64,000 nt of DNA from an uncultured Bacilli bacterium (GCA_944350425.1 CALVOX010000005.1:26100-90099); one strand, 5' to 3'. Positions 1 to 64,000 are shown, numbered from the stretch's first letter. Notes: generated by a model not told the origin, from the letters alone. Translations and numbers: made by a program.

Positions 1-665
1 CTATCTAAAGCATAAGAGAATCTCATTTTTGCATCAAATAATGCGTCACTAGTTTGTTTTTGCTCAACATTAGTTGTCTTTGGTTCAATAATTCTTGAGA
101 AATTATCTAAGAACAAATCCTTATCTTTTTCGTTTTGATTTAATAAATCAACAACTAAAGTCAAATTATTACCGCTCAAAGAAGATGTAATCTTATAATT
201 TTTCTTTGAAATACCAATTTTTCCAAGTAAAGTTTTTGTTGAACGAACAATGCCTTCAACGTGGTCATCTTCTTTCATATCATAAGTAAAGCTAATATGG
301 AAATCAAAGAATGTAACAAGCGGAACTTCAACCTTTAAGTTTAAAAGTGGAAATTCAACATTTTTATAAATAGTCATATGAGGATAAAGTGCGTAATTTT
401 GGAAAACTAAGCCAATTCCTCTTTTTTCAGGCGAAAGATTAGTAACTTCTTCTTCACCAAACCAAACTTCCCCACTTGTTGGAGTTTGTAAACCAGAAAT
501 CATATATAGAGTTGTTGATTTACCACAACCAGAAGGTCCAAGCAAGCCAACTAAAGTACCGTCAGGAACAGTTAAATCAAAATCATCAACTGCAACAGTG
601 TCTTTAATATGCTTTTTTGGATTTCCTGGGAAAACCTTTGTTATGCCCTTAAGTTTAATTTCCAT
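1..665 (-). CDS. ABC transporter ATP-binding protein (MalK/PotA-like importer ATPase), N-terminal part only; C-terminus lies beyond the window edge
   Basis: Absent from the ORF track because no stop falls in the window. Minus-strand ATG at 663-665 with AAAGGAG 6 nt upstream. Hand translation MEIKLKGITKVFPGNPKK...GTLVGLLGPSGCGKSTTLYMISGL (Walker A)...GIGLVFQNYALYPHMT (Q-loop). More than 100 aa without ABC motifs follow before the window ends. Confidence 0.85.
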   Translation of the reverse strand, partial: MEIKLKGITKVFPGNPKKHIKDTVAVDDFDLTVPDGTLVGLLGPSGCGKSTTLYMISGLQTPTSGEVWFGEEEVTNLSPEKRGIGLVFQNYALYPHMTIYKNVEFPLLNLKVEVPLVTFFDFHISFTYDMKEDDHVEGIVRSTKTLLGKIGISKKNYKITSSLSGNNLTLVVDLLNQNEKDKDLFLDNFSRIIEPKTTNVEQKQTSDALFDAKMRFSYALD

Positions 666-676
666 ATATAACTCCT

Positions 677-2212
677 TTATTTACGAATGATAAGTGTTCC
701 GTCATCAATAACATCTTGGTTAATTTTAAGTTTATCTCTTCTTCTCTTCTCAGCATTATTTTTAGCTGCGATAACAAAGTATCTAATAAAGTAACCAACA
801 AGAATAATACTTGCGACACCAAGAACAATAATATAAGGATCTGTTGGATTATAAACAACGAGTGAGTTTGCAAATGTTGTCGACCTAATCACAATAAAAA
901 CAACTAACAGCAATACTGACTCAATTGTTAAATAGCCCATCGTAGCAGTTGTAGCATAAGATTTTGTATTCATTCTCTTAAATTCATCGTTTCTATTCTT
1001 TTTCTTTAAGTAGAAATATGAAGGAACAACAATTCCTAAGAATATTAATGTCGATAGACCAAATGTTAAACCGACAATTAGATTATAATTAATATTAAAT
1101 GTACCTGTAACTTCACTCGAAATAGTAACTCCCGAAGAATCTTTTAAATCTTCCATTCCAGTATAAATACGACCAAATCTTTGATTGAAAGTTGTTCTAT
1201 TTAAATCTCTTCCAGTATCTGGATTATAAATTCCTAATTGATAGTATAAATCATAAATTTCTACTTTTTCTATATCACTGGCATCAATATTTTCAAAAAG
1301 TAAAACAACTTGACCACCGCCTGTAACTTCATATTGCATAGAGGTTGATTCTAATCTTTGGATTGTGCCATCTTTACGTGTTAATACGAACTCTGTATCA
1401 CCACCAAAGGAAAGAATACTTCTAATATAATATCTTCCATCGTTAATATAATCTTCATATTCCATATAAGCTCTAGCAGTAGTTGCGTTTAACGATTCAT
1501 AAAGTGCTCTTCCTCTATCATCGACATTAAATGCAAAAGTAGAATAGCCAGAGAAATTGCTGCTACCTTTATAACTTAATTTAAAAAAATCTTCAGAATT
1601 ATATATTGGAGCAAAAACATTTGCATCTAATGATGTAGTTATACATGCAGAATATGTTGGATTATCTAAATCTACAGTTCTTGTATCGGTGTTATAAGGA
1701 AAAATATTAAAGAGTTCAATACCCATATCATAAAGGACTTCTTCGCCATAAGCTATGTCAATGTCACAATAAGTGTTTAAAGAATTAGCACCTAAAGAAG
1801 AACCTAGCCCATCATAATTATTGTTTTGTTGAGCCTTATTAATTGCTGCGCTTCTTTGAACGATTTGACCATCAGTTTGTTTCACATAAAACCTTAAAGA
1901 TGCAGGTAAATATTCATCACCCTCGCCTAAATAACCGACATAATAGTTATTTTGTAAATTTGCTGTTTCGGAAAAATTAATTAAAACTTGAAACGATGCA
2001 CTTAATTCAGTAACAGCATATGATCTAAGTTGGACAGTCAAGTCAGCATTTAATGTACCTAGTTCAGTATCGATTTCATTATTTTCATGAACGATATCAC
2101 TTCTTGAAGTAGTTTCAACTAATGAAACATTAGACTTATTTGAAGTAAATGAACAAGTAGCTACCCCTATAAAAAGGTATAAAAAACTCAAAGCTAATTT
2201 TTTAAACTTCAT
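677..2212 (-). CDS. Lipoprotein-like surface protein with three C-terminal transmembrane helices, unknown function
   Basis: Signal peptide with lipobox (LFIGVATC/S), a polar ectodomain of about 385 aa, three hydrophobic helices and a basic tail. The stop is 11 nt upstream of the ABC ATPase start. No family recognised. Confidence 0.6.
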   Translation of the reverse strand: MKFKKLALSFLYLFIGVATCSFTSNKSNVSLVETTSRSDIVHENNEIDTELGTLNADLTVQLRSYAVTELSASFQVLINFSETANLQNNYYVGYLGEGDEYLPASLRFYVKQTDGQIVQRSAAINKAQQNNNYDGLGSSLGANSLNTYCDIDIAYGEEVLYDMGIELFNIFPYNTDTRTVDLDNPTYSACITTSLDANVFAPIYNSEDFFKLSYKGSSNFSGYSTFAFNVDDRGRALYESLNATTARAYMEYEDYINDGRYYIRSILSFGGDTEFVLTRKDGTIQRLESTSMQYEVTGGGQVVLLFENIDASDIEKVEIYDLYYQLGIYNPDTGRDLNRTTFNQRFGRIYTGMEDLKDSSGVTISSEVTGTFNINYNLIVGLTFGLSTLIFLGIVVPSYFYLKKKNRNDEFKRMNTKSYATTATMGYLTIESVLLLVVFIVIRSTTFANSLVVYNPTDPYIIVLGVASIILVGYFIRYFVIAAKNNAEKRRRDKLKINQDVIDDGTLIIRK

Positions 2213-2320
2213 GACTTAATTATATCGATTAGAACATTCAATAACAACCTTAAAATTAATAATATCACATTAAAGCTTATAAGTGCTTTTGTTCGTAAGA
2301 ATAAACGAAATTTTTTGTTC

Positions 2321-3322
2321 TTAAAGTTTCCTAGTTGGATTAAAATCACTCAATTTCATTCGATTTTCTTCTTTCGAAACTTCGAATTTATCTTTAAAAA
2401 CTTTTGTTCCATAAGTATCGATTTCAATGATTCCTAGCATATAATCGTGGAAATTTTGCTTTTTCATAGAAAAAGCAGACATGGATAAAGAGATAATTAA
2501 AGGAATACCTAAGGTTGCAACCGATAAAATCACTTCGAGAAATAAAAAGATTACGAATCTTAAAGTAAACTTCCAAAATTTAACGTTATAATTATTTGAA
2601 TCAAGTAGCCCAATTCTCATTGAAAGTCTTCCTAAAGTTTTTCTTCCTCTCCAAAAAATTAAAGGAATAACATAAAACGTAATTATTGCCGAAAAAACGA
2701 TTCCACATGGAATTTCGACAAAAAATAACATATAAGATAAAAACTTTTGATAATCTAATACATTAGGTGTTTTAATAACAAATTCAGCTAAAGCAATATT
2801 ATCAATATAAGGCATGTAAACATTGTTGTTATATTGAGCAATAGGGATGTTTGCCTCTAAATTTTTAACTACTTCTCCGTTTTCGTTTTTAATAAAATAA
2901 GATTCATTGTTATAAGTGAGGTCACTTCTTGAAATTAATTCTAAATATTCATTTGTTAATTCTTCTTTATATTCAGGAAGTGAATCAAAAAAATCATATA
3001 TTCTAGTTGTTAAGAATGTTTCGATTTCGCTAGAAGACATATCTTTTCGATAGTTGATATAAGTAACAATATCTTCGACACGGTCTCTATCACTTGAATA
3101 AATATATAAAGATGAATTTACTTGAGCGACTTCTAAATTATGGTTAATTTCATAAAATTTTGGAGTAGCTTCTACTATTCCTTTTGCTCCCATAAAAAGA
3201 AGTAAACCTAAAATAGCAAAAACGACGAAGTCAATAATCATCGCTCCAAACTTTTGTGAGAATCTCGCACGATAATAAGTCAAGTCTATTTTCTTTTTTG
3301 TTTCCACGTGATTATTTTCCAT
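2321..3322 (-). CDS. RDD-family membrane protein with large extracytoplasmic insert (cassette 2, b-type)
   Basis: N-terminal R..FGAMIIDFVVF TM1, an insert of about 150 aa, then a TM bundle with WRGRKTLGRLSMRIGLL and C-terminal QNFHDYMLG. This is the RDD-domain pattern. The start overlaps the upstream gene by 11 nt. Confidence 0.6.
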   Translation of the reverse strand: MENNHVETKKKIDLTYYRARFSQKFGAMIIDFVVFAILGLLLFMGAKGIVEATPKFYEINHNLEVAQVNSSLYIYSSDRDRVEDIVTYINYRKDMSSSEIETFLTTRIYDFFDSLPEYKEELTNEYLELISRSDLTYNNESYFIKNENGEVVKNLEANIPIAQYNNNVYMPYIDNIALAEFVIKTPNVLDYQKFLSYMLFFVEIPCGIVFSAIITFYVIPLIFWRGRKTLGRLSMRIGLLDSNNYNVKFWKFTLRFVIFLFLEVILSVATLGIPLIISLSMSAFSMKKQNFHDYMLGIIEIDTYGTKVFKDKFEVSKEENRMKLSDFNPTRKL

Positions 3323-4433
3323 AACCTAATTCTTCATAATATTGGTTTAAACTTGATTCATCTACTACTATTGAATTAGTAGTGATTTCTTTAAGTGATG
3401 TATTAAATGTTGTAAAAATTGTAATAAACAGATTTATAACAACAATAATTAAAGCGATTAAAGATGGTAAATACAGGATTGGCAAAGAGAATAAATAAGA
3501 TAAACCTACTCTAAGAAAAGGAATTAAAAACATTAAAGTCATAGCATCGATTACTTTAAATAACGATACACTAATAACCATATTTCTTTTTAAATAAGAC
3601 ATATCATTTTTATTTATTCTTTCAACTTTTAATATTTTTTCAATTAAAGTTTGTCTTTTATTATTTGTTAAAGGAATAACAAAATATAAAACGACACATG
3701 TAATAACAAATGAAATATAAGAACAGATTATATAATCGTTTTGTAAAACATATTCGTTATCTTCTATATCGTTTCTAAGCGATAAATAAGAGTAAGTTCC
3801 ATCAAGTGATTTTAAATCATTAAGAGCAATATCATCAGTTAAAGCACCAAAAAGTTTAACAAATACATTATCTCGAAAATTATTAAAATCTTCATAAGCT
3901 TCAGTTGACATCTCATCACCTTCAAGATAGTTATGTGAGAAAGCTTCTTTATATTCTTCTTTTAGTTTATAAGTACCTAAAGAAGTAAAAGATGAGGTAT
4001 CAAAATATTCTTCTCCATAAAGAAGATAAAACTCATTGATTCTATCAACTTTATCTTCTTTATAGTTCACAACATAATTTACAAAAATTTCTTTATTTTC
4101 ATCTTCTTTATCTTCAAAAACATAATATTTAATTAATAAAGAATTTGTATATTCCAAACTATCGTTAATGTTATAAACATTAGTGTTATCTTCATAAAAA
4201 AGTAATTCTCTTTCATAAAGAAGTCTAAATATTTTTTCTTGAGAAGATGAAATATTTTCGGTTATTTGATCATATTTTATTATTGGTCTAGAAATTTGAA
4301 AGATTACTAATTCGAAAAGAATAGTCGAAATAATTAAAGTTAAAAATATTTCTCCTAAAAATACTAAAATTCTTCTTCCTACCTTTGTTGGGTATATATC
4401 TATATGTTTTTTATTCTCTTCGTTAATTTCCAT
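3312..4433 (-). CDS. RDD-like membrane protein with large extracytoplasmic insert (cassette 2, a-type)
   Basis: N-terminal VGRRILVFLGEIF TM1, an acidic/aromatic ectodomain of about 200 aa, then a C-terminal TM bundle with KRQTLIEKILKVERI and a ..SLKEITTNSIVVD tail. Paralogous in layout to 6313-7503. Confidence 0.55.
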   Translation of the reverse strand: MEINEENKKHIDIYPTKVGRRILVFLGEIFLTLIISTILFELVIFQISRPIIKYDQITENISSSQEKIFRLLYERELLFYEDNTNVYNINDSLEYTNSLLIKYYVFEDKEDENKEIFVNYVVNYKEDKVDRINEFYLLYGEEYFDTSSFTSLGTYKLKEEYKEAFSHNYLEGDEMSTEAYEDFNNFRDNVFVKLFGALTDDIALNDLKSLDGTYSYLSLRNDIEDNEYVLQNDYIICSYISFVITCVVLYFVIPLTNNKRQTLIEKILKVERINKNDMSYLKRNMVISVSLFKVIDAMTLMFLIPFLRVGLSYLFSLPILYLPSLIALIIVVINLFITIFTTFNTSLKEITTNSIVVDESSLNQYYEELGYGK

Positions 4434-4493
4434 CTTAAATATTAAACATTATAAAAGAGGAATTAACAATAAAGAATTTATGTAGCTTACTTA

Positions 4494-5092
4494 CTAATCT
4501 AAAAAATATCTACGGCTTAAATATAAAATAATTTCCACAAAATTTGAAGATAATAATAATAATGCCGATAAAAGTATAGCAAAGGATAAAACCATCAAAA
4601 TCAGAGATACAATATATTTAATTCTATCAATCATTAGCGCCTTTCCATAAAAAACCAAAGCTGAAAATACATAAGCAATTGAAAATAAACTAATACACAA
4701 AAACAATAATGCTGATACGAGAAAAAATATAGTCCATATATCAGTAAGGTAGCGTCTATAGGTATCTACTTTGTTTAAGTTATAAATTGTCAGAATTAAG
4801 ACTAAGAAAAATATAGAAGAAATAATAGATAATAAATTGAAAAAATTTATTTTAGTGAATTTATTAGATCTTGAACATTGTTTGTCCTTATATTCAGCCA
4901 TTATTTCGTCTTTGTCTTTATCACTAAACTCAAAATAATTTGTTATTCTTAATAATTTTTCGAAAGACGGAGAAAAATTATATTTTTTTATTTGTTTTAT
5001 TTCTTTATCAGTTAAAGATAAATCTGATTTTAAAACATCTAAATCAAGCTTTCTTTCATTAATTTGTCTAAAATTTTAAATTCTAATACCAT
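4494..5092 (-). pseudogene. Disrupted XRE-type HTH / multi-TM membrane protein gene (frameshifted or interrupted)
   Basis: GGAGG plus 5 nt plus ATG (5090-5092) opens MVLEFKILDKLMKESLI*, with stop at 5039-5041. A neighbouring frame reads NFRQINERKLDLDVLKSDLSLTDKEIKQIKKYNFSPSFEKLLRITNYFEFS, which is HTH_3-like, running straight into the 135-aa 3-4 TM ORF 4494-4901. That frame is closed upstream by TAA at 5076-5078. Confidence 0.55.
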
Positions 5093-5264
5093 ATTTACCT
5101 CCAATAAACTTTTTTGCTTCCTTCAATCGAGTGCTCATTTCCTATATAAATTATATCTTTTTAGCCCGCTTCAGCTTCTACTTCGATTGATTCCATCGAC
5201 ACAAATTCTTCTTAATTTTTATCTCTTTGATAATTCTCATATTCAACGTGTCCATTCTTCATAG

Positions 5265-5363
5265 CTAATTTCCAGGAACAAACATAAAACTGTTTTCTAA
5301 ATTTTTAAATGAGCAAAGAGAAAGGAAGATTAAAGCCATGCTCAAAAAAGATTTAATTTTCAT
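5265..5363 (-). CDS. 32-aa mini-lipoprotein-like ORF or remnant of a decayed lipoprotein gene
   Basis: AGGAGG 6 nt upstream of the ATG. Product MKIKSFLSMALIFLSLC/SFKNLENSFMFVPGN has a signal peptide and lipobox Cys. Downstream frames contain short broken ORFs. Confidence 0.3.
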   Translation of the reverse strand: MKIKSFLSMALIFLSLCSFKNLENSFMFVPGN

Positions 5364-5396
5364 CTTTTTCCTCCTACATTTGTTACTCTTATTATT

Positions 5397-6329
5397 CTAA
5401 TTTTTATAATTCTCGTAAATGAACTCGTTATAATCCTTATAAAACTTCTTATTTTCATAAGATAAAGAGTAAGTATTAGTAATATATTCATTAAAATTTT
5501 GATGCGTTTTAGATAAAACCATCATTCCAAAAGAAAAGATTAAAGGGATAAAGAAAGTTAGCAAAGATAATATATTTTCAATAAAGAAATTAATTAAAAA
5601 TTTAACTAAATATCTTCTTTTAGATAAACACATTCCATTAACGCCTAAACTACCATATTTAAATATTAGTTTAGAAAGAGTTAAATTACCACGTGGTAAG
5701 ATAAAAACAGGAACAATAAGGTAAAGTATAAGATAAGATATAATATAAGAAGATACTATTCCAATAATCTCTAAATTAGTAAGATTAGAAGAAGTTAAAC
5801 GATATGTTTCGTTATTTAAAAAGTACCCGCTTGATTCATCTAATACCTTTACATAGAAACTATAAATAGATGAATAAGATGCATTAATATTAATTTCATA
5901 TTCTTTACTTTCTTCATCATAAATAAATATCTCAGGATTATCGTGTTTATATTTTTCTAATGTTTCTTTACCTATATTTGAGGTCTTGCTATAAATATTT
6001 AAATCGATATAAAAATAATTTAGTCTATTATCTATTTCATTAATTTTATATTCATAAGTATAATCTTTATTTGAATCTAAATATTCATCAATTCTTAGTA
6101 TTTTATCATCATCTTTAACATATAATTTAGATTCTAATAAGATATTATTTATAGTATTTAGTTTATTTTCATAGTAACTAGAATTATGTAAGATTAAAAA
6201 ATAAGAAGAATATAAAATTAATGAAAGTAAAAGTAAAAATATAATATCTAAAATACTAGAAATAATTCTTTTAGATACTTTTACTTCATCATAATGTAGT
6301 TCTACTTTTTTATTACTTACTTGTTCCAT
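5397..6329 (-). CDS. RDD-family membrane protein with large extracytoplasmic insert (cassette 1, b-type)
   Basis: N-terminal KRIISSILDIIFLLLL TM1, an N/Y/K/E-rich insert, then a TM bundle with LPRGNLTLSKLIFKYGSLGV and C-terminal QNFNEYITN. Overlaps the upstream gene by 17 nt. Confidence 0.6.
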   Translation of the reverse strand: MEQVSNKKVELHYDEVKVSKRIISSILDIIFLLLLSLILYSSYFLILHNSSYYENKLNTINNILLESKLYVKDDDKILRIDEYLDSNKDYTYEYKINEIDNRLNYFYIDLNIYSKTSNIGKETLEKYKHDNPEIFIYDEESKEYEININASYSSIYSFYVKVLDESSGYFLNNETYRLTSSNLTNLEIIGIVSSYIISYLILYLIVPVFILPRGNLTLSKLIFKYGSLGVNGMCLSKRRYLVKFLINFFIENILSLLTFFIPLIFSFGMMVLSKTHQNFNEYITNTYSLSYENKKFYKDYNEFIYENYKN

Positions 6330-7503
6330 TGTTATTAGTACTAATATTATATTCTTCTTTATCTTTAATTATTATCTTACTTAAATAATTAATCATTGTT
6401 TGTTTATTTTTATTAAAATAAGAATATATCGCATTTAAGATCGATAAAAGTAAAGTAAAGATAATAATTACTAAAAAAGATATATTAAAAAAAGATACAT
6501 TTAATAAGTTAAAAGAAGAATAAAAGAATAGATATACAAAGAATAAGATATAAATATTAAATATAAAGCTTAAAACTAAGGATATTAAATATTGATATAA
6601 CTTTAGTTTACTTTTATTAGTTTTTTTATTTATTCCAATAACTTTAAATAGCTTATATATAAAATTAGTATCAGATTTAAAGATTAATCTAGGAAGTAAC
6701 TCTAGCAATAAAAAAGATATGAAATATGAAATAAATATTTCCACTAATAAAAGTAAACTGTATTTATTCGTGTTTTCATCAAGTTTAATTAAATTATCTT
6801 TATATATATTGTTATTACTTTCAAAATCTTCGATTAATTCATTATAAAATAAGCTATAGTTACTTAAATATTCATCATATAGTTCTTTATATTTAGAAGA
6901 ATAATCTTCTTCAAATACATATTTAATTAAGCTTAAAGCTATATCATCTTGATATTCAAAATAAGATTTACCTAAATAATTATTCTTATAATATTTAGAT
7001 AAATATTTATTAAATAAAGAATTAATAAATTCATTATTTTGAGTATCATTAATCTTTAAATATGTAGGTCTATAGGTAAATAAATAATAATTTATATTTT
7101 CTTCTTTACTTAGATCATTAAATTCTTGATAGTTAGATACTAATTCTCCTCTAACATCAATATTATTATTAACTATATAAGTTTTTAATTCTCTTCTTAT
7201 TTCTTTATAAATAACTTCATCGACATCTAATAATACTTTATTATTACTTTCTTCTTCATATTCAAGTAAAGAAGAGGATAAAGCTTCATGATATAAATTA
7301 TTTCTAATCGATACATTATTGTTAATAAGATCTTTAGAGACATTAGTTAAATCTCCTAAGGGTTTAATAATTAAACCTTGGATAAAACATACTAAAATTA
7401 GTAATGAAAAAATAGAAGCTAGGTAGATTAAAAACCTTCTACTTCTTTTAGTTACTAAATTATTAGAATAATCTTTATTTAATTCATTAACTTTTATTTT
7501 CAT
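6313..7503 (-). CDS. RDD-like membrane protein with large extracytoplasmic insert (cassette 1, a-type)
   Basis: N-terminal RSRRFLIYLASIF TM1, an ectodomain of about 200 aa, then a C-terminal TM bundle with FIYKLFKVIGINKK and QTMINYLSKIIIKD. The ATG is 5 nt after the SIR2-like stop, with no SD. Confidence 0.55.
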   Translation of the reverse strand: MKIKVNELNKDYSNNLVTKRSRRFLIYLASIFSLLILVCFIQGLIIKPLGDLTNVSKDLINNNVSIRNNLYHEALSSSLLEYEEESNNKVLLDVDEVIYKEIRRELKTYIVNNNIDVRGELVSNYQEFNDLSKEENINYYLFTYRPTYLKINDTQNNEFINSLFNKYLSKYYKNNYLGKSYFEYQDDIALSLIKYVFEEDYSSKYKELYDEYLSNYSLFYNELIEDFESNNNIYKDNLIKLDENTNKYSLLLLVEIFISYFISFLLLELLPRLIFKSDTNFIYKLFKVIGINKKTNKSKLKLYQYLISLVLSFIFNIYILFFVYLFFYSSFNLLNVSFFNISFLVIIIFTLLLSILNAIYSYFNKNKQTMINYLSKIIIKDKEEYNISTNNNGTSK

Positions 7504-7508
7504 TAATA

Positions 7509-8840
7509 TTAATCAATTATTTTTAACCAATCATTAATTTCTTTATAATCATTAATCCAAATAGTAATTAAATCATAGGTAAAGAAATAATTAGTTACAT
7601 CTTTATATGTTTTGGCATCAAATCCTTCTTCTCTTTTCATGAATATAAAATTAAACTTTAAATGATTTGATGCTAACTCTAATAATCTTTTCATATTTGG
7701 ATCTGTTAATGATATTCCGATAAAAATAGATGTATTAAATATAAAATCATGTAGTTGTTTTGCAATATTCCATGAATAAGGATTGTTATATAAGTAATAA
7801 TATTCTGATTCATTAAAGATTAATGAATCAGTAAATTTAGATTCATTATATCGATCAAAAGGAAGTAATCCATGAACATGGAAGATTGATACTTTAGCTT
7901 CTTTATTTAAGAAAGAATTATCATCGTAAGTTGTGTTATATAATATTCCTCTTTTCTTTAAAATATATTCTAAATTAGTATCGTAGTTATATGTAATTAC
8001 CGTAGTTTTATCGTGTCTAGCAATATAATCAGTAATTATATATAAGGTTGTTTGTTTATTAGAAAAGAAATCAATATCTGGTTTAAATAGATATAATTCT
8101 TTATTTAATTCTTTATATGTATCAAATCCGTTAGTTTTTAATATTTTAGAAGATACAAAAAGCTCACCACCAATATAATGTTTAATTTCTTTAATTCGAT
8201 CTAAACTACCTTCATAAAACTTTTCGTTTAAGCTTACAGTTAACGATTTCCAATCTTTAGCACCATAATCAGCATTTATTCCACTGCCTAAAACTAAATC
8301 TACTTCTGTTCGATAAGTAAATAACTTTAATAAGAAATGAATAAAAGATTCTTCATTATCTTCGTTTTTGTCTAAATTTAATAAATATAAAATATCATCT
8401 TTAAATATATTACCTTTAGCTTCATCTTGTTTGAATTTAAGATTGTTTCTATCTTTTAAATAGTAATCAATCTTTTTTCCTTCCATAAATCCGATTGCCC
8501 TAAAGTTATATTCATCGAAATATACATTTAAAGATGATTGAGGAATATATGGATCTAGATAATCAACATTTTTAACTTTAAAGAAATTGACATTACCCAT
8601 AACGTCAATTTCTTCTAAATTTGCTTTCCATAAGGAATTAAAAATATGAATAACATATTTATGAATGTGTTCATGATTTGAAAATACAACTACTTTAAAG
8701 TTACATTTAGGATCAAAATGAAAACCAAATGATCTAGAAATAATCGATTTATAACTAACTCCATTTAAATAAAATAAATAAAGTAATATTAAGTAACATT
8801 TCTTTTGGAATATATAATCTTCTCTTTCTATTTTTTTCAT
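7509..8840 (-). CDS. SIR2-like (SIR2_2 / DHS-like NAD-binding) domain protein with unknown N-terminal domain of about 180 aa; putative NAD+ hydrolase
   Basis: Ordered motifs VLGSGINADYG (aa 183-193), VITYNYDTNLE (281-291), SIFHVHG (318-324) and FIGISLTDPNMKRLL (373-387). These match the SIR2_2 signature, including the putative catalytic Asn and His. AAGGAAG SD lies 11 nt upstream of the ATG. Confidence 0.7.
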   Translation of the reverse strand: MKKIEREDYIFQKKCYLILLYLFYLNGVSYKSIISRSFGFHFDPKCNFKVVVFSNHEHIHKYVIHIFNSLWKANLEEIDVMGNVNFFKVKNVDYLDPYIPQSSLNVYFDEYNFRAIGFMEGKKIDYYLKDRNNLKFKQDEAKGNIFKDDILYLLNLDKNEDNEESFIHFLLKLFTYRTEVDLVLGSGINADYGAKDWKSLTVSLNEKFYEGSLDRIKEIKHYIGGELFVSSKILKTNGFDTYKELNKELYLFKPDIDFFSNKQTTLYIITDYIARHDKTTVITYNYDTNLEYILKKRGILYNTTYDDNSFLNKEAKVSIFHVHGLLPFDRYNESKFTDSLIFNESEYYYLYNNPYSWNIAKQLHDFIFNTSIFIGISLTDPNMKRLLELASNHLKFNFIFMKREEGFDAKTYKDVTNYFFTYDLITIWINDYKEINDWLKIID

Positions 8841-8923
8841 AAATATTAATGCTTCCTTACCATTAAAAATTCTAACACGAAAGCATTAATTTAAGTAAAC
8901 ATTATTACAATTTTAATTCTGGT

Positions 8924-8952
8924 ATCTTAAAAAGAGCAAAACTTAAAGTCAA
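8924..8952 (-). promoter_or_regulatory. Putative sigma-70-type promoter of the SIR2-like operon
   Basis: On the minus strand: TTGACT (8947-8952), a 17-nt spacer, then TAAGAT (8924-8929). Lies about 80 nt upstream of the SIR2-like ATG. Confidence 0.4.
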
Positions 8953-9272
8953 AAAAATACTGATAGAACTATTGTAACTAAAAAATTATTAGCGGTTAAA
9001 AATGTAGGTACCAGTATTTTATTAGCTAATAAAGGGGTCGCTTAAGCAACTATTCTTAAAGCATTCGTAACACTAAATTAGCCTTAAAAATTAGCTTATA
9101 TTAACGAAAACAATTATATTAGGAGAAAATTAGTAATTTCAAAATTGAACCATAATCATCTATAAGTAATAGTTTTCACGTGGTAATTGAAAGCAATGGT
9201 AATTATCTGATATTCAAAAACAAAATCTAATTAAAATTAATGTCATTAATTTTATGTAAAATATATACCGAT

Positions 9273-9286
9273 TTTTCACGTGAAAA
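9273..9286. repeat. Perfect 14-bp palindrome TTTTCACGTGAAAA, one of three CACGTG-core sites in the 648-bp non-coding region
   Basis: Read directly. CACGTG occurs at 9177-9182, 9277-9282 and 9401-9406, all in 8841-9488. The first two are exactly 100 bp apart and share a TTTTCACGTG half. Confidence 0.6.
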
Positions 9287-9488
9287 CCCGTAAACACCAC
9301 TTTTTTCACTCTATTTAATATATATTAATATTTTGTTTAAAATTGTTAACGTTCGCTTTAAATTTATAAAGAAACAAACGCTCAATTTTAGTAATTTGCT
9401 CACGTGGAATAATATTTCTATCTCACTATCAAATGTTAAAAATATTTTTAAAGCAATTATCAACACTTTGTATTAAAATATACCTCGT

Positions 9489-10427
9489 ATGAAATACTTA
9501 TTATTTAAATATATCTACAAAAAGATATGGAAAGAAGCTGCAATAGGAGACGCTAAAGTACACGCTAAAGAGATACTTCCTTTAGATGTAATTAAAGAAT
9601 CTTCTTCATTTTATTCGACTTACTCAAAGAAAAAACTCGAATTTAATCTATATTATGATACTTCTAAAGAAATTAGACCATTAATAATCCATATCCATGG
9701 CGGCGGTTGGGCTTATGGAAATAAAGATATGGATGATAATTTTGCTTATCACTTAACTAAGTATAATTTTAATGTATCCACTTTATCTTATACCCTTGCT
9801 TTTAAAGCTAAATTAATCGATCAACTTCATGAAATCGATGATTATTTAAACTATCTTTATACTAATAAAGATGAATATTATTTAGATATGAATAATATAT
9901 TTATGGTTGGAGATAGTGCTGGTGGAGAACTTATTTTTTTATATAACGCTATTATAAATAATCCTGAGTTGTACGATATTTACCATCTTTCTAAAAAAGA
10001 ATATAACAAGAATATTAAAGCGATATGTTTAAATCATGCTACTTGTTATATAAAAGATTTAGGTAGAATCCCTAATGAAAAGAAGTTTACAGAAATTTGT
10101 ATGGATGGAATAAAAAGAACTCTTTTAGATAAAAACTATACTAAATCAAATTTATTTAATAACTGTGAACCTCAGGAAGTATTAAAAGAAGATTCTACTA
10201 TTTCTCCCATTCTTATTTTAACCTCTAAAGGCGATAAATCTTTTTCATATCAATCAAAATTACTAGATAACGATCTAACTAAACTTAATATTGAACATGA
10301 ATTTATTGATCTAGATAATGAAAAAGCAATCCATGTCTTTAATATACTTTATCCAGATCTAGATGATTCAATAGATTTTAATAATAAAATGACTTCATTT
10401 TTTACTAAATATATAACTAAAGATTAA
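9489..10427 (+). CDS. Alpha/beta-hydrolase fold-3 esterase/lipase
   Basis: HIHGGGW oxyanion-hole motif and GDSAGG nucleophile elbow, typical of the HSL-like esterase family. Confidence 0.75.
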   Translation: MKYLLFKYIYKKIWKEAAIGDAKVHAKEILPLDVIKESSSFYSTYSKKKLEFNLYYDTSKEIRPLIIHIHGGGWAYGNKDMDDNFAYHLTKYNFNVSTLSYTLAFKAKLIDQLHEIDDYLNYLYTNKDEYYLDMNNIFMVGDSAGGELIFLYNAIINNPELYDIYHLSKKEYNKNIKAICLNHATCYIKDLGRIPNEKKFTEICMDGIKRTLLDKNYTKSNLFNNCEPQEVLKEDSTISPILILTSKGDKSFSYQSKLLDNDLTKLNIEHEFIDLDNEKAIHVFNILYPDLDDSIDFNNKMTSFFTKYITKD

Positions 10428-10932
10428 ATATATAGGAAATCACATCATATCCATAATAATAATCACCTAAATAATTATTATTTATAACATATAAAGAAGG
10501 TACTACTTTAATTATGGTATCTTCTATTTTATTAATAGAATTACTTAACATATATTCTTTAGCTTCTTCTTCGTCTTTAAAGGCAGGCCCATTATTAAAA
10601 GAAGGATAATCATTACGTAAATTAACCGTATTATATAGATATAATTTAGTATCTACTTCACTTTTAGAATATAAATCTAAATATCCTAATATAGAATTTT
10701 TAACTCCGATACATGTTGAACAATCAATACGATATAAATAAACATAATATGTATCTTCTTCTTGGACATACATATTTTTAATATTATCTAATTCATATTC
10801 TTTAAAAGTAACATAATCTACATTTTCGTCTAAATCAAAATGAGGTAAATTTGGTTTGCTCGAACAAGAAGATGTAGTGCTTATTAATAAAATTAATAAA
10901 ATAGATGTAAATAATTTAAATAATTTAATCAT
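10417..10932 (-). CDS. Lipoprotein, possibly thioredoxin-like (CxxC)
   Basis: Signal peptide with lipobox (ISTTSSC/S) and a CSTC motif (YRIDCSTCIGV). Converges on and overlaps the esterase 3' end by 11 nt. Confidence 0.5.
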   Translation of the reverse strand: MIKLFKLFTSILLILLISTTSSCSSKPNLPHFDLDENVDYVTFKEYELDNIKNMYVQEEDTYYVYLYRIDCSTCIGVKNSILGYLDLYSKSEVDTKLYLYNTVNLRNDYPSFNNGPAFKDEEEAKEYMLSNSINKIEDTIIKVVPSLYVINNNYLGDYYYGYDVISYIFNL

Positions 10933-10977
10933 AGTTTCTAGAAGTAACCTAAAATATTTTCTATAATTATACTTAAT

Positions 10978-12681
10978 ATGGAAAAGAAAGAAACATCAAA
11001 TCAAGAGTTAGAATATAATATTAAAAAATCTACTAGTGTAATTATTCCTTATTTAATTGTAATTTCTCTTATATCAATTATTCTTGCTATTAGTAGCTAT
11101 GTTTTTAGTCTAACTTATGATTTAACTAACCTAATTATACTAATATCATCATCTATCGTTTTATTTATAATACTAATATTTTTTATTTTATACTTATTAA
11201 TACCATCATATTTAATTAAATACGATATATCTAAAGAGATAGATTTTAATGAACGATATATTGTAGTTTATAAATCTTTTAGAAGAATAAAGATATATTT
11301 TAAAGATATATTTAGTGTTTATTCTTCATCTTGTACTTATCAAGTTCTTGGTAACTCAAAAGTATTAATCTATTTAAATAATGGAAAGATAATTACTATT
11401 AGATATATAAAATATGCTAAAGAACTATATAACTTAATTAATAACAATATTTTAAATAAAAATTACTTAATTGATAAAGAACCAAAAGTAATTAAATCTA
11501 TTAAAAGGTTTATCGAAATTTTCATTAATCTTGCTTTAAGATTAATGAAAATATATAAATCTACACCATTTAAAACATATGAAGAATTAGTAAATATATA
11601 TAAAATGAATAAGATAAATAAAGTTTTTATCGTTATCTCAAATACGGTCTATAAACTTAATTATCATCAAAAACTTATCTCTATTTTAGAATCTAATAAT
11701 ATTTCTTATTTTATTTATAATATATCAGTAAGTAATCCTAATATTGAAGAGGTTAATGAAGCTTATGAAGTGTATTTAAAATCAAAGATGAATTCTCTAC
11801 TTGCAATAGGTGGAGGATCAATAATTGATTTAACTAAAGCTTTAGGTATATTAATTAATCAAAAAAATAAAGATTTAATTAGATGTGTCGGTAAATTTAA
11901 AGTTAAAAAGAAATTACCATTTCTAGTTGCAATTCCAACTATTTTAGGTAGCGGAAGCGAAACAACTTCTACTAGTGTTGTTTCTTTTGATGATGGAAAA
12001 TATCCAATCACTTCTTTTAAACTAGTACCATCTTATACTTATTTTGGGGAAGATTTTATATCGAATACTAGTTTAAAAACCTTAGAAGTTCATATTTTGG
12101 ATGCATTTACTCATGCAATAGAGGCTTATTTAAATGTTTATTCTATTAAAAGATTTGACGAGTATGCTTTAAAAGCTATGAAGTTAATCGCTACTTCTTT
12201 TAATAAACTATTAATTAATAACATTAATTTAAACGATGAAAATAACTTATCGATGATAAGAGAATGTTTCATTGAAGCTTCATATCTAGCTGGTATAGCA
12301 TTTTCTTATAAAGGGGTAGGAGCAATTCATGCTTTATCTCACCCATTATCTTTTAAATATGGTTTAGGCCACGCTAAAACTAACGCTACTTTAACTCCTT
12401 ATGTCTTAAAAACATATAAATATAACAAAAGAGCTTATAAGAAAATGTCTTATTTAGCTAAATATTTAGACTTAGGTTCTACCCCAGATGATTTAATATT
12501 ATTTTTAGAAAATATAAATAAATACTTAGATATTCCTAATTTTATTAAAGAAATTAAGCCGGATGATATAAAATATATGGCAATACATGCTAAAAGTGAA
12601 ACAGGAATATTTTATGGTACGCCGATATATTATTCCTTAGATGAATTTATAATGATGTATATTAATATTAAATCGAAATAG
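10978..12681 (+). CDS. Iron-containing alcohol dehydrogenase fused to an N-terminal 2-TM / PH-like membrane module
   Basis: From about aa 190: GGGSIIDLTKA, FTHAIEAY and IHALSHPLSFKYGLGHAKTNA, which are Fe-ADH nucleotide and metal motifs. The first 170 aa or so have two TM helices followed by a beta-rich segment resembling bacterial PH (YdbT-like) domains. Confidence 0.7.
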   Translation: MEKKETSNQELEYNIKKSTSVIIPYLIVISLISIILAISSYVFSLTYDLTNLIILISSSIVLFIILIFFILYLLIPSYLIKYDISKEIDFNERYIVVYKSFRRIKIYFKDIFSVYSSSCTYQVLGNSKVLIYLNNGKIITIRYIKYAKELYNLINNNILNKNYLIDKEPKVIKSIKRFIEIFINLALRLMKIYKSTPFKTYEELVNIYKMNKINKVFIVISNTVYKLNYHQKLISILESNNISYFIYNISVSNPNIEEVNEAYEVYLKSKMNSLLAIGGGSIIDLTKALGILINQKNKDLIRCVGKFKVKKKLPFLVAIPTILGSGSETTSTSVVSFDDGKYPITSFKLVPSYTYFGEDFISNTSLKTLEVHILDAFTHAIEAYLNVYSIKRFDEYALKAMKLIATSFNKLLINNINLNDENNLSMIRECFIEASYLAGIAFSYKGVGAIHALSHPLSFKYGLGHAKTNATLTPYVLKTYKYNKRAYKKMSYLAKYLDLGSTPDDLILFLENINKYLDIPNFIKEIKPDDIKYMAIHAKSETGIFYGTPIYYSLDEFIMMYINIKSK

Positions 12682-12692
12682 GAGGTAGAAAA

Positions 12693-13721
12693 ATGGAACA
12701 ACACGAACTAAAAGAAGGTAGATTATTAAGTTACGAAGGAAACTTAAATGAGGTTGGCTATGCTTACTCTTTAATAAAAAAATATCGTCGTAAAGATATT
12801 GTTTTTAAGAAACACAAAATTAAAGAGTGGGATTATTATGCAATAATGAATGAAAATTATGCCATAGCATTTACTATTTCTGATATGACTTTATTTGGTT
12901 TAATTTCTATTTCCGTTATTGATTTAATAAAGAAAAGATTTAAAACTGTATCTAAAGTAAAAATGTTTACACGTGGTAAATTAAATTTACCACAATCTTC
13001 CGAAAATGGTGACGTATGTTTTGATTCTAAAAACTTTAAATTAAAGTTTTTAAATGACAGAAATAAAAGAGAAATCAAGGGTTATGTAACTAACTTCTAT
13101 AATGATAAAGACTTAGATTTTGATATTATCCTTTCAGAAACCTCGATGAATTCAATGGTTATTGTCACTCCTTTTTTCAAAAAAGGTCAATTCTACTATA
13201 ATCAAAAGATTAATAATTTAATTGCAAATGGCTATTTTAAAATTGGTAATAAGCTCCACTCAATCAAAGATAATATGGGCGTTTTAGATCGGGGAAGAGG
13301 CGTTTGGCCTCATAAAGTAACATGGTATTGGGCAACTTGCTCACATAAAAATGAAATGGGAAACTATATTGGTTTTAATCTTGGTTATGGTTTTGGCGAT
13401 ACATCAAAAGCAAGTGAAAATATGCTCTTTGTAAACGAAAACGCTTATAAATTAAACGATGTAAAATTCTATTTTAAACAAGGTAAGAGAAAAAAAGATA
13501 TCGATTATACCGGTGATATTAAAATGTATAGTGAGTCTAAAGATATTAATTTAGTCTTTACTCCTATAGTTGATCGAAACGAAAATACAATTACCCCTAT
13601 CGCTTCTACTTATCAACACCAAATCTTTGGTAAATATAACGGAACGTTTAAAGTTGGTGATAAAACATACTTTATTCGTGATGCCTATGGATTTATTGAA
13701 AAAATTAAAAACAAGTGGTAA
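12693..13721 (+). CDS. DUF2804-like protein, unknown function
   Basis: Strong SD (AGGAGG). Soluble 342-aa protein with WDYYAI and GVWPHKVTWYWA motifs that I associate with DUF2804. Assignment is from memory only. Confidence 0.45.
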   Translation: MEQHELKEGRLLSYEGNLNEVGYAYSLIKKYRRKDIVFKKHKIKEWDYYAIMNENYAIAFTISDMTLFGLISISVIDLIKKRFKTVSKVKMFTRGKLNLPQSSENGDVCFDSKNFKLKFLNDRNKREIKGYVTNFYNDKDLDFDIILSETSMNSMVIVTPFFKKGQFYYNQKINNLIANGYFKIGNKLHSIKDNMGVLDRGRGVWPHKVTWYWATCSHKNEMGNYIGFNLGYGFGDTSKASENMLFVNENAYKLNDVKFYFKQGKRKKDIDYTGDIKMYSESKDINLVFTPIVDRNENTITPIASTYQHQIFGKYNGTFKVGDKTYFIRDAYGFIEKIKNKW

Positions 13722-13738
13722 CCACCACTTGTTTTTTT
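13709..13738. terminator. Bidirectional rho-independent terminator
   Basis: AACAAGTGG-TAA-CCACTTGTT hairpin flanked by an A-run and a T-run. Sits between convergent genes 12693-13721(+) and 13754-14449(-). Confidence 0.7.
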
Positions 13739-13753
13739 AAGCGATTATTTATT

Positions 13754-14449
13754 TTAGAAATCTCTTTTCTTATAAAAGTGATTAGTTATAACTAATACTA
13801 TTATTGAAAGAAGAATACCAAAGACAAACAAATCAATTAAGCCAAATACCCATAAATAATTGAATAAAGATTCAACAAAAAAAGGAATAAGAGCAAAAAC
13901 TAATGGAAGAGCTGTTGTTAAAAAGCTTAAGAAAATGCTTAAAACTATCGCTTTATTTGAACCCCATAATGAACAAATCATAATTGTCAAAGCTTGTGAA
14001 AATAAAGCACAACCTAAAGAAACGCCAACATAGAAAATAACACTTGATAAAGTAAATGGAATAGAACCAAGAACAAAGGATGCTATAAGGAAAACGCCAA
14101 TAAATATAACATCAAGAATTAAAGAAAGTGCAACTTTTGAAGAAATAATAGTTGATTTTCTAACCCCGACTGAAATTATAAATGGCGTCCAATTAGATTT
14201 TTCATCTAATTGATAAGAACTATTTAAAACCGTATTTGGATAAAAAGCTGCAATAAATAATCCAGGGGCAGCAGAACCAAAAGCTATTAGCCCTTCTTCA
14301 ATAGGCGTTATAGGATCGGGATTGGTAGTTACATCTCCACCAGCTATTGAAGAAGGAATTGTAAGACAAAAAATTAAAATAACATAAATAAGAATTATAA
14401 AAAATGATGTTTTTAAATTCATGAATTCTTTGATTAATAAACCTTTCAT
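13754..14449 (-). CDS. ABC-2 type transporter permease
   Basis: 231 aa with about 6 TM helices. Its start overlaps the stop of the upstream ABC ATPase by 4 nt. Confidence 0.65.
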   Translation of the reverse strand: MKGLLIKEFMNLKTSFFIILIYVILIFCLTIPSSIAGGDVTTNPDPITPIEEGLIAFGSAAPGLFIAAFYPNTVLNSSYQLDEKSNWTPFIISVGVRKSTIISSKVALSLILDVIFIGVFLIASFVLGSIPFTLSSVIFYVGVSLGCALFSQALTIMICSLWGSNKAIVLSIFLSFLTTALPLVFALIPFFVESLFNYLWVFGLIDLFVFGILLSIIVLVITNHFYKKRDF

Positions 14450-15294
14450 AAATTATTACCTCTAATAAATAAGATCATAAACTTAGTTAAATCAAAAGCT
14501 ATTTTTCCTTCAATATCGTCTGGTAAACTATCTTTTTTTGTAATTATTGATATAGTTCCATCTATATTTTCTTTATATTTAATAACTTTATTTTTATCTA
14601 AAATATCGAAAACTTCTTTTTTCACATCATATAAATCGTAAGAATTAATTAACGCATCTTTCTTCTCGTTTATAATAATATTACCTTGATGAATAAAAAT
14701 AATTCTTGAAGAAATTCTCTCTAAGTCTTCAACTAAATGTGATGAAATTAAAATAGTTCCACCATTATTTGCAATTTGTATTAATTTATCTAATATCTCA
14801 TCTCTAGCAACAGGATCTAAACCATTAGTAGGTTCATCTAAGATAAATATTTTAGCTTTGTGGGATAAAGAAATAGCAATATTAAGTTTAACTTTCATAC
14901 CTTTTGAAAGTTCTTTACATTTCTTATCCTGGTCTAAACCATATTCCTTTAATAAAGAATAATAAGTATCCTTCTCCCAATTAGTAAAAATATTTCTTAA
15001 GATAAGTTCTATATTTTTAAGTTTTAAATTTTCTGGGAAATTAAGTTCATCTAAAATAAAAGATATATCTTCTCTTTCAAGTTTAGATAACTTATCAACA
15101 AATTGATTTTTAATTTTAACTTCACCTTCATCAAAAGAGCTAATTCCAGCTAAAATCTTTAAAGTTGTTGATTTACCGGCTCCATTTTCTCCAATAAAGC
15201 CACAAATCTCACCCTCTTCAATATTAAAAGAAACATTGTTTAGAGTGAATTTTTTGTATTTTTTTGTAACATTTTTAATCTCAATTACACTCAT
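14446..15294 (-). CDS. ABC transporter ATP-binding protein (ABC-2 subfamily)
   Basis: Walker A GENGAGKST, signature LSKGMKVKL, Walker B IFILDEPTNGLD. Confidence 0.9.
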   Translation of the reverse strand: MSVIEIKNVTKKYKKFTLNNVSFNIEEGEICGFIGENGAGKSTTLKILAGISSFDEGEVKIKNQFVDKLSKLEREDISFILDELNFPENLKLKNIELILRNIFTNWEKDTYYSLLKEYGLDQDKKCKELSKGMKVKLNIAISLSHKAKIFILDEPTNGLDPVARDEILDKLIQIANNGGTILISSHLVEDLERISSRIIFIHQGNIIINEKKDALINSYDLYDVKKEVFDILDKNKVIKYKENIDGTISIITKKDSLPDDIEGKIAFDLTKFMILFIRGNNL

Positions 15295-15296
15295 AA

Positions 15297-15848
15297 TTAC
15301 TCCATATAATTAGAACTATCTAAATAAGTGAGCCCTTCCAGTTTAATTTGTTCTAATATTTTTCTATTTTTTTCTTCATCTCCTACTTCTAAACGATGAT
15401 TAGCATCGTCAATTATAGATAAGTTTACAAACATATATTTTAGAAAATATCTTCCTTCTTTACTTAAATATTTATCCTTAGTTCCATAGACTATATAATC
15501 TGTTTGTCTAAGAAAACCAAGCGAAATATCTAGTGGAGTTAAACAAATAAACTTTGCACGTGGGAGGTTTAATTCTTGAATTAATCGTCCACTTATGTAA
15601 GTACCTATTGATTTACCGATAAATATTATTTCGTTATATTTAGATAAATCTACTTCTTTAATTTTATTAATTGAATACTTAAAAGCCTCCTCTTTATCAA
15701 AAAAATCCTTATCTATATCATATAAATAAGAATAATTTAAATATAAAGTATCACCTTTTATAGCTTCATCAAACATCTTTAAAAGAGGTTTAGATAAATC
15801 ATATCTAATTCCTGGTGCAATAATCTTAATTGTCTTTAATATATTCAT
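15297..15848 (-). CDS. Small alpha/beta hydrolase-like protein
   Basis: GKSIG nucleophile elbow, with downstream Asp (GTKDKY) and His (DDANHRL) candidates. Has 2-nt gaps to both neighbouring genes. Confidence 0.5.
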   Translation of the reverse strand: MNILKTIKIIAPGIRYDLSKPLLKMFDEAIKGDTLYLNYSYLYDIDKDFFDKEEAFKYSINKIKEVDLSKYNEIIFIGKSIGTYISGRLIQELNLPRAKFICLTPLDISLGFLRQTDYIVYGTKDKYLSKEGRYFLKYMFVNLSIIDDANHRLEVGDEEKNRKILEQIKLEGLTYLDSSNYME

Positions 15849-15850
15849 AA

Positions 15851-16471
15851 TTAGTGCACTCCATTATTTTTAATTAATTCACTATATTCATTAATTTTAT
15901 CGTTCTTTAAACTTTGTTTTTTCAAACTTTTTAGGTAATTCTTAAAAGTATCTAGATTATATATATGATAATCAGAAATATTTTTTATATTATCAAATAA
16001 AGCTATAGATTTAACAGGGAATGTATTTTCATTAAACCAATCATCTTCTTTCTTAAGCAAAGATATGATTGAATCTTTAATTTTATTTAATGCTTCAAAA
16101 GGATTAGGTAAAGAAGCTTTATCGATTTGATTATCAATCGGGACAGTATTAGCTTTTGCATCCTTTGATTTATTTAAAACATTATTTTTACTTCTATTAG
16201 ATTTAAAAAATGACTTCTTTTCTTCTTTTACTGGCATTACAAACCAAAAAGGATCTTGCTCGCTATTTAAAGATAATACACCTTTAGCATCATAAATATT
16301 GATAACAAAAATACCGACCTTAGAAACAATAATTAAGTCACACTTAGTCTTATTATCTAACGCGTAATTTAAAATAATATTTTCTTTAGTATAAAGAAAA
16401 TTATAAATTCTAAGAGCAATTTTTTCTTTATATGTATGATTAAATAGTCCCATCAGTATTTTTCCTAACAC
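15851..16471 (-). CDS. NERD-domain-like protein (apparently degenerate nuclease motif)
   Basis: KCDLIIVSKVGIFVINIYDAKG...DPFW...LPNPFEAL follows the NERD pattern, but the E-x-K position reads N-I-Y. The ORF starts at GTG; an ATG at 16453 is an alternative. Confidence 0.5.
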   Translation of the reverse strand: MLGKILMGLFNHTYKEKIALRIYNFLYTKENIILNYALDNKTKCDLIIVSKVGIFVINIYDAKGVLSLNSEQDPFWFVMPVKEEKKSFFKSNRSKNNVLNKSKDAKANTVPIDNQIDKASLPNPFEALNKIKDSIISLLKKEDDWFNENTFPVKSIALFDNIKNISDYHIYNLDTFKNYLKSLKKQSLKNDKINEYSELIKNNGVH

Positions 16472-16512
16472 AAACTTCCCTAATTATACAACATAAAGAG
16501 ATTTTAGTTAAC

Positions 16513-17055
16513 CTAGTTTAATTTGTCTTTGTTAAGAAGATAGAGTAAGAAAGCGTGAGTTGTCTTAGCATCTTTAATTTGGCCATTTACAATCATCTCT
16601 TTAATTTCGTCTTCGCTTTTGTAAAAAACTTCAACAAGTTCGTTCTCATCTAGATGTGTTTCGGTCATTTTTAAGTCTTTTGCAAAATATAAATCAATTA
16701 TTTCGTTAGTATAAGCAACACTAGGATAAGTTGAACCAAGATAGACTAAAGTATTTGCTTCATATCCTGTTTCTTCCTTTAATTCTCTAAAAGCAGTCAC
16801 TTTTCCGTCTTCATTAGGATCACTTTTTCCAGCAGGAAATTCAATAATTACATCATCATAAGGATATCTAAATTGTCTTTCTAATATAAATTTACCGTCA
16901 TTATTTAATGCGATTACGCAAGCTGCTTTTCCTTTATTAATAAACTCTCTTGTAGATTTATGACCGTTAGGACAAAGGACTTCGTCTTTATGTACTTCTA
17001 ATAAATGTCCTTTAAAAACAATTTCATCGGTAATTTTCTTTTCTTTTAAATCCAT
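16513..17055 (-). CDS. NUDIX hydrolase, ADP-ribose pyrophosphatase-like
   Basis: Nudix box GKSDPNEDGKVTAFRELKEETGY. Size and N-terminal beta region resemble NudF/YqkG. Confidence 0.8.
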   Translation of the reverse strand: MDLKEKKITDEIVFKGHLLEVHKDEVLCPNGHKSTREFINKGKAACVIALNNDGKFILERQFRYPYDDVIIEFPAGKSDPNEDGKVTAFRELKEETGYEANTLVYLGSTYPSVAYTNEIIDLYFAKDLKMTETHLDENELVEVFYKSEDEIKEMIVNGQIKDAKTTHAFLLYLLNKDKLN

Positions 17056-17161
17056 AAACTTTTACCCCTAAGCTTTTAATATTATACAATAACTAAGAGC
17101 AATTTAATTGAAAAGAATTAAATTTTATTAAATAATTATAAATACTTATTGGAGAAAAATA

Positions 17162-18064
17162 ATGGAAACTTACGATATTGTTATTATTGGTGCAGGACCT
17201 GCCGGAATTACGAGCGCAATATATGCTTCTAGAGCAGGATTAAATTATTGTTTAATTGAAAAAGGACCTATTGGCGGTAAAGTTATTAACGCTTACGAAA
17301 TTGAAAACTATCCTGGTTTTTCTAAAATAGAGGGACCAATGCTTGCCTTAAATTTCAGAAAACAAATAAAAGATTTAAATATTAATTTAAAGAAAGAGGA
17401 AGTTACATTAATTGATAAGATGGATGATACTTTCTATATCAACACAAACAAAGAAAAATACCAAGCAAAATATGTAATTATTGCTACTGGGACAAAGGAA
17501 AACGAATTAAAACTTCCTAATGAAGAAGCTTTAAAAGGTAGGGGTATTTCTTTTTGTGCAACATGTGATGGTGCTTTCTTTAAAGATAAAGATGTTGTTG
17601 TTTATGGTGGTGGAGATAGTGCGATCACCGAAGCTACTTTCCTTGCTCAAATTGTAAAACATTTAACTATTGTTTCACGTCATGAACTTAGAGGTGAAAC
17701 AAATAATATCAAGAAATTGCAAGCTTACAATAATGTATCTTATATTCCTAACACTATAATTACTGAAGTTATAGGTAAAGATTATCTTGAAGCAGTTAAA
17801 CTTTTAAGTTCTGATAATAAAGAAACTATTCTTAAAACAAATGGCTTATTCGTCTATATTGGTTCTAAACCTGAACTTAAGTTCTTAAACTACATGGATA
17901 TATTAAATAGTAAGGGATATATCGAAGTTGATAATCATTTTGAAACAAAAGTTCCTAATCTTTTTGCTATTGGTGACGTTATCGAAAAAGAACTTAGACA
18001 AATTGTCACTGCTGAAAGTGATGGAGCAAATGTAATTCATACTATCCAAAAAAAGATGGGATAA
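17162..18064 (+). CDS. trxB: Thioredoxin-disulfide reductase
   Basis: GAGPAG FAD motif, redox-active CATCDG, GGGDSA NAD(P)H motif. Confidence 0.9.
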   Translation: METYDIVIIGAGPAGITSAIYASRAGLNYCLIEKGPIGGKVINAYEIENYPGFSKIEGPMLALNFRKQIKDLNINLKKEEVTLIDKMDDTFYINTNKEKYQAKYVIIATGTKENELKLPNEEALKGRGISFCATCDGAFFKDKDVVVYGGGDSAITEATFLAQIVKHLTIVSRHELRGETNNIKKLQAYNNVSYIPNTIITEVIGKDYLEAVKLLSSDNKETILKTNGLFVYIGSKPELKFLNYMDILNSKGYIEVDNHFETKVPNLFAIGDVIEKELRQIVTAESDGANVIHTIQKKMG

Positions 18065-18132
18065 CTCATCTTTTTTTATTATAAAAATTTTTTAAATAGT
18101 ATAATAAATATAAGTTATTGGAGGACTAATGA

Positions 18133-20043
18133 ATGAGTGAAAATAATGCTATAAATCACGAATTTAACGATAAGGTAAGATTAGAAGATGATTTATATTC
18201 TTACGTTAATGGTAAATGGATTGAAAATGCTGTAATTCCTGATGATTTACCTTGTACTGGTGGATTTATTGATTTGTCTGTCGGTGTAGAAAAGTTGATG
18301 ATAGAAGAATTAAATGCTTTATCAAAACAAAATCAAATCGATGATGAATTATTAAATAGAGCAATTAATTTATATAAAAAGGTTTTAGATAATGATAATA
18401 GAAAAAAAGGTTTGAATGCTTTACTTGATAAAATTTCTTTATTAGATAACATAAAAGATAATGCATCTTTTAGATCATATTTATATTATTTATATGATAA
18501 TAATTATACTTTACCTTTCTCTCTAGGTGTTTCTATCGACAGTAAAGACGCAACTAAATATTGCTTAACAATTTCATCACCAAGTTTAATTTTACCAGAC
18601 GCTACAATGTATGGTAGCGATAGCGGAAATGCTTTACTTGGTGTATATAAATCTATGATTAAAGCTATTTTAGATGAGGTTGGAATCCAAGATTGTGATG
18701 ATTTAATTAATAAAACAATCGCTTTTGATGAAAGATTATCTAAAATAGTAAAAACTAATGAAGAATGGGCAGATTATATTAAGGCATACAATCCTTATGA
18801 AGTTTCTAAAGCTTGCTCACTTCTTGATTGGAATTTAAAAGATTTCATACATTCTAGATTTGGAAAAACACCTGAAAAAATAATTGTCGCAGACCCAAGA
18901 TTCTTAGATAACTATAAAGAATTAATGGAAGAACATTATGAAGAATTTAGTGCATGGTCTAAAGTCTTAACTTTATATTCAAATATTGGTTATATTAGTG
19001 AAGAATTTAGAGAACTTTCTTCAATTTATTCAAATGCATTAAGTGGTGCTAAAGCAGTAACTAATATCGACAAATATGCTTATAGACTAACGGATAGATT
19101 CTATTCTGAAGTTTTAGGAGTTTATTATGGTAAGAAATATTTTGGCGAAGAAGCTAAAAAAGATGTTATTTCTATCGTCCATAATTTAATAGAATCATAT
19201 AAACACCGTTTATTAAATAATACATGGTTATCTAAAGATACTATCAAAAAAGCTATTTTAAAACTTGATACGATGATTATTAAAATCGGTTATCCAGATA
19301 AAGTTGAAGAATCCTATAAACATTTAGTATTTAGTGAAGATAAATCTTTATATGAAATAGTTGAAGAATTATCAAAGATTAAATCTCAATATTATGATTC
19401 TTTACTCTTTAAAGAAGTTGATCATTCATTATGGGTTATGTCTGGAAATACAGTTAATGCTTGTTATAATCCTTCATTCAATGATATAACTTTCCCTGCT
19501 GCTATTTTGCAACATCCATTCTATTCATTATCTCAAAGTGTTGAAGAAAATTATGGTGGAATTGGTTGCGTTATTGGACATGAAATCTCTCATGCTTTTG
19601 ATAATAATGGTGCTCAAATGGATGAAAAAGGAAATATTAATAATTGGTGGACAAAAGAAGATTATGAACATTTCCAAGAAAAAACAGAATTAATGATTAA
19701 AGAATTTGATTCTCTAGAATTAAATGGAAATAAAGTTAATGGTAAATTGACTGTTAGTGAAAATATTGCCGATAATGGTGGCATTACTTCTTCTTTAGAA
19801 TCACTCCATAGAATAAAACCTGATGCTGACTTAAAATTATTCTTTATAAACTATGCACGTATTTGGTGCATCAAGCAAAGACCAGAATATGAAAAACTTC
19901 TTCTTACAGTCGATGTTCATGGACCAGCATATTATAGAGCTAACATGCAAGTTAGAAACTTCGAAGAGTTTTATCAAGCTTTTGATATTAAAGAAGGAGA
20001 CAAGATGTTCCTGCCAAAAGAACAAAGAGTTATTATTTGGTAG
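18133..20043 (+). CDS. pepO: M13 family zinc metalloendopeptidase
   Basis: HEISHAF (HExxH) and ENIADNGG motifs. 636 aa. Confidence 0.9.
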   Translation: MSENNAINHEFNDKVRLEDDLYSYVNGKWIENAVIPDDLPCTGGFIDLSVGVEKLMIEELNALSKQNQIDDELLNRAINLYKKVLDNDNRKKGLNALLDKISLLDNIKDNASFRSYLYYLYDNNYTLPFSLGVSIDSKDATKYCLTISSPSLILPDATMYGSDSGNALLGVYKSMIKAILDEVGIQDCDDLINKTIAFDERLSKIVKTNEEWADYIKAYNPYEVSKACSLLDWNLKDFIHSRFGKTPEKIIVADPRFLDNYKELMEEHYEEFSAWSKVLTLYSNIGYISEEFRELSSIYSNALSGAKAVTNIDKYAYRLTDRFYSEVLGVYYGKKYFGEEAKKDVISIVHNLIESYKHRLLNNTWLSKDTIKKAILKLDTMIIKIGYPDKVEESYKHLVFSEDKSLYEIVEELSKIKSQYYDSLLFKEVDHSLWVMSGNTVNACYNPSFNDITFPAAILQHPFYSLSQSVEENYGGIGCVIGHEISHAFDNNGAQMDEKGNINNWWTKEDYEHFQEKTELMIKEFDSLELNGNKVNGKLTVSENIADNGGITSSLESLHRIKPDADLKLFFINYARIWCIKQRPEYEKLLLTVDVHGPAYYRANMQVRNFEEFYQAFDIKEGDKMFLPKEQRVIIW

Positions 20044-20060
20044 TTAAAAATTAAATTTAT

Positions 20061-20096
20061 AAAAATCCGATTGTTTTATCGCAATCGGATTTTTTG
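20061..20096 (+). terminator. Rho-independent terminator of pepO
   Basis: 9-bp stem ATCCGATTG/CAATCGGAT followed by TTTTT. Confidence 0.75.
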
Positions 20097-20106
20097 TTAC
20101 ATAAAC

Positions 20107-20150
20107 TAGAAAAAATAAAAAGCTGCTAGATTTTAATTTTTCTAACAGCT
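20107..20150 (-). terminator. Rho-independent terminator of lysS
   Basis: AGCTGCTAGA/TCTAACAGCT stem with one mismatch, followed on the minus strand by a T-rich tract. Confidence 0.6.
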
Positions 20151-20167
20151 TCTAATAATTGGGCTAA

Positions 20168-21652
20168 TTATTTTTCATCCTTCATTGTAGGGAATAAAAT
20201 AACTTCTCTTATGGATGGTTGATTTAAAAGTAACATAACTAATCTATCAATACCAATTCCAATACCGCCAGTTGGTGGTAAACCATAATTCATGGCATCA
20301 AGGAAGTTAAGATCCATTTCATTAGCTTCATCATCACCTAATTCTTTGGCTCTAAGTTGTGCTTCGAATCTTTCTTTTTGATCAAATGGATCATTTAATT
20401 CAGAATATGCATTAGCAAATTCCCAACCATTAATATAAAGTTCGAATCTTTCAGTAAATCTTGGGTCTGGAGATTTTTTTGTTAATGGCGAAACTTCGAT
20501 TGGATGATGGTAAACAAAGGTTGGTTGAATTAATTCATCTTCACAAAGTTCTTCAAATAAAGCATTTAAATAATATCCAGTTGAAGTCCAGTGTTTTTCA
20601 ACTTTAATTTTATATTGTTCACATAATGCTTTTGCTTGTTCTAAAGAAACATCATCTTTAAAATCTACACCTGTTTTTTCTTTAACAAGTTCGCTCATTT
20701 CAACCCATCTAAATTCATCTTTGAAATCGATAACTTTTCCTTGATATTCAAGGTTATCAGTATGTAAAACATTAGCTAATACATAACGAATTACACCTTC
20801 GCAAATTTCTCTCATTGATTGCAAATCGCCGAATGCTTCATAAAGCTCAACAGTTGTAAATTCTGGATTATGTCTTGTGTCCATTCCCTCGTTTCTAAAT
20901 AAACGACCAAATTCATAAACTTTTTCTAATCCACCAACAATTAATTTCTTTAATGGTAATTCGGTTGCAATTCTTAAATAGAAATCTTTATTTAAAGCGT
21001 TGTGGTGCGTAATAAATGGTCTTGCATTAGCTCCACCCAAAATTGGTGAAAGAACACTTGTTTCAACTTCAACAAATCCTTGATCATCGAAGTATTTTTG
21101 CATTGCTCTAATAATTTGTGGTCGTCCTAAAGCTACTTTTTTAGCTTCTTCATTCATGATTAAGTCAACATATCTATGTCTATATCTTTCTTCGACATCA
21201 GTTAAACCATGGAATTTTTCAGGAAGTGGTTTTAAAGCTTTTGTTAAGAATGTAAATTCATCTACCTTTACGGTTAATTCACCTGTTCTTGTTCTCATTA
21301 AATGACCTTTAATACCAACAATATCGCCCACATCAGTTAATTTAAAAATGGAATATGATTCTTCACCAACTGTTTCAATAGAAATATATGCTTGGATTTT
21401 TCCTTCTTTATCTTGAATAGTTAAAAAAGAAGCCTTTCCCATTCTTCTTAAAAGCATGATACGACCTGCGATTTTAACATCAATTCTAGAATTTTCTAAA
21501 TCTTCTTCGGTTTTACCTTCTGCTTTTTCCTTACATGTTTTGGAATTATCTGTTCTATCGAACCTTTGACCCCATGGATATATTCCATGTTCTTCTAATT
21601 TTGCTAACTTTTCTCTTCTCGATTTTTCTTGATCAGTAAGTTTTTCTTCCAT
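20168..21652 (-). CDS. lysS: Lysine--tRNA ligase (class II)
   Basis: Full-length match to the LysRS pattern: FRNEGMDTRHNPEFT (motif 2) and GIGIGIDRLVMLL (motif 3). Confidence 0.97.
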   Translation of the reverse strand: MEEKLTDQEKSRREKLAKLEEHGIYPWGQRFDRTDNSKTCKEKAEGKTEEDLENSRIDVKIAGRIMLLRRMGKASFLTIQDKEGKIQAYISIETVGEESYSIFKLTDVGDIVGIKGHLMRTRTGELTVKVDEFTFLTKALKPLPEKFHGLTDVEERYRHRYVDLIMNEEAKKVALGRPQIIRAMQKYFDDQGFVEVETSVLSPILGGANARPFITHHNALNKDFYLRIATELPLKKLIVGGLEKVYEFGRLFRNEGMDTRHNPEFTTVELYEAFGDLQSMREICEGVIRYVLANVLHTDNLEYQGKVIDFKDEFRWVEMSELVKEKTGVDFKDDVSLEQAKALCEQYKIKVEKHWTSTGYYLNALFEELCEDELIQPTFVYHHPIEVSPLTKKSPDPRFTERFELYINGWEFANAYSELNDPFDQKERFEAQLRAKELGDDEANEMDLNFLDAMNYGLPPTGGIGIGIDRLVMLLLNQPSIREVILFPTMKDEK

Positions 21653-21723
21653 AAACTTTAATCCTTTCGTTTACACCTTGTTATTTTAATAAAATAATCT
21701 ATAAATTTAAAGAAAATACGATA

Positions 21724-22704
21724 CTAAACGTCATTTTTTGTTAATATCAATACAATATTTTTTAAATCTTCGATTGAATTTATATTACCAGTAATTTCTC
21801 TTCTAATATTTTTTGCAAAAGAAAAATGTGAATAGAATTTTGGAACAATCCCTTTTAAAACTGAAACAGCTCTTTTTTCACCGATTTCTTTTACAAGTAA
21901 ATCAACATATTCAAATAAATATTTTGTTTGATCGTTAATATTTGGTTCTTTAATATCACCAATTCTATCAAAATAGTTATTAATATTTTTAACTAATAAC
22001 GGATTTCCTATACCACCTCGAGCAACTAAAATAGCATCAGCATGGGTAATTTTATCTGCCTTTATTGCATCTTCTAAAGAAAAAATATTTCCGCTTACCC
22101 CAAAAGGGATAGAAATTATATTTTTTAAATTAGCTAAAGCTTCATAATGAGCTTCCCCAGTATAACCTTCTTTTTTAGTTCTACAATGAATAGAAAGAAA
22201 TGAGACTCCTGCTTTTTCTAATCTTTTTGCAATGTTTTCAACATTATTTTCCTCCCACCCTAATCTTATTTTAGCAGTAACTGGTTTTTTCGAGACTTTT
22301 ACTAACGAATTAGCCATATCTTCCATCGCATCTAAGTCTTTTAGCCAACTAGAGCCCCCGTTATTTTTAGTAACTTTTGGAACAGGGCAAGCTAAATTTA
22401 AATCTAAAATATCGTATTGTAAGTTTGAATTTTCTAAAATTTCTAATCCTTTTAATAAATTTTCTTTGCTGCCGCCGAAAAGTTGAATAGCAAGAGGACC
22501 ATCACTTCCGTCAGAATAACACATATCTAATGTTTTCTTATTATTATAGATAAGACCGCAATCAGATATCATTTCTGAGAATGTAAGGCCAACACCAAAA
22601 TTCTTGAAAAATTTTCTATAAGAAAAAGAAGTTATCCCAGCCATTGGGGCTAAGATAACTTTTCCTTTAATAGTTATATCTTTTATTTTAAATTGATAAG
22701 CCAT
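21724..22704 (-). CDS. dus: tRNA-dihydrouridine synthase
   Basis: LAPMAGIT, DLNLACP and IHCRT motifs. Conserved ftsH-dus-lysS order as in Firmicutes. Confidence 0.9.
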   Translation of the reverse strand: MAYQFKIKDITIKGKVILAPMAGITSFSYRKFFKNFGVGLTFSEMISDCGLIYNNKKTLDMCYSDGSDGPLAIQLFGGSKENLLKGLEILENSNLQYDILDLNLACPVPKVTKNNGGSSWLKDLDAMEDMANSLVKVSKKPVTAKIRLGWEENNVENIAKRLEKAGVSFLSIHCRTKKEGYTGEAHYEALANLKNIISIPFGVSGNIFSLEDAIKADKITHADAILVARGGIGNPLLVKNINNYFDRIGDIKEPNINDQTKYLFEYVDLLVKEIGEKRAVSVLKGIVPKFYSHFSFAKNIRREITGNINSIEDLKNIVLILTKNDV

Positions 22705-24785
22705 TAATTTTCGTCTTTTTTCTCTGCTACTTCATCAGTTTCAGAAGCTTCTTTATTTTCTTCACTTATTTTATTTTTATCTTCTTGAACTAATGTATCT
22801 TCGAGTTTTTTATCTTCTATAGGGGAAGGTTTTTGTTCTTCGTTAGCAAGTTTATTTAACTCGTTAAGATCTTTTGGAAGTTCCCTGTGCTCTAAAAGAT
22901 AATTAATTTGTTCCTCTGTAATTGTTTCATTTTCAAGAAGTGTTTTAGCAATTAATTCAACATCTTCTTTTCTTTCGATAATAATTTTTCTTGCTAATTC
23001 ATGAGCATCTTCAACAATCTTTTTAACTTCTGCATCAATTTTATTTGCAACATCACCCGAGAAGTTTTTAGTGGTATTTGTGTAATCTCTTCCTAGGAAA
23101 ACGTTACCTGAAGGTTTTTCGTATTGGATAGGTCCTAAAGAAGACATACCATACTCAACAACCATACTTCTAGCAATTAATGTTGCTCTTTCAATATCAT
23201 TACTAGCACCAGTTGATACATCATTAAAGAATACTTCTTCAGCTGTACGGCCACCAAGTAAACCACAGATTTCTGCTTCAAGTTCTTTTTTTGTCATTAA
23301 GAATCTATCTTCATCTGGGCTCATTAATACGTGACCACCAGTTCTTCCTCTAGGGATAATAGTGATTTTTCTTACCTTATCAGCATCAGGAAGAGTTAAA
23401 CCGATAATAGCATGACCTGATTCATGGTGAGCAACTCTAATTCTTTCTTTCTCAGTTAAGCCTTTACTTGCTCTAGCTGGACCAGCAATTCTTCTATCAA
23501 TTGCTTCATCAATATCAGCTAAAGTAATAAATTCCTTCTTACCTCTAATTGCAAGAATCGCAGCATCGTTTAAGATAGAAGCAATATCTGCTCCAGAGAA
23601 ACCAACAGTTCTTTTTGCTAAGAAACCAAAATCGATATTTGGATCAAGTTTTTTATTTTTAGCATGAACTTTAAATATAGCTTCTCTACCTGTTTTATCA
23701 GGTAATGAAACTGTGACTTGTCTATCAAATCTTCCTGCTCTTAATAAAGCTGGGTCTAGAACATCATCTCTATTAGTTGCGGCAATAACAATAATTCCGC
23801 TATTCTCCTCGAAACCATCAAGTTCAACTAATAATTGGTTAAGAGTTTGTTCTCTTTCATCGTTACCGCCTCCTAAACCAGCACCTCTTTGTCTACCAAC
23901 GGCATCAATTTCATCTATGAAGACAACGCAAGGTGCATTTTGCTTAGCAGTTTTAAATAAATCTCTAACTCTACCAGCACCAACACCAACGAACATTTCA
24001 ACGAAATCAGAACCAGAAATTGAATAGAAAGGAACACCAGCTTCGCCAGCAACAGCTTTTGCAAGTAATGTTTTGCCAGTTCCAGGAGGGCCTACTAAAA
24101 GTATACCTTTTGGTAATTTAGCACCATATTTTGTGTATTTTTTAGGTTCTTTAAGATAATCGACAACCTCGACTAATTCAGCTTTTTCAGCATCACAACC
24201 AGCGACATCGTCAAATTTGACTTTAGAATCATCTACTCTTCTTGCTCTAGATTTATTAAAGTTCATTGCTTGAGAGTTACTTCCAGCACTTGACATTAAA
24301 ATCTTAAAGAAGAAATAAGCAATACCAATCATTACAACAGTAGAAATAATAGTTGGTAACCAGCTTAAGAACCAGTTTTCTTGAACAACAGTTGAAGTAA
24401 CACTACCATTAGGATTAAATTCCTTAATTTGAGCAGCTAAGACTACTTCTAAACCTCTTTGAGATTCATCATTAATTCCTTCGGTAGTAAAAATGCCATT
24501 ATAATAAGACTCTCTTGACATTACGAAAGTAAAGTATTGACTACCTTGATAAGGTTTATCAAGAGCGAATTCTATTTGCATATTGTCGCCATCTTGATAA
24601 GTGGCGGCATCAGTAACTGTAAATTCATCAGTATCATTCGTAATTAATGTAATACCTTCTTTAGTTGAAACGCTTCTATAAGGCGAAGAGTTAAAACCAA
24701 CAAGTAGGTAAATCATAAGTCCTAAGAAGGCTAATAAAATAATATAAATTATGATATTAAACCAAGAACGCTTTTTCTTATCCAT
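22704..24785 (-). CDS. ftsH: ATP-dependent zinc metalloprotease FtsH
   Basis: Two TM helices, Walker A GPPGTGKT, an SRH region and zinc motif HESGHA. Confidence 0.97.
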   Translation of the reverse strand: MDKKKRSWFNIIIYIILLAFLGLMIYLLVGFNSSPYRSVSTKEGITLITNDTDEFTVTDAATYQDGDNMQIEFALDKPYQGSQYFTFVMSRESYYNGIFTTEGINDESQRGLEVVLAAQIKEFNPNGSVTSTVVQENWFLSWLPTIISTVVMIGIAYFFFKILMSSAGSNSQAMNFNKSRARRVDDSKVKFDDVAGCDAEKAELVEVVDYLKEPKKYTKYGAKLPKGILLVGPPGTGKTLLAKAVAGEAGVPFYSISGSDFVEMFVGVGAGRVRDLFKTAKQNAPCVVFIDEIDAVGRQRGAGLGGGNDEREQTLNQLLVELDGFEENSGIIVIAATNRDDVLDPALLRAGRFDRQVTVSLPDKTGREAIFKVHAKNKKLDPNIDFGFLAKRTVGFSGADIASILNDAAILAIRGKKEFITLADIDEAIDRRIAGPARASKGLTEKERIRVAHHESGHAIIGLTLPDADKVRKITIIPRGRTGGHVLMSPDEDRFLMTKKELEAEICGLLGGRTAEEVFFNDVSTGASNDIERATLIARSMVVEYGMSSLGPIQYEKPSGNVFLGRDYTNTTKNFSGDVANKIDAEVKKIVEDAHELARKIIIERKEDVELIAKTLLENETITEEQINYLLEHRELPKDLNELNKLANEEQKPSPIEDKKLEDTLVQEDKNKISEENKEASETDEVAEKKDEN

Positions 24786-24946
24786 AATTCCTCCTATGAA
24801 TTCAATATTTTATAATACGTTTCTATTTTTTTAAAGTTTAATTTACAACATAGTTAATCAAAAATATTTAGGAATATTTATCTAAAAGATAAATCTTATA
24901 AATGATAACACATAATTTTTTATTTATGTATTAAAAAGACTTAAGT

Positions 24947-26323
24947 TTACATTAAAGAGTTAATATTGATAGATTCATCAATTGTTTCGTCAAGATTTTT
25001 AACTCTTTCATCAAGCTTTGATAATTCAACTAGATTAAATTTAAATATCGATTTAGAAGTAATTTTTACCTTTTTCATATATCGAGGAATATAGATTAAT
25101 TCATTAGTTTTTGGATTATAAATACCTGGATAAATCTTACGATATTCACTTGGTAGTTTCATATCAATAAAAATATGGGATACCCTTTTAGATGATTTTG
25201 TTCCATCTTTTCCTAAATATGTATAATATTCATCTTTAGAAACTGGTTTAATAAGCACTTTTTCAAACATTTTAAAAAGATTCTCAGTCTTTTTATTATG
25301 CAAAAATTTAATATATTTGTTTCCATCTTGATCAAGAATGAATTCGTATTTAGATTCATAAATATAATCAATTTTAAAATAACCATATTCAATAAAGATA
25401 TAATAAGGGGTGTTTGTTAAAGGAATAATCATATTTTTATTAAGTTTAATTTTTTGATAAATATCGATTATTTCTTTTTTTGAGATATCTTTTAAATATA
25501 AAAATTTTGAGATGTAATAGTAAAAGAAATTAATAAATTCTTTTTCGTTTAAACGATTAATTTCGTCTTTGTCATCTAAAATATCTTTTATTTTTACATC
25601 CTTGTTTAGCTCATATAACTTAAAAATGTCTTCAATTTTAATTAAATTATCTTTATTTACTAATTTTAAATATAACTTCGAGTCTTCCTTTTTAGCCTTA
25701 TTTTTTTCATTAATTTCTTTTAAGTATTTATTTACTTCAGCTTTTGTTAATTTAGAAACATAATTATTACGGATATCGTTTCTTAAATAAGAATTATCAA
25801 AATTAGATTTATCAATTAAATAAGGAATAAAATGACGAATATTATAAGTTAATAAATCAAGTTTACGATATTTTAAAAGAGGGCGAATATATTTAGTATT
25901 ACCTCTATAAAAAATAGATTTTAATCCATAATAAGAAACAAAATTACTTCTTTTTGTTTGAATAATAAAAGTTTCTATTAAATCATCTAGATTGTGAGCG
26001 ATTAAAACAGCCTCATATTTATGTTCTTTATTAAGTTCTTCAAAATAGTTATAGCGAACATCTCTTGCCCATTTCTCTATATTTTTATCCTTTTCTTTAT
26101 TATAAAAAGCTTCTTTAATATATAAATTTTTAGAATTTAAAAAAGAAAAAGCTTTAATTTTCTTTTCTTCTTCGTCGCTTTCTTCTCTTAAATGATAATT
26201 AATAAAAGCAACATCAAAATCAATATTTGCCTTTAAAAGTAAGGCATATAATGCCATCGAATCTGGCCCAAAAGAGCAGGCTAAAAGGTATTTTTTATCT
26301 TTCTTGATCTTCGATAATTTCAT
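24947..26323 (-). CDS. tilS: tRNA(Ile)-lysidine synthetase
   Basis: PP-loop LLACSFGPDSMAL and the conserved position upstream of ftsH. Confidence 0.85.
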   Translation of the reverse strand: MKLSKIKKDKKYLLACSFGPDSMALYALLLKANIDFDVAFINYHLREESDEEEKKIKAFSFLNSKNLYIKEAFYNKEKDKNIEKWARDVRYNYFEELNKEHKYEAVLIAHNLDDLIETFIIQTKRSNFVSYYGLKSIFYRGNTKYIRPLLKYRKLDLLTYNIRHFIPYLIDKSNFDNSYLRNDIRNNYVSKLTKAEVNKYLKEINEKNKAKKEDSKLYLKLVNKDNLIKIEDIFKLYELNKDVKIKDILDDKDEINRLNEKEFINFFYYYISKFLYLKDISKKEIIDIYQKIKLNKNMIIPLTNTPYYIFIEYGYFKIDYIYESKYEFILDQDGNKYIKFLHNKKTENLFKMFEKVLIKPVSKDEYYTYLGKDGTKSSKRVSHIFIDMKLPSEYRKIYPGIYNPKTNELIYIPRYMKKVKITSKSIFKFNLVELSKLDERVKNLDETIDESININSLM

Positions 26324-26564
26324 CTTTAATTACATCATACATCTTGTTTGCTTCATCTTTTAAAATATGGTCTTTAATAAAATTGATTTTTACAACAAGA
26401 TGATGTCTCCCGAGTGTTAAATCTAAAATATCGCCTTCTTTAATTTCACTTGAAGGTTTGCATGGTTTTCCATTAAGAAAAAAGATATCTCTAGAAGCAA
26501 GTTCTTTAGCTACACTTCTTCTTTTAATTAATCGAGAAACTTTTAAATATTTATCTAATCTCAT
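26295..26564 (-). CDS. yabO: S4-domain RNA-binding protein (YabO/RqcP, Hsp15-like)
   Basis: MRLDKYLKVSRLIKRRSVAKE S4 motif. 89 aa, overlapping both mfd and tilS. Confidence 0.8.
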   Translation of the reverse strand: MRLDKYLKVSRLIKRRSVAKELASRDIFFLNGKPCKPSSEIKEGDILDLTLGRHHLVVKINFIKDHILKDEANKMYDVIKDEIIEDQER

Positions 26565-29500
26565 GTTTTAAGGCCTCTTGATGAATAATTTTTAATACAT
26601 TTATTAACGTATCAATATAATTTTGATTCTTAGTTTTATCAATAATTAAATTTAAAGTTTTATTTAAATAGGTCATCTTAACTTTAGAAGCATAATTAAT
26701 TAATGCCATAAATAAGTCAGTTCCAATACCTTCTATTTTACACACCTCTTTTGATAATGTTAAATTCAAAAAATTCGGATTATCATCAAGTTTTTCAAAC
26801 TCTTTGAAAGAAAGATAAATATCTATTTCCCTTTGTTCAAGTAAATTAGAGAAAGAGATTGGAATTTCTCCACCATAGTTATCTTTAATATATTTCTTTA
26901 AGTTATCTAATTTATCAAAAGTATCAGCTTCATTAATTTTTTGATAAAGTTCAATTTTCTCGTTATTAGATGCAAAAGTTTCTGGGATATAGGCATCTTT
27001 GTTAAGCAATATTTTACGATTTTGCTCTTTTTCTTCATTTTCAATGGCGAATTGTCCGTTTTCCCTTTCTTTTAAAGCTTCGTTTAAAAGTTTCAAATAT
27101 AAATCGATTCCTACATCATCAATAAAACCAGCTTGTTCTCTTCCTAAAATTTCACCAGCCCCTCTAATTAATAAATCTCTTTGAGCAATTTTATACCCAC
27201 TCCCTAATTCAGTAAAATCTTGAATAGCCTTTAAACGTTTTTTAGCATCATCATTTAGTTTTTTATTTTTATCAATTAAGAGATAGCAATAAGCCATTTT
27301 ATCACTTCTTCCGACTCTTCCCTTGATTTGATAAAGTTGCGCAAGACCATACTTATCAGCTTCATCCACAATAATTAAATTAGCATTACGAACATCAATA
27401 CCATTTTCAATAATTGTCGTTGCTAAAAGTAGATCTATTTCATTTATATAAAATGAAGTCATAACTTGATCAATATCGTCTTTATTCATTTTCCCATGAA
27501 TAATTCCTATCTTCATATCAGGGATTAATTCTTGAAGTTTTGTACCAACTTCATAAATATCAAAAATGTTGTTGTGCACAAAATAGATTTGGCCACTTCT
27601 AGAAAGTTCTCTAGATATAACTTCTTTTAAAACTTTGTAATCTTTTTGAATTACATAAAGTTGTATAGGAAGTCTTTCTTTTGGTGGAGTTTGAATAGTT
27701 GAAATTGATTTAAGTCCAACAAGAGATGATTGGAGGGTTCGTGGAATTGGCGTTGCACTAAGAGTTAAAACATCAATATTTTCTTTTTTGATTTTTATTT
27801 TTTCTTTTTGTTCAACACCAAAACGTTGCTCTTCATCAATAATTAATAATCCAAGGTTCGAAAACTCTAGTTTTGAGTTTAAAGCTTTATGAGTTCCAAT
27901 CAAAATATTAATTTTTCCATTTTTTGTTTCTTCAAAAATTGATTTCACTTCTTTAGGAAACTGGTTTCTTGTTAAAAGTTTTATATTTAAATCAAATTTT
28001 CTAAAACGGTCTAAAGCCACTTCATAATGTTGCTTTGCTAATAATGTAGTCGGAGCAACAATTAAAACTTGTTTATTACCTAAAACAGCTTTAAATGCAG
28101 CTCTAAAAGCAATTTCTGTTTTTCCAAAACCAACATCACCACATAAAAGTCGATCCATAGGAAAATCACTTTCCATATCTTTTTTAATTTCACTTAAAGA
28201 GGTTTGTTGATCTGGTGTAAGTTCATAAGGAAATTCGTTTTCGAACTCTTCTTGTAAATAGTCGTCTAATGGAAATTTATATCCCTTAACCATTGCTCGA
28301 TCTTTATATAAAACTAAAAGTTTATCAGCTAAATCGTTAACTTTATCTTTGATTCTTTTTTTAGTTTTTTTCCACGTGTCACTATGTAAAGACGATAATT
28401 TTGGTATTCTACCTTCTTGACCGACATATTTTCTTATTAAATTAAACGAATATAAAGGAACAAATAATTCATCATTATTTGCAAACATAATTTCTAAATA
28501 ATCCTCAGTTTTGTTTGCAAGTTTAATTTGTTTTACGCCTTTATATTGACCAATACCATATCTTTCATGAACAACAAAATCATCTTTTGCTAACTCTTCA
28601 TAACTTCCAATTATTACCCCTTCTCTAAATTTCGAAGAATAAGCAGTGTTAATATGTCTAACATTGAACAAAAGTTTAGAAGTTACTAAGACAAAAGAAT
28701 TATCTTTATTTTCTAATGATATATCAAAATCCGATAAAACTAGGTTAATTTCTTCGCTAAGTTTATCATCTAAGTCGTTTAAAATATTTACATCTCTATG
28801 TATTAATTTAAAATAATTTAAAAGAGTATTGAATTCAGCTTTATTTTTGACAACAAAAACTAGTTGTTTATATTCTGATAAATACATATCAACTACTTTT
28901 GTATAGTCATTTCCTTTTTTAGCTTCAAATAATGGTTTTGAGAGCTCTATATTTTTATATTTTTTTGTATCTGACGAAAAATTTGTAAAATAGTAGTTTC
29001 TTTCGCTATGAGGATCTATTAATTCTATCGACTTATCAAAACATTCAAGATGAGATATAGATTTTCCACTTTCAGCCAAATCAGTTAATAGTTCTAATGA
29101 TTCCTTATATAAAATCTCTTTTGAGTCCAAAAAATCATCTTTTTCTAATATAATCGTTTCAAAGTTAGATAAATAAGATGTGACAGGATGCCTTTTATTT
29201 TTTAAGAACCCATAATATTTATATAAACGAGATGAATAGTTGTTTGTTTCTAAATCCATAGTGTCTTCAGAAATTTGGAGTTTCATAATATCTTTTAAAT
29301 CATCTCTTATATGTGGTAAATCTAACTCTAAACGATGAGTAATTTTATTTCTTACTTGACTTCTTTCTTCATCATTAAAAAGTAAGGCAGTAGCTGGAAG
29401 AATCAAAACTTCGTCAACTTTTTTGGATGAAAGCTGATTTTCTATATCAAAAAACCTTATTGATTCTACTTCATCATCAAAAAACTCAATTCTTAAAGGT

Positions 29501-29988
29501 TTATCATAATTGATAGAAAAAACATCAACAACATCGCCTCTAGTAGCAAATTGCAAAGATTGGTCAATTTTTGAAACTTTATAATAACCTATTTTTGCTA
29601 GTTTTGAACTTAAGTCTTTAATCGAGTGAATTTCACCTATTTTTAAAGAGATTGAAGCTTCTAAAAACTCTTCTTTTGAAGGATAAAATCTATAAAATGA
29701 TGATGGAGTTAATATAAATATTTTATGCTTTGCATTAATCATAGAAGAAAGAGAGTAAACCCTATTTGCTAAAATGTCTTTACCCTCAGAAATATATTCA
29801 ACTCTTATCATTTCATTTTCTAAAAATAAAATAATATCTTCTTTATTTTTAATAAGGTTAACTAACGAAGCATAAAGTTTATTTGCTTTATAAGTTGAAG
29901 AAATAAGAACGACTAAATTTTTGTTATTTTTAAGACATTCAAGATATTTTTTGTATGTTAAAAAAGCCCCACCTATAATTTCATCCAC
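26551..29988 (-). CDS. mfd: Transcription-repair coupling factor
   Basis: GDVGFGKTE Walker A, LLIIDEEQRFG and a helicase C-terminal region. The track start is GTG with no SD. A likely earlier non-canonical start at 30069 is covered in findings. Confidence 0.95.
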   Translation of the reverse strand: MDEIIGGAFLTYKKYLECLKNNKNLVVLISSTYKANKLYASLVNLIKNKEDIILFLENEMIRVEYISEGKDILANRVYSLSSMINAKHKIFILTPSSFYRFYPSKEEFLEASISLKIGEIHSIKDLSSKLAKIGYYKVSKIDQSLQFATRGDVVDVFSINYDKPLRIEFFDDEVESIRFFDIENQLSSKKVDEVLILPATALLFNDEERSQVRNKITHRLELDLPHIRDDLKDIMKLQISEDTMDLETNNYSSRLYKYYGFLKNKRHPVTSYLSNFETIILEKDDFLDSKEILYKESLELLTDLAESGKSISHLECFDKSIELIDPHSERNYYFTNFSSDTKKYKNIELSKPLFEAKKGNDYTKVVDMYLSEYKQLVFVVKNKAEFNTLLNYFKLIHRDVNILNDLDDKLSEEINLVLSDFDISLENKDNSFVLVTSKLLFNVRHINTAYSSKFREGVIIGSYEELAKDDFVVHERYGIGQYKGVKQIKLANKTEDYLEIMFANNDELFVPLYSFNLIRKYVGQEGRIPKLSSLHSDTWKKTKKRIKDKVNDLADKLLVLYKDRAMVKGYKFPLDDYLQEEFENEFPYELTPDQQTSLSEIKKDMESDFPMDRLLCGDVGFGKTEIAFRAAFKAVLGNKQVLIVAPTTLLAKQHYEVALDRFRKFDLNIKLLTRNQFPKEVKSIFEETKNGKINILIGTHKALNSKLEFSNLGLLIIDEEQRFGVEQKEKIKIKKENIDVLTLSATPIPRTLQSSLVGLKSISTIQTPPKERLPIQLYVIQKDYKVLKEVISRELSRSGQIYFVHNNIFDIYEVGTKLQELIPDMKIGIIHGKMNKDDIDQVMTSFYINEIDLLLATTIIENGIDVRNANLIIVDEADKYGLAQLYQIKGRVGRSDKMAYCYLLIDKNKKLNDDAKKRLKAIQDFTELGSGYKIAQRDLLIRGAGEILGREQAGFIDDVGIDLYLKLLNEALKERENGQFAIENEEKEQNRKILLNKDAYIPETFASNNEKIELYQKINEADTFDKLDNLKKYIKDNYGGEIPISFSNLLEQREIDIYLSFKEFEKLDDNPNFLNLTLSKEVCKIEGIGTDLFMALINYASKVKMTYLNKTLNLIIDKTKNQNYIDTLINVLKIIHQEALKHEIR

Positions 29989-30112
29989 TACATAGTAGGA
30001 GTTTTTACTTGAATCTAACTTTGAATCGTCAAATAGGTCAAAAAGATCTTTAATGTAATTAAGTATAATGAATTCTCCTTATAGTCGTTAAATTTTTATT
30101 TCCACGTGCAAA

Positions 30113-30673
30113 CTAATGATTGTATATAGACATAGCTTTATTAAAAGAACCTTCTTTTATATAAACTTTTAATGCGTTAACCGCATTTTCTTGAGCTTTA
30201 TCTATTTTATCTTGCTCTTCTTTTGATGGTTTACCTAAAACAAAATTAATTTTGTCATAACTTGGTGCACCAATTCCAACTCTAATTCTTTTAAAATCTT
30301 GTCTATTACCTAAGTTAGATATAATAGATTTAATTCCATTATGTCCAGCACTACTTCCGTTTTCTTTAAGTTTAAGATGCCCAACTTCTATATCCATATC
30401 ATCATAAATGACGATAATATCTTCAATACCAATCTTAAAATAATCCATTACTTGTCTAACTGCAATTCCTGAATTATTCATATAAGTTTGTGGTTTTAAT
30501 AAAATTATATCTTCATCCCAATATTTTGCTTTCAAATATAAAGATGAAAACCCTTTTTTATCAATATCTTCGCCTAAAGAAGAAGCAAATTTATCAACTA
30601 CATCAAACCCCATGTTATGACGAGTATGTTCATATTCTTTTCCAAAATTTCCAAGTCCAATAATAAGTTTCAT
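30113..30673 (-). CDS. pth: Peptidyl-tRNA hydrolase
   Basis: MKLIIGLGNFGKEYEHTRHNMGF is the canonical Pth N-terminus. Confidence 0.97.
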   Translation of the reverse strand: MKLIIGLGNFGKEYEHTRHNMGFDVVDKFASSLGEDIDKKGFSSLYLKAKYWDEDIILLKPQTYMNNSGIAVRQVMDYFKIGIEDIIVIYDDMDIEVGHLKLKENGSSAGHNGIKSIISNLGNRQDFKRIRVGIGAPSYDKINFVLGKPSKEEQDKIDKAQENAVNALKVYIKEGSFNKAMSIYNH

Positions 30674-30838
30674 AACGCCAAAGATTATACCATAAATTCG
30701 TTATTTTTTAAGTTAAATATACCAAATTTTATAAATCAAAGTTCGTTTAAGTTTATATTTAAAACACCTGTAATTAGAGTAAAAAAATTAAGCGAGAAAG
30801 TAGTTCGAAATTAATTAGAAATTTTTTATTTTATTTAA

Positions 30839-30867
30839 TTGACAAGATAGTCAATACATTCTATACT
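30839..30867 (+). promoter_or_regulatory. Promoter of the TetR-ABC operon with overlapping palindromic operator
   Basis: TTGACA (30839-30844), a 17-nt spacer, then TATACT (30862-30867). Inverted repeat TTGAC-N6-GTCAA (30839-30854) overlaps the -35. Confidence 0.6.
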
Positions 30868-30891
30868 TTTTAATCATTAAAGGAGAAAGAT

Positions 30892-31482
30892 ATGCCAAGA
30901 ACAGCTGAAGCAAATAAATTAATTCGCGATAAAAGAGCTAAGCAAATTTTACAAGTTGCTTTGCGTTTATTTTGCCTTGAAGAATATGAAAAAGTCCCAA
31001 TGGATCGAATTGCTAAAGAAGCTCATATTTCTCATGGCTTAATCTATCACTATTTTTCTCAAAAAAGCGATATTTTAAAAGCTTTACTTGATGAAGCTAA
31101 ACAAAAATTCAACGCTATTTTTGAAATAGACGAAATGAGAGAGAAAAAAGGTTACGACTTTTTTGAATATCTCACAAACTTTATAACCTCTACTATTTCT
31201 TTAGGTACAGATTATTCATATTACCTAGCATTAATTTTATCTTTTAAAATAGGCTCTAACGCTAAACCTTCATTTGAAAACTTAGACCACTTCAAACAAC
31301 TTGAGGAAAACTTTATTGAAGGCCAAAAAGAAGGTAAATTTGCTCCAGGTAACCCTAGAGATTACGTGCTTTGCTACCTTTATTTAATATATGCGATAGT
31401 TTATGGCTCAATACTTTCAAATGGGAAAAATATTGTTCCGCCTTTAAACGTTATTATGAATGTTTTAAAAAGGAGTGATTAA
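30892..31482 (+). CDS. TetR/AcrR family transcriptional regulator
   Basis: N-terminal HTH MDRIAKEAHISHGLIYHYF. The 3' end overlaps the ABC gene by 8 nt. Confidence 0.9.
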   Translation: MPRTAEANKLIRDKRAKQILQVALRLFCLEEYEKVPMDRIAKEAHISHGLIYHYFSQKSDILKALLDEAKQKFNAIFEIDEMREKKGYDFFEYLTNFITSTISLGTDYSYYLALILSFKIGSNAKPSFENLDHFKQLEENFIEGQKEGKFAPGNPRDYVLCYLYLIYAIVYGSILSNGKNIVPPLNVIMNVLKRSD

Positions 31483-33649
31483 ACAAATGGCTAAACTATT
31501 TAAAATCTTTGCAAAAAGATGGTACCTAATTTTGATGACGGCTCTTGCTATTATTTGTCAAGTTTGGTTTCAATTAAATCTTCCTGATTTTATGGGAAAC
31601 ATCCAAACTATCATAATGTATGGCAAAATGCCAGTTATTCAACCTGTTACCTACACCAATCCATTGACAGGTGAAGTTCTTCAAATCATTCAAACATTAT
31701 CTCAGGAAGAAATGATAAGTCGAATTTTAAATCAAGGCGGTTGGATGATACTTTGCTGTGCCGTTATTTTATGCTGTGCTTTTATTCAATTCTATGGTGC
31801 ATCTTCAACAGGTGCTTATACTGGAAAAGAATTAAGAAGATATATGTATCAAAAAGTAAATACATTATCTTTATCAGAATATAATAAATTTGGTACTGCA
31901 ACTTTAATTACAAGAACTACTAACGATATTGAACAAATAAAAAACTACGTTATTATGGCATTAAGAATCATGGTTATGTCACCAACATACATGATTATCG
32001 CTATTATTAAAACTGTAACTTTACCAGATCCTGGTCCAAAACTTTCATTAGTTTTAGTTATTGCTATTCCTCTAATCATTGCTTTTATGGTTATTATATT
32101 TGCATTTGTCGTACCTCTATTCAAACTTATGCAATATAGATTAGATGATGTTACTGTTGTTTTAAGAGAAGGCTTAACAGGCGTAAGAGTTATTAGAGCT
32201 TATGACCAGCAAGAAACAGAAAGTAAGAAATTTAAAGATGTTAATGGTGCATTAAGAAAAATTCAAAAAAGATCCGGCAGAATTATGTCTATAGCTAATC
32301 CTGCTATTCAAGTAATATTTAACTTTACATTTATTGTTATTTACGCCTTCGGTTTCTATTTATTGACTGATATTAGTGGAGTAAACATTAATGCCGCTCT
32401 TGCTGAGCAAGTTAAGATTATCTCTATTGTTGCTCAATATTCGATGCAAATAATGAATTCATTCTTAATGTTTGCAATGATATTAATCATGATTCCTCAA
32501 GCTCTTGCTTCTTATAGAAGAATTGATGAAGTATTCCAAACTAAATCTATTATTGATGATTCTTATGCAAGAGACTTTGCTAAAAAAGCTTATGAAGCTC
32601 ATTTAGCAAGACTCGAATATAGATTTAAAGAAGAATATAAAAATACTCATGATGGAAATATCTTTTCGTTCTCACTATTAAAAGACAAATTCTCTAAAAT
32701 GAGCGAAGAGGAAAAAGTTAATGACCCTCTATATAAGGATTATACCGATTATATTAATATTAGAAAAAATCGAGAGGAAATTATTGAAAGATTAAACGAT
32801 AACTCTAGCGATGAATATATAAAAGTTATTGAAAAATATTTCCATGACTTTAAAGAACATGGCGTTGTTGAATTTAAAAATGTTTCATTTACTTACCCTG
32901 ATGCAAATACTCCAACAATCATGAATATTTCTTTCAAAACTAAACCAGGCACAACGACGGCAATTATCGGTTCAACAGGTAGTGGCAAGTCAACTTTAAT
33001 CAACCTTATTCCTCGTTTCTACGATGCTACTGAAGGTGAAATATTATTTGATGGAGTTAACGTTAAGTTTCTTCCTCAAAAAGTATTACGTGATCACGTT
33101 GGTTTTGTTCCTCAACAAGCTGTATTATTCTCCGGCAGTATTAGAGAAAATATGAAATACGGCGATAAAGAAGCAAGTGATGAAACAATTATTACCGCAT
33201 TAAACGTTGCTCAAGCAGGAAATTTTGTTAGTAAACTTCCTGAAAAGTTAGATACTTATGTTTCTCAAGGTGGTAAAAACTTCTCTGGTGGTCAAAAACA
33301 AAGACTATGTATTGCAAGAGCATTAGTTAGAAAACCTGAGATTTATGTCTTTGATGATTCTTTCTCTGCTTTAGATTTCAAAACAGACGCTATGCTTAGA
33401 GCAGAACTTAAAAAATATACAAAAAATGCCTCTACAATTGTTGTTGCTCAAAGAGTTTCTTCAATTTTAGATGCTGACAATATTATTGTTTTAAATGAAG
33501 GTAAGTGTGTTGGTCAAGGTACTCATAGAGAACTCCTTGCATCTTGCAAGGTATACCAAGATATTGTTAAATCACAACTTGACCCTGAAGAAGTTGAAAA
33601 AACTATTCAACTTACTCAGCAATATGTTGCGGAAGGAGGTAATAAATAA
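31475..33649 (+). CDS. ABC exporter, fused permease/ATPase (heterodimer subunit A) with inserted linker domain
   Basis: 6-TM domain, Walker A GSTGSGKST, signature FSGGQKQRL, Walker B IYVFDDSFSALD. Has an extra segment of about 100 aa between the TMD and NBD. Confidence 0.9.
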   Translation: MIKQMAKLFKIFAKRWYLILMTALAIICQVWFQLNLPDFMGNIQTIIMYGKMPVIQPVTYTNPLTGEVLQIIQTLSQEEMISRILNQGGWMILCCAVILCCAFIQFYGASSTGAYTGKELRRYMYQKVNTLSLSEYNKFGTATLITRTTNDIEQIKNYVIMALRIMVMSPTYMIIAIIKTVTLPDPGPKLSLVLVIAIPLIIAFMVIIFAFVVPLFKLMQYRLDDVTVVLREGLTGVRVIRAYDQQETESKKFKDVNGALRKIQKRSGRIMSIANPAIQVIFNFTFIVIYAFGFYLLTDISGVNINAALAEQVKIISIVAQYSMQIMNSFLMFAMILIMIPQALASYRRIDEVFQTKSIIDDSYARDFAKKAYEAHLARLEYRFKEEYKNTHDGNIFSFSLLKDKFSKMSEEEKVNDPLYKDYTDYINIRKNREEIIERLNDNSSDEYIKVIEKYFHDFKEHGVVEFKNVSFTYPDANTPTIMNISFKTKPGTTTAIIGSTGSGKSTLINLIPRFYDATEGEILFDGVNVKFLPQKVLRDHVGFVPQQAVLFSGSIRENMKYGDKEASDETIITALNVAQAGNFVSKLPEKLDTYVSQGGKNFSGGQKQRLCIARALVRKPEIYVFDDSFSALDFKTDAMLRAELKKYTKNASTIVVAQRVSSILDADNIIVLNEGKCVGQGTHRELLASCKVYQDIVKSQLDPEEVEKTIQLTQQYVAEGGNK

Positions 33650-35481
33650 TGCCACCACGTAAAATAATATCCGGAAAACCTAAAAATTTCCGCAAGACTT
33701 TCTCAAGAATGCTCAAAGATTTTAAATCTCATGCAATATTGATGGTTTTTATTATTATTCTTGCTATAGGTAGTGCTATTTTATCAATCATTACTCCTTC
33801 TCTTCTTAGAGATTTGTTAAATAGCGCTGAACAAGATTTAATATTTATTGATTACATCACTAATACCATTAACATTCACTGGGATGTCTTCTTCTATAAA
33901 TTTGGAATTATTCTTGGTTTATATGCCTTAGCAGCTTTATTCTCTTGGTTAAGTGAATTTGCTGCAGTAAGTGTCTCAGCAAAATATTCGTATGAAATAA
34001 GAAATAAGCTTCAAGAAAAAATCGATCGAATTCCACTTTCTTATTTTGATAGAGTTCCTTATGGTGATACATTATCAATTGGAACTAACGATGTTGATAA
34101 CATCTCAAGAAACTTACAATCAATTATCACTCAAACATTTAGAGCAGTGACATTATTCTTTGGTGCCCTAATTGCAATGATAGTAATTAACTGGCAACTT
34201 GCTTTAGTTGCACTTGTATCTGTCCCTCTTTCTTTAACTTTTGTTCTTGTTATATCTAAATTCTCTGGGAAACAATTCATTCGTTATCGTAATGATTTAG
34301 GTGAACTTAACGGACAAATCGAAGAAACATATGCAGGATACAAAATTATTAAGTTATTTAATAAAGAAGCAGACGTTGAAGAAAGATTTAATGAAACTAA
34401 TAAAAAAATGGAAAAAACCGACCAACTTTCTCAATATTTATCTGGCTTAATTTTCCCAACGACATTCTTTGTTAACAACCTTTGCTATGTTGGTATTGCT
34501 GTAGTTGCTGGTATAGTCGCTGACGTTGCAACCATGGTTGTCTTCTTCATGTACTTAAATTCTTTCACTTCTCCTATTCAACAAATTGGCCAAATCTTCA
34601 ATATTATTCAATCAGTTGTTGCTTCTGGAGAAAGAATTTATAACTTACTTGATCAACAAGAAGAAGAACCTGATAAAGAAGATTCCATTAGGACAGAAGA
34701 TAACATTATTGGATCTTTTGATTTTGAAAATGTTTCTTTCTCATACACTCCAGATAAACCATTAATTGAAGGAATGAATCTACATGTTAATGCTGGAGAT
34801 ATGATTGCTATTGTTGGTCCGACTGGCGCAGGTAAAACCACATTAGTTAACTTAATTATGAGATTCTATGAGATTAACGGAGGAACAATTAAACTCGATG
34901 GAATTTCTACAAAAGACTTTGCAAGAAATACTCTTAGAGGTTCGATTGGTATGGTTCTTCAAGATACTTGGCTATTTAAAGGAAGTATTAAAGAAAACTT
35001 GCTTTATGGTAACCAGGATGCTACTGATGAAGATATCATTAAAGCATGTAAGGAAGCTCATATTCATCACTTTATCGAAACTCTTCCTGGAGGATATAAC
35101 TATGAACTCACTGAAGATGGTAGTAATATTTCTCAAGGTCAAAGACAACTTTTAACTATTGCTAGAGCAATTATTTCTGAACCAAAAATCTTAATTCTTG
35201 ATGAAGCTACTTCAAGCGTTGATACTCGTACGGAGCAACAAATTCAAGATGCTTTAGATTCAATTATGAAGGGTAGGACTTCATTTGTTATCGCCCATAG
35301 ATTATCGACTATTAAAAACGCTAAAAACATCATTGTTATGAAAAAAGGCCATATTGTTGAAACTGGAAATCATAAAGAACTTCTTGAAAAAGGAGGATTC
35401 TATGCCGATTTATACAACGCTCAATTCTCTGGCTTAAATCCAATGAACAAAAATAGTGAAAACACTGTCGTTGATTCCTAA
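33649..35481 (+). CDS. ABC exporter, fused permease/ATPase (heterodimer subunit B)
   Basis: Walker A GPTGAGKTT, signature ISQGQRQLL, Walker B ILILDEATSSVD. ATG overlaps the upstream stop (TAATG). Confidence 0.92.
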   Translation: MPPRKIISGKPKNFRKTFSRMLKDFKSHAILMVFIIILAIGSAILSIITPSLLRDLLNSAEQDLIFIDYITNTINIHWDVFFYKFGIILGLYALAALFSWLSEFAAVSVSAKYSYEIRNKLQEKIDRIPLSYFDRVPYGDTLSIGTNDVDNISRNLQSIITQTFRAVTLFFGALIAMIVINWQLALVALVSVPLSLTFVLVISKFSGKQFIRYRNDLGELNGQIEETYAGYKIIKLFNKEADVEERFNETNKKMEKTDQLSQYLSGLIFPTTFFVNNLCYVGIAVVAGIVADVATMVVFFMYLNSFTSPIQQIGQIFNIIQSVVASGERIYNLLDQQEEEPDKEDSIRTEDNIIGSFDFENVSFSYTPDKPLIEGMNLHVNAGDMIAIVGPTGAGKTTLVNLIMRFYEINGGTIKLDGISTKDFARNTLRGSIGMVLQDTWLFKGSIKENLLYGNQDATDEDIIKACKEAHIHHFIETLPGGYNYELTEDGSNISQGQRQLLTIARAIISEPKILILDEATSSVDTRTEQQIQDALDSIMKGRTSFVIAHRLSTIKNAKNIIVMKKGHIVETGNHKELLEKGGFYADLYNAQFSGLNPMNKNSENTVVDS

Positions 35482-35502
35482 TTAAAAAATATTCTAATTT
35501 AA

Positions 35503-35549
35503 AAAGCTGTTTAGAAACTCAAACGTAGATGAGACTAAACAGCTTTTTT
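35503..35549 (+). terminator. Rho-independent terminator of the ABC operon
   Basis: AAGCTGTTTAG...CTAAACAGCTT stem followed by TTTT. Confidence 0.7.
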
Positions 35550-35619
35550 ATAAATATTGATTAAGAAATATTTATTATTTCAAAAAGGACAATTAAATCT
35601 AATAGAATATTATTTTTTA

Positions 35620-37182
35620 TTATTCTACTCTTCCTTCATTATTCTCTTGTAAGTATTGATTAAGATATTTGTAATTTTTTTTCAATCTAGGATAAATCTT
35701 CTTATAAACTTTATTAAATAAATACTCATATTTTTCTACCGCTTCTTTATGAGGATAGAAAATTTTCTCATATTTAACCATTTCTTCTTTAGCTTCAAAA
35801 ATATCCTTAAATTGTTTTAATGCAACAAATTGTGCCATTGCACAACCTAGCGAAGAAGTTTCATAAGTAGAAGATTTATATACAGGAAGACTAAAGATAT
35901 CCGCTGTTATTTGACAAATTGCATCACTTTTACTTCCACCGCCTGCGACAGTTATATAAGTACATTTTTGATGACTTCTTTTTTGGATAGATTCTAAGCC
36001 TTCTTTCAAAGCATAATCGATACCTTCAATAATAGCTCTATAAACATGATATTTTGTATGAACATCATAAAAACCAATAATTGATCCTTTACCATAAGGT
36101 TTATCAAGCTGAGGACCCCAGAATGGTTGAACTATTAAACCATTACTTCCTGGCTGAATATCCATGATTTTCTTATTTAATAATTCCTCTGGAACAATTT
36201 TTTCAATTTGAGCTGTGTCTAATTCTTCATGAGCAAACTCTCTTAGGAACCAAGAAAGCATCCAATACCCTCTATAAACTTGTACTTCACCAGAATAAGA
36301 GCCTTCAAAAGCAGTGCAATAAGCAGGCAAGAAATGAACTGGTTCGAAATATTTTTTTGAAATCATTGCAATTGAAGAGGCTGTTCCGAAACTTGCATGG
36401 GCAGCATATTCTTCTATAGCGCCAGCACCTAAAGCTTCACATGATTTATCATTTCCTGTTGCAATATATTGAAGACCAACAGGAAATCCTGTTTCCACGT
36501 GGCATTTTTCCGTTATTTTACCAATGACTTCTCCTGGTCTAGATGGCTCGACCATAAGCTTAGGATCAATTCCATAAATGCATCCTTTAATTGCGTTTTT
36601 GCCATACAAACTACCTTTTTTAAAATTTATAGGGAAGTGGCCAATATAGTTTGAGGCACTATCTTTTAAAATACCTAGTAGCCTATAATTTAAATATGTG
36701 TTTAAAGGAACATAAAATTTAGTTTTCGACCAATTTTCAGGTTCATTTTCTTGAATCCATATTGCAGGTGTTCTTTTTCTATTAACACTTATCGTTTCTC
36801 CCATCCCCACAAAATTAAACGCAAGTTTATATAAAAAAGGTAATTTTTTTATTAATTTAGCTTGTCTTTGATCTAACCAAATAATGGAAGGTCTTATAAC
36901 ATTTTTATCTTTATTGAGTAAGACGCAAGTATCTCTAAAGCAGGTTGAAGAAATTGATGAACAATTTTTGATTAATTTTTTATTTTTTGCTGTTAATCTA
37001 TTAGCAGCAATGCACATTTTATTATAATAATAATCAGGGTTTTGTTCACAGTAGCCAGGTTTTAAACAAAAATAAGGCTGATCATATTTTTCTTGTTCAA
37101 ATGCCAAGAACTCACCTTTATCATTTATAATAGATACTCTAACTGATTGAGTTCCATAGTCTATAGCAATTACACAACTCAT
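35620..37182 (-). CDS. FGGY-family carbohydrate kinase
   Basis: MSCVIAIDYGTQSVR N-terminus and GGGSKS near the C-terminus. The track ORF extends to 37263, but that extension covers the ppdK promoter region and is unlike FGGY N-termini. Confidence 0.8.
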   Translation of the reverse strand: MSCVIAIDYGTQSVRVSIINDKGEFLAFEQEKYDQPYFCLKPGYCEQNPDYYYNKMCIAANRLTAKNKKLIKNCSSISSTCFRDTCVLLNKDKNVIRPSIIWLDQRQAKLIKKLPFLYKLAFNFVGMGETISVNRKRTPAIWIQENEPENWSKTKFYVPLNTYLNYRLLGILKDSASNYIGHFPINFKKGSLYGKNAIKGCIYGIDPKLMVEPSRPGEVIGKITEKCHVETGFPVGLQYIATGNDKSCEALGAGAIEEYAAHASFGTASSIAMISKKYFEPVHFLPAYCTAFEGSYSGEVQVYRGYWMLSWFLREFAHEELDTAQIEKIVPEELLNKKIMDIQPGSNGLIVQPFWGPQLDKPYGKGSIIGFYDVHTKYHVYRAIIEGIDYALKEGLESIQKRSHQKCTYITVAGGGSKSDAICQITADIFSLPVYKSSTYETSSLGCAMAQFVALKQFKDIFEAKEEMVKYEKIFYPHKEAVEKYEYLFNKVYKKIYPRLKKNYKYLNQYLQENNEGRVE

Positions 37183-37289
37183 ATGAAAAATTATATTACT
37201 TTTGATATTTATATCAAACCTTAAAAGAAATGTGATATAATAAAAACACTGGTTAAAAGCCATACATTTTTAGGAGGAAATAAAAACAA

Positions 37290-39947
37290 ATGGCAAAACA
37301 ATATGTTTACCTTTTCAAAAATGCTTACGGATTAGGAAAAGAACTCTTAGGTGGTAAAGGTGCCGGTTTAGCAGAAATGACTCATATCGGTATTAATATT
37401 CCTCAAGGTTTCACAATTACAACCGAAGCATGCACTCTTTATTATGAAAATAATAAATCAATGCCAAGCTACTTAGTCGCTCAAGTTGACGAAGGTATTA
37501 AAGAAGTCGAAAAAGAAACTGGAAAGTCCTTCGGTGGTGTCGATTCAACAAAGATGCCTCTATTAGTTTCTGTTCGTTCTGGCGCTAGAGTCTCTATGCC
37601 AGGTATGATGGACACAATTTTAAATTTAGGCTTAAACGATACATCTGTTGAAGAACTCGCAAAAGCTGCAAATAGTGAAAGATTTGCTTACGATTCTTAT
37701 CGTAGATTTATCTTAATGTTTACAAACATTGCAAAAGGACATCCAAGAACTGACATGGATCACATGTTAGAAGAATTAAAAGCTCAAAAAGGCTATAAAT
37801 TAGATAGTGATGTTCCAGCAGAAGATTTAAAAGAATTAGTTAAATCATATAAAGAATACTATAAGAAAACATTTGGTGAAGAATTCCCATCAGATCCATA
37901 TGTACAATTACACGAAGCTGTTGAAGCTGTCTTCAGATCATGGGATAACCCAAGAGCTAACGTTTACCGTAAAATGAATGGTATTCCTTATGAATGGGGT
38001 ACTGCCGTTAACGTTCAATCAATGGTTTTCGGTAACTTAAACGACAATTCCGGTACAGGTGTTGCTTTCTCAAGAGACCCATCAACTGGTAAAAAACAAA
38101 TCTACGCTGAATATTTACCATGTGCTCAAGGTGAAGACGTTGTTGCAGGTATTAGAACTCCTCTCCATATCGATGAATTAAAGAAGAGAATGCCAGAAGT
38201 CTACGAAGAATTCAGTAGAACTATTAAAGACATGGAAGCTCATTACAAAGACATGCAAGATATGGAATATACCATTGAAAATGGTAAACTATATTTCTTA
38301 CAAACAAGAAATGGTAAGAGAACTGCACAAGCTTCATTACAAATTGCTTTCGATTTATTAGATGAAGGCGTTATCGACGAACAAACTGCTGTTTTAAGAG
38401 TTGAACCACAATTATTAGACTCTTTATTACACCCAACATTTGATAAAGATGACTTAGCTCATCATACACCTGTTGCTTCCGGTAACCCAGCATCTCCAGG
38501 TGCAGGTGTCGGTAAATGTGCATTCGATGCAAAATCTGCAGAAGAAAGACATGCTAATGGTGAAAAAGTTATCTTAGTTAGAGCTGAAACTTCTCCAGAA
38601 GACATCGAAGGTATGGTCGCTGCTGAAGGTATTTTAACTATGAGAGGCGGTATGACTTCTCACGCTGCTGTTGTCGCTAGAGGTATGGGTAAATGCTGTA
38701 TCACTGGTTGTAGTGCTGCTATCGTTGATGAAGAAGCAAGAACAGTCACTATTAATGGTAAAACATATGGTGAAGGCGATGTTATTTCTTTAAACGGCTC
38801 AACAGGTGATGTTTACGAAGGCTCAATTAAACTTGTTGAACCAGATACATCAAGCGGTAACTTTGGTAGATTAATGTCTCTCGCAGACAAATACAAGAGA
38901 TTAGCAATCAGAACTAATGCTGATACTCCACGCGATGCTATTCAAGCTGCAAAATTTGGCGCTGAAGGTATCGGTCTCTGTAGAACAGAACATATGTTCT
39001 TTGATAAAGATAGAATCTTCCACATGAGAAAAATGATTCTTTCTGATACTGTCGAAGAAAGAGAAGCTGCTTTAGCTGAACTCCTTCCATATCAAAGAAA
39101 TGACTTCTATGGATTATATATGTCCATGAAAGACTTAAAAGAAATCAATGTTAACATTAGATTATTAGACCCACCTCTCCACGAATTCTTACCTCAAGAA
39201 GAAGATAAGATCGAAGAATTAGCAGTTGCATTAAATAAAACAGTTCAAGAAATTAAAGATAGAATTGCTTACTTACACGAATTCAACCCAATGATGGGCC
39301 ATAGAGGATGTAGATTAGACGTTTCTTACCCAGAAATCGGTAGAATGCAAGCAAGAGCTATTATTGAAGCTGCAATTAAAGCATCAAAAGAATTAAACAA
39401 AACAATCGAACCAGAAATCATGATTCCATTAACACTTGATCTTAAAGAATTCAAATTCGTTAAATCAATTATTGTTAATGAAGTTGAAAAAGTTTTAGCA
39501 GAAAACAATTTCACACTTAAATATCATGTCGGTACAATGATTGAAATTCCACGTGCTGCTTTATTATCAAGCGAAATTGCAACAGAAGCTGAATTCTATT
39601 CATTCGGTACTAACGATTTAACACAAATGACATTTGGTTTCTCAAGAGATGATGCTTCCAAATTCTTACCAGACTATTACAAGAATAAGATTTTAGAAGA
39701 TGATCCATTCCAAACTGTCGACCAAAAAGGTGTTGGCAAATTAATTAAGATGGCTGTCAAAGACGGCAGAGAAACAAGACCAACATTATTATGCGGTGTT
39801 TGTGGTGAACACGGTGGAGATCCAAGATCAATCGAATTCTTCAATAAAGTTGGATTAGACTATGTATCATGTTCTCCATTCAGAGTCCCAATTGCAAGAC
39901 TTGCAGCTGCTCAAGCTGAAATTAAATTACAAAAAGAAGGAAAATAG
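37290..39947 (+). CDS. ppdK: Pyruvate, phosphate dikinase
   Basis: GGKGAGLAEM, phospho-His loop GGMTSHAAVVARG, C-terminal CGEHGGDP. 885 aa with a strong SD. Confidence 0.97.
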   Translation: MAKQYVYLFKNAYGLGKELLGGKGAGLAEMTHIGINIPQGFTITTEACTLYYENNKSMPSYLVAQVDEGIKEVEKETGKSFGGVDSTKMPLLVSVRSGARVSMPGMMDTILNLGLNDTSVEELAKAANSERFAYDSYRRFILMFTNIAKGHPRTDMDHMLEELKAQKGYKLDSDVPAEDLKELVKSYKEYYKKTFGEEFPSDPYVQLHEAVEAVFRSWDNPRANVYRKMNGIPYEWGTAVNVQSMVFGNLNDNSGTGVAFSRDPSTGKKQIYAEYLPCAQGEDVVAGIRTPLHIDELKKRMPEVYEEFSRTIKDMEAHYKDMQDMEYTIENGKLYFLQTRNGKRTAQASLQIAFDLLDEGVIDEQTAVLRVEPQLLDSLLHPTFDKDDLAHHTPVASGNPASPGAGVGKCAFDAKSAEERHANGEKVILVRAETSPEDIEGMVAAEGILTMRGGMTSHAAVVARGMGKCCITGCSAAIVDEEARTVTINGKTYGEGDVISLNGSTGDVYEGSIKLVEPDTSSGNFGRLMSLADKYKRLAIRTNADTPRDAIQAAKFGAEGIGLCRTEHMFFDKDRIFHMRKMILSDTVEEREAALAELLPYQRNDFYGLYMSMKDLKEINVNIRLLDPPLHEFLPQEEDKIEELAVALNKTVQEIKDRIAYLHEFNPMMGHRGCRLDVSYPEIGRMQARAIIEAAIKASKELNKTIEPEIMIPLTLDLKEFKFVKSIIVNEVEKVLAENNFTLKYHVGTMIEIPRAALLSSEIATEAEFYSFGTNDLTQMTFGFSRDDASKFLPDYYKNKILEDDPFQTVDQKGVGKLIKMAVKDGRETRPTLLCGVCGEHGGDPRSIEFFNKVGLDYVSCSPFRVPIARLAAAQAEIKLQKEGK

Positions 39948-39969
39948 TTCTTTTTAACTTCCTTTAGTA

Positions 39970-40001
39970 AAACAGATGGCTTAAAAGCCATCTGTTTTTT
40001 T
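39970..40001 (+). terminator. Rho-independent terminator of ppdK
   Basis: AACAGATGGC-TTAAAA-GCCATCTGTT hairpin followed by TTTTTT. Confidence 0.85.
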
Positions 40002-40044
40002 AAAAAAAAGACTAAGTTTCTACCTAGCCTCATTTTTTATTAAA

Positions 40045-40896
40045 TTATTTATGAATTTTTGTTAAATCGCTTTGATAGCCTCTTAAAAAGAAATGTTTTT
40101 CAGCTTTCTCAAGCTTCTTTTTATCATAGCTTAATGCATATAAACATGATCCACTTCCAGTCATACCATAGGCTTCGAAATCTAAGGATTTAAGTTCGTT
40201 ATAAACTTCTTCTAAATCATTACAAAGTATTTTTGCGGGCTCAAATAACGAGTTGAACATGGTTTTTTGAACTTCTTTTAAATCTTTACTTTTTAAAGCT
40301 TCAATCGCTTTTTTTGAATTACCATGAACTAAGTCGTGTTGATCAGCTTCAGTAAAAACTGCCTCAGTTGAATTTCCAATTAAAGGTTTAACTAATAAAA
40401 CATAGAAATCAGAAGGACAATCAAAGAATTCTAAGTGATCTCCTTTTCCGGTTACTAAAGCAGGTTTATTATAAAATTGATAATAAACATCGCTTCCTGC
40501 TTTAAGACATATTTCTTTAATTTCTTCTTCTGTTGGTGCTAATTTAAACAATCTAATAATTGTTCTAAAAATTGCAGCAGCATCAGCACTTCCGCCACCA
40601 AGCCCGGCTTGCAAATAAATATTCTTATGGATATTAACATTTAATCTTTCTTTAAAGCCCCATTTAGCACGGCAAAGATCTATTGTTTTATGAACTAAAT
40701 TATATTTAGCTATTCTTAAAGAGAAATCATCGCAAACAACAAAATCGTCTGGAGTTGATTTTGGTAAAATAGAAACCTCTAAAGTATCATGAAATTCTAA
40801 CGGTAAAATAACACTTTCTATATTATGATAACCATCATCTCTTAAATCTTTTACGTCTAGAGTTATATTAATTTTTGAATAAGCTTTTTCTACCAT
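40045..40896 (-). CDS. ispE: 4-diphosphocytidyl-2-C-methyl-D-erythritol kinase (GHMP kinase)
   Basis: GLGGGSADAAA GHMP motif. Conserved rsmA-ispE neighbourhood of Firmicutes. Confidence 0.85.
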   Translation of the reverse strand: MVEKAYSKINITLDVKDLRDDGYHNIESVILPLEFHDTLEVSILPKSTPDDFVVCDDFSLRIAKYNLVHKTIDLCRAKWGFKERLNVNIHKNIYLQAGLGGGSADAAAIFRTIIRLFKLAPTEEEIKEICLKAGSDVYYQFYNKPALVTGKGDHLEFFDCPSDFYVLLVKPLIGNSTEAVFTEADQHDLVHGNSKKAIEALKSKDLKEVQKTMFNSLFEPAKILCNDLEEVYNELKSLDFEAYGMTGSGSCLYALSYDKKKLEKAEKHFFLRGYQSDLTKIHK

Positions 40897-40901
40897 AATT
40901 A

Positions 40902-41726
40902 TTAATCCTTAATAAATTTATTTTCTATTAATTCATTTGTAATTTTTATAAAATCATCGATTTTTAATTGTTCTGGTCTTAAATTTGATGATAATCCGCA
41001 CCTTTCTAACAATAATGTTAGTTGTTCTATATTACTAACGATTACTTTCAAATTATTATAGATTGTTTTTCTTCTAAACTTAAATAATATTTTTGCAACT
41101 TTTAATAGAGCTATTGAGAAATTAAAATCTGTGTTTTCCTTGATGTTAATTTTAAAAACAACACTATCAACATTTGGAACTGGGAAGAAATTATTTTTTG
41201 AAACATTAAAAATTTTCTTAATATCATATCTATAGCCAATTAAAACATTAATAGCATTATAATCTTTCCCTGTAAGAGCTAGAATTCTGTTTAAAGCCTC
41301 GTTTTGAACCATGAAAACAGCCTCTTTTAAATACCTAAAATTTTTGGATATATATTCTAAAATGTCAGTTGTAATATAATAAGGGAGATTTCCTATTATT
41401 TTTTCAAAAGAAAAATCTTTAAAATGTAAGATATTATTTTTAATAATTGTTATATTATTTTTACTTTCAAAATTTTTATTTAAAAATTTCACGAATTTTT
41501 GATCATATTCCACACAAGTGAGATTTATATCTTTTTTAACTAATTCACAAGTTAAAGCACCTAAACCAGGCCCAATTTCTAACACTTTTTCTCCTTTTTT
41601 AATCTCTAAAGAGTCTACAATATTATTAATAGTTTGTAGATCAATAAGAAAATTTTGCCCTAATTCTTTTTTTGCATGGGAATTTTCTAAAATAAAGAAA
41701 TCTTTTATTTGATCAATATTTAACAT
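40902..41726 (-). CDS. rsmA: 16S rRNA (adenine1518/1519-N6)-dimethyltransferase
   Basis: GQNFL motif and SAM-binding VLEIGPGLGALT. Confidence 0.93.
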   Translation of the reverse strand: MLNIDQIKDFFILENSHAKKELGQNFLIDLQTINNIVDSLEIKKGEKVLEIGPGLGALTCELVKKDINLTCVEYDQKFVKFLNKNFESKNNITIIKNNILHFKDFSFEKIIGNLPYYITTDILEYISKNFRYLKEAVFMVQNEALNRILALTGKDYNAINVLIGYRYDIKKIFNVSKNNFFPVPNVDSVVFKINIKENTDFNFSIALLKVAKILFKFRRKTIYNNLKVIVSNIEQLTLLLERCGLSSNLRPEQLKIDDFIKITNELIENKFIKD

Positions 41727-42261
41727 CTTTTAATACCTTTACCAAATCTTTTTTATTTATCCCTATCAATTGTAATTTTTTTAACAAATTTTTGCCATTC
41801 GAATAACCAATATGGTAATAATTAATTATAAAATTTCGCTTTTCCTTAGAATTTGAACCAACTAACTTCAGTTCTAATAAATCTATATAGGTTAAATCTG
41901 ATTTAACAAGTTCTTTCTTATTTAAGTTTTTAACGTTTTTTAAAGCAGTTAATACTTCTTTTTTAGTCGATTCAGCCACTCCAACCTTCCCATTTTTAAT
42001 TGATACTTCCTTTCTTACAAAAGTTTCTAAAACTCCAGGACATTTTTCTTTAATTTTATTTCTTATTTGAATTCCAGGAAAATCAGGATCAGTTAAAACT
42101 ATTACATTTTTTGTTTTTAAAGCTTCATTTATAAAATCAAAATCCTCTTTATTTACAGCAGAACCATTAACTTTATAAAAACTAGCATCTATAAAAGATG
42201 ATAAAAAATCAATATCTGTCTTACCTTCTACAACAATTAAAGCATTAATTTTAGTTTTCAT
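41713..42261 (-). CDS. rnmV: Ribonuclease M5 (Toprim domain)
   Basis: IVVEGKTD and LTDPDFPG Toprim motifs. Conserved tatD-rnmV-rsmA order. Confidence 0.88.
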   Translation of the reverse strand: MKTKINALIVVEGKTDIDFLSSFIDASFYKVNGSAVNKEDFDFINEALKTKNVIVLTDPDFPGIQIRNKIKEKCPGVLETFVRKEVSIKNGKVGVAESTKKEVLTALKNVKNLNKKELVKSDLTYIDLLELKLVGSNSKEKRNFIINYYHIGYSNGKNLLKKLQLIGINKKDLVKVLKDVKY

Positions 42262-42262
42262 G

Positions 42263-43036
42263 TTAATTTAATTTTAAAATATCTAACGAATTTTGATAGG
42301 TAATATTTTCAAATTCTTCTAAATTTATTTGTAAAAGATTAGCAGCAAATTTGGCTGTATCTAAAATAAATTTTGGTTCATTAACTTTTCCTCTATGAGG
42401 AACTGGGGATAAATATGGAGCATCTGTTTCTAAAACTACATTTTTTAAATCAGTTTGTTTTAAAATTCTTTTAATTTCGATAGCATTTTTAAAAGTTAGA
42501 ACACCGCCAAAAGCAATTTTATAACCAATTTTAATAAATTCTTTTGACATTTCGAGACTTCCAGAATAACAATGCATTATGCCTTTATTAACACATGGAT
42601 AATTTTTTAATATGTCATAGGTATCTTGAATTGAATCTCTCGAATGTATTGAAATTGGCAAATCGTATTTATTTGCTAATTCAATTTGTGAAATAAACAT
42701 TAATTTTTGAATTTTTTTAACGTTTTCTTCTTTTTCCCAATAATAGTCTAAGCCTATTTCTCCGATTGCAACAATTTTGGAAGATTTCTTTAAAAGTTCT
42801 TCCAAATTTGCAATTGAACTTGTTGTCCATTTCTTCCATTCTGTAGGAATAAAACCAATTGCAGCATAAACGTTATTATATTTATTAGCAATTTCTATTG
42901 CTCTTTTAGAAGATTCTAAATCATAACCAACACAAAGGAAATCGCTAACACCAACTTCTTTAGCCTCTTTTAAATATAAATCTAAATTTTCATATAATTT
43001 TTCGTCATTTAAATGTATATGAGTATCAAAAATCAT
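42263..43036 (-). CDS. tatD: TatD family metal-dependent DNase/hydrolase
   Basis: IFDTHIHL N-terminus, plus EIGLDY and ETDAPYL motifs. Confidence 0.9.
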   Translation of the reverse strand: MIFDTHIHLNDEKLYENLDLYLKEAKEVGVSDFLCVGYDLESSKRAIEIANKYNNVYAAIGFIPTEWKKWTTSSIANLEELLKKSSKIVAIGEIGLDYYWEKEENVKKIQKLMFISQIELANKYDLPISIHSRDSIQDTYDILKNYPCVNKGIMHCYSGSLEMSKEFIKIGYKIAFGGVLTFKNAIEIKRILKQTDLKNVVLETDAPYLSPVPHRGKVNEPKFILDTAKFAANLLQINLEEFENITYQNSLDILKLN

Positions 43037-43037
43037 A

Positions 43038-44357
43038 TTATTTACCTACGCAAAATCTTGAAAAAATTTCTTTAGCAATATCGAAATCATGATCTTCTCC
43101 AGTTAAGGATAAAATTGATAAATAAATATCTTTTATATCAGCGCTAAGAAGGTCAATTGAAACTCCATTTGAAGCATCATTCAATACTTTTACCATCATT
43201 TCTTTAATATTTTTTAATATTCCTAATTCTCTCGTGCTCGAAATAGATGGATTAATGTAGTTTTCGTTATTTAAATTAAGTTTTTTTAAGATTGCTTGTT
43301 TTAATGATTCGACATCTTTGTTTATAGCACTAGTAACAATATAATCACTATTATAGTCATTTATATCTGATTTATTATAGACAATAATTACGTCTTTATT
43401 TTTGACTAAATCAAGAATTTTTTTATCTTCTTCATCTAGATCCATGGAATCAAATACTGCGATAACAATATCTGCTTTGTTTAATTTATCAATTGATTTA
43501 GTTATACCGATTCCTTCAACATAATCATTGCTTTCTCTAATCCCAGCAGTATCATATAGATTAATCAAAATACCATTTAGTACAAATTTGCCTTCGACAA
43601 CATCTCTTGTTGTGCCTTTATAAGAAGAAACAATGGCTTTGTCTTCATTTAATAATGCATTTAAAATTGACGATTTGCCTACATTTGGTTTACCAACAAT
43701 CGCAATATTAATACCATCTCTAATAATTCTTCCTTTACTTCCGTTAGCGATTAATGAAGTAATGTATTTAATATTTTTATTTGTTATTTCTTTTATTTTT
43801 TCAATATTTGCTTCTTCTAAATCTTCGTATTCTGGATAGTCAATATTGACTTCGATTAAAGATAAAAGATAACCTATATCTTCTTTTATAGGAGAAATTA
43901 ATTTTGAAGTAGAGCCATCAAGAGACATTAAAGCTATATTCTTAGCTTCTTTTGTTTCAGCATTAATTAAATCATTGATAGATTCAGCTTGGATTAAATC
44001 AAGTTTATTATTCATGAACGCTCTAGAAGTATATTCACCGCCGGTAGCGAGTCTAGCACCATTTTTTAGTGCAAGTTCTATTATTTGATTAAAGATAACG
44101 GGACTGCCATGGCAAATTATTTCGACACTATCTTCACCTGTAAAACTTCTAGGTCCTTTATAAGCAAGCAAAACTACTTCATCTATTTTTGCATCACCAT
44201 CAACAACAAAACCATGCATTATTGTAGATTTTGTTATATTAATTTGCTTGGAAAAAAAATGAGAAACAATTTCAAAACAATTCTCTCCTGAAAAACGTAT
44301 AATTGCAAGAGCACTTCTAATTGGTGGTGTAGCCAGAGCAACAATAGTTTCTAACAT
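43038..44357 (-). CDS. mnmE: tRNA modification GTPase MnmE
   Basis: G-domain GKPNVGKSS and DTAGIR, C-terminal CVGK. Confidence 0.95.
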   Translation of the reverse strand: MLETIVALATPPIRSALAIIRFSGENCFEIVSHFFSKQINITKSTIMHGFVVDGDAKIDEVVLLAYKGPRSFTGEDSVEIICHGSPVIFNQIIELALKNGARLATGGEYTSRAFMNNKLDLIQAESINDLINAETKEAKNIALMSLDGSTSKLISPIKEDIGYLLSLIEVNIDYPEYEDLEEANIEKIKEITNKNIKYITSLIANGSKGRIIRDGINIAIVGKPNVGKSSILNALLNEDKAIVSSYKGTTRDVVEGKFVLNGILINLYDTAGIRESNDYVEGIGITKSIDKLNKADIVIAVFDSMDLDEEDKKILDLVKNKDVIIVYNKSDINDYNSDYIVTSAINKDVESLKQAILKKLNLNNENYINPSISSTRELGILKNIKEMMVKVLNDASNGVSIDLLSADIKDIYLSILSLTGEDHDFDIAKEIFSRFCVGK

Positions 44358-44381
44358 ATATAAATAATAAAAGAAGGAGAA

Positions 44382-45053
44382 TTATTCTCCTTCAACATTT
44401 CCTTCGACTTCAACATTTTTTTGAGATGGAATATTTGTAGTAGGAGCATTATTTCCTATATATTTAACAACGATTGCTCTATCTTTTCCATCACCAACAG
44501 ATTCAGTTTTAATATTTTTCCAAGAAGCTAAAGCAGTATGGACTTTCTTTCTTTCATCTGGTGTCATAGCTTCGAGTTTAACATCTAAATGTGTTTTTAA
44601 TACTTGTGAAGCAGCACGTTTTGCAACAGCAATAACACGATTATATTTTTTATCCTTATAATCTCCAATGTCTAACAAAATTCTGAATTTTCTTTTAAAC
44701 TTAGAAGAAATAGCAAGTTTTACTAACTCATTTAAAGCTTGTAATGTTTGACCATTTCTACCAATTAAGAGAGAATTGTGATCTGTTTCAATTAAAATCT
44801 TAATTAGACCATTTCTATAAAAAGCTTTTAAAGAAACTTCAAGTCCGAGACCTTCATGAATAATATTTGTAATATAATTTTGAGCAAATTCTATAACATC
44901 AGCGGTATCATAGAAAGCAACGACTACTTTTTTTGAAAATAAACCTTTCTTTTCTTCTAAAATTTCGTATAAGAGTTCTTCTTTTGAAATACCTAGTTCT
45001 TCAGAAGCTTGATCAATAGCAATTTCTAAAGACTTAGCTGTAATTGTTTTCAT
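44382..45053 (-). CDS. jag: Jag/KhpB RNA-binding protein (KH + R3H)
   Basis: LIGRNGQTLQAL KH-like motif and a C-terminal R3H region. Conserved yidC-jag pairing. Confidence 0.85.
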   Translation of the reverse strand: MKTITAKSLEIAIDQASEELGISKEELLYEILEEKKGLFSKKVVVAFYDTADVIEFAQNYITNIIHEGLGLEVSLKAFYRNGLIKILIETDHNSLLIGRNGQTLQALNELVKLAISSKFKRKFRILLDIGDYKDKKYNRVIAVAKRAASQVLKTHLDVKLEAMTPDERKKVHTALASWKNIKTESVGDGKDRAIVVKYIGNNAPTTNIPSQKNVEVEGNVEGE

Positions 45054-45056
45054 AAA

Positions 45057-46877
45057 CTAATGTTTTACTCCTTTTTTATGCATAAATACAAAGTGGATAA
45101 TTAAAGTTTGAATAACAGAGAATATTGCACCTGCAAACCAATAAACACCCATTGCGGCTGGTAAGTTGAATCCCATGATAATAATGAAGATTGTCATACC
45201 CCGTTGAACCCATTTTTGTGTTTTTTGCGATTTTTCAGCTACATCAGATTTAACTGTCTTAGTAACATTTTTCATTCTTATTTTACTTAAAAGATTAGGA
45301 AGCATCATAGATACAATTTGTGCAGCACTCATTAAAATAATTAAAACTAAAGCTGTCCACCATCCAGCAAAACCTGGCCATCCACTAAAATTTGTTAATG
45401 TTGACCAAATTGAGTCAGACAAATTTAAGCCTAAAACAGCATCTGTAGAAAGTGAAGCACTTCCTTGCAAAGCATTCCAGACACAAATGAAAAGTGGAAA
45501 TTGAATTATCATTACGATAAACATTGAAAATGGATGTACTTTATTTTTCTTATACAATGCCATTTGAGCTTGTGTTAAACGTTCCTTATCATATTGGTTA
45601 GTTTGTGCATTAGGGTATTTTTGTTGAAGTTTAGCAAGTTCTGGTTGTAAATAGGTCATCTTTTGTTGAGAAATAGTAGATGGTAAAGTTACAAGCATAA
45701 ATAAAGCTCTAACTAAAATAGTCATAATTAAAACTGCACCAACTTGACCCCAACCATTCATTCCTAAAGCATGGGATAAATTTTCAACACCTACTGCAAT
45801 AGGATAAACTAATAAACCTTCAAGGAATCCGTGTTGAGTAAAAGCCTCGCCCCATCCTTGATAAAAATCTTTAGCCTTTCCTTCAATTTTTACAGTATTA
45901 TTAAGTGGATCAGTAGTTAAATTACCATAGAAACCATCATACACAGTAATGCAAGTTCTTACATTAGCAACTTTAGCATCAAGTTGAGATTTATAAGCAT
46001 TATAGAAATTAATTGACATTGCAGAGTTTTCGCCAAGAGTTTTACTAATTGTATTATTCCAATCTTTAATATTTTTGTAATAATCAACTACTTCATTTCC
46101 TTCTTCATCAATAGTAACTGAGTAATGTTTAACATATCCATAATGAGCTAAAATGGATTTTTCCTCTCTTTCTTGTTGCATGGTTTCAAGTAATTCATTC
46201 TTCTCTTTGCCATTTTCTAAAGAATTATATGTATTAAGTTCTTCTGCGCTGTATCCATATAAAGCATCAAAAGTAAGATTAGAAAAATCAGCATTTATAG
46301 TTTCGCTAATAATAGTGTTATCATTATTTGCTGTTTCGATAATTTTTGTTAACGTTAATTTATCAAGTTCTTTAAAGAAATCGTAGCTTGGAATGACATA
46401 ATTTCCTGTTGTTGCATTATTAATTAAAGTTACATTTAATTCATTTAAACCAACAAAACCAGAATAGGTTGTAAGTTCAAGATCATCTTCATTAACTTTT
46501 GTTTCGACTTCAATTTTTCCTGGGTTAACAGAGATTAAATTATCGTTATATGTTGTAAAAAATTTATCCTCAAATTCTGTTTGATTTTCGCTATATTTAA
46601 CAACATCATCTTCTTTTTCACCGTAAACGAAAGAAATTGTATCTAAATTTACAACATCTTCACTTAAACCAGTTGCATTTCTAAAATCTAATAAAATATC
46701 GTTATAAGCATCTTCTTTAGAGGTATAGAAGGTAGTGTTAATAGGATCATAAACATATCTAAAATTAGAAGTATCTGAAACACTACAAAAAGAGTTACAT
46801 GATGCTAATATAAAAGCTGTAACTACTCCTCCTACCACTACTAATGTATTTTTAATTTTTTTATTCATTATTTGCAC
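45057..46877 (-). CDS. yidC: Membrane protein insertase YidC, lipoprotein type with an unusually large ectodomain
   Basis: Lipobox FILASC/N. The C-terminal 250 aa or so carry the YidC core (ILVRALF groove Arg, QPELAKLQQKY). An extra domain of about 320 aa lies between them. An alternative start is at 46868. Confidence 0.9.
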   Translation of the reverse strand: MQIMNKKIKNTLVVVGGVVTAFILASCNSFCSVSDTSNFRYVYDPINTTFYTSKEDAYNDILLDFRNATGLSEDVVNLDTISFVYGEKEDDVVKYSENQTEFEDKFFTTYNDNLISVNPGKIEVETKVNEDDLELTTYSGFVGLNELNVTLINNATTGNYVIPSYDFFKELDKLTLTKIIETANNDNTIISETINADFSNLTFDALYGYSAEELNTYNSLENGKEKNELLETMQQEREEKSILAHYGYVKHYSVTIDEEGNEVVDYYKNIKDWNNTISKTLGENSAMSINFYNAYKSQLDAKVANVRTCITVYDGFYGNLTTDPLNNTVKIEGKAKDFYQGWGEAFTQHGFLEGLLVYPIAVGVENLSHALGMNGWGQVGAVLIMTILVRALFMLVTLPSTISQQKMTYLQPELAKLQQKYPNAQTNQYDKERLTQAQMALYKKNKVHPFSMFIVMIIQFPLFICVWNALQGSASLSTDAVLGLNLSDSIWSTLTNFSGWPGFAGWWTALVLIILMSAAQIVSMMLPNLLSKIRMKNVTKTVKSDVAEKSQKTQKWVQRGMTIFIIIMGFNLPAAMGVYWFAGAIFSVIQTLIIHFVFMHKKGVKH

Positions 46878-47205
46878 CTGAACTAAATAATGTATTTAAT
46901 AATTTCATTAACATTTCTTCATTTTTTGAATATTCATCAATATTATATTTATAAGAAATAACAATTACTAAATCATAATTTTCTTTATAAGTTAATTTTT
47001 TATCAAGAATATTTCTAACTTGTCTTTTAATCTTGTTTCTTGTTACGGCATTACCGTTTTTCTTACTAACTGATAAGCCAACTCGCGTTTTGTTATATTT
47101 ATTTTCTCTAAAATAAACAGTAAATAAATTATTTCTTTTAAATTTTCTTAAACTAAATAGTTCTTTATATTCTCTATATTTTTTTATTACATTAATTTTT
47201 TTCAT
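46861..47205 (-). CDS. rnpA: Ribonuclease P protein component
   Basis: VGLSVSKKNGNAVTRNKIKRQVR motif. Its ATG overlaps the rpmH stop (TAATG). Confidence 0.93.
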   Translation of the reverse strand: MKKINVIKKYREYKELFSLRKFKRNNLFTVYFRENKYNKTRVGLSVSKKNGNAVTRNKIKRQVRNILDKKLTYKENYDLVIVISYKYNIDEYSKNEEMLMKLLNTLFSSGANNE

Positions 47206-47345
47206 TATAAAGAAACAGTTAATTGTTTTCTTCCTTTAGCTCTTCTTCTAGCTAAAACTTTTCTACCATTTGGAGTGGACATTCTTGCTCTAAAGCCGTG
47301 TGTTCTCATCTTGTGTAATTTACTTGGTTGGTATGTTCTTTTCAT
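47205..47345 (-). CDS. rpmH: 50S ribosomal protein L34
   Basis: Too short for the ORF track. Hand translation [55 protein letters not shown] upstream. Confidence 0.95.
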
Positions 47346-47835
47346 AAAATAGTTTCTCCTCTCGTTTCTTTGAAATTATATATGTATTTATACATATATG
47401 TCAAATTAATAAGACCACAAAAAAGATTATAATCCTTTATTTGGGTTTTGATATTATAGTTTAAATTTCTCGATAAAACAAAGATTATTTTAAAAGTGAT
47501 AGTAAATTTTTAGTAGCATAATTTTATATTGAAAATAATAAATGTGTTTTGTGATTATTGTGCAAATTTCAATTATTTCGATTATCATCACATAAATGAA
47601 TGTGGATAAAACAAAAATGTGCATAATTTTAAAGTTTGTAATTGTGTATAAATTTTTATTTTAAAGTTTTACACAAGTTTTACACACTAAAAATTGTTGA
47701 AAACAAAGAAAGTCTCTAAAATATGCTATATTTTTTAATATTTTTTTGTGGAAAACATATTTTTGAAAATATTTTAACTTTTAATATATCTATTTTTTGC
47801 TAAAATATTAATTAAATTTTAGGATTTTATTATTT
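47346..47835. other. oriC region (rpmH-dnaA intergenic) with DnaA boxes
   Basis: Perfect box TGTGGATAA at 47601-47609. One-mismatch boxes at 47618-47626 (TGTGCATAA), 47643-47651 (TGTGTATAA) and 47747-47755 (TGTGGAAAA). Tandem AGTTTTACACA x2 at 47665-47686. 490 bp with no ORF. Gene orientation flips here. Confidence 0.85.
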
Positions 47836-49206
47836 ATGAAAATTAGCGATGCAAATACACAAAGAAACATATGGGATAAAATTTTGAACTCAATTAAAGA
47901 TTCAAATAAAGTTTCTAACCAGTTATTTAACGCTTATTTTAAGAAAACTTTTATTTCTTCAGTTGAGGGAAGCAAAATCATTGTGGGTTGTGAATCTGCC
48001 GCTGGTACAAATATTCTAAAAAATAATTTTAAAGAATTATTCTTATCAAACGTCGCTAAAACAACTGGAACCGATTTCGATATTGTTTTTGTTCCTTTAG
48101 TTGAACTCAAAGTAAAAACTAAAGAGCAAATTATTAAAGAATCTGATCCTGTCTATTTTAAGTCTTCAAAATTAGATCCTTCATTTACATTTGAAAAATT
48201 TATTGAAGGACCTTCAAATAAAGAAGCAAGAAAAGCTTCGCTAATGGTAGCATCTAATCCAGGTAATATGTATAATCCATTATACATTCAAGGTGATTCT
48301 GGTTTAGGTAAAACGCACTTATTACATGCAATTGCACATCAAATAAAGGAATCTTATCCCGAAAAGAAAATTTTATATACTACTTCTCAATCTTTCTTTG
48401 ATGAATATATTACATTTACCAAAAATGTTACAAATAATCTAAATTTAACTGATTATTTAAAAAACATAGATGTTTTATTAATTGACGATATTCAACAACT
48501 GCGTGGGAGAGAAAAAACTCTAGATTATTTCTTTGAAGTTTACTCTTATTTTATCAGAAATAATAAACAGGTTGTTCTTACTTCTGATAGACCACAAAAT
48601 GAATTAGAAGGAATACCAAATAGATTAATTACTAGATTTCTTTCAGGCTTATCGGTAGTTATTTCTAAACCTAATTTTGCCACGTGTAAAGAAATTTTAT
48701 TGAAGAAAATCGAGTTTTCTGCAATGAATACTTCAGATTTTTCTGATGATGCTCTTGATTATATTTCTGAAAATTATTCTTCTTCTATTAGACAACTCGA
48801 AGGTATTTTAACTCGTCTTACTTTCTACACTACAATTAATAATTATAATGGCACTATAGATCTAAATTATTTAACGGAAGCTTTAGGTCTTACAAACATT
48901 AAAATTGACAAAAATATTCAAGTTGATTCAAATAGAATTCTTCATGTTGTATCGGATTATTATTCAATTTCTATAGAACAGATAAAAGGTAGTTCTAGAA
49001 AAAACCAAGTTGTTATTGCTAGACAAATAGCGATGTATTTAATTAGAACTATTCTTGATACTCCGTTAATAGAAATAGGTAAAATATTCTCTAATAGAGA
49101 TCATACAACCGTTATGCACTCTATAGCTAAAGTGGATAATATGTTGAAAACTGATTCCCAGCTAGAAAATGTAATATCTACTCTTCGCACTAAAATAAAT
49201 GGATAA
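47836..49206 (+). CDS. dnaA: Chromosomal replication initiator protein DnaA
   Basis: GDSGLGKTHLL Walker A, LLIDDIQ, C-terminal DNA-binding RDHTTVMH. Confidence 0.98.
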   Translation: MKISDANTQRNIWDKILNSIKDSNKVSNQLFNAYFKKTFISSVEGSKIIVGCESAAGTNILKNNFKELFLSNVAKTTGTDFDIVFVPLVELKVKTKEQIIKESDPVYFKSSKLDPSFTFEKFIEGPSNKEARKASLMVASNPGNMYNPLYIQGDSGLGKTHLLHAIAHQIKESYPEKKILYTTSQSFFDEYITFTKNVTNNLNLTDYLKNIDVLLIDDIQQLRGREKTLDYFFEVYSYFIRNNKQVVLTSDRPQNELEGIPNRLITRFLSGLSVVISKPNFATCKEILLKKIEFSAMNTSDFSDDALDYISENYSSSIRQLEGILTRLTFYTTINNYNGTIDLNYLTEALGLTNIKIDKNIQVDSNRILHVVSDYYSISIEQIKGSSRKNQVVIARQIAMYLIRTILDTPLIEIGKIFSNRDHTTVMHSIAKVDNMLKTDSQLENVISTLRTKING

Positions 49207-49320
49207 ATATCTATATAAATATAGTAAAATATTTTATACAAAAAAAGTTATCCACAATATTCACAGTTTCCACATACATTATTATTAATATAAATATATA
49301 AAAAAGAGGTAATTAATATT
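49207..49320. other. Second DnaA-box cluster (dnaA-dnaN spacer)
   Basis: Perfect TTATCCACA at 49248-49256 and GTTTCCACA at 49266-49274. Confidence 0.7.
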
Positions 49321-50436
49321 ATGAAATTAACAGTTGATAGAAATGAATTATTAAAAGCATTAGTTAATTCTTCGAAAGTTGCTAGAGGATCTGATCAAAT
49401 ATTGAATAATTTAAAACTCGATTTATTTGAAGATAAGTTAGAAATTACTGGTTCAAACGGAGAATTAACTATTAAAACAATTGTTCCACGTTATAAAAAT
49501 GACAGAGCTTTATTCAGAGATGTTTTGCCAGGTTCTATTTTACTAAATGCAAAAATGTTTACTGAAGTTATTCGTAGAATGGATGATAATGAAGTTTCAA
49601 TTTCGATTGAAGATAATTCTATCGCTAAAATTTGGAATACAAAATCAATGTTTAATTTAAACGTAAATCGTGCTGAAGAATATCGTGAATTAGATTTTTC
49701 GGAAGAAGGAGTTCATTTAACTTTAAGTAAAAATGATTTCGTTGACGCTATAAATCAAACATCATTTGCATGTTCTATAAAAGCTAGAGCAATTTTACAA
49801 TGCGTTAACATTGAAAATGATGAAGAAAAAATTACCTTTGTAGCAACCGATGGTTCAAGACTTGCTAAAAAAGTTATTTCTTATCCAAGTGATGAGCGTT
49901 TTATTGTTAATATAAACCAAAAAAATATCAATGAAGTAGTACATACTTTAAGTGAAGAAGATGAAGTTATAGATATATTTATTTCAGATAGAAAAGTACT
50001 ATTCAAAATGATTAATTGTGTAATTATTTCCACAATTACAACAGGCGAATATCCAAATACTAGAAATATCATTCCTCATAACTTTGATTATCGATTAGAA
50101 GTCAATTCAGATGAATTTTTAAAAGCGCTAGATCGTATCGTTTTACTTTCAATTGATAGAGAAAATATTGTAAAACTCACAATGACCGAAGATGAAGTTG
50201 TTTTATCATCAAAATCACAAGAAATTGGTGATGCAAAAGAAGTACTTCAACTCTTCAAATTTAGCGGTGAAAGACTTGAGATATCTTTTAATGTAAATTA
50301 CGTATCACAAGCTATTAAAGCTCTTAAATGTCAAGATATTTTAATATCTTTTTTAGGAGAAATGAAACCATTTACAGTCACTAATAAAAATGATGAAAAT
50401 TGTACTCAATTAATCACTCCAGTCAGAACTTATTAA
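49321..50436 (+). CDS. dnaN: DNA polymerase III subunit beta
   Basis: 371 aa in the conserved position after dnaA. Starts MKLTVDRNELLKAL and ends LITPVRTY, both typical. Confidence 0.95.
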   Translation: MKLTVDRNELLKALVNSSKVARGSDQILNNLKLDLFEDKLEITGSNGELTIKTIVPRYKNDRALFRDVLPGSILLNAKMFTEVIRRMDDNEVSISIEDNSIAKIWNTKSMFNLNVNRAEEYRELDFSEEGVHLTLSKNDFVDAINQTSFACSIKARAILQCVNIENDEEKITFVATDGSRLAKKVISYPSDERFIVNINQKNINEVVHTLSEEDEVIDIFISDRKVLFKMINCVIISTITTGEYPNTRNIIPHNFDYRLEVNSDEFLKALDRIVLLSIDRENIVKLTMTEDEVVLSSKSQEIGDAKEVLQLFKFSGERLEISFNVNYVSQAIKALKCQDILISFLGEMKPFTVTNKNDENCTQLITPVRTY

Positions 50437-50550
50437 TTTCACGTGAAAACTTTTTAGTTAAACAAAAAAATAAAAATTCAATATTGAGAAATCCTTAAAT
50501 ACCAATAGATTTTTAACTTCCTTTAATATATAATATTAAAGGAGTTTTTT

Positions 50551-50769
50551 ATGGATTTTGAAAAAGTTAAAATTAATACCGAATTTATAACACTTGGCCA
50601 ACTTTTAAAATTCGTTGATGTTATTGATTTTGGAGGAGAAGCAAAATCATATATTTTTGAACATACAATTTTAATAGATGGAGTTGATACAAAACAAAGA
50701 GGTAAAAAAATATATCCTGGTATGAAAGTAATCATTGATAACTCCATGTTCTTTGAAATAACTAAATGA
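50551..50769 (+). CDS. yaaA: S4-like RNA-binding protein YaaA
   Basis: 72 aa (ITLGQLLKFVD...). Conserved dnaN-yaaA-recF position. ATGA overlap with recF. Confidence 0.8.
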   Translation: MDFEKVKINTEFITLGQLLKFVDVIDFGGEAKSYIFEHTILIDGVDTKQRGKKIYPGMKVIIDNSMFFEITK

Positions 50770-51836
50770 TAATAGAATCTTTGAAACTTAATAATTTTAG
50801 AAATTTTAAAACTTTGAATATACATTTTACCAAAGGAATAAATTTTTTATATGGGAAAAATGGTAGTGGAAAAACTAATGTAGTTGAAGCTATTTATTTC
50901 TTTTACCTTACTAAAAGTTTTAGAACTAATAACTATTTACAGCTAATTAAAATAAATAATGAATTTTCTGTTATTAACGGAATATTTAATGAAGGAATGA
51001 TGAAATATAAAATTGATATCCAATTATCAAAAGATGGAAAAAAAGTACTTGTTAATAATAAAAACATTACAAAAATATCTGAACTAAGTAATTTACTCGA
51101 TATTATTTATTTCATTCCAAAAGAAGTAAATTTGTTCAAGGAAAGTCCGAAAGTAAGAAGAAATTTTTTAAACTTATCGATTTCTAAATTTGATGATAAT
51201 TATCTTTATAATTTACAAAACTACGAAAAAGTTTTAAAAGAAAGAAACGATTTACTTAAAGAAGATAATTTTGATGAAAATTTAATTAAGATTTACGATG
51301 AACAAATAGCTAAATTTTCGTGTTATATATATAAAATTCGCAAAAAATATGTTTTAGAGCTAAATAAATATCTTTCTAGTATTTATACAAAAATTAGTGG
51401 TAATAACGAAGAATTAAAGCTTCATTATGTCCCCTACATAAATGAAAACGAGAATTATTTGAAAGTTTTTAAAGAAATATATTCTAGTAATCTCGAAAAT
51501 GATAAGAAATACAAGCGTACAACTGAAGGAATTCATTTAGAAGATATTTATTTAACTTTAAATGATAAAAATTTATCTTTTTTTGGATCTCAAGGTGAAA
51601 ATAGAACAGCTATATTAAGTTTAAAATTAGCACCATATTTCTTGATAAACGAGGAAAATAAAAAGCCTATTATCATTTTAGATGATGTATTAAGTGAATT
51701 AGATAGTTCAAGAAAGACTAAATTTATAGAATTTTTGAAAAAATTTAATCAAGTATTTATTACATCTACAAATAAAATTAACGATTTAAATTTGACTTAT
51801 TATTTAGTAAGTGATGAGGGAGTAAGTATAAAATAG
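50766..51836 (+). CDS. recF: DNA replication and repair protein RecF
   Basis: Walker A GKNGSGKTNVVEAI, signature-like FGSQGE, Walker B IIILDDVLSELD. Confidence 0.95.
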   Translation: MIIESLKLNNFRNFKTLNIHFTKGINFLYGKNGSGKTNVVEAIYFFYLTKSFRTNNYLQLIKINNEFSVINGIFNEGMMKYKIDIQLSKDGKKVLVNNKNITKISELSNLLDIIYFIPKEVNLFKESPKVRRNFLNLSISKFDDNYLYNLQNYEKVLKERNDLLKEDNFDENLIKIYDEQIAKFSCYIYKIRKKYVLELNKYLSSIYTKISGNNEELKLHYVPYINENENYLKVFKEIYSSNLENDKKYKRTTEGIHLEDIYLTLNDKNLSFFGSQGENRTAILSLKLAPYFLINEENKKPIIILDDVLSELDSSRKTKFIEFLKKFNQVFITSTNKINDLNLTYYLVSDEGVSIK

Positions 51837-51845
51837 GGGGTTTAT

Positions 51846-53954
51846 ATGGAAAATAAAATTAAGGAAGAAAACTTGATCGAAAACGAAGAAGAAATTAATG
51901 AAGAAGATTTAAAAATCTCAGAAGACGAAGGTTTTTCTGATACCGAAAAAGAATTAGATAGACAAATTGATAAAAATATTATTGAAATAAGTGATGATTC
52001 TACTTTAGAAAAAGGTAGTGAAAATTATGATTCATCAGATTTAACAGTTCTCGATGGTCTTGAAGCTGTAAGACTAAGACCTGGTATGTATATTGGAACT
52101 ACATCAGTAATAGGTTTACATCATCTTGTTTGGGAAATTGTAGATAATGGTATTGATGAAGCTTTAGCAGGATATTGTGATAAAATTGATGTAACAATTA
52201 ATCCTGATAATTCTATTACCGTTATAGATAATGGTCGTGGTATTCCAGTTGATATTGTTGAAAAAACTGGAATTTCAGGAGTTGAAACTGTCTATACCGT
52301 TCTTCATGCTGGAGGAAAATTTGGTTTTAATGATGGTTATAAATTTTCTGGTGGTTTACATGGTGTTGGTGCATCTGTTGTTAATGGTTTGTCTTCTTGG
52401 TGTGAAGTTAATGTTTATAGAGATGGTGGAGAATATTTCATTCGATTTGAAGATGGCGGACATGTAGTTGAACATTTACGTCGTATAGGTGATTCTTCTT
52501 TACACGGAACTAAAGTTACTTTTAAACCAGATCCAACTATTTTTACCGAAACAACAGAATTTAACTATGACACAATCTTGACTAGATTAAGACAAATGGC
52601 TTTCTTAAATAAAGGAATTACAATTACTTTAACAGATAAAAGAATTGAGCCAAATAAACATGAAGAATTCTGCTATAAAGGTGGAATCATTGAATATGTC
52701 GATTATTTAGATAGAAAGTCTGAAAAATTAGTTGATAATGTTTTCTATTGCCATAGTGCTCAAATTTTTAAAGATGAATTTAGTGAATATGAAATTATTG
52801 TTGAAGTAGCAATGCAATATTGCAATCAAGATAATATTAATATTTACTCTTTCTGTAACAATGTTGCTACCGGAAATGGTGGTACACATATTGAAGGTTT
52901 TAACCTAGCTATTGCAAGAGTCTTTAATAATTACGCTAGAAATAATAATTTTTTAAAGAAAAATGATAAAGAAAAGATTGTTGCTGAAGATTGTAGAAAA
53001 GGTTTAACAGCAATTATTTCAGTTAAACACCCTAACCCACAATACGAAGGTCAAACAAAAGGAAAACTTGGCAACGTTGAAGTTAAAAAGATTGTTTCTA
53101 ACGTTGTTGGCGAAGCTTTAGAAAGATATTTAAATGAAAATAAACAAATTGCTACTGCAATACTTACCAAAGTTAAAACAAATTATGATTATAGATTAAA
53201 AATGGCTGCCTATTCTAGCCAATTAAAAAAGAAAACTGGATTAGAAATTACTACTTTACCAGGTAAATTAGCAGATTGTTCAAGTAACGATCCAAGAGAA
53301 TGCGAATTATTTATCGTAGAAGGTAATTCTGCTGGAGGTAGCGCTAAACTTGGTAGAGATCCAAAAATCCAAGCTATATTACCTTTAAGGGGTAAAATTC
53401 TTAATGTTCAAAAGGCTCAAGATCATAAAATTTTAGAAAATGCTGAAATTGGTAATATGATTACTGCAATTGGTGGTGGTTATGGCGATAATTTTGATGT
53501 AAGCAAAATTAGATACCATAAGATTATTATCATGACTGATGCTGATGTTGATGGTTCGCATATTCGAATTTTACTTTTAACATTCTTTAATCGTTTTATG
53601 AAGCCATTAATTGAAAAAGGCTATGTTTATATTGCTCAACCTCCTTTATACAAAGTTCAATATAAAGGAAAAGATTACTACGCTTATCGTGAAGAAGAAT
53701 TACTTAAAATTAGAAAAGATTTAAATTTAAAAGATAATTATCCAATGCAAAGATATAAAGGTCTTGGTGAAATGGATCCAGATCAACTTGAAGAAACTAC
53801 AATGAAACCAAGTGTTAGAAAAATGTTAAGAGTAACAGTTGAAGATGCAATTACGGCTGATTCAATATTTGATGAACTTATGGGTGAAGAAGTTGAACCA
53901 CGTAGAGAATTTATTCGTGAAAACGCTCAATTCGTTAAGAATCTTGATATTTAG
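51846..53954 (+). CDS. gyrB: DNA gyrase subunit B (with acidic N-terminal extension of about 60 aa)
   Basis: LEAVRLRPGMYIG, GLHHLVWEIVDNGIDE, PGKLADC, EGNSAGG, IMTDADVDGSHI. Confidence 0.98.
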   Translation: MENKIKEENLIENEEEINEEDLKISEDEGFSDTEKELDRQIDKNIIEISDDSTLEKGSENYDSSDLTVLDGLEAVRLRPGMYIGTTSVIGLHHLVWEIVDNGIDEALAGYCDKIDVTINPDNSITVIDNGRGIPVDIVEKTGISGVETVYTVLHAGGKFGFNDGYKFSGGLHGVGASVVNGLSSWCEVNVYRDGGEYFIRFEDGGHVVEHLRRIGDSSLHGTKVTFKPDPTIFTETTEFNYDTILTRLRQMAFLNKGITITLTDKRIEPNKHEEFCYKGGIIEYVDYLDRKSEKLVDNVFYCHSAQIFKDEFSEYEIIVEVAMQYCNQDNINIYSFCNNVATGNGGTHIEGFNLAIARVFNNYARNNNFLKKNDKEKIVAEDCRKGLTAIISVKHPNPQYEGQTKGKLGNVEVKKIVSNVVGEALERYLNENKQIATAILTKVKTNYDYRLKMAAYSSQLKKKTGLEITTLPGKLADCSSNDPRECELFIVEGNSAGGSAKLGRDPKIQAILPLRGKILNVQKAQDHKILENAEIGNMITAIGGGYGDNFDVSKIRYHKIIIMTDADVDGSHIRILLLTFFNRFMKPLIEKGYVYIAQPPLYKVQYKGKDYYAYREEELLKIRKDLNLKDNYPMQRYKGLGEMDPDQLEETTMKPSVRKMLRVTVEDAITADSIFDELMGEEVEPRREFIRENAQFVKNLDI

Positions 53955-53975
53955 TTTTAGAAAAAGGAGTTTATT

Positions 53976-56507
53976 ATGTCAGAAGAAATAAAAGACGTTA
54001 TTGAAAGTGGTATTACACCATCTTTAAAAGATGAAGAAATTACTGAGCAAGTCAAAAACTCATTTCTAGACTATGCGATGAGTGTTATCGTTTCAAGAGC
54101 TCTTCCAGATGTAAGAGATGGTTTAAAACCTGTTAATAGAAGAATTATTTATTCAATGAATGAAAGTGGTTATACACCTGATAAACCATTTGTTAAATCA
54201 GCTAAAATCACCGGTGAAGTTATGGGTAAATATCACCCACATGGTAACGCTTCAATTTATACAGCTTTAGTTAGATTAGCTCAATATTTTTCAATGAGAT
54301 ATCCTCTTATTGACGGCCATGGTAACTTCGGTACGATGGACGGAGATGAGGCTGCAGCAGAAAGATATACCGAAGCCAAACTGAAGAAATTATCTCTGGA
54401 AATGGTAAGAGATATTAAATACAATACGGTAGATTTTTCCCCAAACTATGATGGTACCGAAATAGAGCCTAGTGTATTACCAACACACTTTCCTAATTTA
54501 CTTGTCAATGGAAGTGATGGAATTGCTGTTGGTATGGCTACTAAAATGCCTCCTCATAATTTAAGAGAAGTTATTGATGGAATTATTGCTTATAGAAAAA
54601 ATCCAGATATAACAGTTGAAGAATTAATGAAGTATATTAAAGGACCTGATTTTCCTACAGGCGGAATTATTTATGGTTTAAACGGAATTAGAGAAGCTTA
54701 TGCTACTGGAAAAGGCACTTTTAGGTTAAGAGCAAAAACCGAAATAGTTGAAAAGAAAGATGGCAGAAGCACAATTATTATTCGTGAAATACCTTATCAA
54801 GTTATTAAATCTTCCATCGTTAAACATATTGGTGAACTTTATAGAGAAAAAAAGATTGAAGGTATAACTTCAATTAAAGATTTTTCAAAAGTAGATGTAG
54901 ATATTGAAATAGAGTGTAAAAAAGATGCAATCCCATCCCTAATTCTTAATCAATTATTTAAAAATACTCAACTTGAAATATCTTATGGAATAATTAATTT
55001 AGCAATTGTAAATGGTGTTCCTAAAGTTTTATCTTTGAAAGACTTACTTAAAAATTATATTGATTTCCAAGTTGAAATAATTGAAAAAAGAACAAATTTT
55101 CTTTTAGATCGTGATGAAAAAAGAAAACATATCCTAGATGGATTGTTAATTTGTAGAGACAATATCGATGAAGTTGTTGCAATGGTAAAAGCTAGTGAAA
55201 ATAAGGAAGATTTTATAAGAAGAGCAACTGAATCTGAATTTCATTTTTCAAATGCTCAAGCAGAAGCTATATTTGTTTTACAACTTGGTAGATTAACTCA
55301 TCTGGAAGCTACAAAACTTATTGACGAAAAAACACAACTTGAAAAAAACATCGAATCATATCACCATATTCTTGAGTCACGTGAAAACATTTTAGATGTA
55401 ATGGAAAAAGAATTATTAGAAATTAAAGAAAAGTATGGCGACGATAGAAAGAGCGAAATCTCAAATCAAATTGTTTCTATAGATGATGAAGATTTAATTC
55501 CTGAAGAAGATGTTGTCTTTACTTTAACAAATAAAGGTTATATCAAAAGAATGCCAATTTCTGATTTCAAGAGACAAAGAAGAGGTGGCAAGGGTGTTAA
55601 AGGTTTGACTTCCTATGAAGATGATGAAGTGAATAAAATCATTTATTCAAATACTCATACTGATATTTTACTTTTCTCTAATTTTGGAAAAGTATATAGA
55701 ATTAAAGGTTATTCAGTTCCTGAAGGAAGTAGATCTTCAAAAGGTGTTAATTTAATTAATATTTTAAATTTAGATAAAGGAGAAAATATTATTTCAATCG
55801 TTCCAACAAGCGAATACGAAAATAAATATTTGTTCTTTGCAACAAGAAAAGGACTCGTAAAAAGAACAAAATTAGAGGAATTCATAAGAATTAATTCTAA
55901 TGGTAAATATGCTATTAAATTCAACGAAGATGATACTTTACTTGATGTAAAAGTTACTGATGGAAATGCAAAAATACTTCTTGCAGCTAGTAATGGACAA
56001 CTTTGTATGTTTAAAGAAGAACAAATTAGAGTTAGTGGTAGAACTTCTCATGGAGTCTTTGGCATGAAACTTGAAGGTGCTAATTTAATTTCTTTAGCTA
56101 CTTCAAATGAAGGAAACTTAGTTTTAGTTACAAGTGAAAATGGATTAGGTAAACTTTCACCAATTGAAGATTATCGCGAAACAAAACGTAATTCAAAAGG
56201 TGTTAAAACTATCAAAATCACTGATAAAACTGGTGATTTATGCGCTATGAAAGTAGTTAATGGTGATGAAGATTATGTTACTATCACAAAAGATGGACTT
56301 GTTGTTAGAGCTGCTTTAAGTGATGTTAGAATTTGTGGAAGAAATTCACAAGGCGTAAAAATGGTTAATTTCAAAAATGAGAATGATAAAGTAATTTCAA
56401 TTACCATCGTTCCTCACGAAGAAGAAAATGATGTAGAAATAGAAGGTGATTTATCAATAAACGAAAATGAAGATGTCTCTATAGAAGATATAGGTGAAGA
56501 TTTATAA
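53976..56507 (+). CDS. gyrA: DNA gyrase subunit A
   Basis: GKYHPHG and the [10 protein letters not shown] active-site Tyr region, plus C-terminal beta-pinwheel repeats. Confidence 0.98.
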
Positions 56508-57531
56508 AATGTACCCTTTAGTTTTTGAAAATTTATTCAATAGTGATAGTTTTGAACTTTTAAAGATTAAAAACTCAATTGAATCGTGTTTAGATTTACA
56601 AAATGTTAATTATACAACATCTTTTTTTGATGAAACTTTTGATCTCGTTCATTTCTTTTCGGTAAATGATTTTTCTCATTATTCTAAAGAAATAAAAAAG
56701 AGTGTAAAAAAAGTTATTTCCTTGCTTTCTTGTGAAGAAGATCCTAATTTAAGGATTATTAAAGGAAAAAAAGAAAATAATGATAATGAATTAATTTATT
56801 TTCTAGAAAAAAAAGATGTTGAAATAATTAATCGAGCTGATGCAATATTAGTTCCATCTTTAAAAGCTAAAGAATTTTTACTTTCTAATGGAGTTACGAC
56901 AAAAATATTTATTTTTTTTAATCCAGTAAGATCAATTAAATACGATTTAAAAAACAATGTTTTAAATAAAGCTATTTTTCGATACTTAGGAATTAATGAA
57001 GATTCTTATATTGTTGTTTCTTCTTTATCTTATGAAGATTATCTTTCTTTAACTTATATAAACAATCTTGCTTTATCTTTCCCTATGTTAAAATTTGTTT
57101 TATTAACAACGAAAGATATAAATAAAAACTTTTATATAAAAGCTAAAAAGATATTTGATGAAAAAATCACCAACATTCGTTTTACTAATATTATTGACGA
57201 TGATATTTATGCTTCTTTGTTTTATAATGCAAAAGTTTTTATAAATTTATCTTCAACATATGGAAATGATCAAGAATTAATTGATGCTATGGTATCAAAA
57301 ACTCAAATTTTAACATTAAATTCTTCATCTTTTAGTGATATTGCGATTGATAAAGAAAATTGTTATACCTATAATAATTTTGCAGATTTGAAAAAAGGTC
57401 TTAATCAATATTTTAATGGATTATTACCTTCAACAATTGATGGAGGAATTAAATTTTCAAAAGATATTAACTTTAAAGAGCAAAGTGAAAAATTATTGAA
57501 AATATATAAAGAAGTTTTGGAGGAAAACTAA
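56494..57531 (+). CDS. GT-B fold (GT4-like) glycosyltransferase-like protein, motifs degenerate
   Basis: ADAILVPS, VVSSLSYEDY and FINLSSTYGNDQELIDAMVSKTQIL resemble GT4 C-terminal domain blocks, but the E-x7-E acidic residues are not conserved. An alternative ATG is at 56509. Confidence 0.35.
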   Translation: MKIYKMYPLVFENLFNSDSFELLKIKNSIESCLDLQNVNYTTSFFDETFDLVHFFSVNDFSHYSKEIKKSVKKVISLLSCEEDPNLRIIKGKKENNDNELIYFLEKKDVEIINRADAILVPSLKAKEFLLSNGVTTKIFIFFNPVRSIKYDLKNNVLNKAIFRYLGINEDSYIVVSSLSYEDYLSLTYINNLALSFPMLKFVLLTTKDINKNFYIKAKKIFDEKITNIRFTNIIDDDIYASLFYNAKVFINLSSTYGNDQELIDAMVSKTQILTLNSSSFSDIAIDKENCYTYNNFADLKKGLNQYFNGLLPSTIDGGIKFSKDINFKEQSEKLLKIYKEVLEEN

Positions 57532-58812
57532 ATGCTAGATATAAATTATATACTTGAGAATAAGGAAGAAGTTAAAACTTTACTAAAAAATAAAGGCTAC
57601 GAAGCTGATATTGATACTTTATGTGAACAATTGGTTCAAAAAAGAGCTATTCAAAGAAGTGTTGAGCTAAATAAAGCTGAACAAAACAAACTTTCAAAAT
57701 CTGTTCCACAAGTTAAAAAAGAGGGTGGGGATGTTAATGCAATTTTTGCAAAAGTTAAAGAATTAGCTGCTGAAAATAAGGCTAATGAAGATAAATTAGT
57801 TGTTTTAGAAAAAGAAATATATGATGTTTTAGTAGCTTTACCTAATTTACCTGATAAAGATCTATTACCTGGTGAAAAAGAAAATAACAAACCAATTTAT
57901 TATTATAAAGAAAAACCAATTTTCTCATTTAAATTAAAAGATCATGTTACATTAGAAGAATCTCTTGGCTTAATTGATTATGAAAGAGGTGCTAAAGTTT
58001 CTGGCGCTGGAACATGGTTCTATACTGGTTTAGGTGCACAACTTGAATGGGCTCTATTAAATTTCTTTATTTCTGAACATTTAAAAGATGGTTTTACCTT
58101 TATGCTTCCTCCACACATTTTAAATTATGAAAGTGGATTTACTGCAGGCCAATTTCCAAAATTTGAAAACGATATTTTTAGACTTGATTTACCAGAACAA
58201 TTTAAATTCATGCTTCCTACTGCTGAAACAGCTTTAGTAAATTACTATAGAGGTGAAATTTTAAAAGAAGAAGAACTTCCAAAGAAATTTTTTGCTTATA
58301 CTCCTTGCTATAGAAAAGAAGCAGGAACAAATAGAGTCGAAGAAAGAGGAATGATTAGAGGTTACCAATTTAACAAAGTTGAAATGGTTGAATATACAGC
58401 TGATAATGATTCTGACAGAGCATTTGAAGAATTAGTAAATAAAGCAAAAACGTTAGTTGAAAAACTCGGTTTACATTTCAGAGTTTCCAAACTTGCTGCA
58501 GGTGATTGTTCCCACTCTATGGCAAGAACTTATGATATTGAAGTCTATTTACCATCTTTAGATATTTATAAAGAAGTCTCTTCTGTATCTAATGCTAGAA
58601 GCTATCAAGCAAGAAGAGGTATGATGAGATATAAAGATAGTCAAGGCAAAGTTCATTATATGCATACACTTAATGGCAGTGGACTTGCTACATCAAGAAT
58701 TTTCCCAGCTATCTTAGAACAATATCAAAATGAAGATGGTTCAGTTACCATTCCAGAAGTACTTAGACCATTCATGGGTGGATTAACTGTTTTAAAACCA
58801 ATTAAAAAGTAA
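57532..58812 (+). CDS. serS: Serine--tRNA ligase
   Basis: N-terminal coiled coil, motif 2 YTPCYRKEAG, motif 3 GSGLATSRIFPAILE. Confidence 0.97.
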   Translation: MLDINYILENKEEVKTLLKNKGYEADIDTLCEQLVQKRAIQRSVELNKAEQNKLSKSVPQVKKEGGDVNAIFAKVKELAAENKANEDKLVVLEKEIYDVLVALPNLPDKDLLPGEKENNKPIYYYKEKPIFSFKLKDHVTLEESLGLIDYERGAKVSGAGTWFYTGLGAQLEWALLNFFISEHLKDGFTFMLPPHILNYESGFTAGQFPKFENDIFRLDLPEQFKFMLPTAETALVNYYRGEILKEEELPKKFFAYTPCYRKEAGTNRVEERGMIRGYQFNKVEMVEYTADNDSDRAFEELVNKAKTLVEKLGLHFRVSKLAAGDCSHSMARTYDIEVYLPSLDIYKEVSSVSNARSYQARRGMMRYKDSQGKVHYMHTLNGSGLATSRIFPAILEQYQNEDGSVTIPEVLRPFMGGLTVLKPIKK

Positions 58813-58823
58813 TATAATATTAA

Positions 58824-58909
58824 AGCCGTTGCGATTCAATACTACGAACCTGGTCAGGATGGGAACATAGCAGCCATAAGTAGATCCATTGAATGTGCGA
58901 CGGTTTTTT
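58824..58909 (+). ncRNA. ffs: Small (4.5S-type) signal recognition particle RNA
   Basis: GCCGUUGCGAUUCAAU pairs with AUUGAAUGUGCGACGG. The apical part CCUGGUCAGGAUG-GGAA-CAUAGCAGCC matches the conserved domain IV (GGUCAGG...GNRA...AGCAGCC). Ends in a U-tract. Lies between serS and tadA. Confidence 0.85.
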
Positions 58910-58914
58910 AAATT

Positions 58915-59367
58915 ATGATTAAAAAAGATTACGAGAAATATATGGATTTAGCTTTAGAAGAAGCTAAGAAAGCCTTTAAAAATAATGATGTGCCTGTTGG
59001 GTGTATTATTTTAGATAAAAACAATAACTTACTTTCTAAAGGTTACAACCAAAAGGAAAAAGAACAAGATTTAACATTGCATGCTGAAATTGTTGCGATA
59101 AAAGATGCTTCAAAGCAGATAAATAATTGGAGATTAGATAAGTGTACTTTAGTTGTTACTTTATCACCTTGTTTGATGTGTCTTGGAGCAATAATATCTT
59201 CGAGAATTAAAAGAATTGTCATAGGAACTTATGATGATTCTAAGGAATTTGATTTTAGATTATTTAAAGATTTATTGTTCGAAAACAATATTGAATTGAT
59301 AGATGGTATAAAAGAAAAAGAATGTTCCGATATTATTAAAGAATTTTTCAAAACAAAAAGATTTTAA
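58915..59367 (+). CDS. tadA: tRNA-specific adenosine deaminase
   Basis: HAEIVAI and PCLMCLGAI zinc-binding motifs. Confidence 0.93.
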   Translation: MIKKDYEKYMDLALEEAKKAFKNNDVPVGCIILDKNNNLLSKGYNQKEKEQDLTLHAEIVAIKDASKQINNWRLDKCTLVVTLSPCLMCLGAIISSRIKRIVIGTYDDSKEFDFRLFKDLLFENNIELIDGIKEKECSDIIKEFFKTKRF

Positions 59368-59487
59368 TTTATTTTTATACGATAATTATCTTACTTTGAC
59401 ACTTTTTATTTAACTTTGTAAAAAAATATTACAATGTGTTGAAAAATATTTCTTTTATTTTTTATAAAATGTAATCATAATATTAAT

Positions 59488-62232
59488 ATGCTTGAGCTTA
59501 AGAATATTTCAAAGATATATGGTGAGAAAGAAACAAAATTTTATGCTTTAAATAACATAAATATGTCTTTTCCTGACTCTCAATTTTGCTGCATATTAGG
59601 CCCATCTGGTTCTGGCAAATCTACCTTACTTAATATCATCGGTGGTTTGGATAGATATACAGAAGGTGATTTAATTATCGATGGTGTTTCTACAAAACAA
59701 TTTAAAAGCAACGATTGGGATAATTATAGATCAAAGAAAATTGGTTTTGTTTTCCAACATTATAATTTAGTTAATCACTTAACAGTTTATGAAAATCTAG
59801 AAATTGCTTTAAAAATTGATGGCTACGAAAGGAGTAAAAGAAGAGCTAAATGTGATGAGGTTCTTGAAAAAGTAGGTTTAAGCGGCCAAGGTCATAAATA
59901 TCCAACAGAAATGTCTGGTGGTCAACAACAAAGAGTTTCTATTGCTCGTGCGTTGATTAATGACCCTGATATTATTTTAGCTGATGAACCAACTGGAGCA
60001 CTCGATTCGAAAAGCAGCGTTGTTGTTCTAGATATTTTAAAAGAGGTTGCAAAAACAAAACTCATCATTATGGTTACTCATAATGAAGAATTAGCAAATC
60101 AATATGCAAATCGTATTATTAGAATTCATGATGGTGACATTAATAGCGATACAAATATTCATGAAGGAAGTATGGAAAAACCTGAAACTTCATCAATTTT
60201 TGGTAAAAAGAAATCAAAAATGAATTTCTGGACATGCTTACATATGTCTTTTAGAAATTTATTAACAAAGAAAGTTAGAACAGTTTTTACCTGCTTAGGT
60301 TGTTCTTTCGGTGTTGTTGGTGTTGCTCTTGTTTTAGCTTTATCAAATGGTGTTACAGGATATATTGGAAGAATAGAAAGCGAAGCGGCTGGCATGCTTC
60401 CTTTAACAATTTATTCTTCTTCAACTACTTCCGAGATAGTAAATGCGGATGATATGAATGAACAATATCCTGATGATGATTTACTTAGACCTTATGTTGC
60501 TCAAATGTCAACTACTGGTGAAGTAAAAGTTAATTATCTTAGTGAAAAATATATTAATTATCTTAATTATATAAAAGATACTACTGATTATATGAATGAT
60601 TTCTTTGCTCAAAGAGATAGTGCTTATTCATATAATTTAGTCACTGAATTTCCTGATGGTTCAGTTCAAATGATTGATAATTCTGCTTCAATTAATTCAG
60701 AAGTACTTAATCAAATTACTTCTATGGTTTCCATGCCAAATACTCCTTTCCATGCTTTAGCAGGAAGAGAAGAATATGTTACCCAAACTTATGAAGTTAT
60801 TTATGGCGAATATCCTAGTACAGATAATCCTTATGAAGTTGTTTTAGTAGTAGATCAATATAACTCAATTCCATTAGGTACTTTACAAGCTTTAGGAATT
60901 TACGATTCATCGTATCAAGATCCAATTGAAGCTAATAAAAACCCTATTTCCTTTAACGATGTTTTAGGAAAGAAGTATAAGATTTTTACAAACGACGAAA
61001 TTTATGATGTTGAACAAAAAACGACAGTTGTCGATAAAAAAGGTTTTTCACGTGAAATAATTTCAGCTAATGAATTAAATTTGGAGACTGCTTTTAATTC
61101 CTCATTAGGCCATGAAGTTGAAATTGTTGGTATTCTCCGTCCAAAACAAGGTGTAACTTTGCCTGGACTCGGAACTGGTTTATGTTATCAACAATCTTTA
61201 GCAGATTTATTAATTGAAGAAAATGATCAATCTGCACTTACTCAACACTCTTTAACAAACTTTTCTTTAAAGAAATATGTTATTTTTTCAGATTTTAGAT
61301 CAGAAATGTACGATTTAATGACTTCTATGGACATGAATACAGTATTATCTGATTTATCAAATGCAATTAATATAATTACTCAATTTAATAGAGTTTTTAA
61401 CAAATATTTTGATTTCTATTCCTTATTTAATGGATCGATTTTACCAAATGGTGTAACAGATTACGTAAATGAGCTTAAAATAGTAGGAGCCGATGTTAAT
61501 AATTATGATTTGTTAGAAAATGGAATTGAAAATACATTTTTAGATATGTTAACCGCCTATGAAAGAGGCGATATTAATGAATTTTATGATGCAGTTATTA
61601 ATATTGTTTGTTACCTTAACCAATATAATAAAATCCAATCTATTTTAATTTATCCATCAAGTCTTGAATCAAAACAAAAAATCATCGACATGCTTGATGA
61701 ATATAATATTGTTAGTGATAATCCAAATGATCCATATCATGCAACAAGCGAAAACGAGAAAGTCTATTACACCGATTTAGTTTCTATGATTACAGGTGCA
61801 CTTTCTCAAATGATTAATGTCGTTTCGATTGTCTTGGTATTGTTCTCTTCAATTTCTCTTATTGTTTCGTGTATTTTAACCGCAATTATTACTTATTCAT
61901 CGGTTATAGAAAGAACAAGAGAAATTGGTATTTTAAGGTCGTTAGGAGCTAGAAAAGGAGATGTTGGAACATTATTTATTGCTGAGTCTGTTTTAGTTTC
62001 AACTATTGCTTCTGTTATTGGCTGTTTCGTTTCTTTTATAGCAGCTTTTCCATTAAATTATTTCCTTAATTTAATGTTCCCTGAATATTTCTTAGGTAAT
62101 ATTGTTTCAATGACTTGGATACATTGTATATTATTGTTCTGTATTTCGATTGTTATCGGATTTGTTTCGGGATTAATTCCTTCTAAGATTGCAGCGAATA
62201 AGGATCCTGTTCAATGTTTAATGAATGATTAA
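59488..62232 (+). CDS. Fused MacB-like ABC transporter (ATPase + FtsX-type permease with large ectodomain)
   Basis: Walker A GPSGSGKST, MSGGQQQRVSIARAL, ILADEPTGALD. Has TM1, an ectodomain of about 480 aa, and a C-terminal FtsX block ERTREIGILRSLGARKGDV with 3 TM helices. Confidence 0.9.
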   Translation: MLELKNISKIYGEKETKFYALNNINMSFPDSQFCCILGPSGSGKSTLLNIIGGLDRYTEGDLIIDGVSTKQFKSNDWDNYRSKKIGFVFQHYNLVNHLTVYENLEIALKIDGYERSKRRAKCDEVLEKVGLSGQGHKYPTEMSGGQQQRVSIARALINDPDIILADEPTGALDSKSSVVVLDILKEVAKTKLIIMVTHNEELANQYANRIIRIHDGDINSDTNIHEGSMEKPETSSIFGKKKSKMNFWTCLHMSFRNLLTKKVRTVFTCLGCSFGVVGVALVLALSNGVTGYIGRIESEAAGMLPLTIYSSSTTSEIVNADDMNEQYPDDDLLRPYVAQMSTTGEVKVNYLSEKYINYLNYIKDTTDYMNDFFAQRDSAYSYNLVTEFPDGSVQMIDNSASINSEVLNQITSMVSMPNTPFHALAGREEYVTQTYEVIYGEYPSTDNPYEVVLVVDQYNSIPLGTLQALGIYDSSYQDPIEANKNPISFNDVLGKKYKIFTNDEIYDVEQKTTVVDKKGFSREIISANELNLETAFNSSLGHEVEIVGILRPKQGVTLPGLGTGLCYQQSLADLLIEENDQSALTQHSLTNFSLKKYVIFSDFRSEMYDLMTSMDMNTVLSDLSNAINIITQFNRVFNKYFDFYSLFNGSILPNGVTDYVNELKIVGADVNNYDLLENGIENTFLDMLTAYERGDINEFYDAVINIVCYLNQYNKIQSILIYPSSLESKQKIIDMLDEYNIVSDNPNDPYHATSENEKVYYTDLVSMITGALSQMINVVSIVLVLFSSISLIVSCILTAIITYSSVIERTREIGILRSLGARKGDVGTLFIAESVLVSTIASVIGCFVSFIAAFPLNYFLNLMFPEYFLGNIVSMTWIHCILLFCISIVIGFVSGLIPSKIAANKDPVQCLMND

Positions 62233-62234
62233 TT

Positions 62235-64000
62235 ATGAAAAGAAAAAGAGAAACAAAAAAAGAAGTTGTAAAAAGATACAAACCTAAATTTTCAGAAGGT
62301 CTTTCTTCTTATCAAGTTAATAAAAGATTAGAAAAGAATTTAATAAATAAAGCTAAGGTTAAATTATCATATTCTTATTGGAAAATTATTCGAAAGAATG
62401 TTTTTACCTTTTTTAATATTCTATTACTTGTAATTGGCATTATTTTGATAGCCACTAACAATTGGTCTTCATGTATTTTTCTTATTATTTTAATTCTTAA
62501 TCTTGGGATTGGATTGTTTCAAGATATTAGAGCAAAAAGAGCAGTTGATAAATTATCTTTAATAGAAAAAGATAAAACAGTCGTCATTAGAAATGGCGAG
62601 AAGAAAGAGATATATTCTGATGAACTTGTTCTAGATGATGTAATTTTGTGTACAAAAGGTTCAAAAATTCCTTGTGATTGCATTATTATAAATGGTGAAG
62701 GAAGTTTAAACGAATCTTTAATTACTGGTGAATCGTTACCATTAAAAAAGACAGTTAATGATACGATATTATCAGGCACATACGTTGTAAGTGGCAATTT
62801 TTATGCTCGTGTAGATAAAATTGGCGAAGACAATTATATATATAAACTTCAATACAAATCCAAAGAATTTAAAGAGCCAAAAAGTAGAATGTTCCTACAA
62901 CTAAATAGACTTTTTAGATTTATTGGTGTAATTGTTATAGTTATTGGATTTTTACAATTAATCGAATTTGGACTTTTAACTATTTTTAACGAGGAGTTTG
63001 ATTTAGAAACTTTATGGGAATGGCTGCCTCCTTTGATTTCGAGATTAAGCGGTTCTTTGGTTTCGATGATTCCTTCTGGAATGTATTTACTAACATCGAC
63101 TGCTTTGGCTGTTGGCGTATTTTCTTTAACAAAAGAAAAAGTTCTTATTTCAGATATGTATTCTCAAGAAACATTAGCTAGAGTTGACACTTTATGCATA
63201 GATAAAACAGGTACTATAACCGATGGGAAAATGTCGGTTTTTAAGTATAAAATAATAGATAAAGATTTAGCTTCTGACAGATTTGATGCTTTAATTGCTT
63301 CTTATTGCCAAAAACTTGGAGAAGATAACGAAACAAGTAAAGCTCTTTTAAATTATTTTAAATCTAAGAAAATATTTAAAGTTAATAACTACATTCCATT
63401 TTCAAGTGTTTATAAATACAGTGCTGCTGAAATTGATGAAAATGGTACTTTAGTTATAGGTGCTTTTGATTTCTTTAATCTAACTAATAAAGCTGAAGTA
63501 GAAGAAATTGTTAATGAAGCAAGCGAAGCTGGACTAAGAGTTATTACCGTAGCTCTTTCTCCTTCAAAAATTGAAAATAACTTAATTCCTAAAGATTTAA
63601 AATGCATTGCATTAATTTATCTTCAAGACCATATAAGAGAAGATGTAAAAAATACAATTAAGTGGTTTAATAATAACGGCGTAGATATTAAAGTTATTTC
63701 CGGTGACAATCCATTAACTGCTTCATTGATTGCAAAAGAAGTAGGAATTGAAAATTGGGATAAATTTTGCTCATTAAGTGGTAAAAACGATATTGAGATT
63801 AAATCATTAACTAAGAAAAATTCTATTTTTGGTCGTGTTTCACCTGAACAAAAAGAAATGATTATTCAATCTTTAAGAGAAGATGGCAGAACTATTGCGA
63901 TGGTTGGGGACGGAATTAATGATATTTTATCTTTAAAATCCGCTGATGTTTCAATTGCATTGGAAAGTGGTAGTAAAGCAACAAAAGACATAGCTTCTGT
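62235..64000 (+). CDS. P-type cation-transporting ATPase, N-terminal about 588 aa (continues beyond window end)
   Basis: Absent from the ORF track because there is no stop in the window. ATG at 62235. Hand translation shows ITGESLP (actuator TGES), CIDKTGTITDG (phosphorylation site) and GDGINDILSLKSADV (hinge). Confidence 0.9.
   Translation, partial: MKRKRETKKEVVKRYKPKFSEGLSSYQVNKRLEKNLINKAKVKLSYSYWKIIRKNVFTFFNILLLVIGIILIATNNWSSCIFLIILILNLGIGLFQDIRAKRAVDKLSLIEKDKTVVIRNGEKKEIYSDELVLDDVILCTKGSKIPCDCIIINGEGSLNESLITGESLPLKKTVNDTILSGTYVVSGNFYARVDKIGEDNYIYKLQYKSKEFKEPKSRMFLQLNRLFRFIGVIVIVIGFLQLIEFGLLTIFNEEFDLETLWEWLPPLISRLSGSLVSMIPSGMYLLTSTALAVGVFSLTKEKVLISDMYSQETLARVDTLCIDKTGTITDGKMSVFKYKIIDKDLASDRFDALIASYCQKLGEDNETSKALLNYFKSKKIFKVNNYIPFSSVYKYSAAEIDENGTLVIGAFDFFNLTNKAEVEEIVNEASEAGLRVITVALSPSKIENNLIPKDLKCIALIYLQDHIREDVKNTIKWFNNNGVDIKVISGDNPLTASLIAKEVGIENWDKFCSLSGKNDIEIKSLTKKNSIFGRVSPEQKEMIIQSLREDGRTIAMVGDGINDILSLKSADVSIALESGSKATKDIAS

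What the first reader, a model, noticed from the sequence alone, without database searches (positions are those of the whole stretch)
5397..8840. SIR2-like NADase candidate translationally chained to an RDD-type membrane-protein pair: possible undescribed membrane-coupled defence module
Seen: the 443-aa ORF 7509-8840(-) carries, in order, VLGSGINADYG (aa 183-193), VITYNYDTNLE (281-291), SIFHVHG (318-324) and FIGISLTDPNMKRLL (373-387). Established: this GxG / NYD / HG / G-x-S-L-x-D succession is the signature of the SIR2_2 (DHS-like NAD-binding) domain. That domain is used by ThsA, DSR1/DSR2, SIR2-HerA and SIR2-pAgo effectors, where the Asn and His are needed for NAD+ hydrolysis. Both appear present here (N285, H323). 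Seen: the first 180 aa or so match nothing I recognise. None of the usual partners (TIR, HerA, pAgo, SLOG, STAND ATPase) is in the window. Its TAA (7509-7511) is 5 nt from the ATG of a 396-aa RDD-like membrane protein. That gene in turn overlaps a 310-aa RDD-type gene by 17 nt, and neither junction has an SD, which implies coupled translation. Inference: a cytosolic NADase effector with a heteromeric membrane component. This architecture is not among the named SIR2 systems.
Basis: partly seen in the sequence, partly recalled or inferred. Interest (0 to 1): 0.8.

Follow-up and report, generated by a model that had tools for sequence, protein, structure and literature searches.

The report
Conserved SIR2 gene heading transporter operon
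The phage-defence-type, NAD-cleaving sirtuin enzyme is really there, but it is a strongly conserved, vertically inherited gene of a whole group of small-genome gut bacteria placed in front of a membrane-transport operon, not part of a mobile three-gene defence module.

Summary
ORF 7509-8840(-) is a true SIR2_2 protein (Pfam 51.5 bits) whose Asn285, Asp287 and His323 align with the ThsA catalytic residues. Its N-terminal 178 aa match nothing known. Both downstream genes are RDD-type membrane paralogues, joined by a 5-nt gap and a 17-nt overlap.

The defence-module reading is not supported. The SIR2 gene has full-length orthologues (52-97% identity) in 116 matches in a one-genome-per-species collection, all checked ones from RFN20/CAG-288-type gut Bacilli. 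Its divergence tracks EF-Tu (rho 0.80), and dN/dS is 0.047. It usually lies between the str operon (rpsG-fusA-tuf) and a UgpC/MalK/PotA-class ABC importer, with no defence or mobile genes nearby.

The RDD pair belongs to the importer operon. Four lineages carry the RDD pair and the importer without SIR2; in three the pair directly follows str-operon genes. At least three clades carry SIR2 away from any RDD gene.

The nearest outside relatives (about 25% identity) are sporadic single genes; two of the three looked up sit in classic defence islands.

Best reading: a defence-derived, stand-alone latent NADase that became fixed at the 5' end of a pre-existing operon. Its role in the cell is unknown. 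Interest is moderate.

The parts
7509..8840 (-). 443-aa SIR2_2 protein. It is the orthologue of a lineage-wide single-copy family.
   Evidence: Pfam PF13289 at 51.5 bits. Foldseek top hits are ThsA, KomC, DSR2 and SIR2-HerA. 196 full-length homologues. dN/dS 0.047 against L001. No TM segment.
8307..8840 (-). N-terminal domain (aa 1-178), an alpha/beta fold private to this family. Presumed regulatory or sensor domain.
   Evidence: AF2 model pLDDT 81.7. No PDB fold match (best E 0.16). No PDB sequence-profile hit at E<=10. No Pfam or NCBIfam hit. No hhalign relation to the N-domains of the nearest SIR2 relatives. Mean column identity 63% within the family.
7509..8306 (-). SIR2 catalytic domain (aa 179-443). 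It holds the GxG loop (G185, G187), N285 (codon 7986-7988), D287 and H323 (codon 7872-7874).
   Evidence: Aligned to EcThsA 8wc0. These residues are invariant in A1 and A2, and conserved in at least 97% of 79 orthologues.
6313..7503 (-). Xa: 396-aa divergent RDD-type membrane protein. It has one N-terminal TM, a hydrophilic loop of about 195 aa, and 3-4 C-terminal TMs.
   Evidence: hhalign of the X family against the RDD family gives 99.4% probability and E 1e-21. 9 of 14 orthologues hit Pfam RDD. TM scan. dN/dS 0.096.
5397..6329 (-). RDDa: 310-aa RDD-family membrane protein, paralogue of RDDb.
   Evidence: Pfam RDD at 21.7 bits, sub-threshold. 27% identity to RDDb, E 1e-15. 29 of the 32 family hits carry precomputed PF06271. 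dN/dS 0.24.
4494..4901 (-). 135-aa three-TM protein lying between the two X-RDD pairs.
   Evidence: ORF. TM scan. Conserved only in the closest relative, L001.
3312..4433 (-). Xb: second X-type (RDD-like) membrane protein.
   Evidence: Similarity to Xa at the N-terminus, E 3e-5. Member of the X family. In L002 and L005 the b-type pair directly follows SIR2.
2321..3322 (-). RDDb: 333-aa RDD-family protein.
   Evidence: Pfam RDD at 44.5 bits.
677..2212 (-). 511-aa polytopic surface protein (g677). It has a signal-like N-terminus, an exposed domain of about 370 aa and 3 C-terminal TMs. In many relatives it follows the RDD pair.
1..665 (-). 5' part of the UgpC/MalK/PotA-class ABC importer ATPase, cut by the window edge. 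It begins the importer part of the operon (ATPase, two BPD_transp_1 permeases, SBP_bac_8).
   Evidence: tblastn gives 57% identity to the L013 634-aa ATPase over residues 1-219. Pfam and NCBIfam results for orthologues.
8841..9488 (.). 648-nt intergenic region upstream of SIR2. It holds the best promoter-like site (9142-9113, minus strand, 11 of 12 matches) and three CACGTGA sites.
   Evidence: This region is only about 135 nt long in the relatives with 74% SIR2 identity.

Best explanation
ORF 7509-8840 encodes a soluble two-domain enzyme. A private N-terminal alpha/beta domain (aa 1-178) is joined to a ThsA/DSR-class SIR2 domain whose NAD-binding loop and catalytic Asn285, Asp287 and His323 are intact.

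Shown:
- It is the orthologue of a single-copy gene inherited vertically through a large clade of genome-reduced gut Bacilli. The record titles name Onthovivens, Enterosoma and CAG:288, and GTDB places Enterosoma in RFN20/CAG-288.
- It is under strong purifying selection.
- It heads a transcription unit that runs into two paralogous RDD-type membrane genes, often a third polytopic surface protein, and a UgpC/MalK/PotA-class ABC importer.
- The RDD pair and the importer form an independent unit. In three SIR2-less lineages this unit follows str-operon genes directly.

Inferred:
- SIR2 came from the pool of sporadic single-gene SIR2 defence proteins, which includes its nearest relatives.
- It landed between tuf and the RDD-pair/importer operon and became fixed there.
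- It most likely still acts alone as a latent NAD+-cleaving enzyme. The N-domain would hold it off until a conserved cue appears, and NAD+ loss would then cause growth arrest or abortive infection.
- Its closeness to the RDD genes reflects the insertion site and shared transcription, not a physical SIR2-membrane complex.
For: Domain and catalytic site: (106 positions conserved in at least 97% of 79 orthologues, including G185, G187, N285, D287, H321 and H323).

Vertical inheritance:
- 116 relatives in a one-genome-per-species collection, all full length.
- The whole family collapses into one 50%-identity cluster. The next hits drop from 756 to 165 bits or less.
- SIR2 identity correlates with EF-Tu (rho 0.80) and EF-G (rho 0.70). 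Median identities are SIR2 68%, EF-Tu 86%, EF-G 82%, X 27% and RDD 29%.
- dN/dS is 0.047, like DUF2804 (0.048) and an ABC ATPase (0.049).

Context:
- rpsG-fusA-tuf lies upstream in 16-22 loci, and an ABC importer lies downstream.
- The window neighbours are metabolic or housekeeping genes.
- There are no viral copies.
- In L018 a terminator follows tuf and a TATAAT box precedes SIR2.

Independence of the RDD pair:
- L094/L095, L128, L103 and L092/L093 carry X-RDD plus the ABC importer without SIR2 and without SIR2 remnants.
- L128 is nested within the SIR2-bearing set, and L103 looks like an outgroup.
- SIR2 lies next to PsuG-PsuK, MalQ-MiaB or NfeD/SPFH in three clades, and directly next to the importer without X-RDD in L056, L060 and L062.

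Defence ancestry: the nearest relatives are rare single genes (clusters of 1-6 members). Two of the three looked up sit in islands with integrases, OLD+UvrD, ThsA+TIR, nSTAND, RloB/AAA_21 and a methyltransferase. None of the three has an RDD neighbour.
Against: - No enzymatic or phenotypic data exist, and the lineage is uncultured.
- A strongly conserved N-domain, fixation, and low dN/dS are unusual for a phage sensor. They fit a physiological role equally well.
- SIR2-X adjacency is kept while the upstream neighbours change at least six times. Stop/start overlaps of 4 and 19 nt recur. This could reflect selection for co-expression with the membrane proteins.
- The polarity of events (insertion against loss) rests on one outgroup-like contig, judged by EF-G identity only.
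- Genomes that lack SIR2 at this locus may carry it elsewhere.
- The full-length AF2 model is only of moderate quality (pLDDT 68.5).
Confidence: 0.5

Rival explanations
1. SIR2, Xa and RDDa form one three-protein defence module. The fast-evolving, surface-exposed RDD heterodimer senses phage attack at the membrane and switches on the cytosolic NADase.
For: - Co-oriented, tightly packed or overlapping SIR2-X-RDD occurs in 48 of about 76 loci, and the genes stay near each other in about 9 more.
- The adjacency persists while the upstream context changes.
- The pattern of a conserved effector (68% identity) with fast-evolving exposed partners (27-29%) resembles immune systems.
- The SIR2 domain is of the defence class, with intact catalytic residues.
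Against: - The RDD pair occurs with the ABC importer and no SIR2 in at least four lineages.
- SIR2 occurs without X-RDD nearby in at least three clades, and next to the importer alone in L056, L060 and L062.
- The X-RDD pair is inverted in place in cluster 11.
- Which pair (a-type or b-type) abuts SIR2 differs among close relatives.
- There are no PADLOC hits for the membrane proteins.
- The locus is not an island, and no mobile or defence genes lie nearby.
- The three looked-up closest SIR2 relatives have no RDD neighbour.
- The RDD proteins expose only short cytosolic tails and loops.
Confidence: 0.13
2. A housekeeping enzyme. The SIR2 protein was exapted for a physiological NAD-dependent reaction tied to nutrient import or nucleotide/NAD salvage. 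Examples would be processing an imported dinucleotide, or ADP-ribosylating or deacylating a transporter or translation component. It would no longer serve immunity.
For: - Presence across the lineage, clock-like divergence and dN/dS 0.047.
- The N-domain is as conserved as the catalytic domain.
- The fixed position heads an importer operon that ends with an SNase-type nuclease in L056 and L094.
- Neighbours in other clades are nucleotide-salvage genes: PRK-GuaA-HD upstream and PsuG-PsuK downstream.
- Vertebrate FAM118 proteins are a precedent for a lineage-fixed SIR2_2 clade (PMC12700824).
Against: - All characterised structural relatives are NAD+-depleting immune effectors.
- No substrate or pathway gap has been identified.
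- The gene is absent from the locus in a nested lineage (L128), so it is probably not essential.
- The neighbour associations are weak. Reduced genomes are rich in salvage and transport genes in any case.
Confidence: 0.22
3. A decaying or non-functional remnant whose position next to the RDD genes is accidental.
For: Nothing positive. It is considered only because no function is known and the gene is missing from the locus in some relatives.
Against: - The ORF is intact and full length in 116 matches.
- dN/dS is 0.047.
- 106 near-invariant positions include every catalytic residue.
Confidence: 0.02

Closest known systems
ThsA (Thoeris type I effector, SIR2-SLOG/STALD), e.g. PDB 8wc0, 6lhx, 8btp
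   Same: It is the best sequence match in the PDB (E 0.004), the best structural match (Foldseek E 8e-9) and the best PADLOC model. It shares the GxG loop, the NYD Asn and the HG His.
   Different: There is no C-terminal SLOG/STALD domain; instead a private N-terminal domain is present. No ThsB/TIR gene lies nearby. The locus is vertically inherited, not an island. Sequence identity is only 15-18%.
Uncharacterised SIR2 proteins of about 450-490 aa (unassigned N-domain plus SIR2_2) from Clostridia and Lactobacillales, e.g. Abiotrophia defectiva WP_314196846.1, P0312, P0362
   Same: These are the nearest relatives outside the family (E about 1e-42, 23-28% identity). They have the same length and domain order and the same 15 invariant residues.
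   Different: They are sporadic (clusters of 1-6 members). Two of the three looked up sit in classic defence islands. Their N-domains are not detectably homologous to this one. None of the three has RDD or ABC neighbours.
DSR2, DSR1, SIR2-HerA and KomC (Kongming) SIR2 effectors
   Same: The SIR2 fold is shared (Foldseek E 1e-8 to 1e-6). The presumed chemistry, NAD+ hydrolysis, is also shared.
   Different: DSR proteins are about 1000 aa or longer, with C-terminal phage-protein sensors. SIR2-HerA and KomC need partner proteins that are absent here.
Vertebrate FAM118A/FAM118B (PMC12700824)
   Same: They are a SIR2_2-subfamily clade that is fixed in a lineage and vertically inherited, with tightly regulated NAD processing. 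This is a precedent for an antiphage-type sirtuin kept as a resident gene.
   Different: They are eukaryotic. No direct homology beyond the SIR2_2 domain was tested here. Their filament formation and A/B partnership are not known for this family.
RDD family (PF06271) membrane proteins
   Same: X and RDD have the N-terminal TM and C-terminal TMs of RDD proteins, and they (or their orthologues) match the Pfam model.
   Different: Here they occur as tandem paralogous pairs with a hydrophilic insert of 135-195 aa. They evolve very fast and are wired to an ABC importer operon. No function is established for the RDD family in general.

Membership tests
SIR2_2 (PF13289) / ThsA-DSR class sirtuin domain | Match to the family HMM above the curated cut-off | tested here: met
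   51.5 bits against a 24.5-bit cut-off, E 1.5e-13, residues 280-405.
SIR2_2 (PF13289) / ThsA-DSR class sirtuin domain | Catalytic Asn (NYD) and His (HG) aligned with those of ThsA, plus the Rossmann GxG loop | tested here: met
   N285 and H323 align to EcThsA 8wc0. G185, G187, N285, D287 and H323 are invariant in A1 and A2 and in 79 orthologues.
SIR2_2 (PF13289) / ThsA-DSR class sirtuin domain | SIR2 fold | tested here: met
   Foldseek gives 98 PDB hits at E<=0.001. The top hits are ThsA, KomC, DSR2 and SIR2-HerA. The model pLDDT is only 68.5.
SIR2_2 (PF13289) / ThsA-DSR class sirtuin domain | NAD+ hydrolase activity | not testable with these tools
   This needs a biochemical assay.
Thoeris (ThsA + ThsB) | SLOG/STALD signal-binding domain on the SIR2 protein | tested here: not met
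   No STALD or SLOG hit. The protein ends with the SIR2 domain, and the PADLOC ThsA match covers only the SIR2 part.
Thoeris (ThsA + ThsB) | Adjacent TIR-domain ThsB gene | tested here: not met
   No TIR domain was found in the 7 downstream and 12 upstream gene products scanned, nor in the relatives' neighbours scanned.
DSR1/DSR2 | Single protein of about 1000 aa or more, with an N-terminal SIR2 domain and a large C-terminal sensor | tested here: not met
   The protein is 443 aa and its SIR2 domain is C-terminal.
SIR2-HerA / SIR2-pAgo (SPARSA) | Neighbouring HerA ATPase or short pAgo/APAZ partner | tested here: not met
   The neighbours are RDD membrane proteins, ABC importer genes and a BD-FAE hydrolase.
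RDD family (PF06271) | HMM match for the 310-aa protein (5397-6329) | tested here: inconclusive
   The protein itself scores 21.7 bits, below the 24.1-bit cut-off. Its paralogue RDDb scores 44.5 bits, and 29 of 32 family hits carry PF06271. The feature is therefore met at family level.
RDD family (PF06271) | HMM match for the 396-aa protein (6313-7503) | tested here: inconclusive
   The protein has no Pfam hit itself. 9 of 14 orthologues hit RDD, and hhalign to the RDD-type family gives 99.4% probability and E 1e-21.
Anti-phage defence system (generic genomic hallmarks) | Location in a variable island with other defence or mobile genes | tested here: not met
   The flanks are rpsG-fusA-tuf, PRK-GuaA-HD, BD-FAE, Fe-ADH, an ABC importer and similar genes. 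Synteny is conserved on both sides in relatives with 74-97% SIR2 identity.
Anti-phage defence system (generic genomic hallmarks) | Patchy, horizontally spread distribution | tested here: not met
   Divergence tracks EF-Tu and EF-G (rho 0.80 and 0.70). The family forms one 50%-identity cluster. There are no viral copies. Clean absence from the locus in L128, L094, L103 and L092 shows the gene is not strictly universal.
   SIR2 lacks an adjacent X-RDD in about 19 of 76 loci. X-RDD plus the ABC importer occurs without SIR2 in four lineages. Whole-genome co-occurrence could not be tested.

The most novel reading that the evidence does not exclude
A defence-type SIR2 NADase has been domesticated as a near-core gene of a whole family or order of gut bacteria, some of them wall-less. 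It would be functionally wired to a fast-evolving, surface-exposed RDD heterodimer that serves as its membrane sensor. This would be a resident membrane-to-NAD+-depletion immune or stress pathway, and would give the RDD family its first function.
Probability: 0.12. Interest if true: 0.8.

Novelty: new variant of a known kind. Interest (0 to 1): 0.42.

Why it matters
Defence-type sirtuins (ThsA, DSR, SIR2-HerA) are known as sporadic, island-borne suicide effectors. Here one of them has been kept for a long evolutionary time as a strongly conserved resident gene at a housekeeping-type locus. It occurs in at least 116 genomes of a one-genome-per-species collection, all checked ones from uncultured, genome-reduced gut Bacilli. 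It carries an N-terminal domain with no known relative.

If it still depletes NAD+, it would be a bacterial counterpart of the lineage-fixed vertebrate FAM118 sirtuins. It would then be a tractable case for asking how an abortive-infection enzyme becomes domesticated.

The work also corrects a tempting but wrong inference. Tight, recurrent gene chaining in reduced genomes does not by itself define a functional module. The RDD pair belongs to an ABC-import operon.

Tried and rejected
1. N-domain as a degenerate PD-(D/E)xK nuclease. The lead was an FD...EIK motif in remote relatives against FDP.CNFK here. It was rejected. hhalign of the two N-domain profiles gives E 0.15-0.49. Foldseek gives nothing significant, only weak YaeQ, SPARDA and MspI hits at E>0.1. 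The PDB sequence-profile search gives 0 hits. Pfam finds nothing in the remote N-domains.

2. N-terminal helix 3-25 as a membrane anchor. Rejected: the maximum 19-residue hydropathy is 1.34, below 1.6.

3. Prophage or viral origin. The scan of IMG/VR viral contigs found no relative.

4. "No SD implies translational coupling". The base rate of SD-like motifs in the window is only 39%, so the argument carries little weight. Conserved tight spacing is the better evidence for co-transcription.

5. RDD-centred sampling of metagenomes. The two RDD alignments were too variable for the tool.

6. RDD family outside the lineage. The search returned only 32 hits, apparently all from the same lineage. This tool's sensitivity is limited for such fast-evolving proteins.

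7. Rfam found no RNA element near the locus.

8. Literature search for "RDD family" plus "SIR2" found 0 papers.

9. NCBIfam has no model for SIR2, X or RDD.

Full report
OBSERVATION

The three ORFs exist exactly as described. The 443-aa product of 7509-8840(-) matches Pfam SIR2_2 well above threshold: 51.5 bits against a 24.5-bit cut-off, E 1.5e-13, residues 280-405.

Its best solved-structure relative by sequence is EcThsA (8wc0). In that alignment the Asn of VITYNYD (N285) and the second His of HVHG (H323) fall on the ThsA NYD Asn and HG His.

An AF2 model has moderate quality (pLDDT 68.5). It finds ThsA, KomC, DSR2 and SIR2-HerA as the best PDB folds (E 8e-9 to 2e-6).

The junctions are as stated: TAA, 5 nt, then ATG at 7503, and a 17-nt overlap at 6313-6329. 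The remark about missing SD sequences is true. It carries little weight, because only 18 of 46 ORF starts in the window have an SD-like motif.

The "RDD-type" label is right at family level.
- The 310-aa protein is just under the Pfam cut-off (21.7 bits against 24.1).
- The 396-aa protein has no hit of its own.
- Nine of 14 orthologues of the 396-aa protein hit RDD.
- The two families match each other over their full length by hhalign (99.4% probability, E 1e-21).
- 29 of the 32 relatives found with an RDD-family profile (A5, window RDDb first) carry PF06271.

Both proteins have one N-terminal TM, a hydrophilic loop of 135-195 aa, and three or so C-terminal TMs. The SIR2 protein has no TM.

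The same strand continues downstream with:
- a 135-aa TM protein;
- a second, paralogous X-RDD pair (3312-4433 and 2321-3322);
- a 511-aa polytopic surface protein (677-2212);
- at 3-665, the start of an ABC ATPase (57% identical to its orthologue in L013).

In relatives the full unit reads SIR2, X, RDD, an optional 511-aa-type protein, a UgpC/MalK/PotA-class ATPase, two BPD_transp_1 permeases and SBP_bac_8.

DISTRIBUTION

A search of 5.8 billion proteins gave 196 hits. The 120 best are nearly all 431-448 aa (one is 415 aa), cover 99-100% of the query, and are 55-100% identical.

In a one-genome-per-species collection, 116 loci encode a full-length relative at 52-97% identity. The titles name uncultured Bacilli or "Mollicutes", Ca. 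Onthovivens, Ca. Enterosoma and Clostridium sp. CAG:288. GTDB places Enterosoma in order RFN20, family CAG-288 (PMC8035907). RFN20 is a fast-evolving, partly peptidoglycan-deficient relative of Mycoplasmatales (PMC10868615).

In an exhaustive search of 1.84 billion cluster representatives, the whole family is a single 50%-identity cluster (756 bits). The next hits fall to 165 bits or less.

INHERITANCE AND SELECTION

Across 18 loci that also carry fusA and tuf, SIR2 pairwise identity correlates with EF-Tu (Spearman 0.80) and EF-G (0.70). Median identities are SIR2 68%, EF-Tu 86%, EF-G 82%, X 27% and RDD 29%.

Against the closest relative (L001), dN/dS is 0.047 for SIR2. This equals DUF2804 (0.048) and an ABC ATPase (0.049). 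Xa gives 0.096, RDDa 0.24 and the 511-aa protein 0.19.

One hundred and six positions are conserved in at least 97% of 79 orthologues, including G185, G187, N285, D287, H321 and H323. The N-domain is nearly as conserved as the catalytic domain (63% mean column identity).

No copy is found on viral contigs.

GENOMIC CONTEXT

In 16-22 loci the gene lies directly after rpsG-fusA-tuf. In L018 a strong intrinsic terminator follows tuf and a TATAAT box precedes SIR2, so SIR2 starts its own transcription unit.

Other upstream contexts are PRK-GuaA-HD and, in the window's clade, a divergent BD-FAE hydrolase. In the window this is followed by Fe-ADH, DUF2804, an ABC-2 exporter, NERD, NUDIX, TrxB, an M13 peptidase and LysRS.

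No integrase, restriction, TIR, HerA, pAgo or STAND gene appears near the locus in the window or in the relatives' neighbour genes that were scanned; one TnpB-like gene lies three genes downstream of SIR2 in L010. PADLOC matches only the SIR2 domain, and weakly. Synteny is kept on both sides in relatives with 74-97% SIR2 identity. This is not a variable island.

IS THE TRIO A MODULE?

For coupling:
- SIR2 is followed on the same strand by X-RDD in 48 of about 76 evaluable loci.
- In 45 of those 48, the gap is 20 nt or less, or the genes overlap. Overlaps of 4 and 19 nt recur.
- This holds while the upstream neighbour changes repeatedly.

Against coupling:
- The exceptions are clade-specific rearrangements that leave SIR2 intact and equally conserved.
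- X-RDD is inverted in place in cluster 11.
- The block is divergent in L046 and L057.
- An ABC ATPase is inserted between SIR2 and X in L030, L050 and L070.
- X-RDD is absent but the importer is kept in L056, L060 and L062.
- SIR2 sits beside PsuG-PsuK, MalQ-MiaB or NfeD/SPFH, with no RDD gene within 10 kb, in clusters 13, 16 and 17.
- Among close relatives, either the a-type or the b-type pair abuts SIR2.

The reverse test is decisive. Four lineages carry the RDD pair and the ABC importer with no SIR2 and no SIR2 remnant.
- L094/L095: tuf, RDD, RDD, ATPase, permeases, SBP, SNase.
- L128: rpsG-fusA-tuf, a 90-nt gap, then X-RDD and the ABC genes.
- L103: rpsG-fusA, then X-RDD and the ATPase.
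- L092/L093: a 572-aa HExxH-containing protein occupies the position before X.

By EF-G and EF-Tu identity, L128 is nested inside the SIR2-bearing set. L103 lies outside it. The RDD pair therefore belongs to the importer operon and does not need SIR2. SIR2 does not need to be beside the RDD pair.

ORIGIN

The nearest relatives outside the family have 23-28% identity and share 15 invariant residues. They are SIR2 proteins of about 450-490 aa from Clostridia and Lactobacillales, in clusters of 1-6 sequences.

Three were looked up.
- One lies between integrases, next to an OLD-family nuclease plus a UvrD helicase and a ThsA(STALD)/TIR pair.
- One lies among nSTAND3, RloB/AAA_21 and a methyltransferase.
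- One lies near an HNH gene.
None has an RDD neighbour.

Their N-domains are not detectably related to this one. The N-domain here models confidently (pLDDT 81.7) but has no match in the PDB by fold or by sequence profile, and none in Pfam or NCBIfam.

MECHANISM

Shown: the SIR2 catalytic domain is intact and strongly constrained. The protein is soluble. It is co-oriented with the membrane and import genes, often overlaps them, and starts the unit.

Inferred:
- A single-gene defence-type SIR2 was inserted between tuf and a pre-existing RDD-pair/importer operon, and was then fixed.
- It acts alone as a latent NAD+-cleaving enzyme gated by its N-domain.
- The conservation of that domain suggests a conserved cue, either endogenous or broadly shared.

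Whether the outcome is abortive infection, stress-induced arrest or a metabolic reaction cannot be decided from sequence. The recurrent neighbours from nucleotide salvage and scavenging (SNase, PRK-GuaA-HD, PsuG-PsuK, and a NUDIX gene 8 kb away) are a weak lead towards physiology. Vertebrate FAM118 sirtuins are a precedent for a lineage-fixed SIR2_2 clade with tightly regulated NAD processing (PMC12700824).

VERDICT

The finding is a new variant of a known kind. It is a ThsA/DSR-class sirtuin with an unassigned N-domain that has become a resident, near-core gene of a bacterial lineage. Interest is moderate at 0.42. The membrane-sensor reading keeps a probability of about 0.12.

Noticed in passing
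window 9176-9182, 9273-9286, 9400-9406; also 50439-50446, 55377-55384, 61048-61055: CACGTGA occurs 11 times against 1.2 expected by chance. Three sites, about 100-124 nt apart, lie in the 648-nt intergenic region upstream of SIR2. One of them is the perfect 14-nt palindrome TTTTCACGTGAAAA. TCACGTGA palindromes recur elsewhere in the window. These may be the operator of an unidentified regulator.
   Followed up: partly
window 5265-5363 (-): A 32-aa ORF (MKIKSFLSMALIFLSLCSFKNLENSFMFVPGN) lies just after the 310-aa RDD gene. It has one of the strongest SD sequences in the window (AGGAGG) and a signal-like hydrophobic N-terminus.
   Followed up: no
L006, L008, L022, L040, L042, L044, L048, L053, L080 and others: Many MAG records of the 'cleanbin' series are titled Bacteroides uniformis, Alistipes onderdonkii, Roseburia hominis, Parasutterella and similar names. 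Yet they carry this locus with the same synteny as the Bacilli-labelled (RFN20-type) records. The bins appear to be taxonomically mislabelled or contaminated.
   Followed up: partly
L001 18179-20080 and its orthologues (alignment A8); window 3-665 is the start of the same gene: The 632-634-aa form of the operon's ABC ATPase has a poorly conserved stretch of about 260 aa between the Walker A region and the signature/Walker B region. The 485-aa and 398-aa forms in other clades lack most of it.
   Followed up: no
L056 16476-18350; L094 7162-8556: A staphylococcal-nuclease-type (SNase) gene closes the ABC importer operon in two distant relatives. This hints that the importer scavenges nucleic-acid breakdown products. 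From memory (not checked here), mycoplasma nuclease/ABC operons such as the one containing mhp379 resemble this arrangement.
   Followed up: no
window 2321-7503 compared with L002-L005 and L074: The number of tandem X-RDD pairs varies among close relatives: one in L002 and L005, two in the window and L001, and two or three in L003, L004 and L074. The pair duplicates and is lost quickly.
   Followed up: partly
L092 4111-5829: In one SIR2-less relative, the slot before X is filled by a 572-aa protein with no Pfam family but with an HExxH-like motif (IIHETGHMLG). It may be a secreted metalloprotease.
   Followed up: no
window 58818-58916 (+); 15851-16471 (-); 16513-17055 (-): Bacterial small SRP RNA (71.4 bits). 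A NERD-domain protein and a NUDIX hydrolase lie 7-8 kb upstream of SIR2. The NUDIX enzyme could in principle handle ADP-ribose, but no link was tested.
   Followed up: no
L010 14317-15525: A TnpB-like gene (Cas12f1-like TNB domain) lies three genes downstream of SIR2 in the MalQ-MiaB clade. It is the only mobile-element-type gene seen near any of the SIR2 loci.
   Followed up: no
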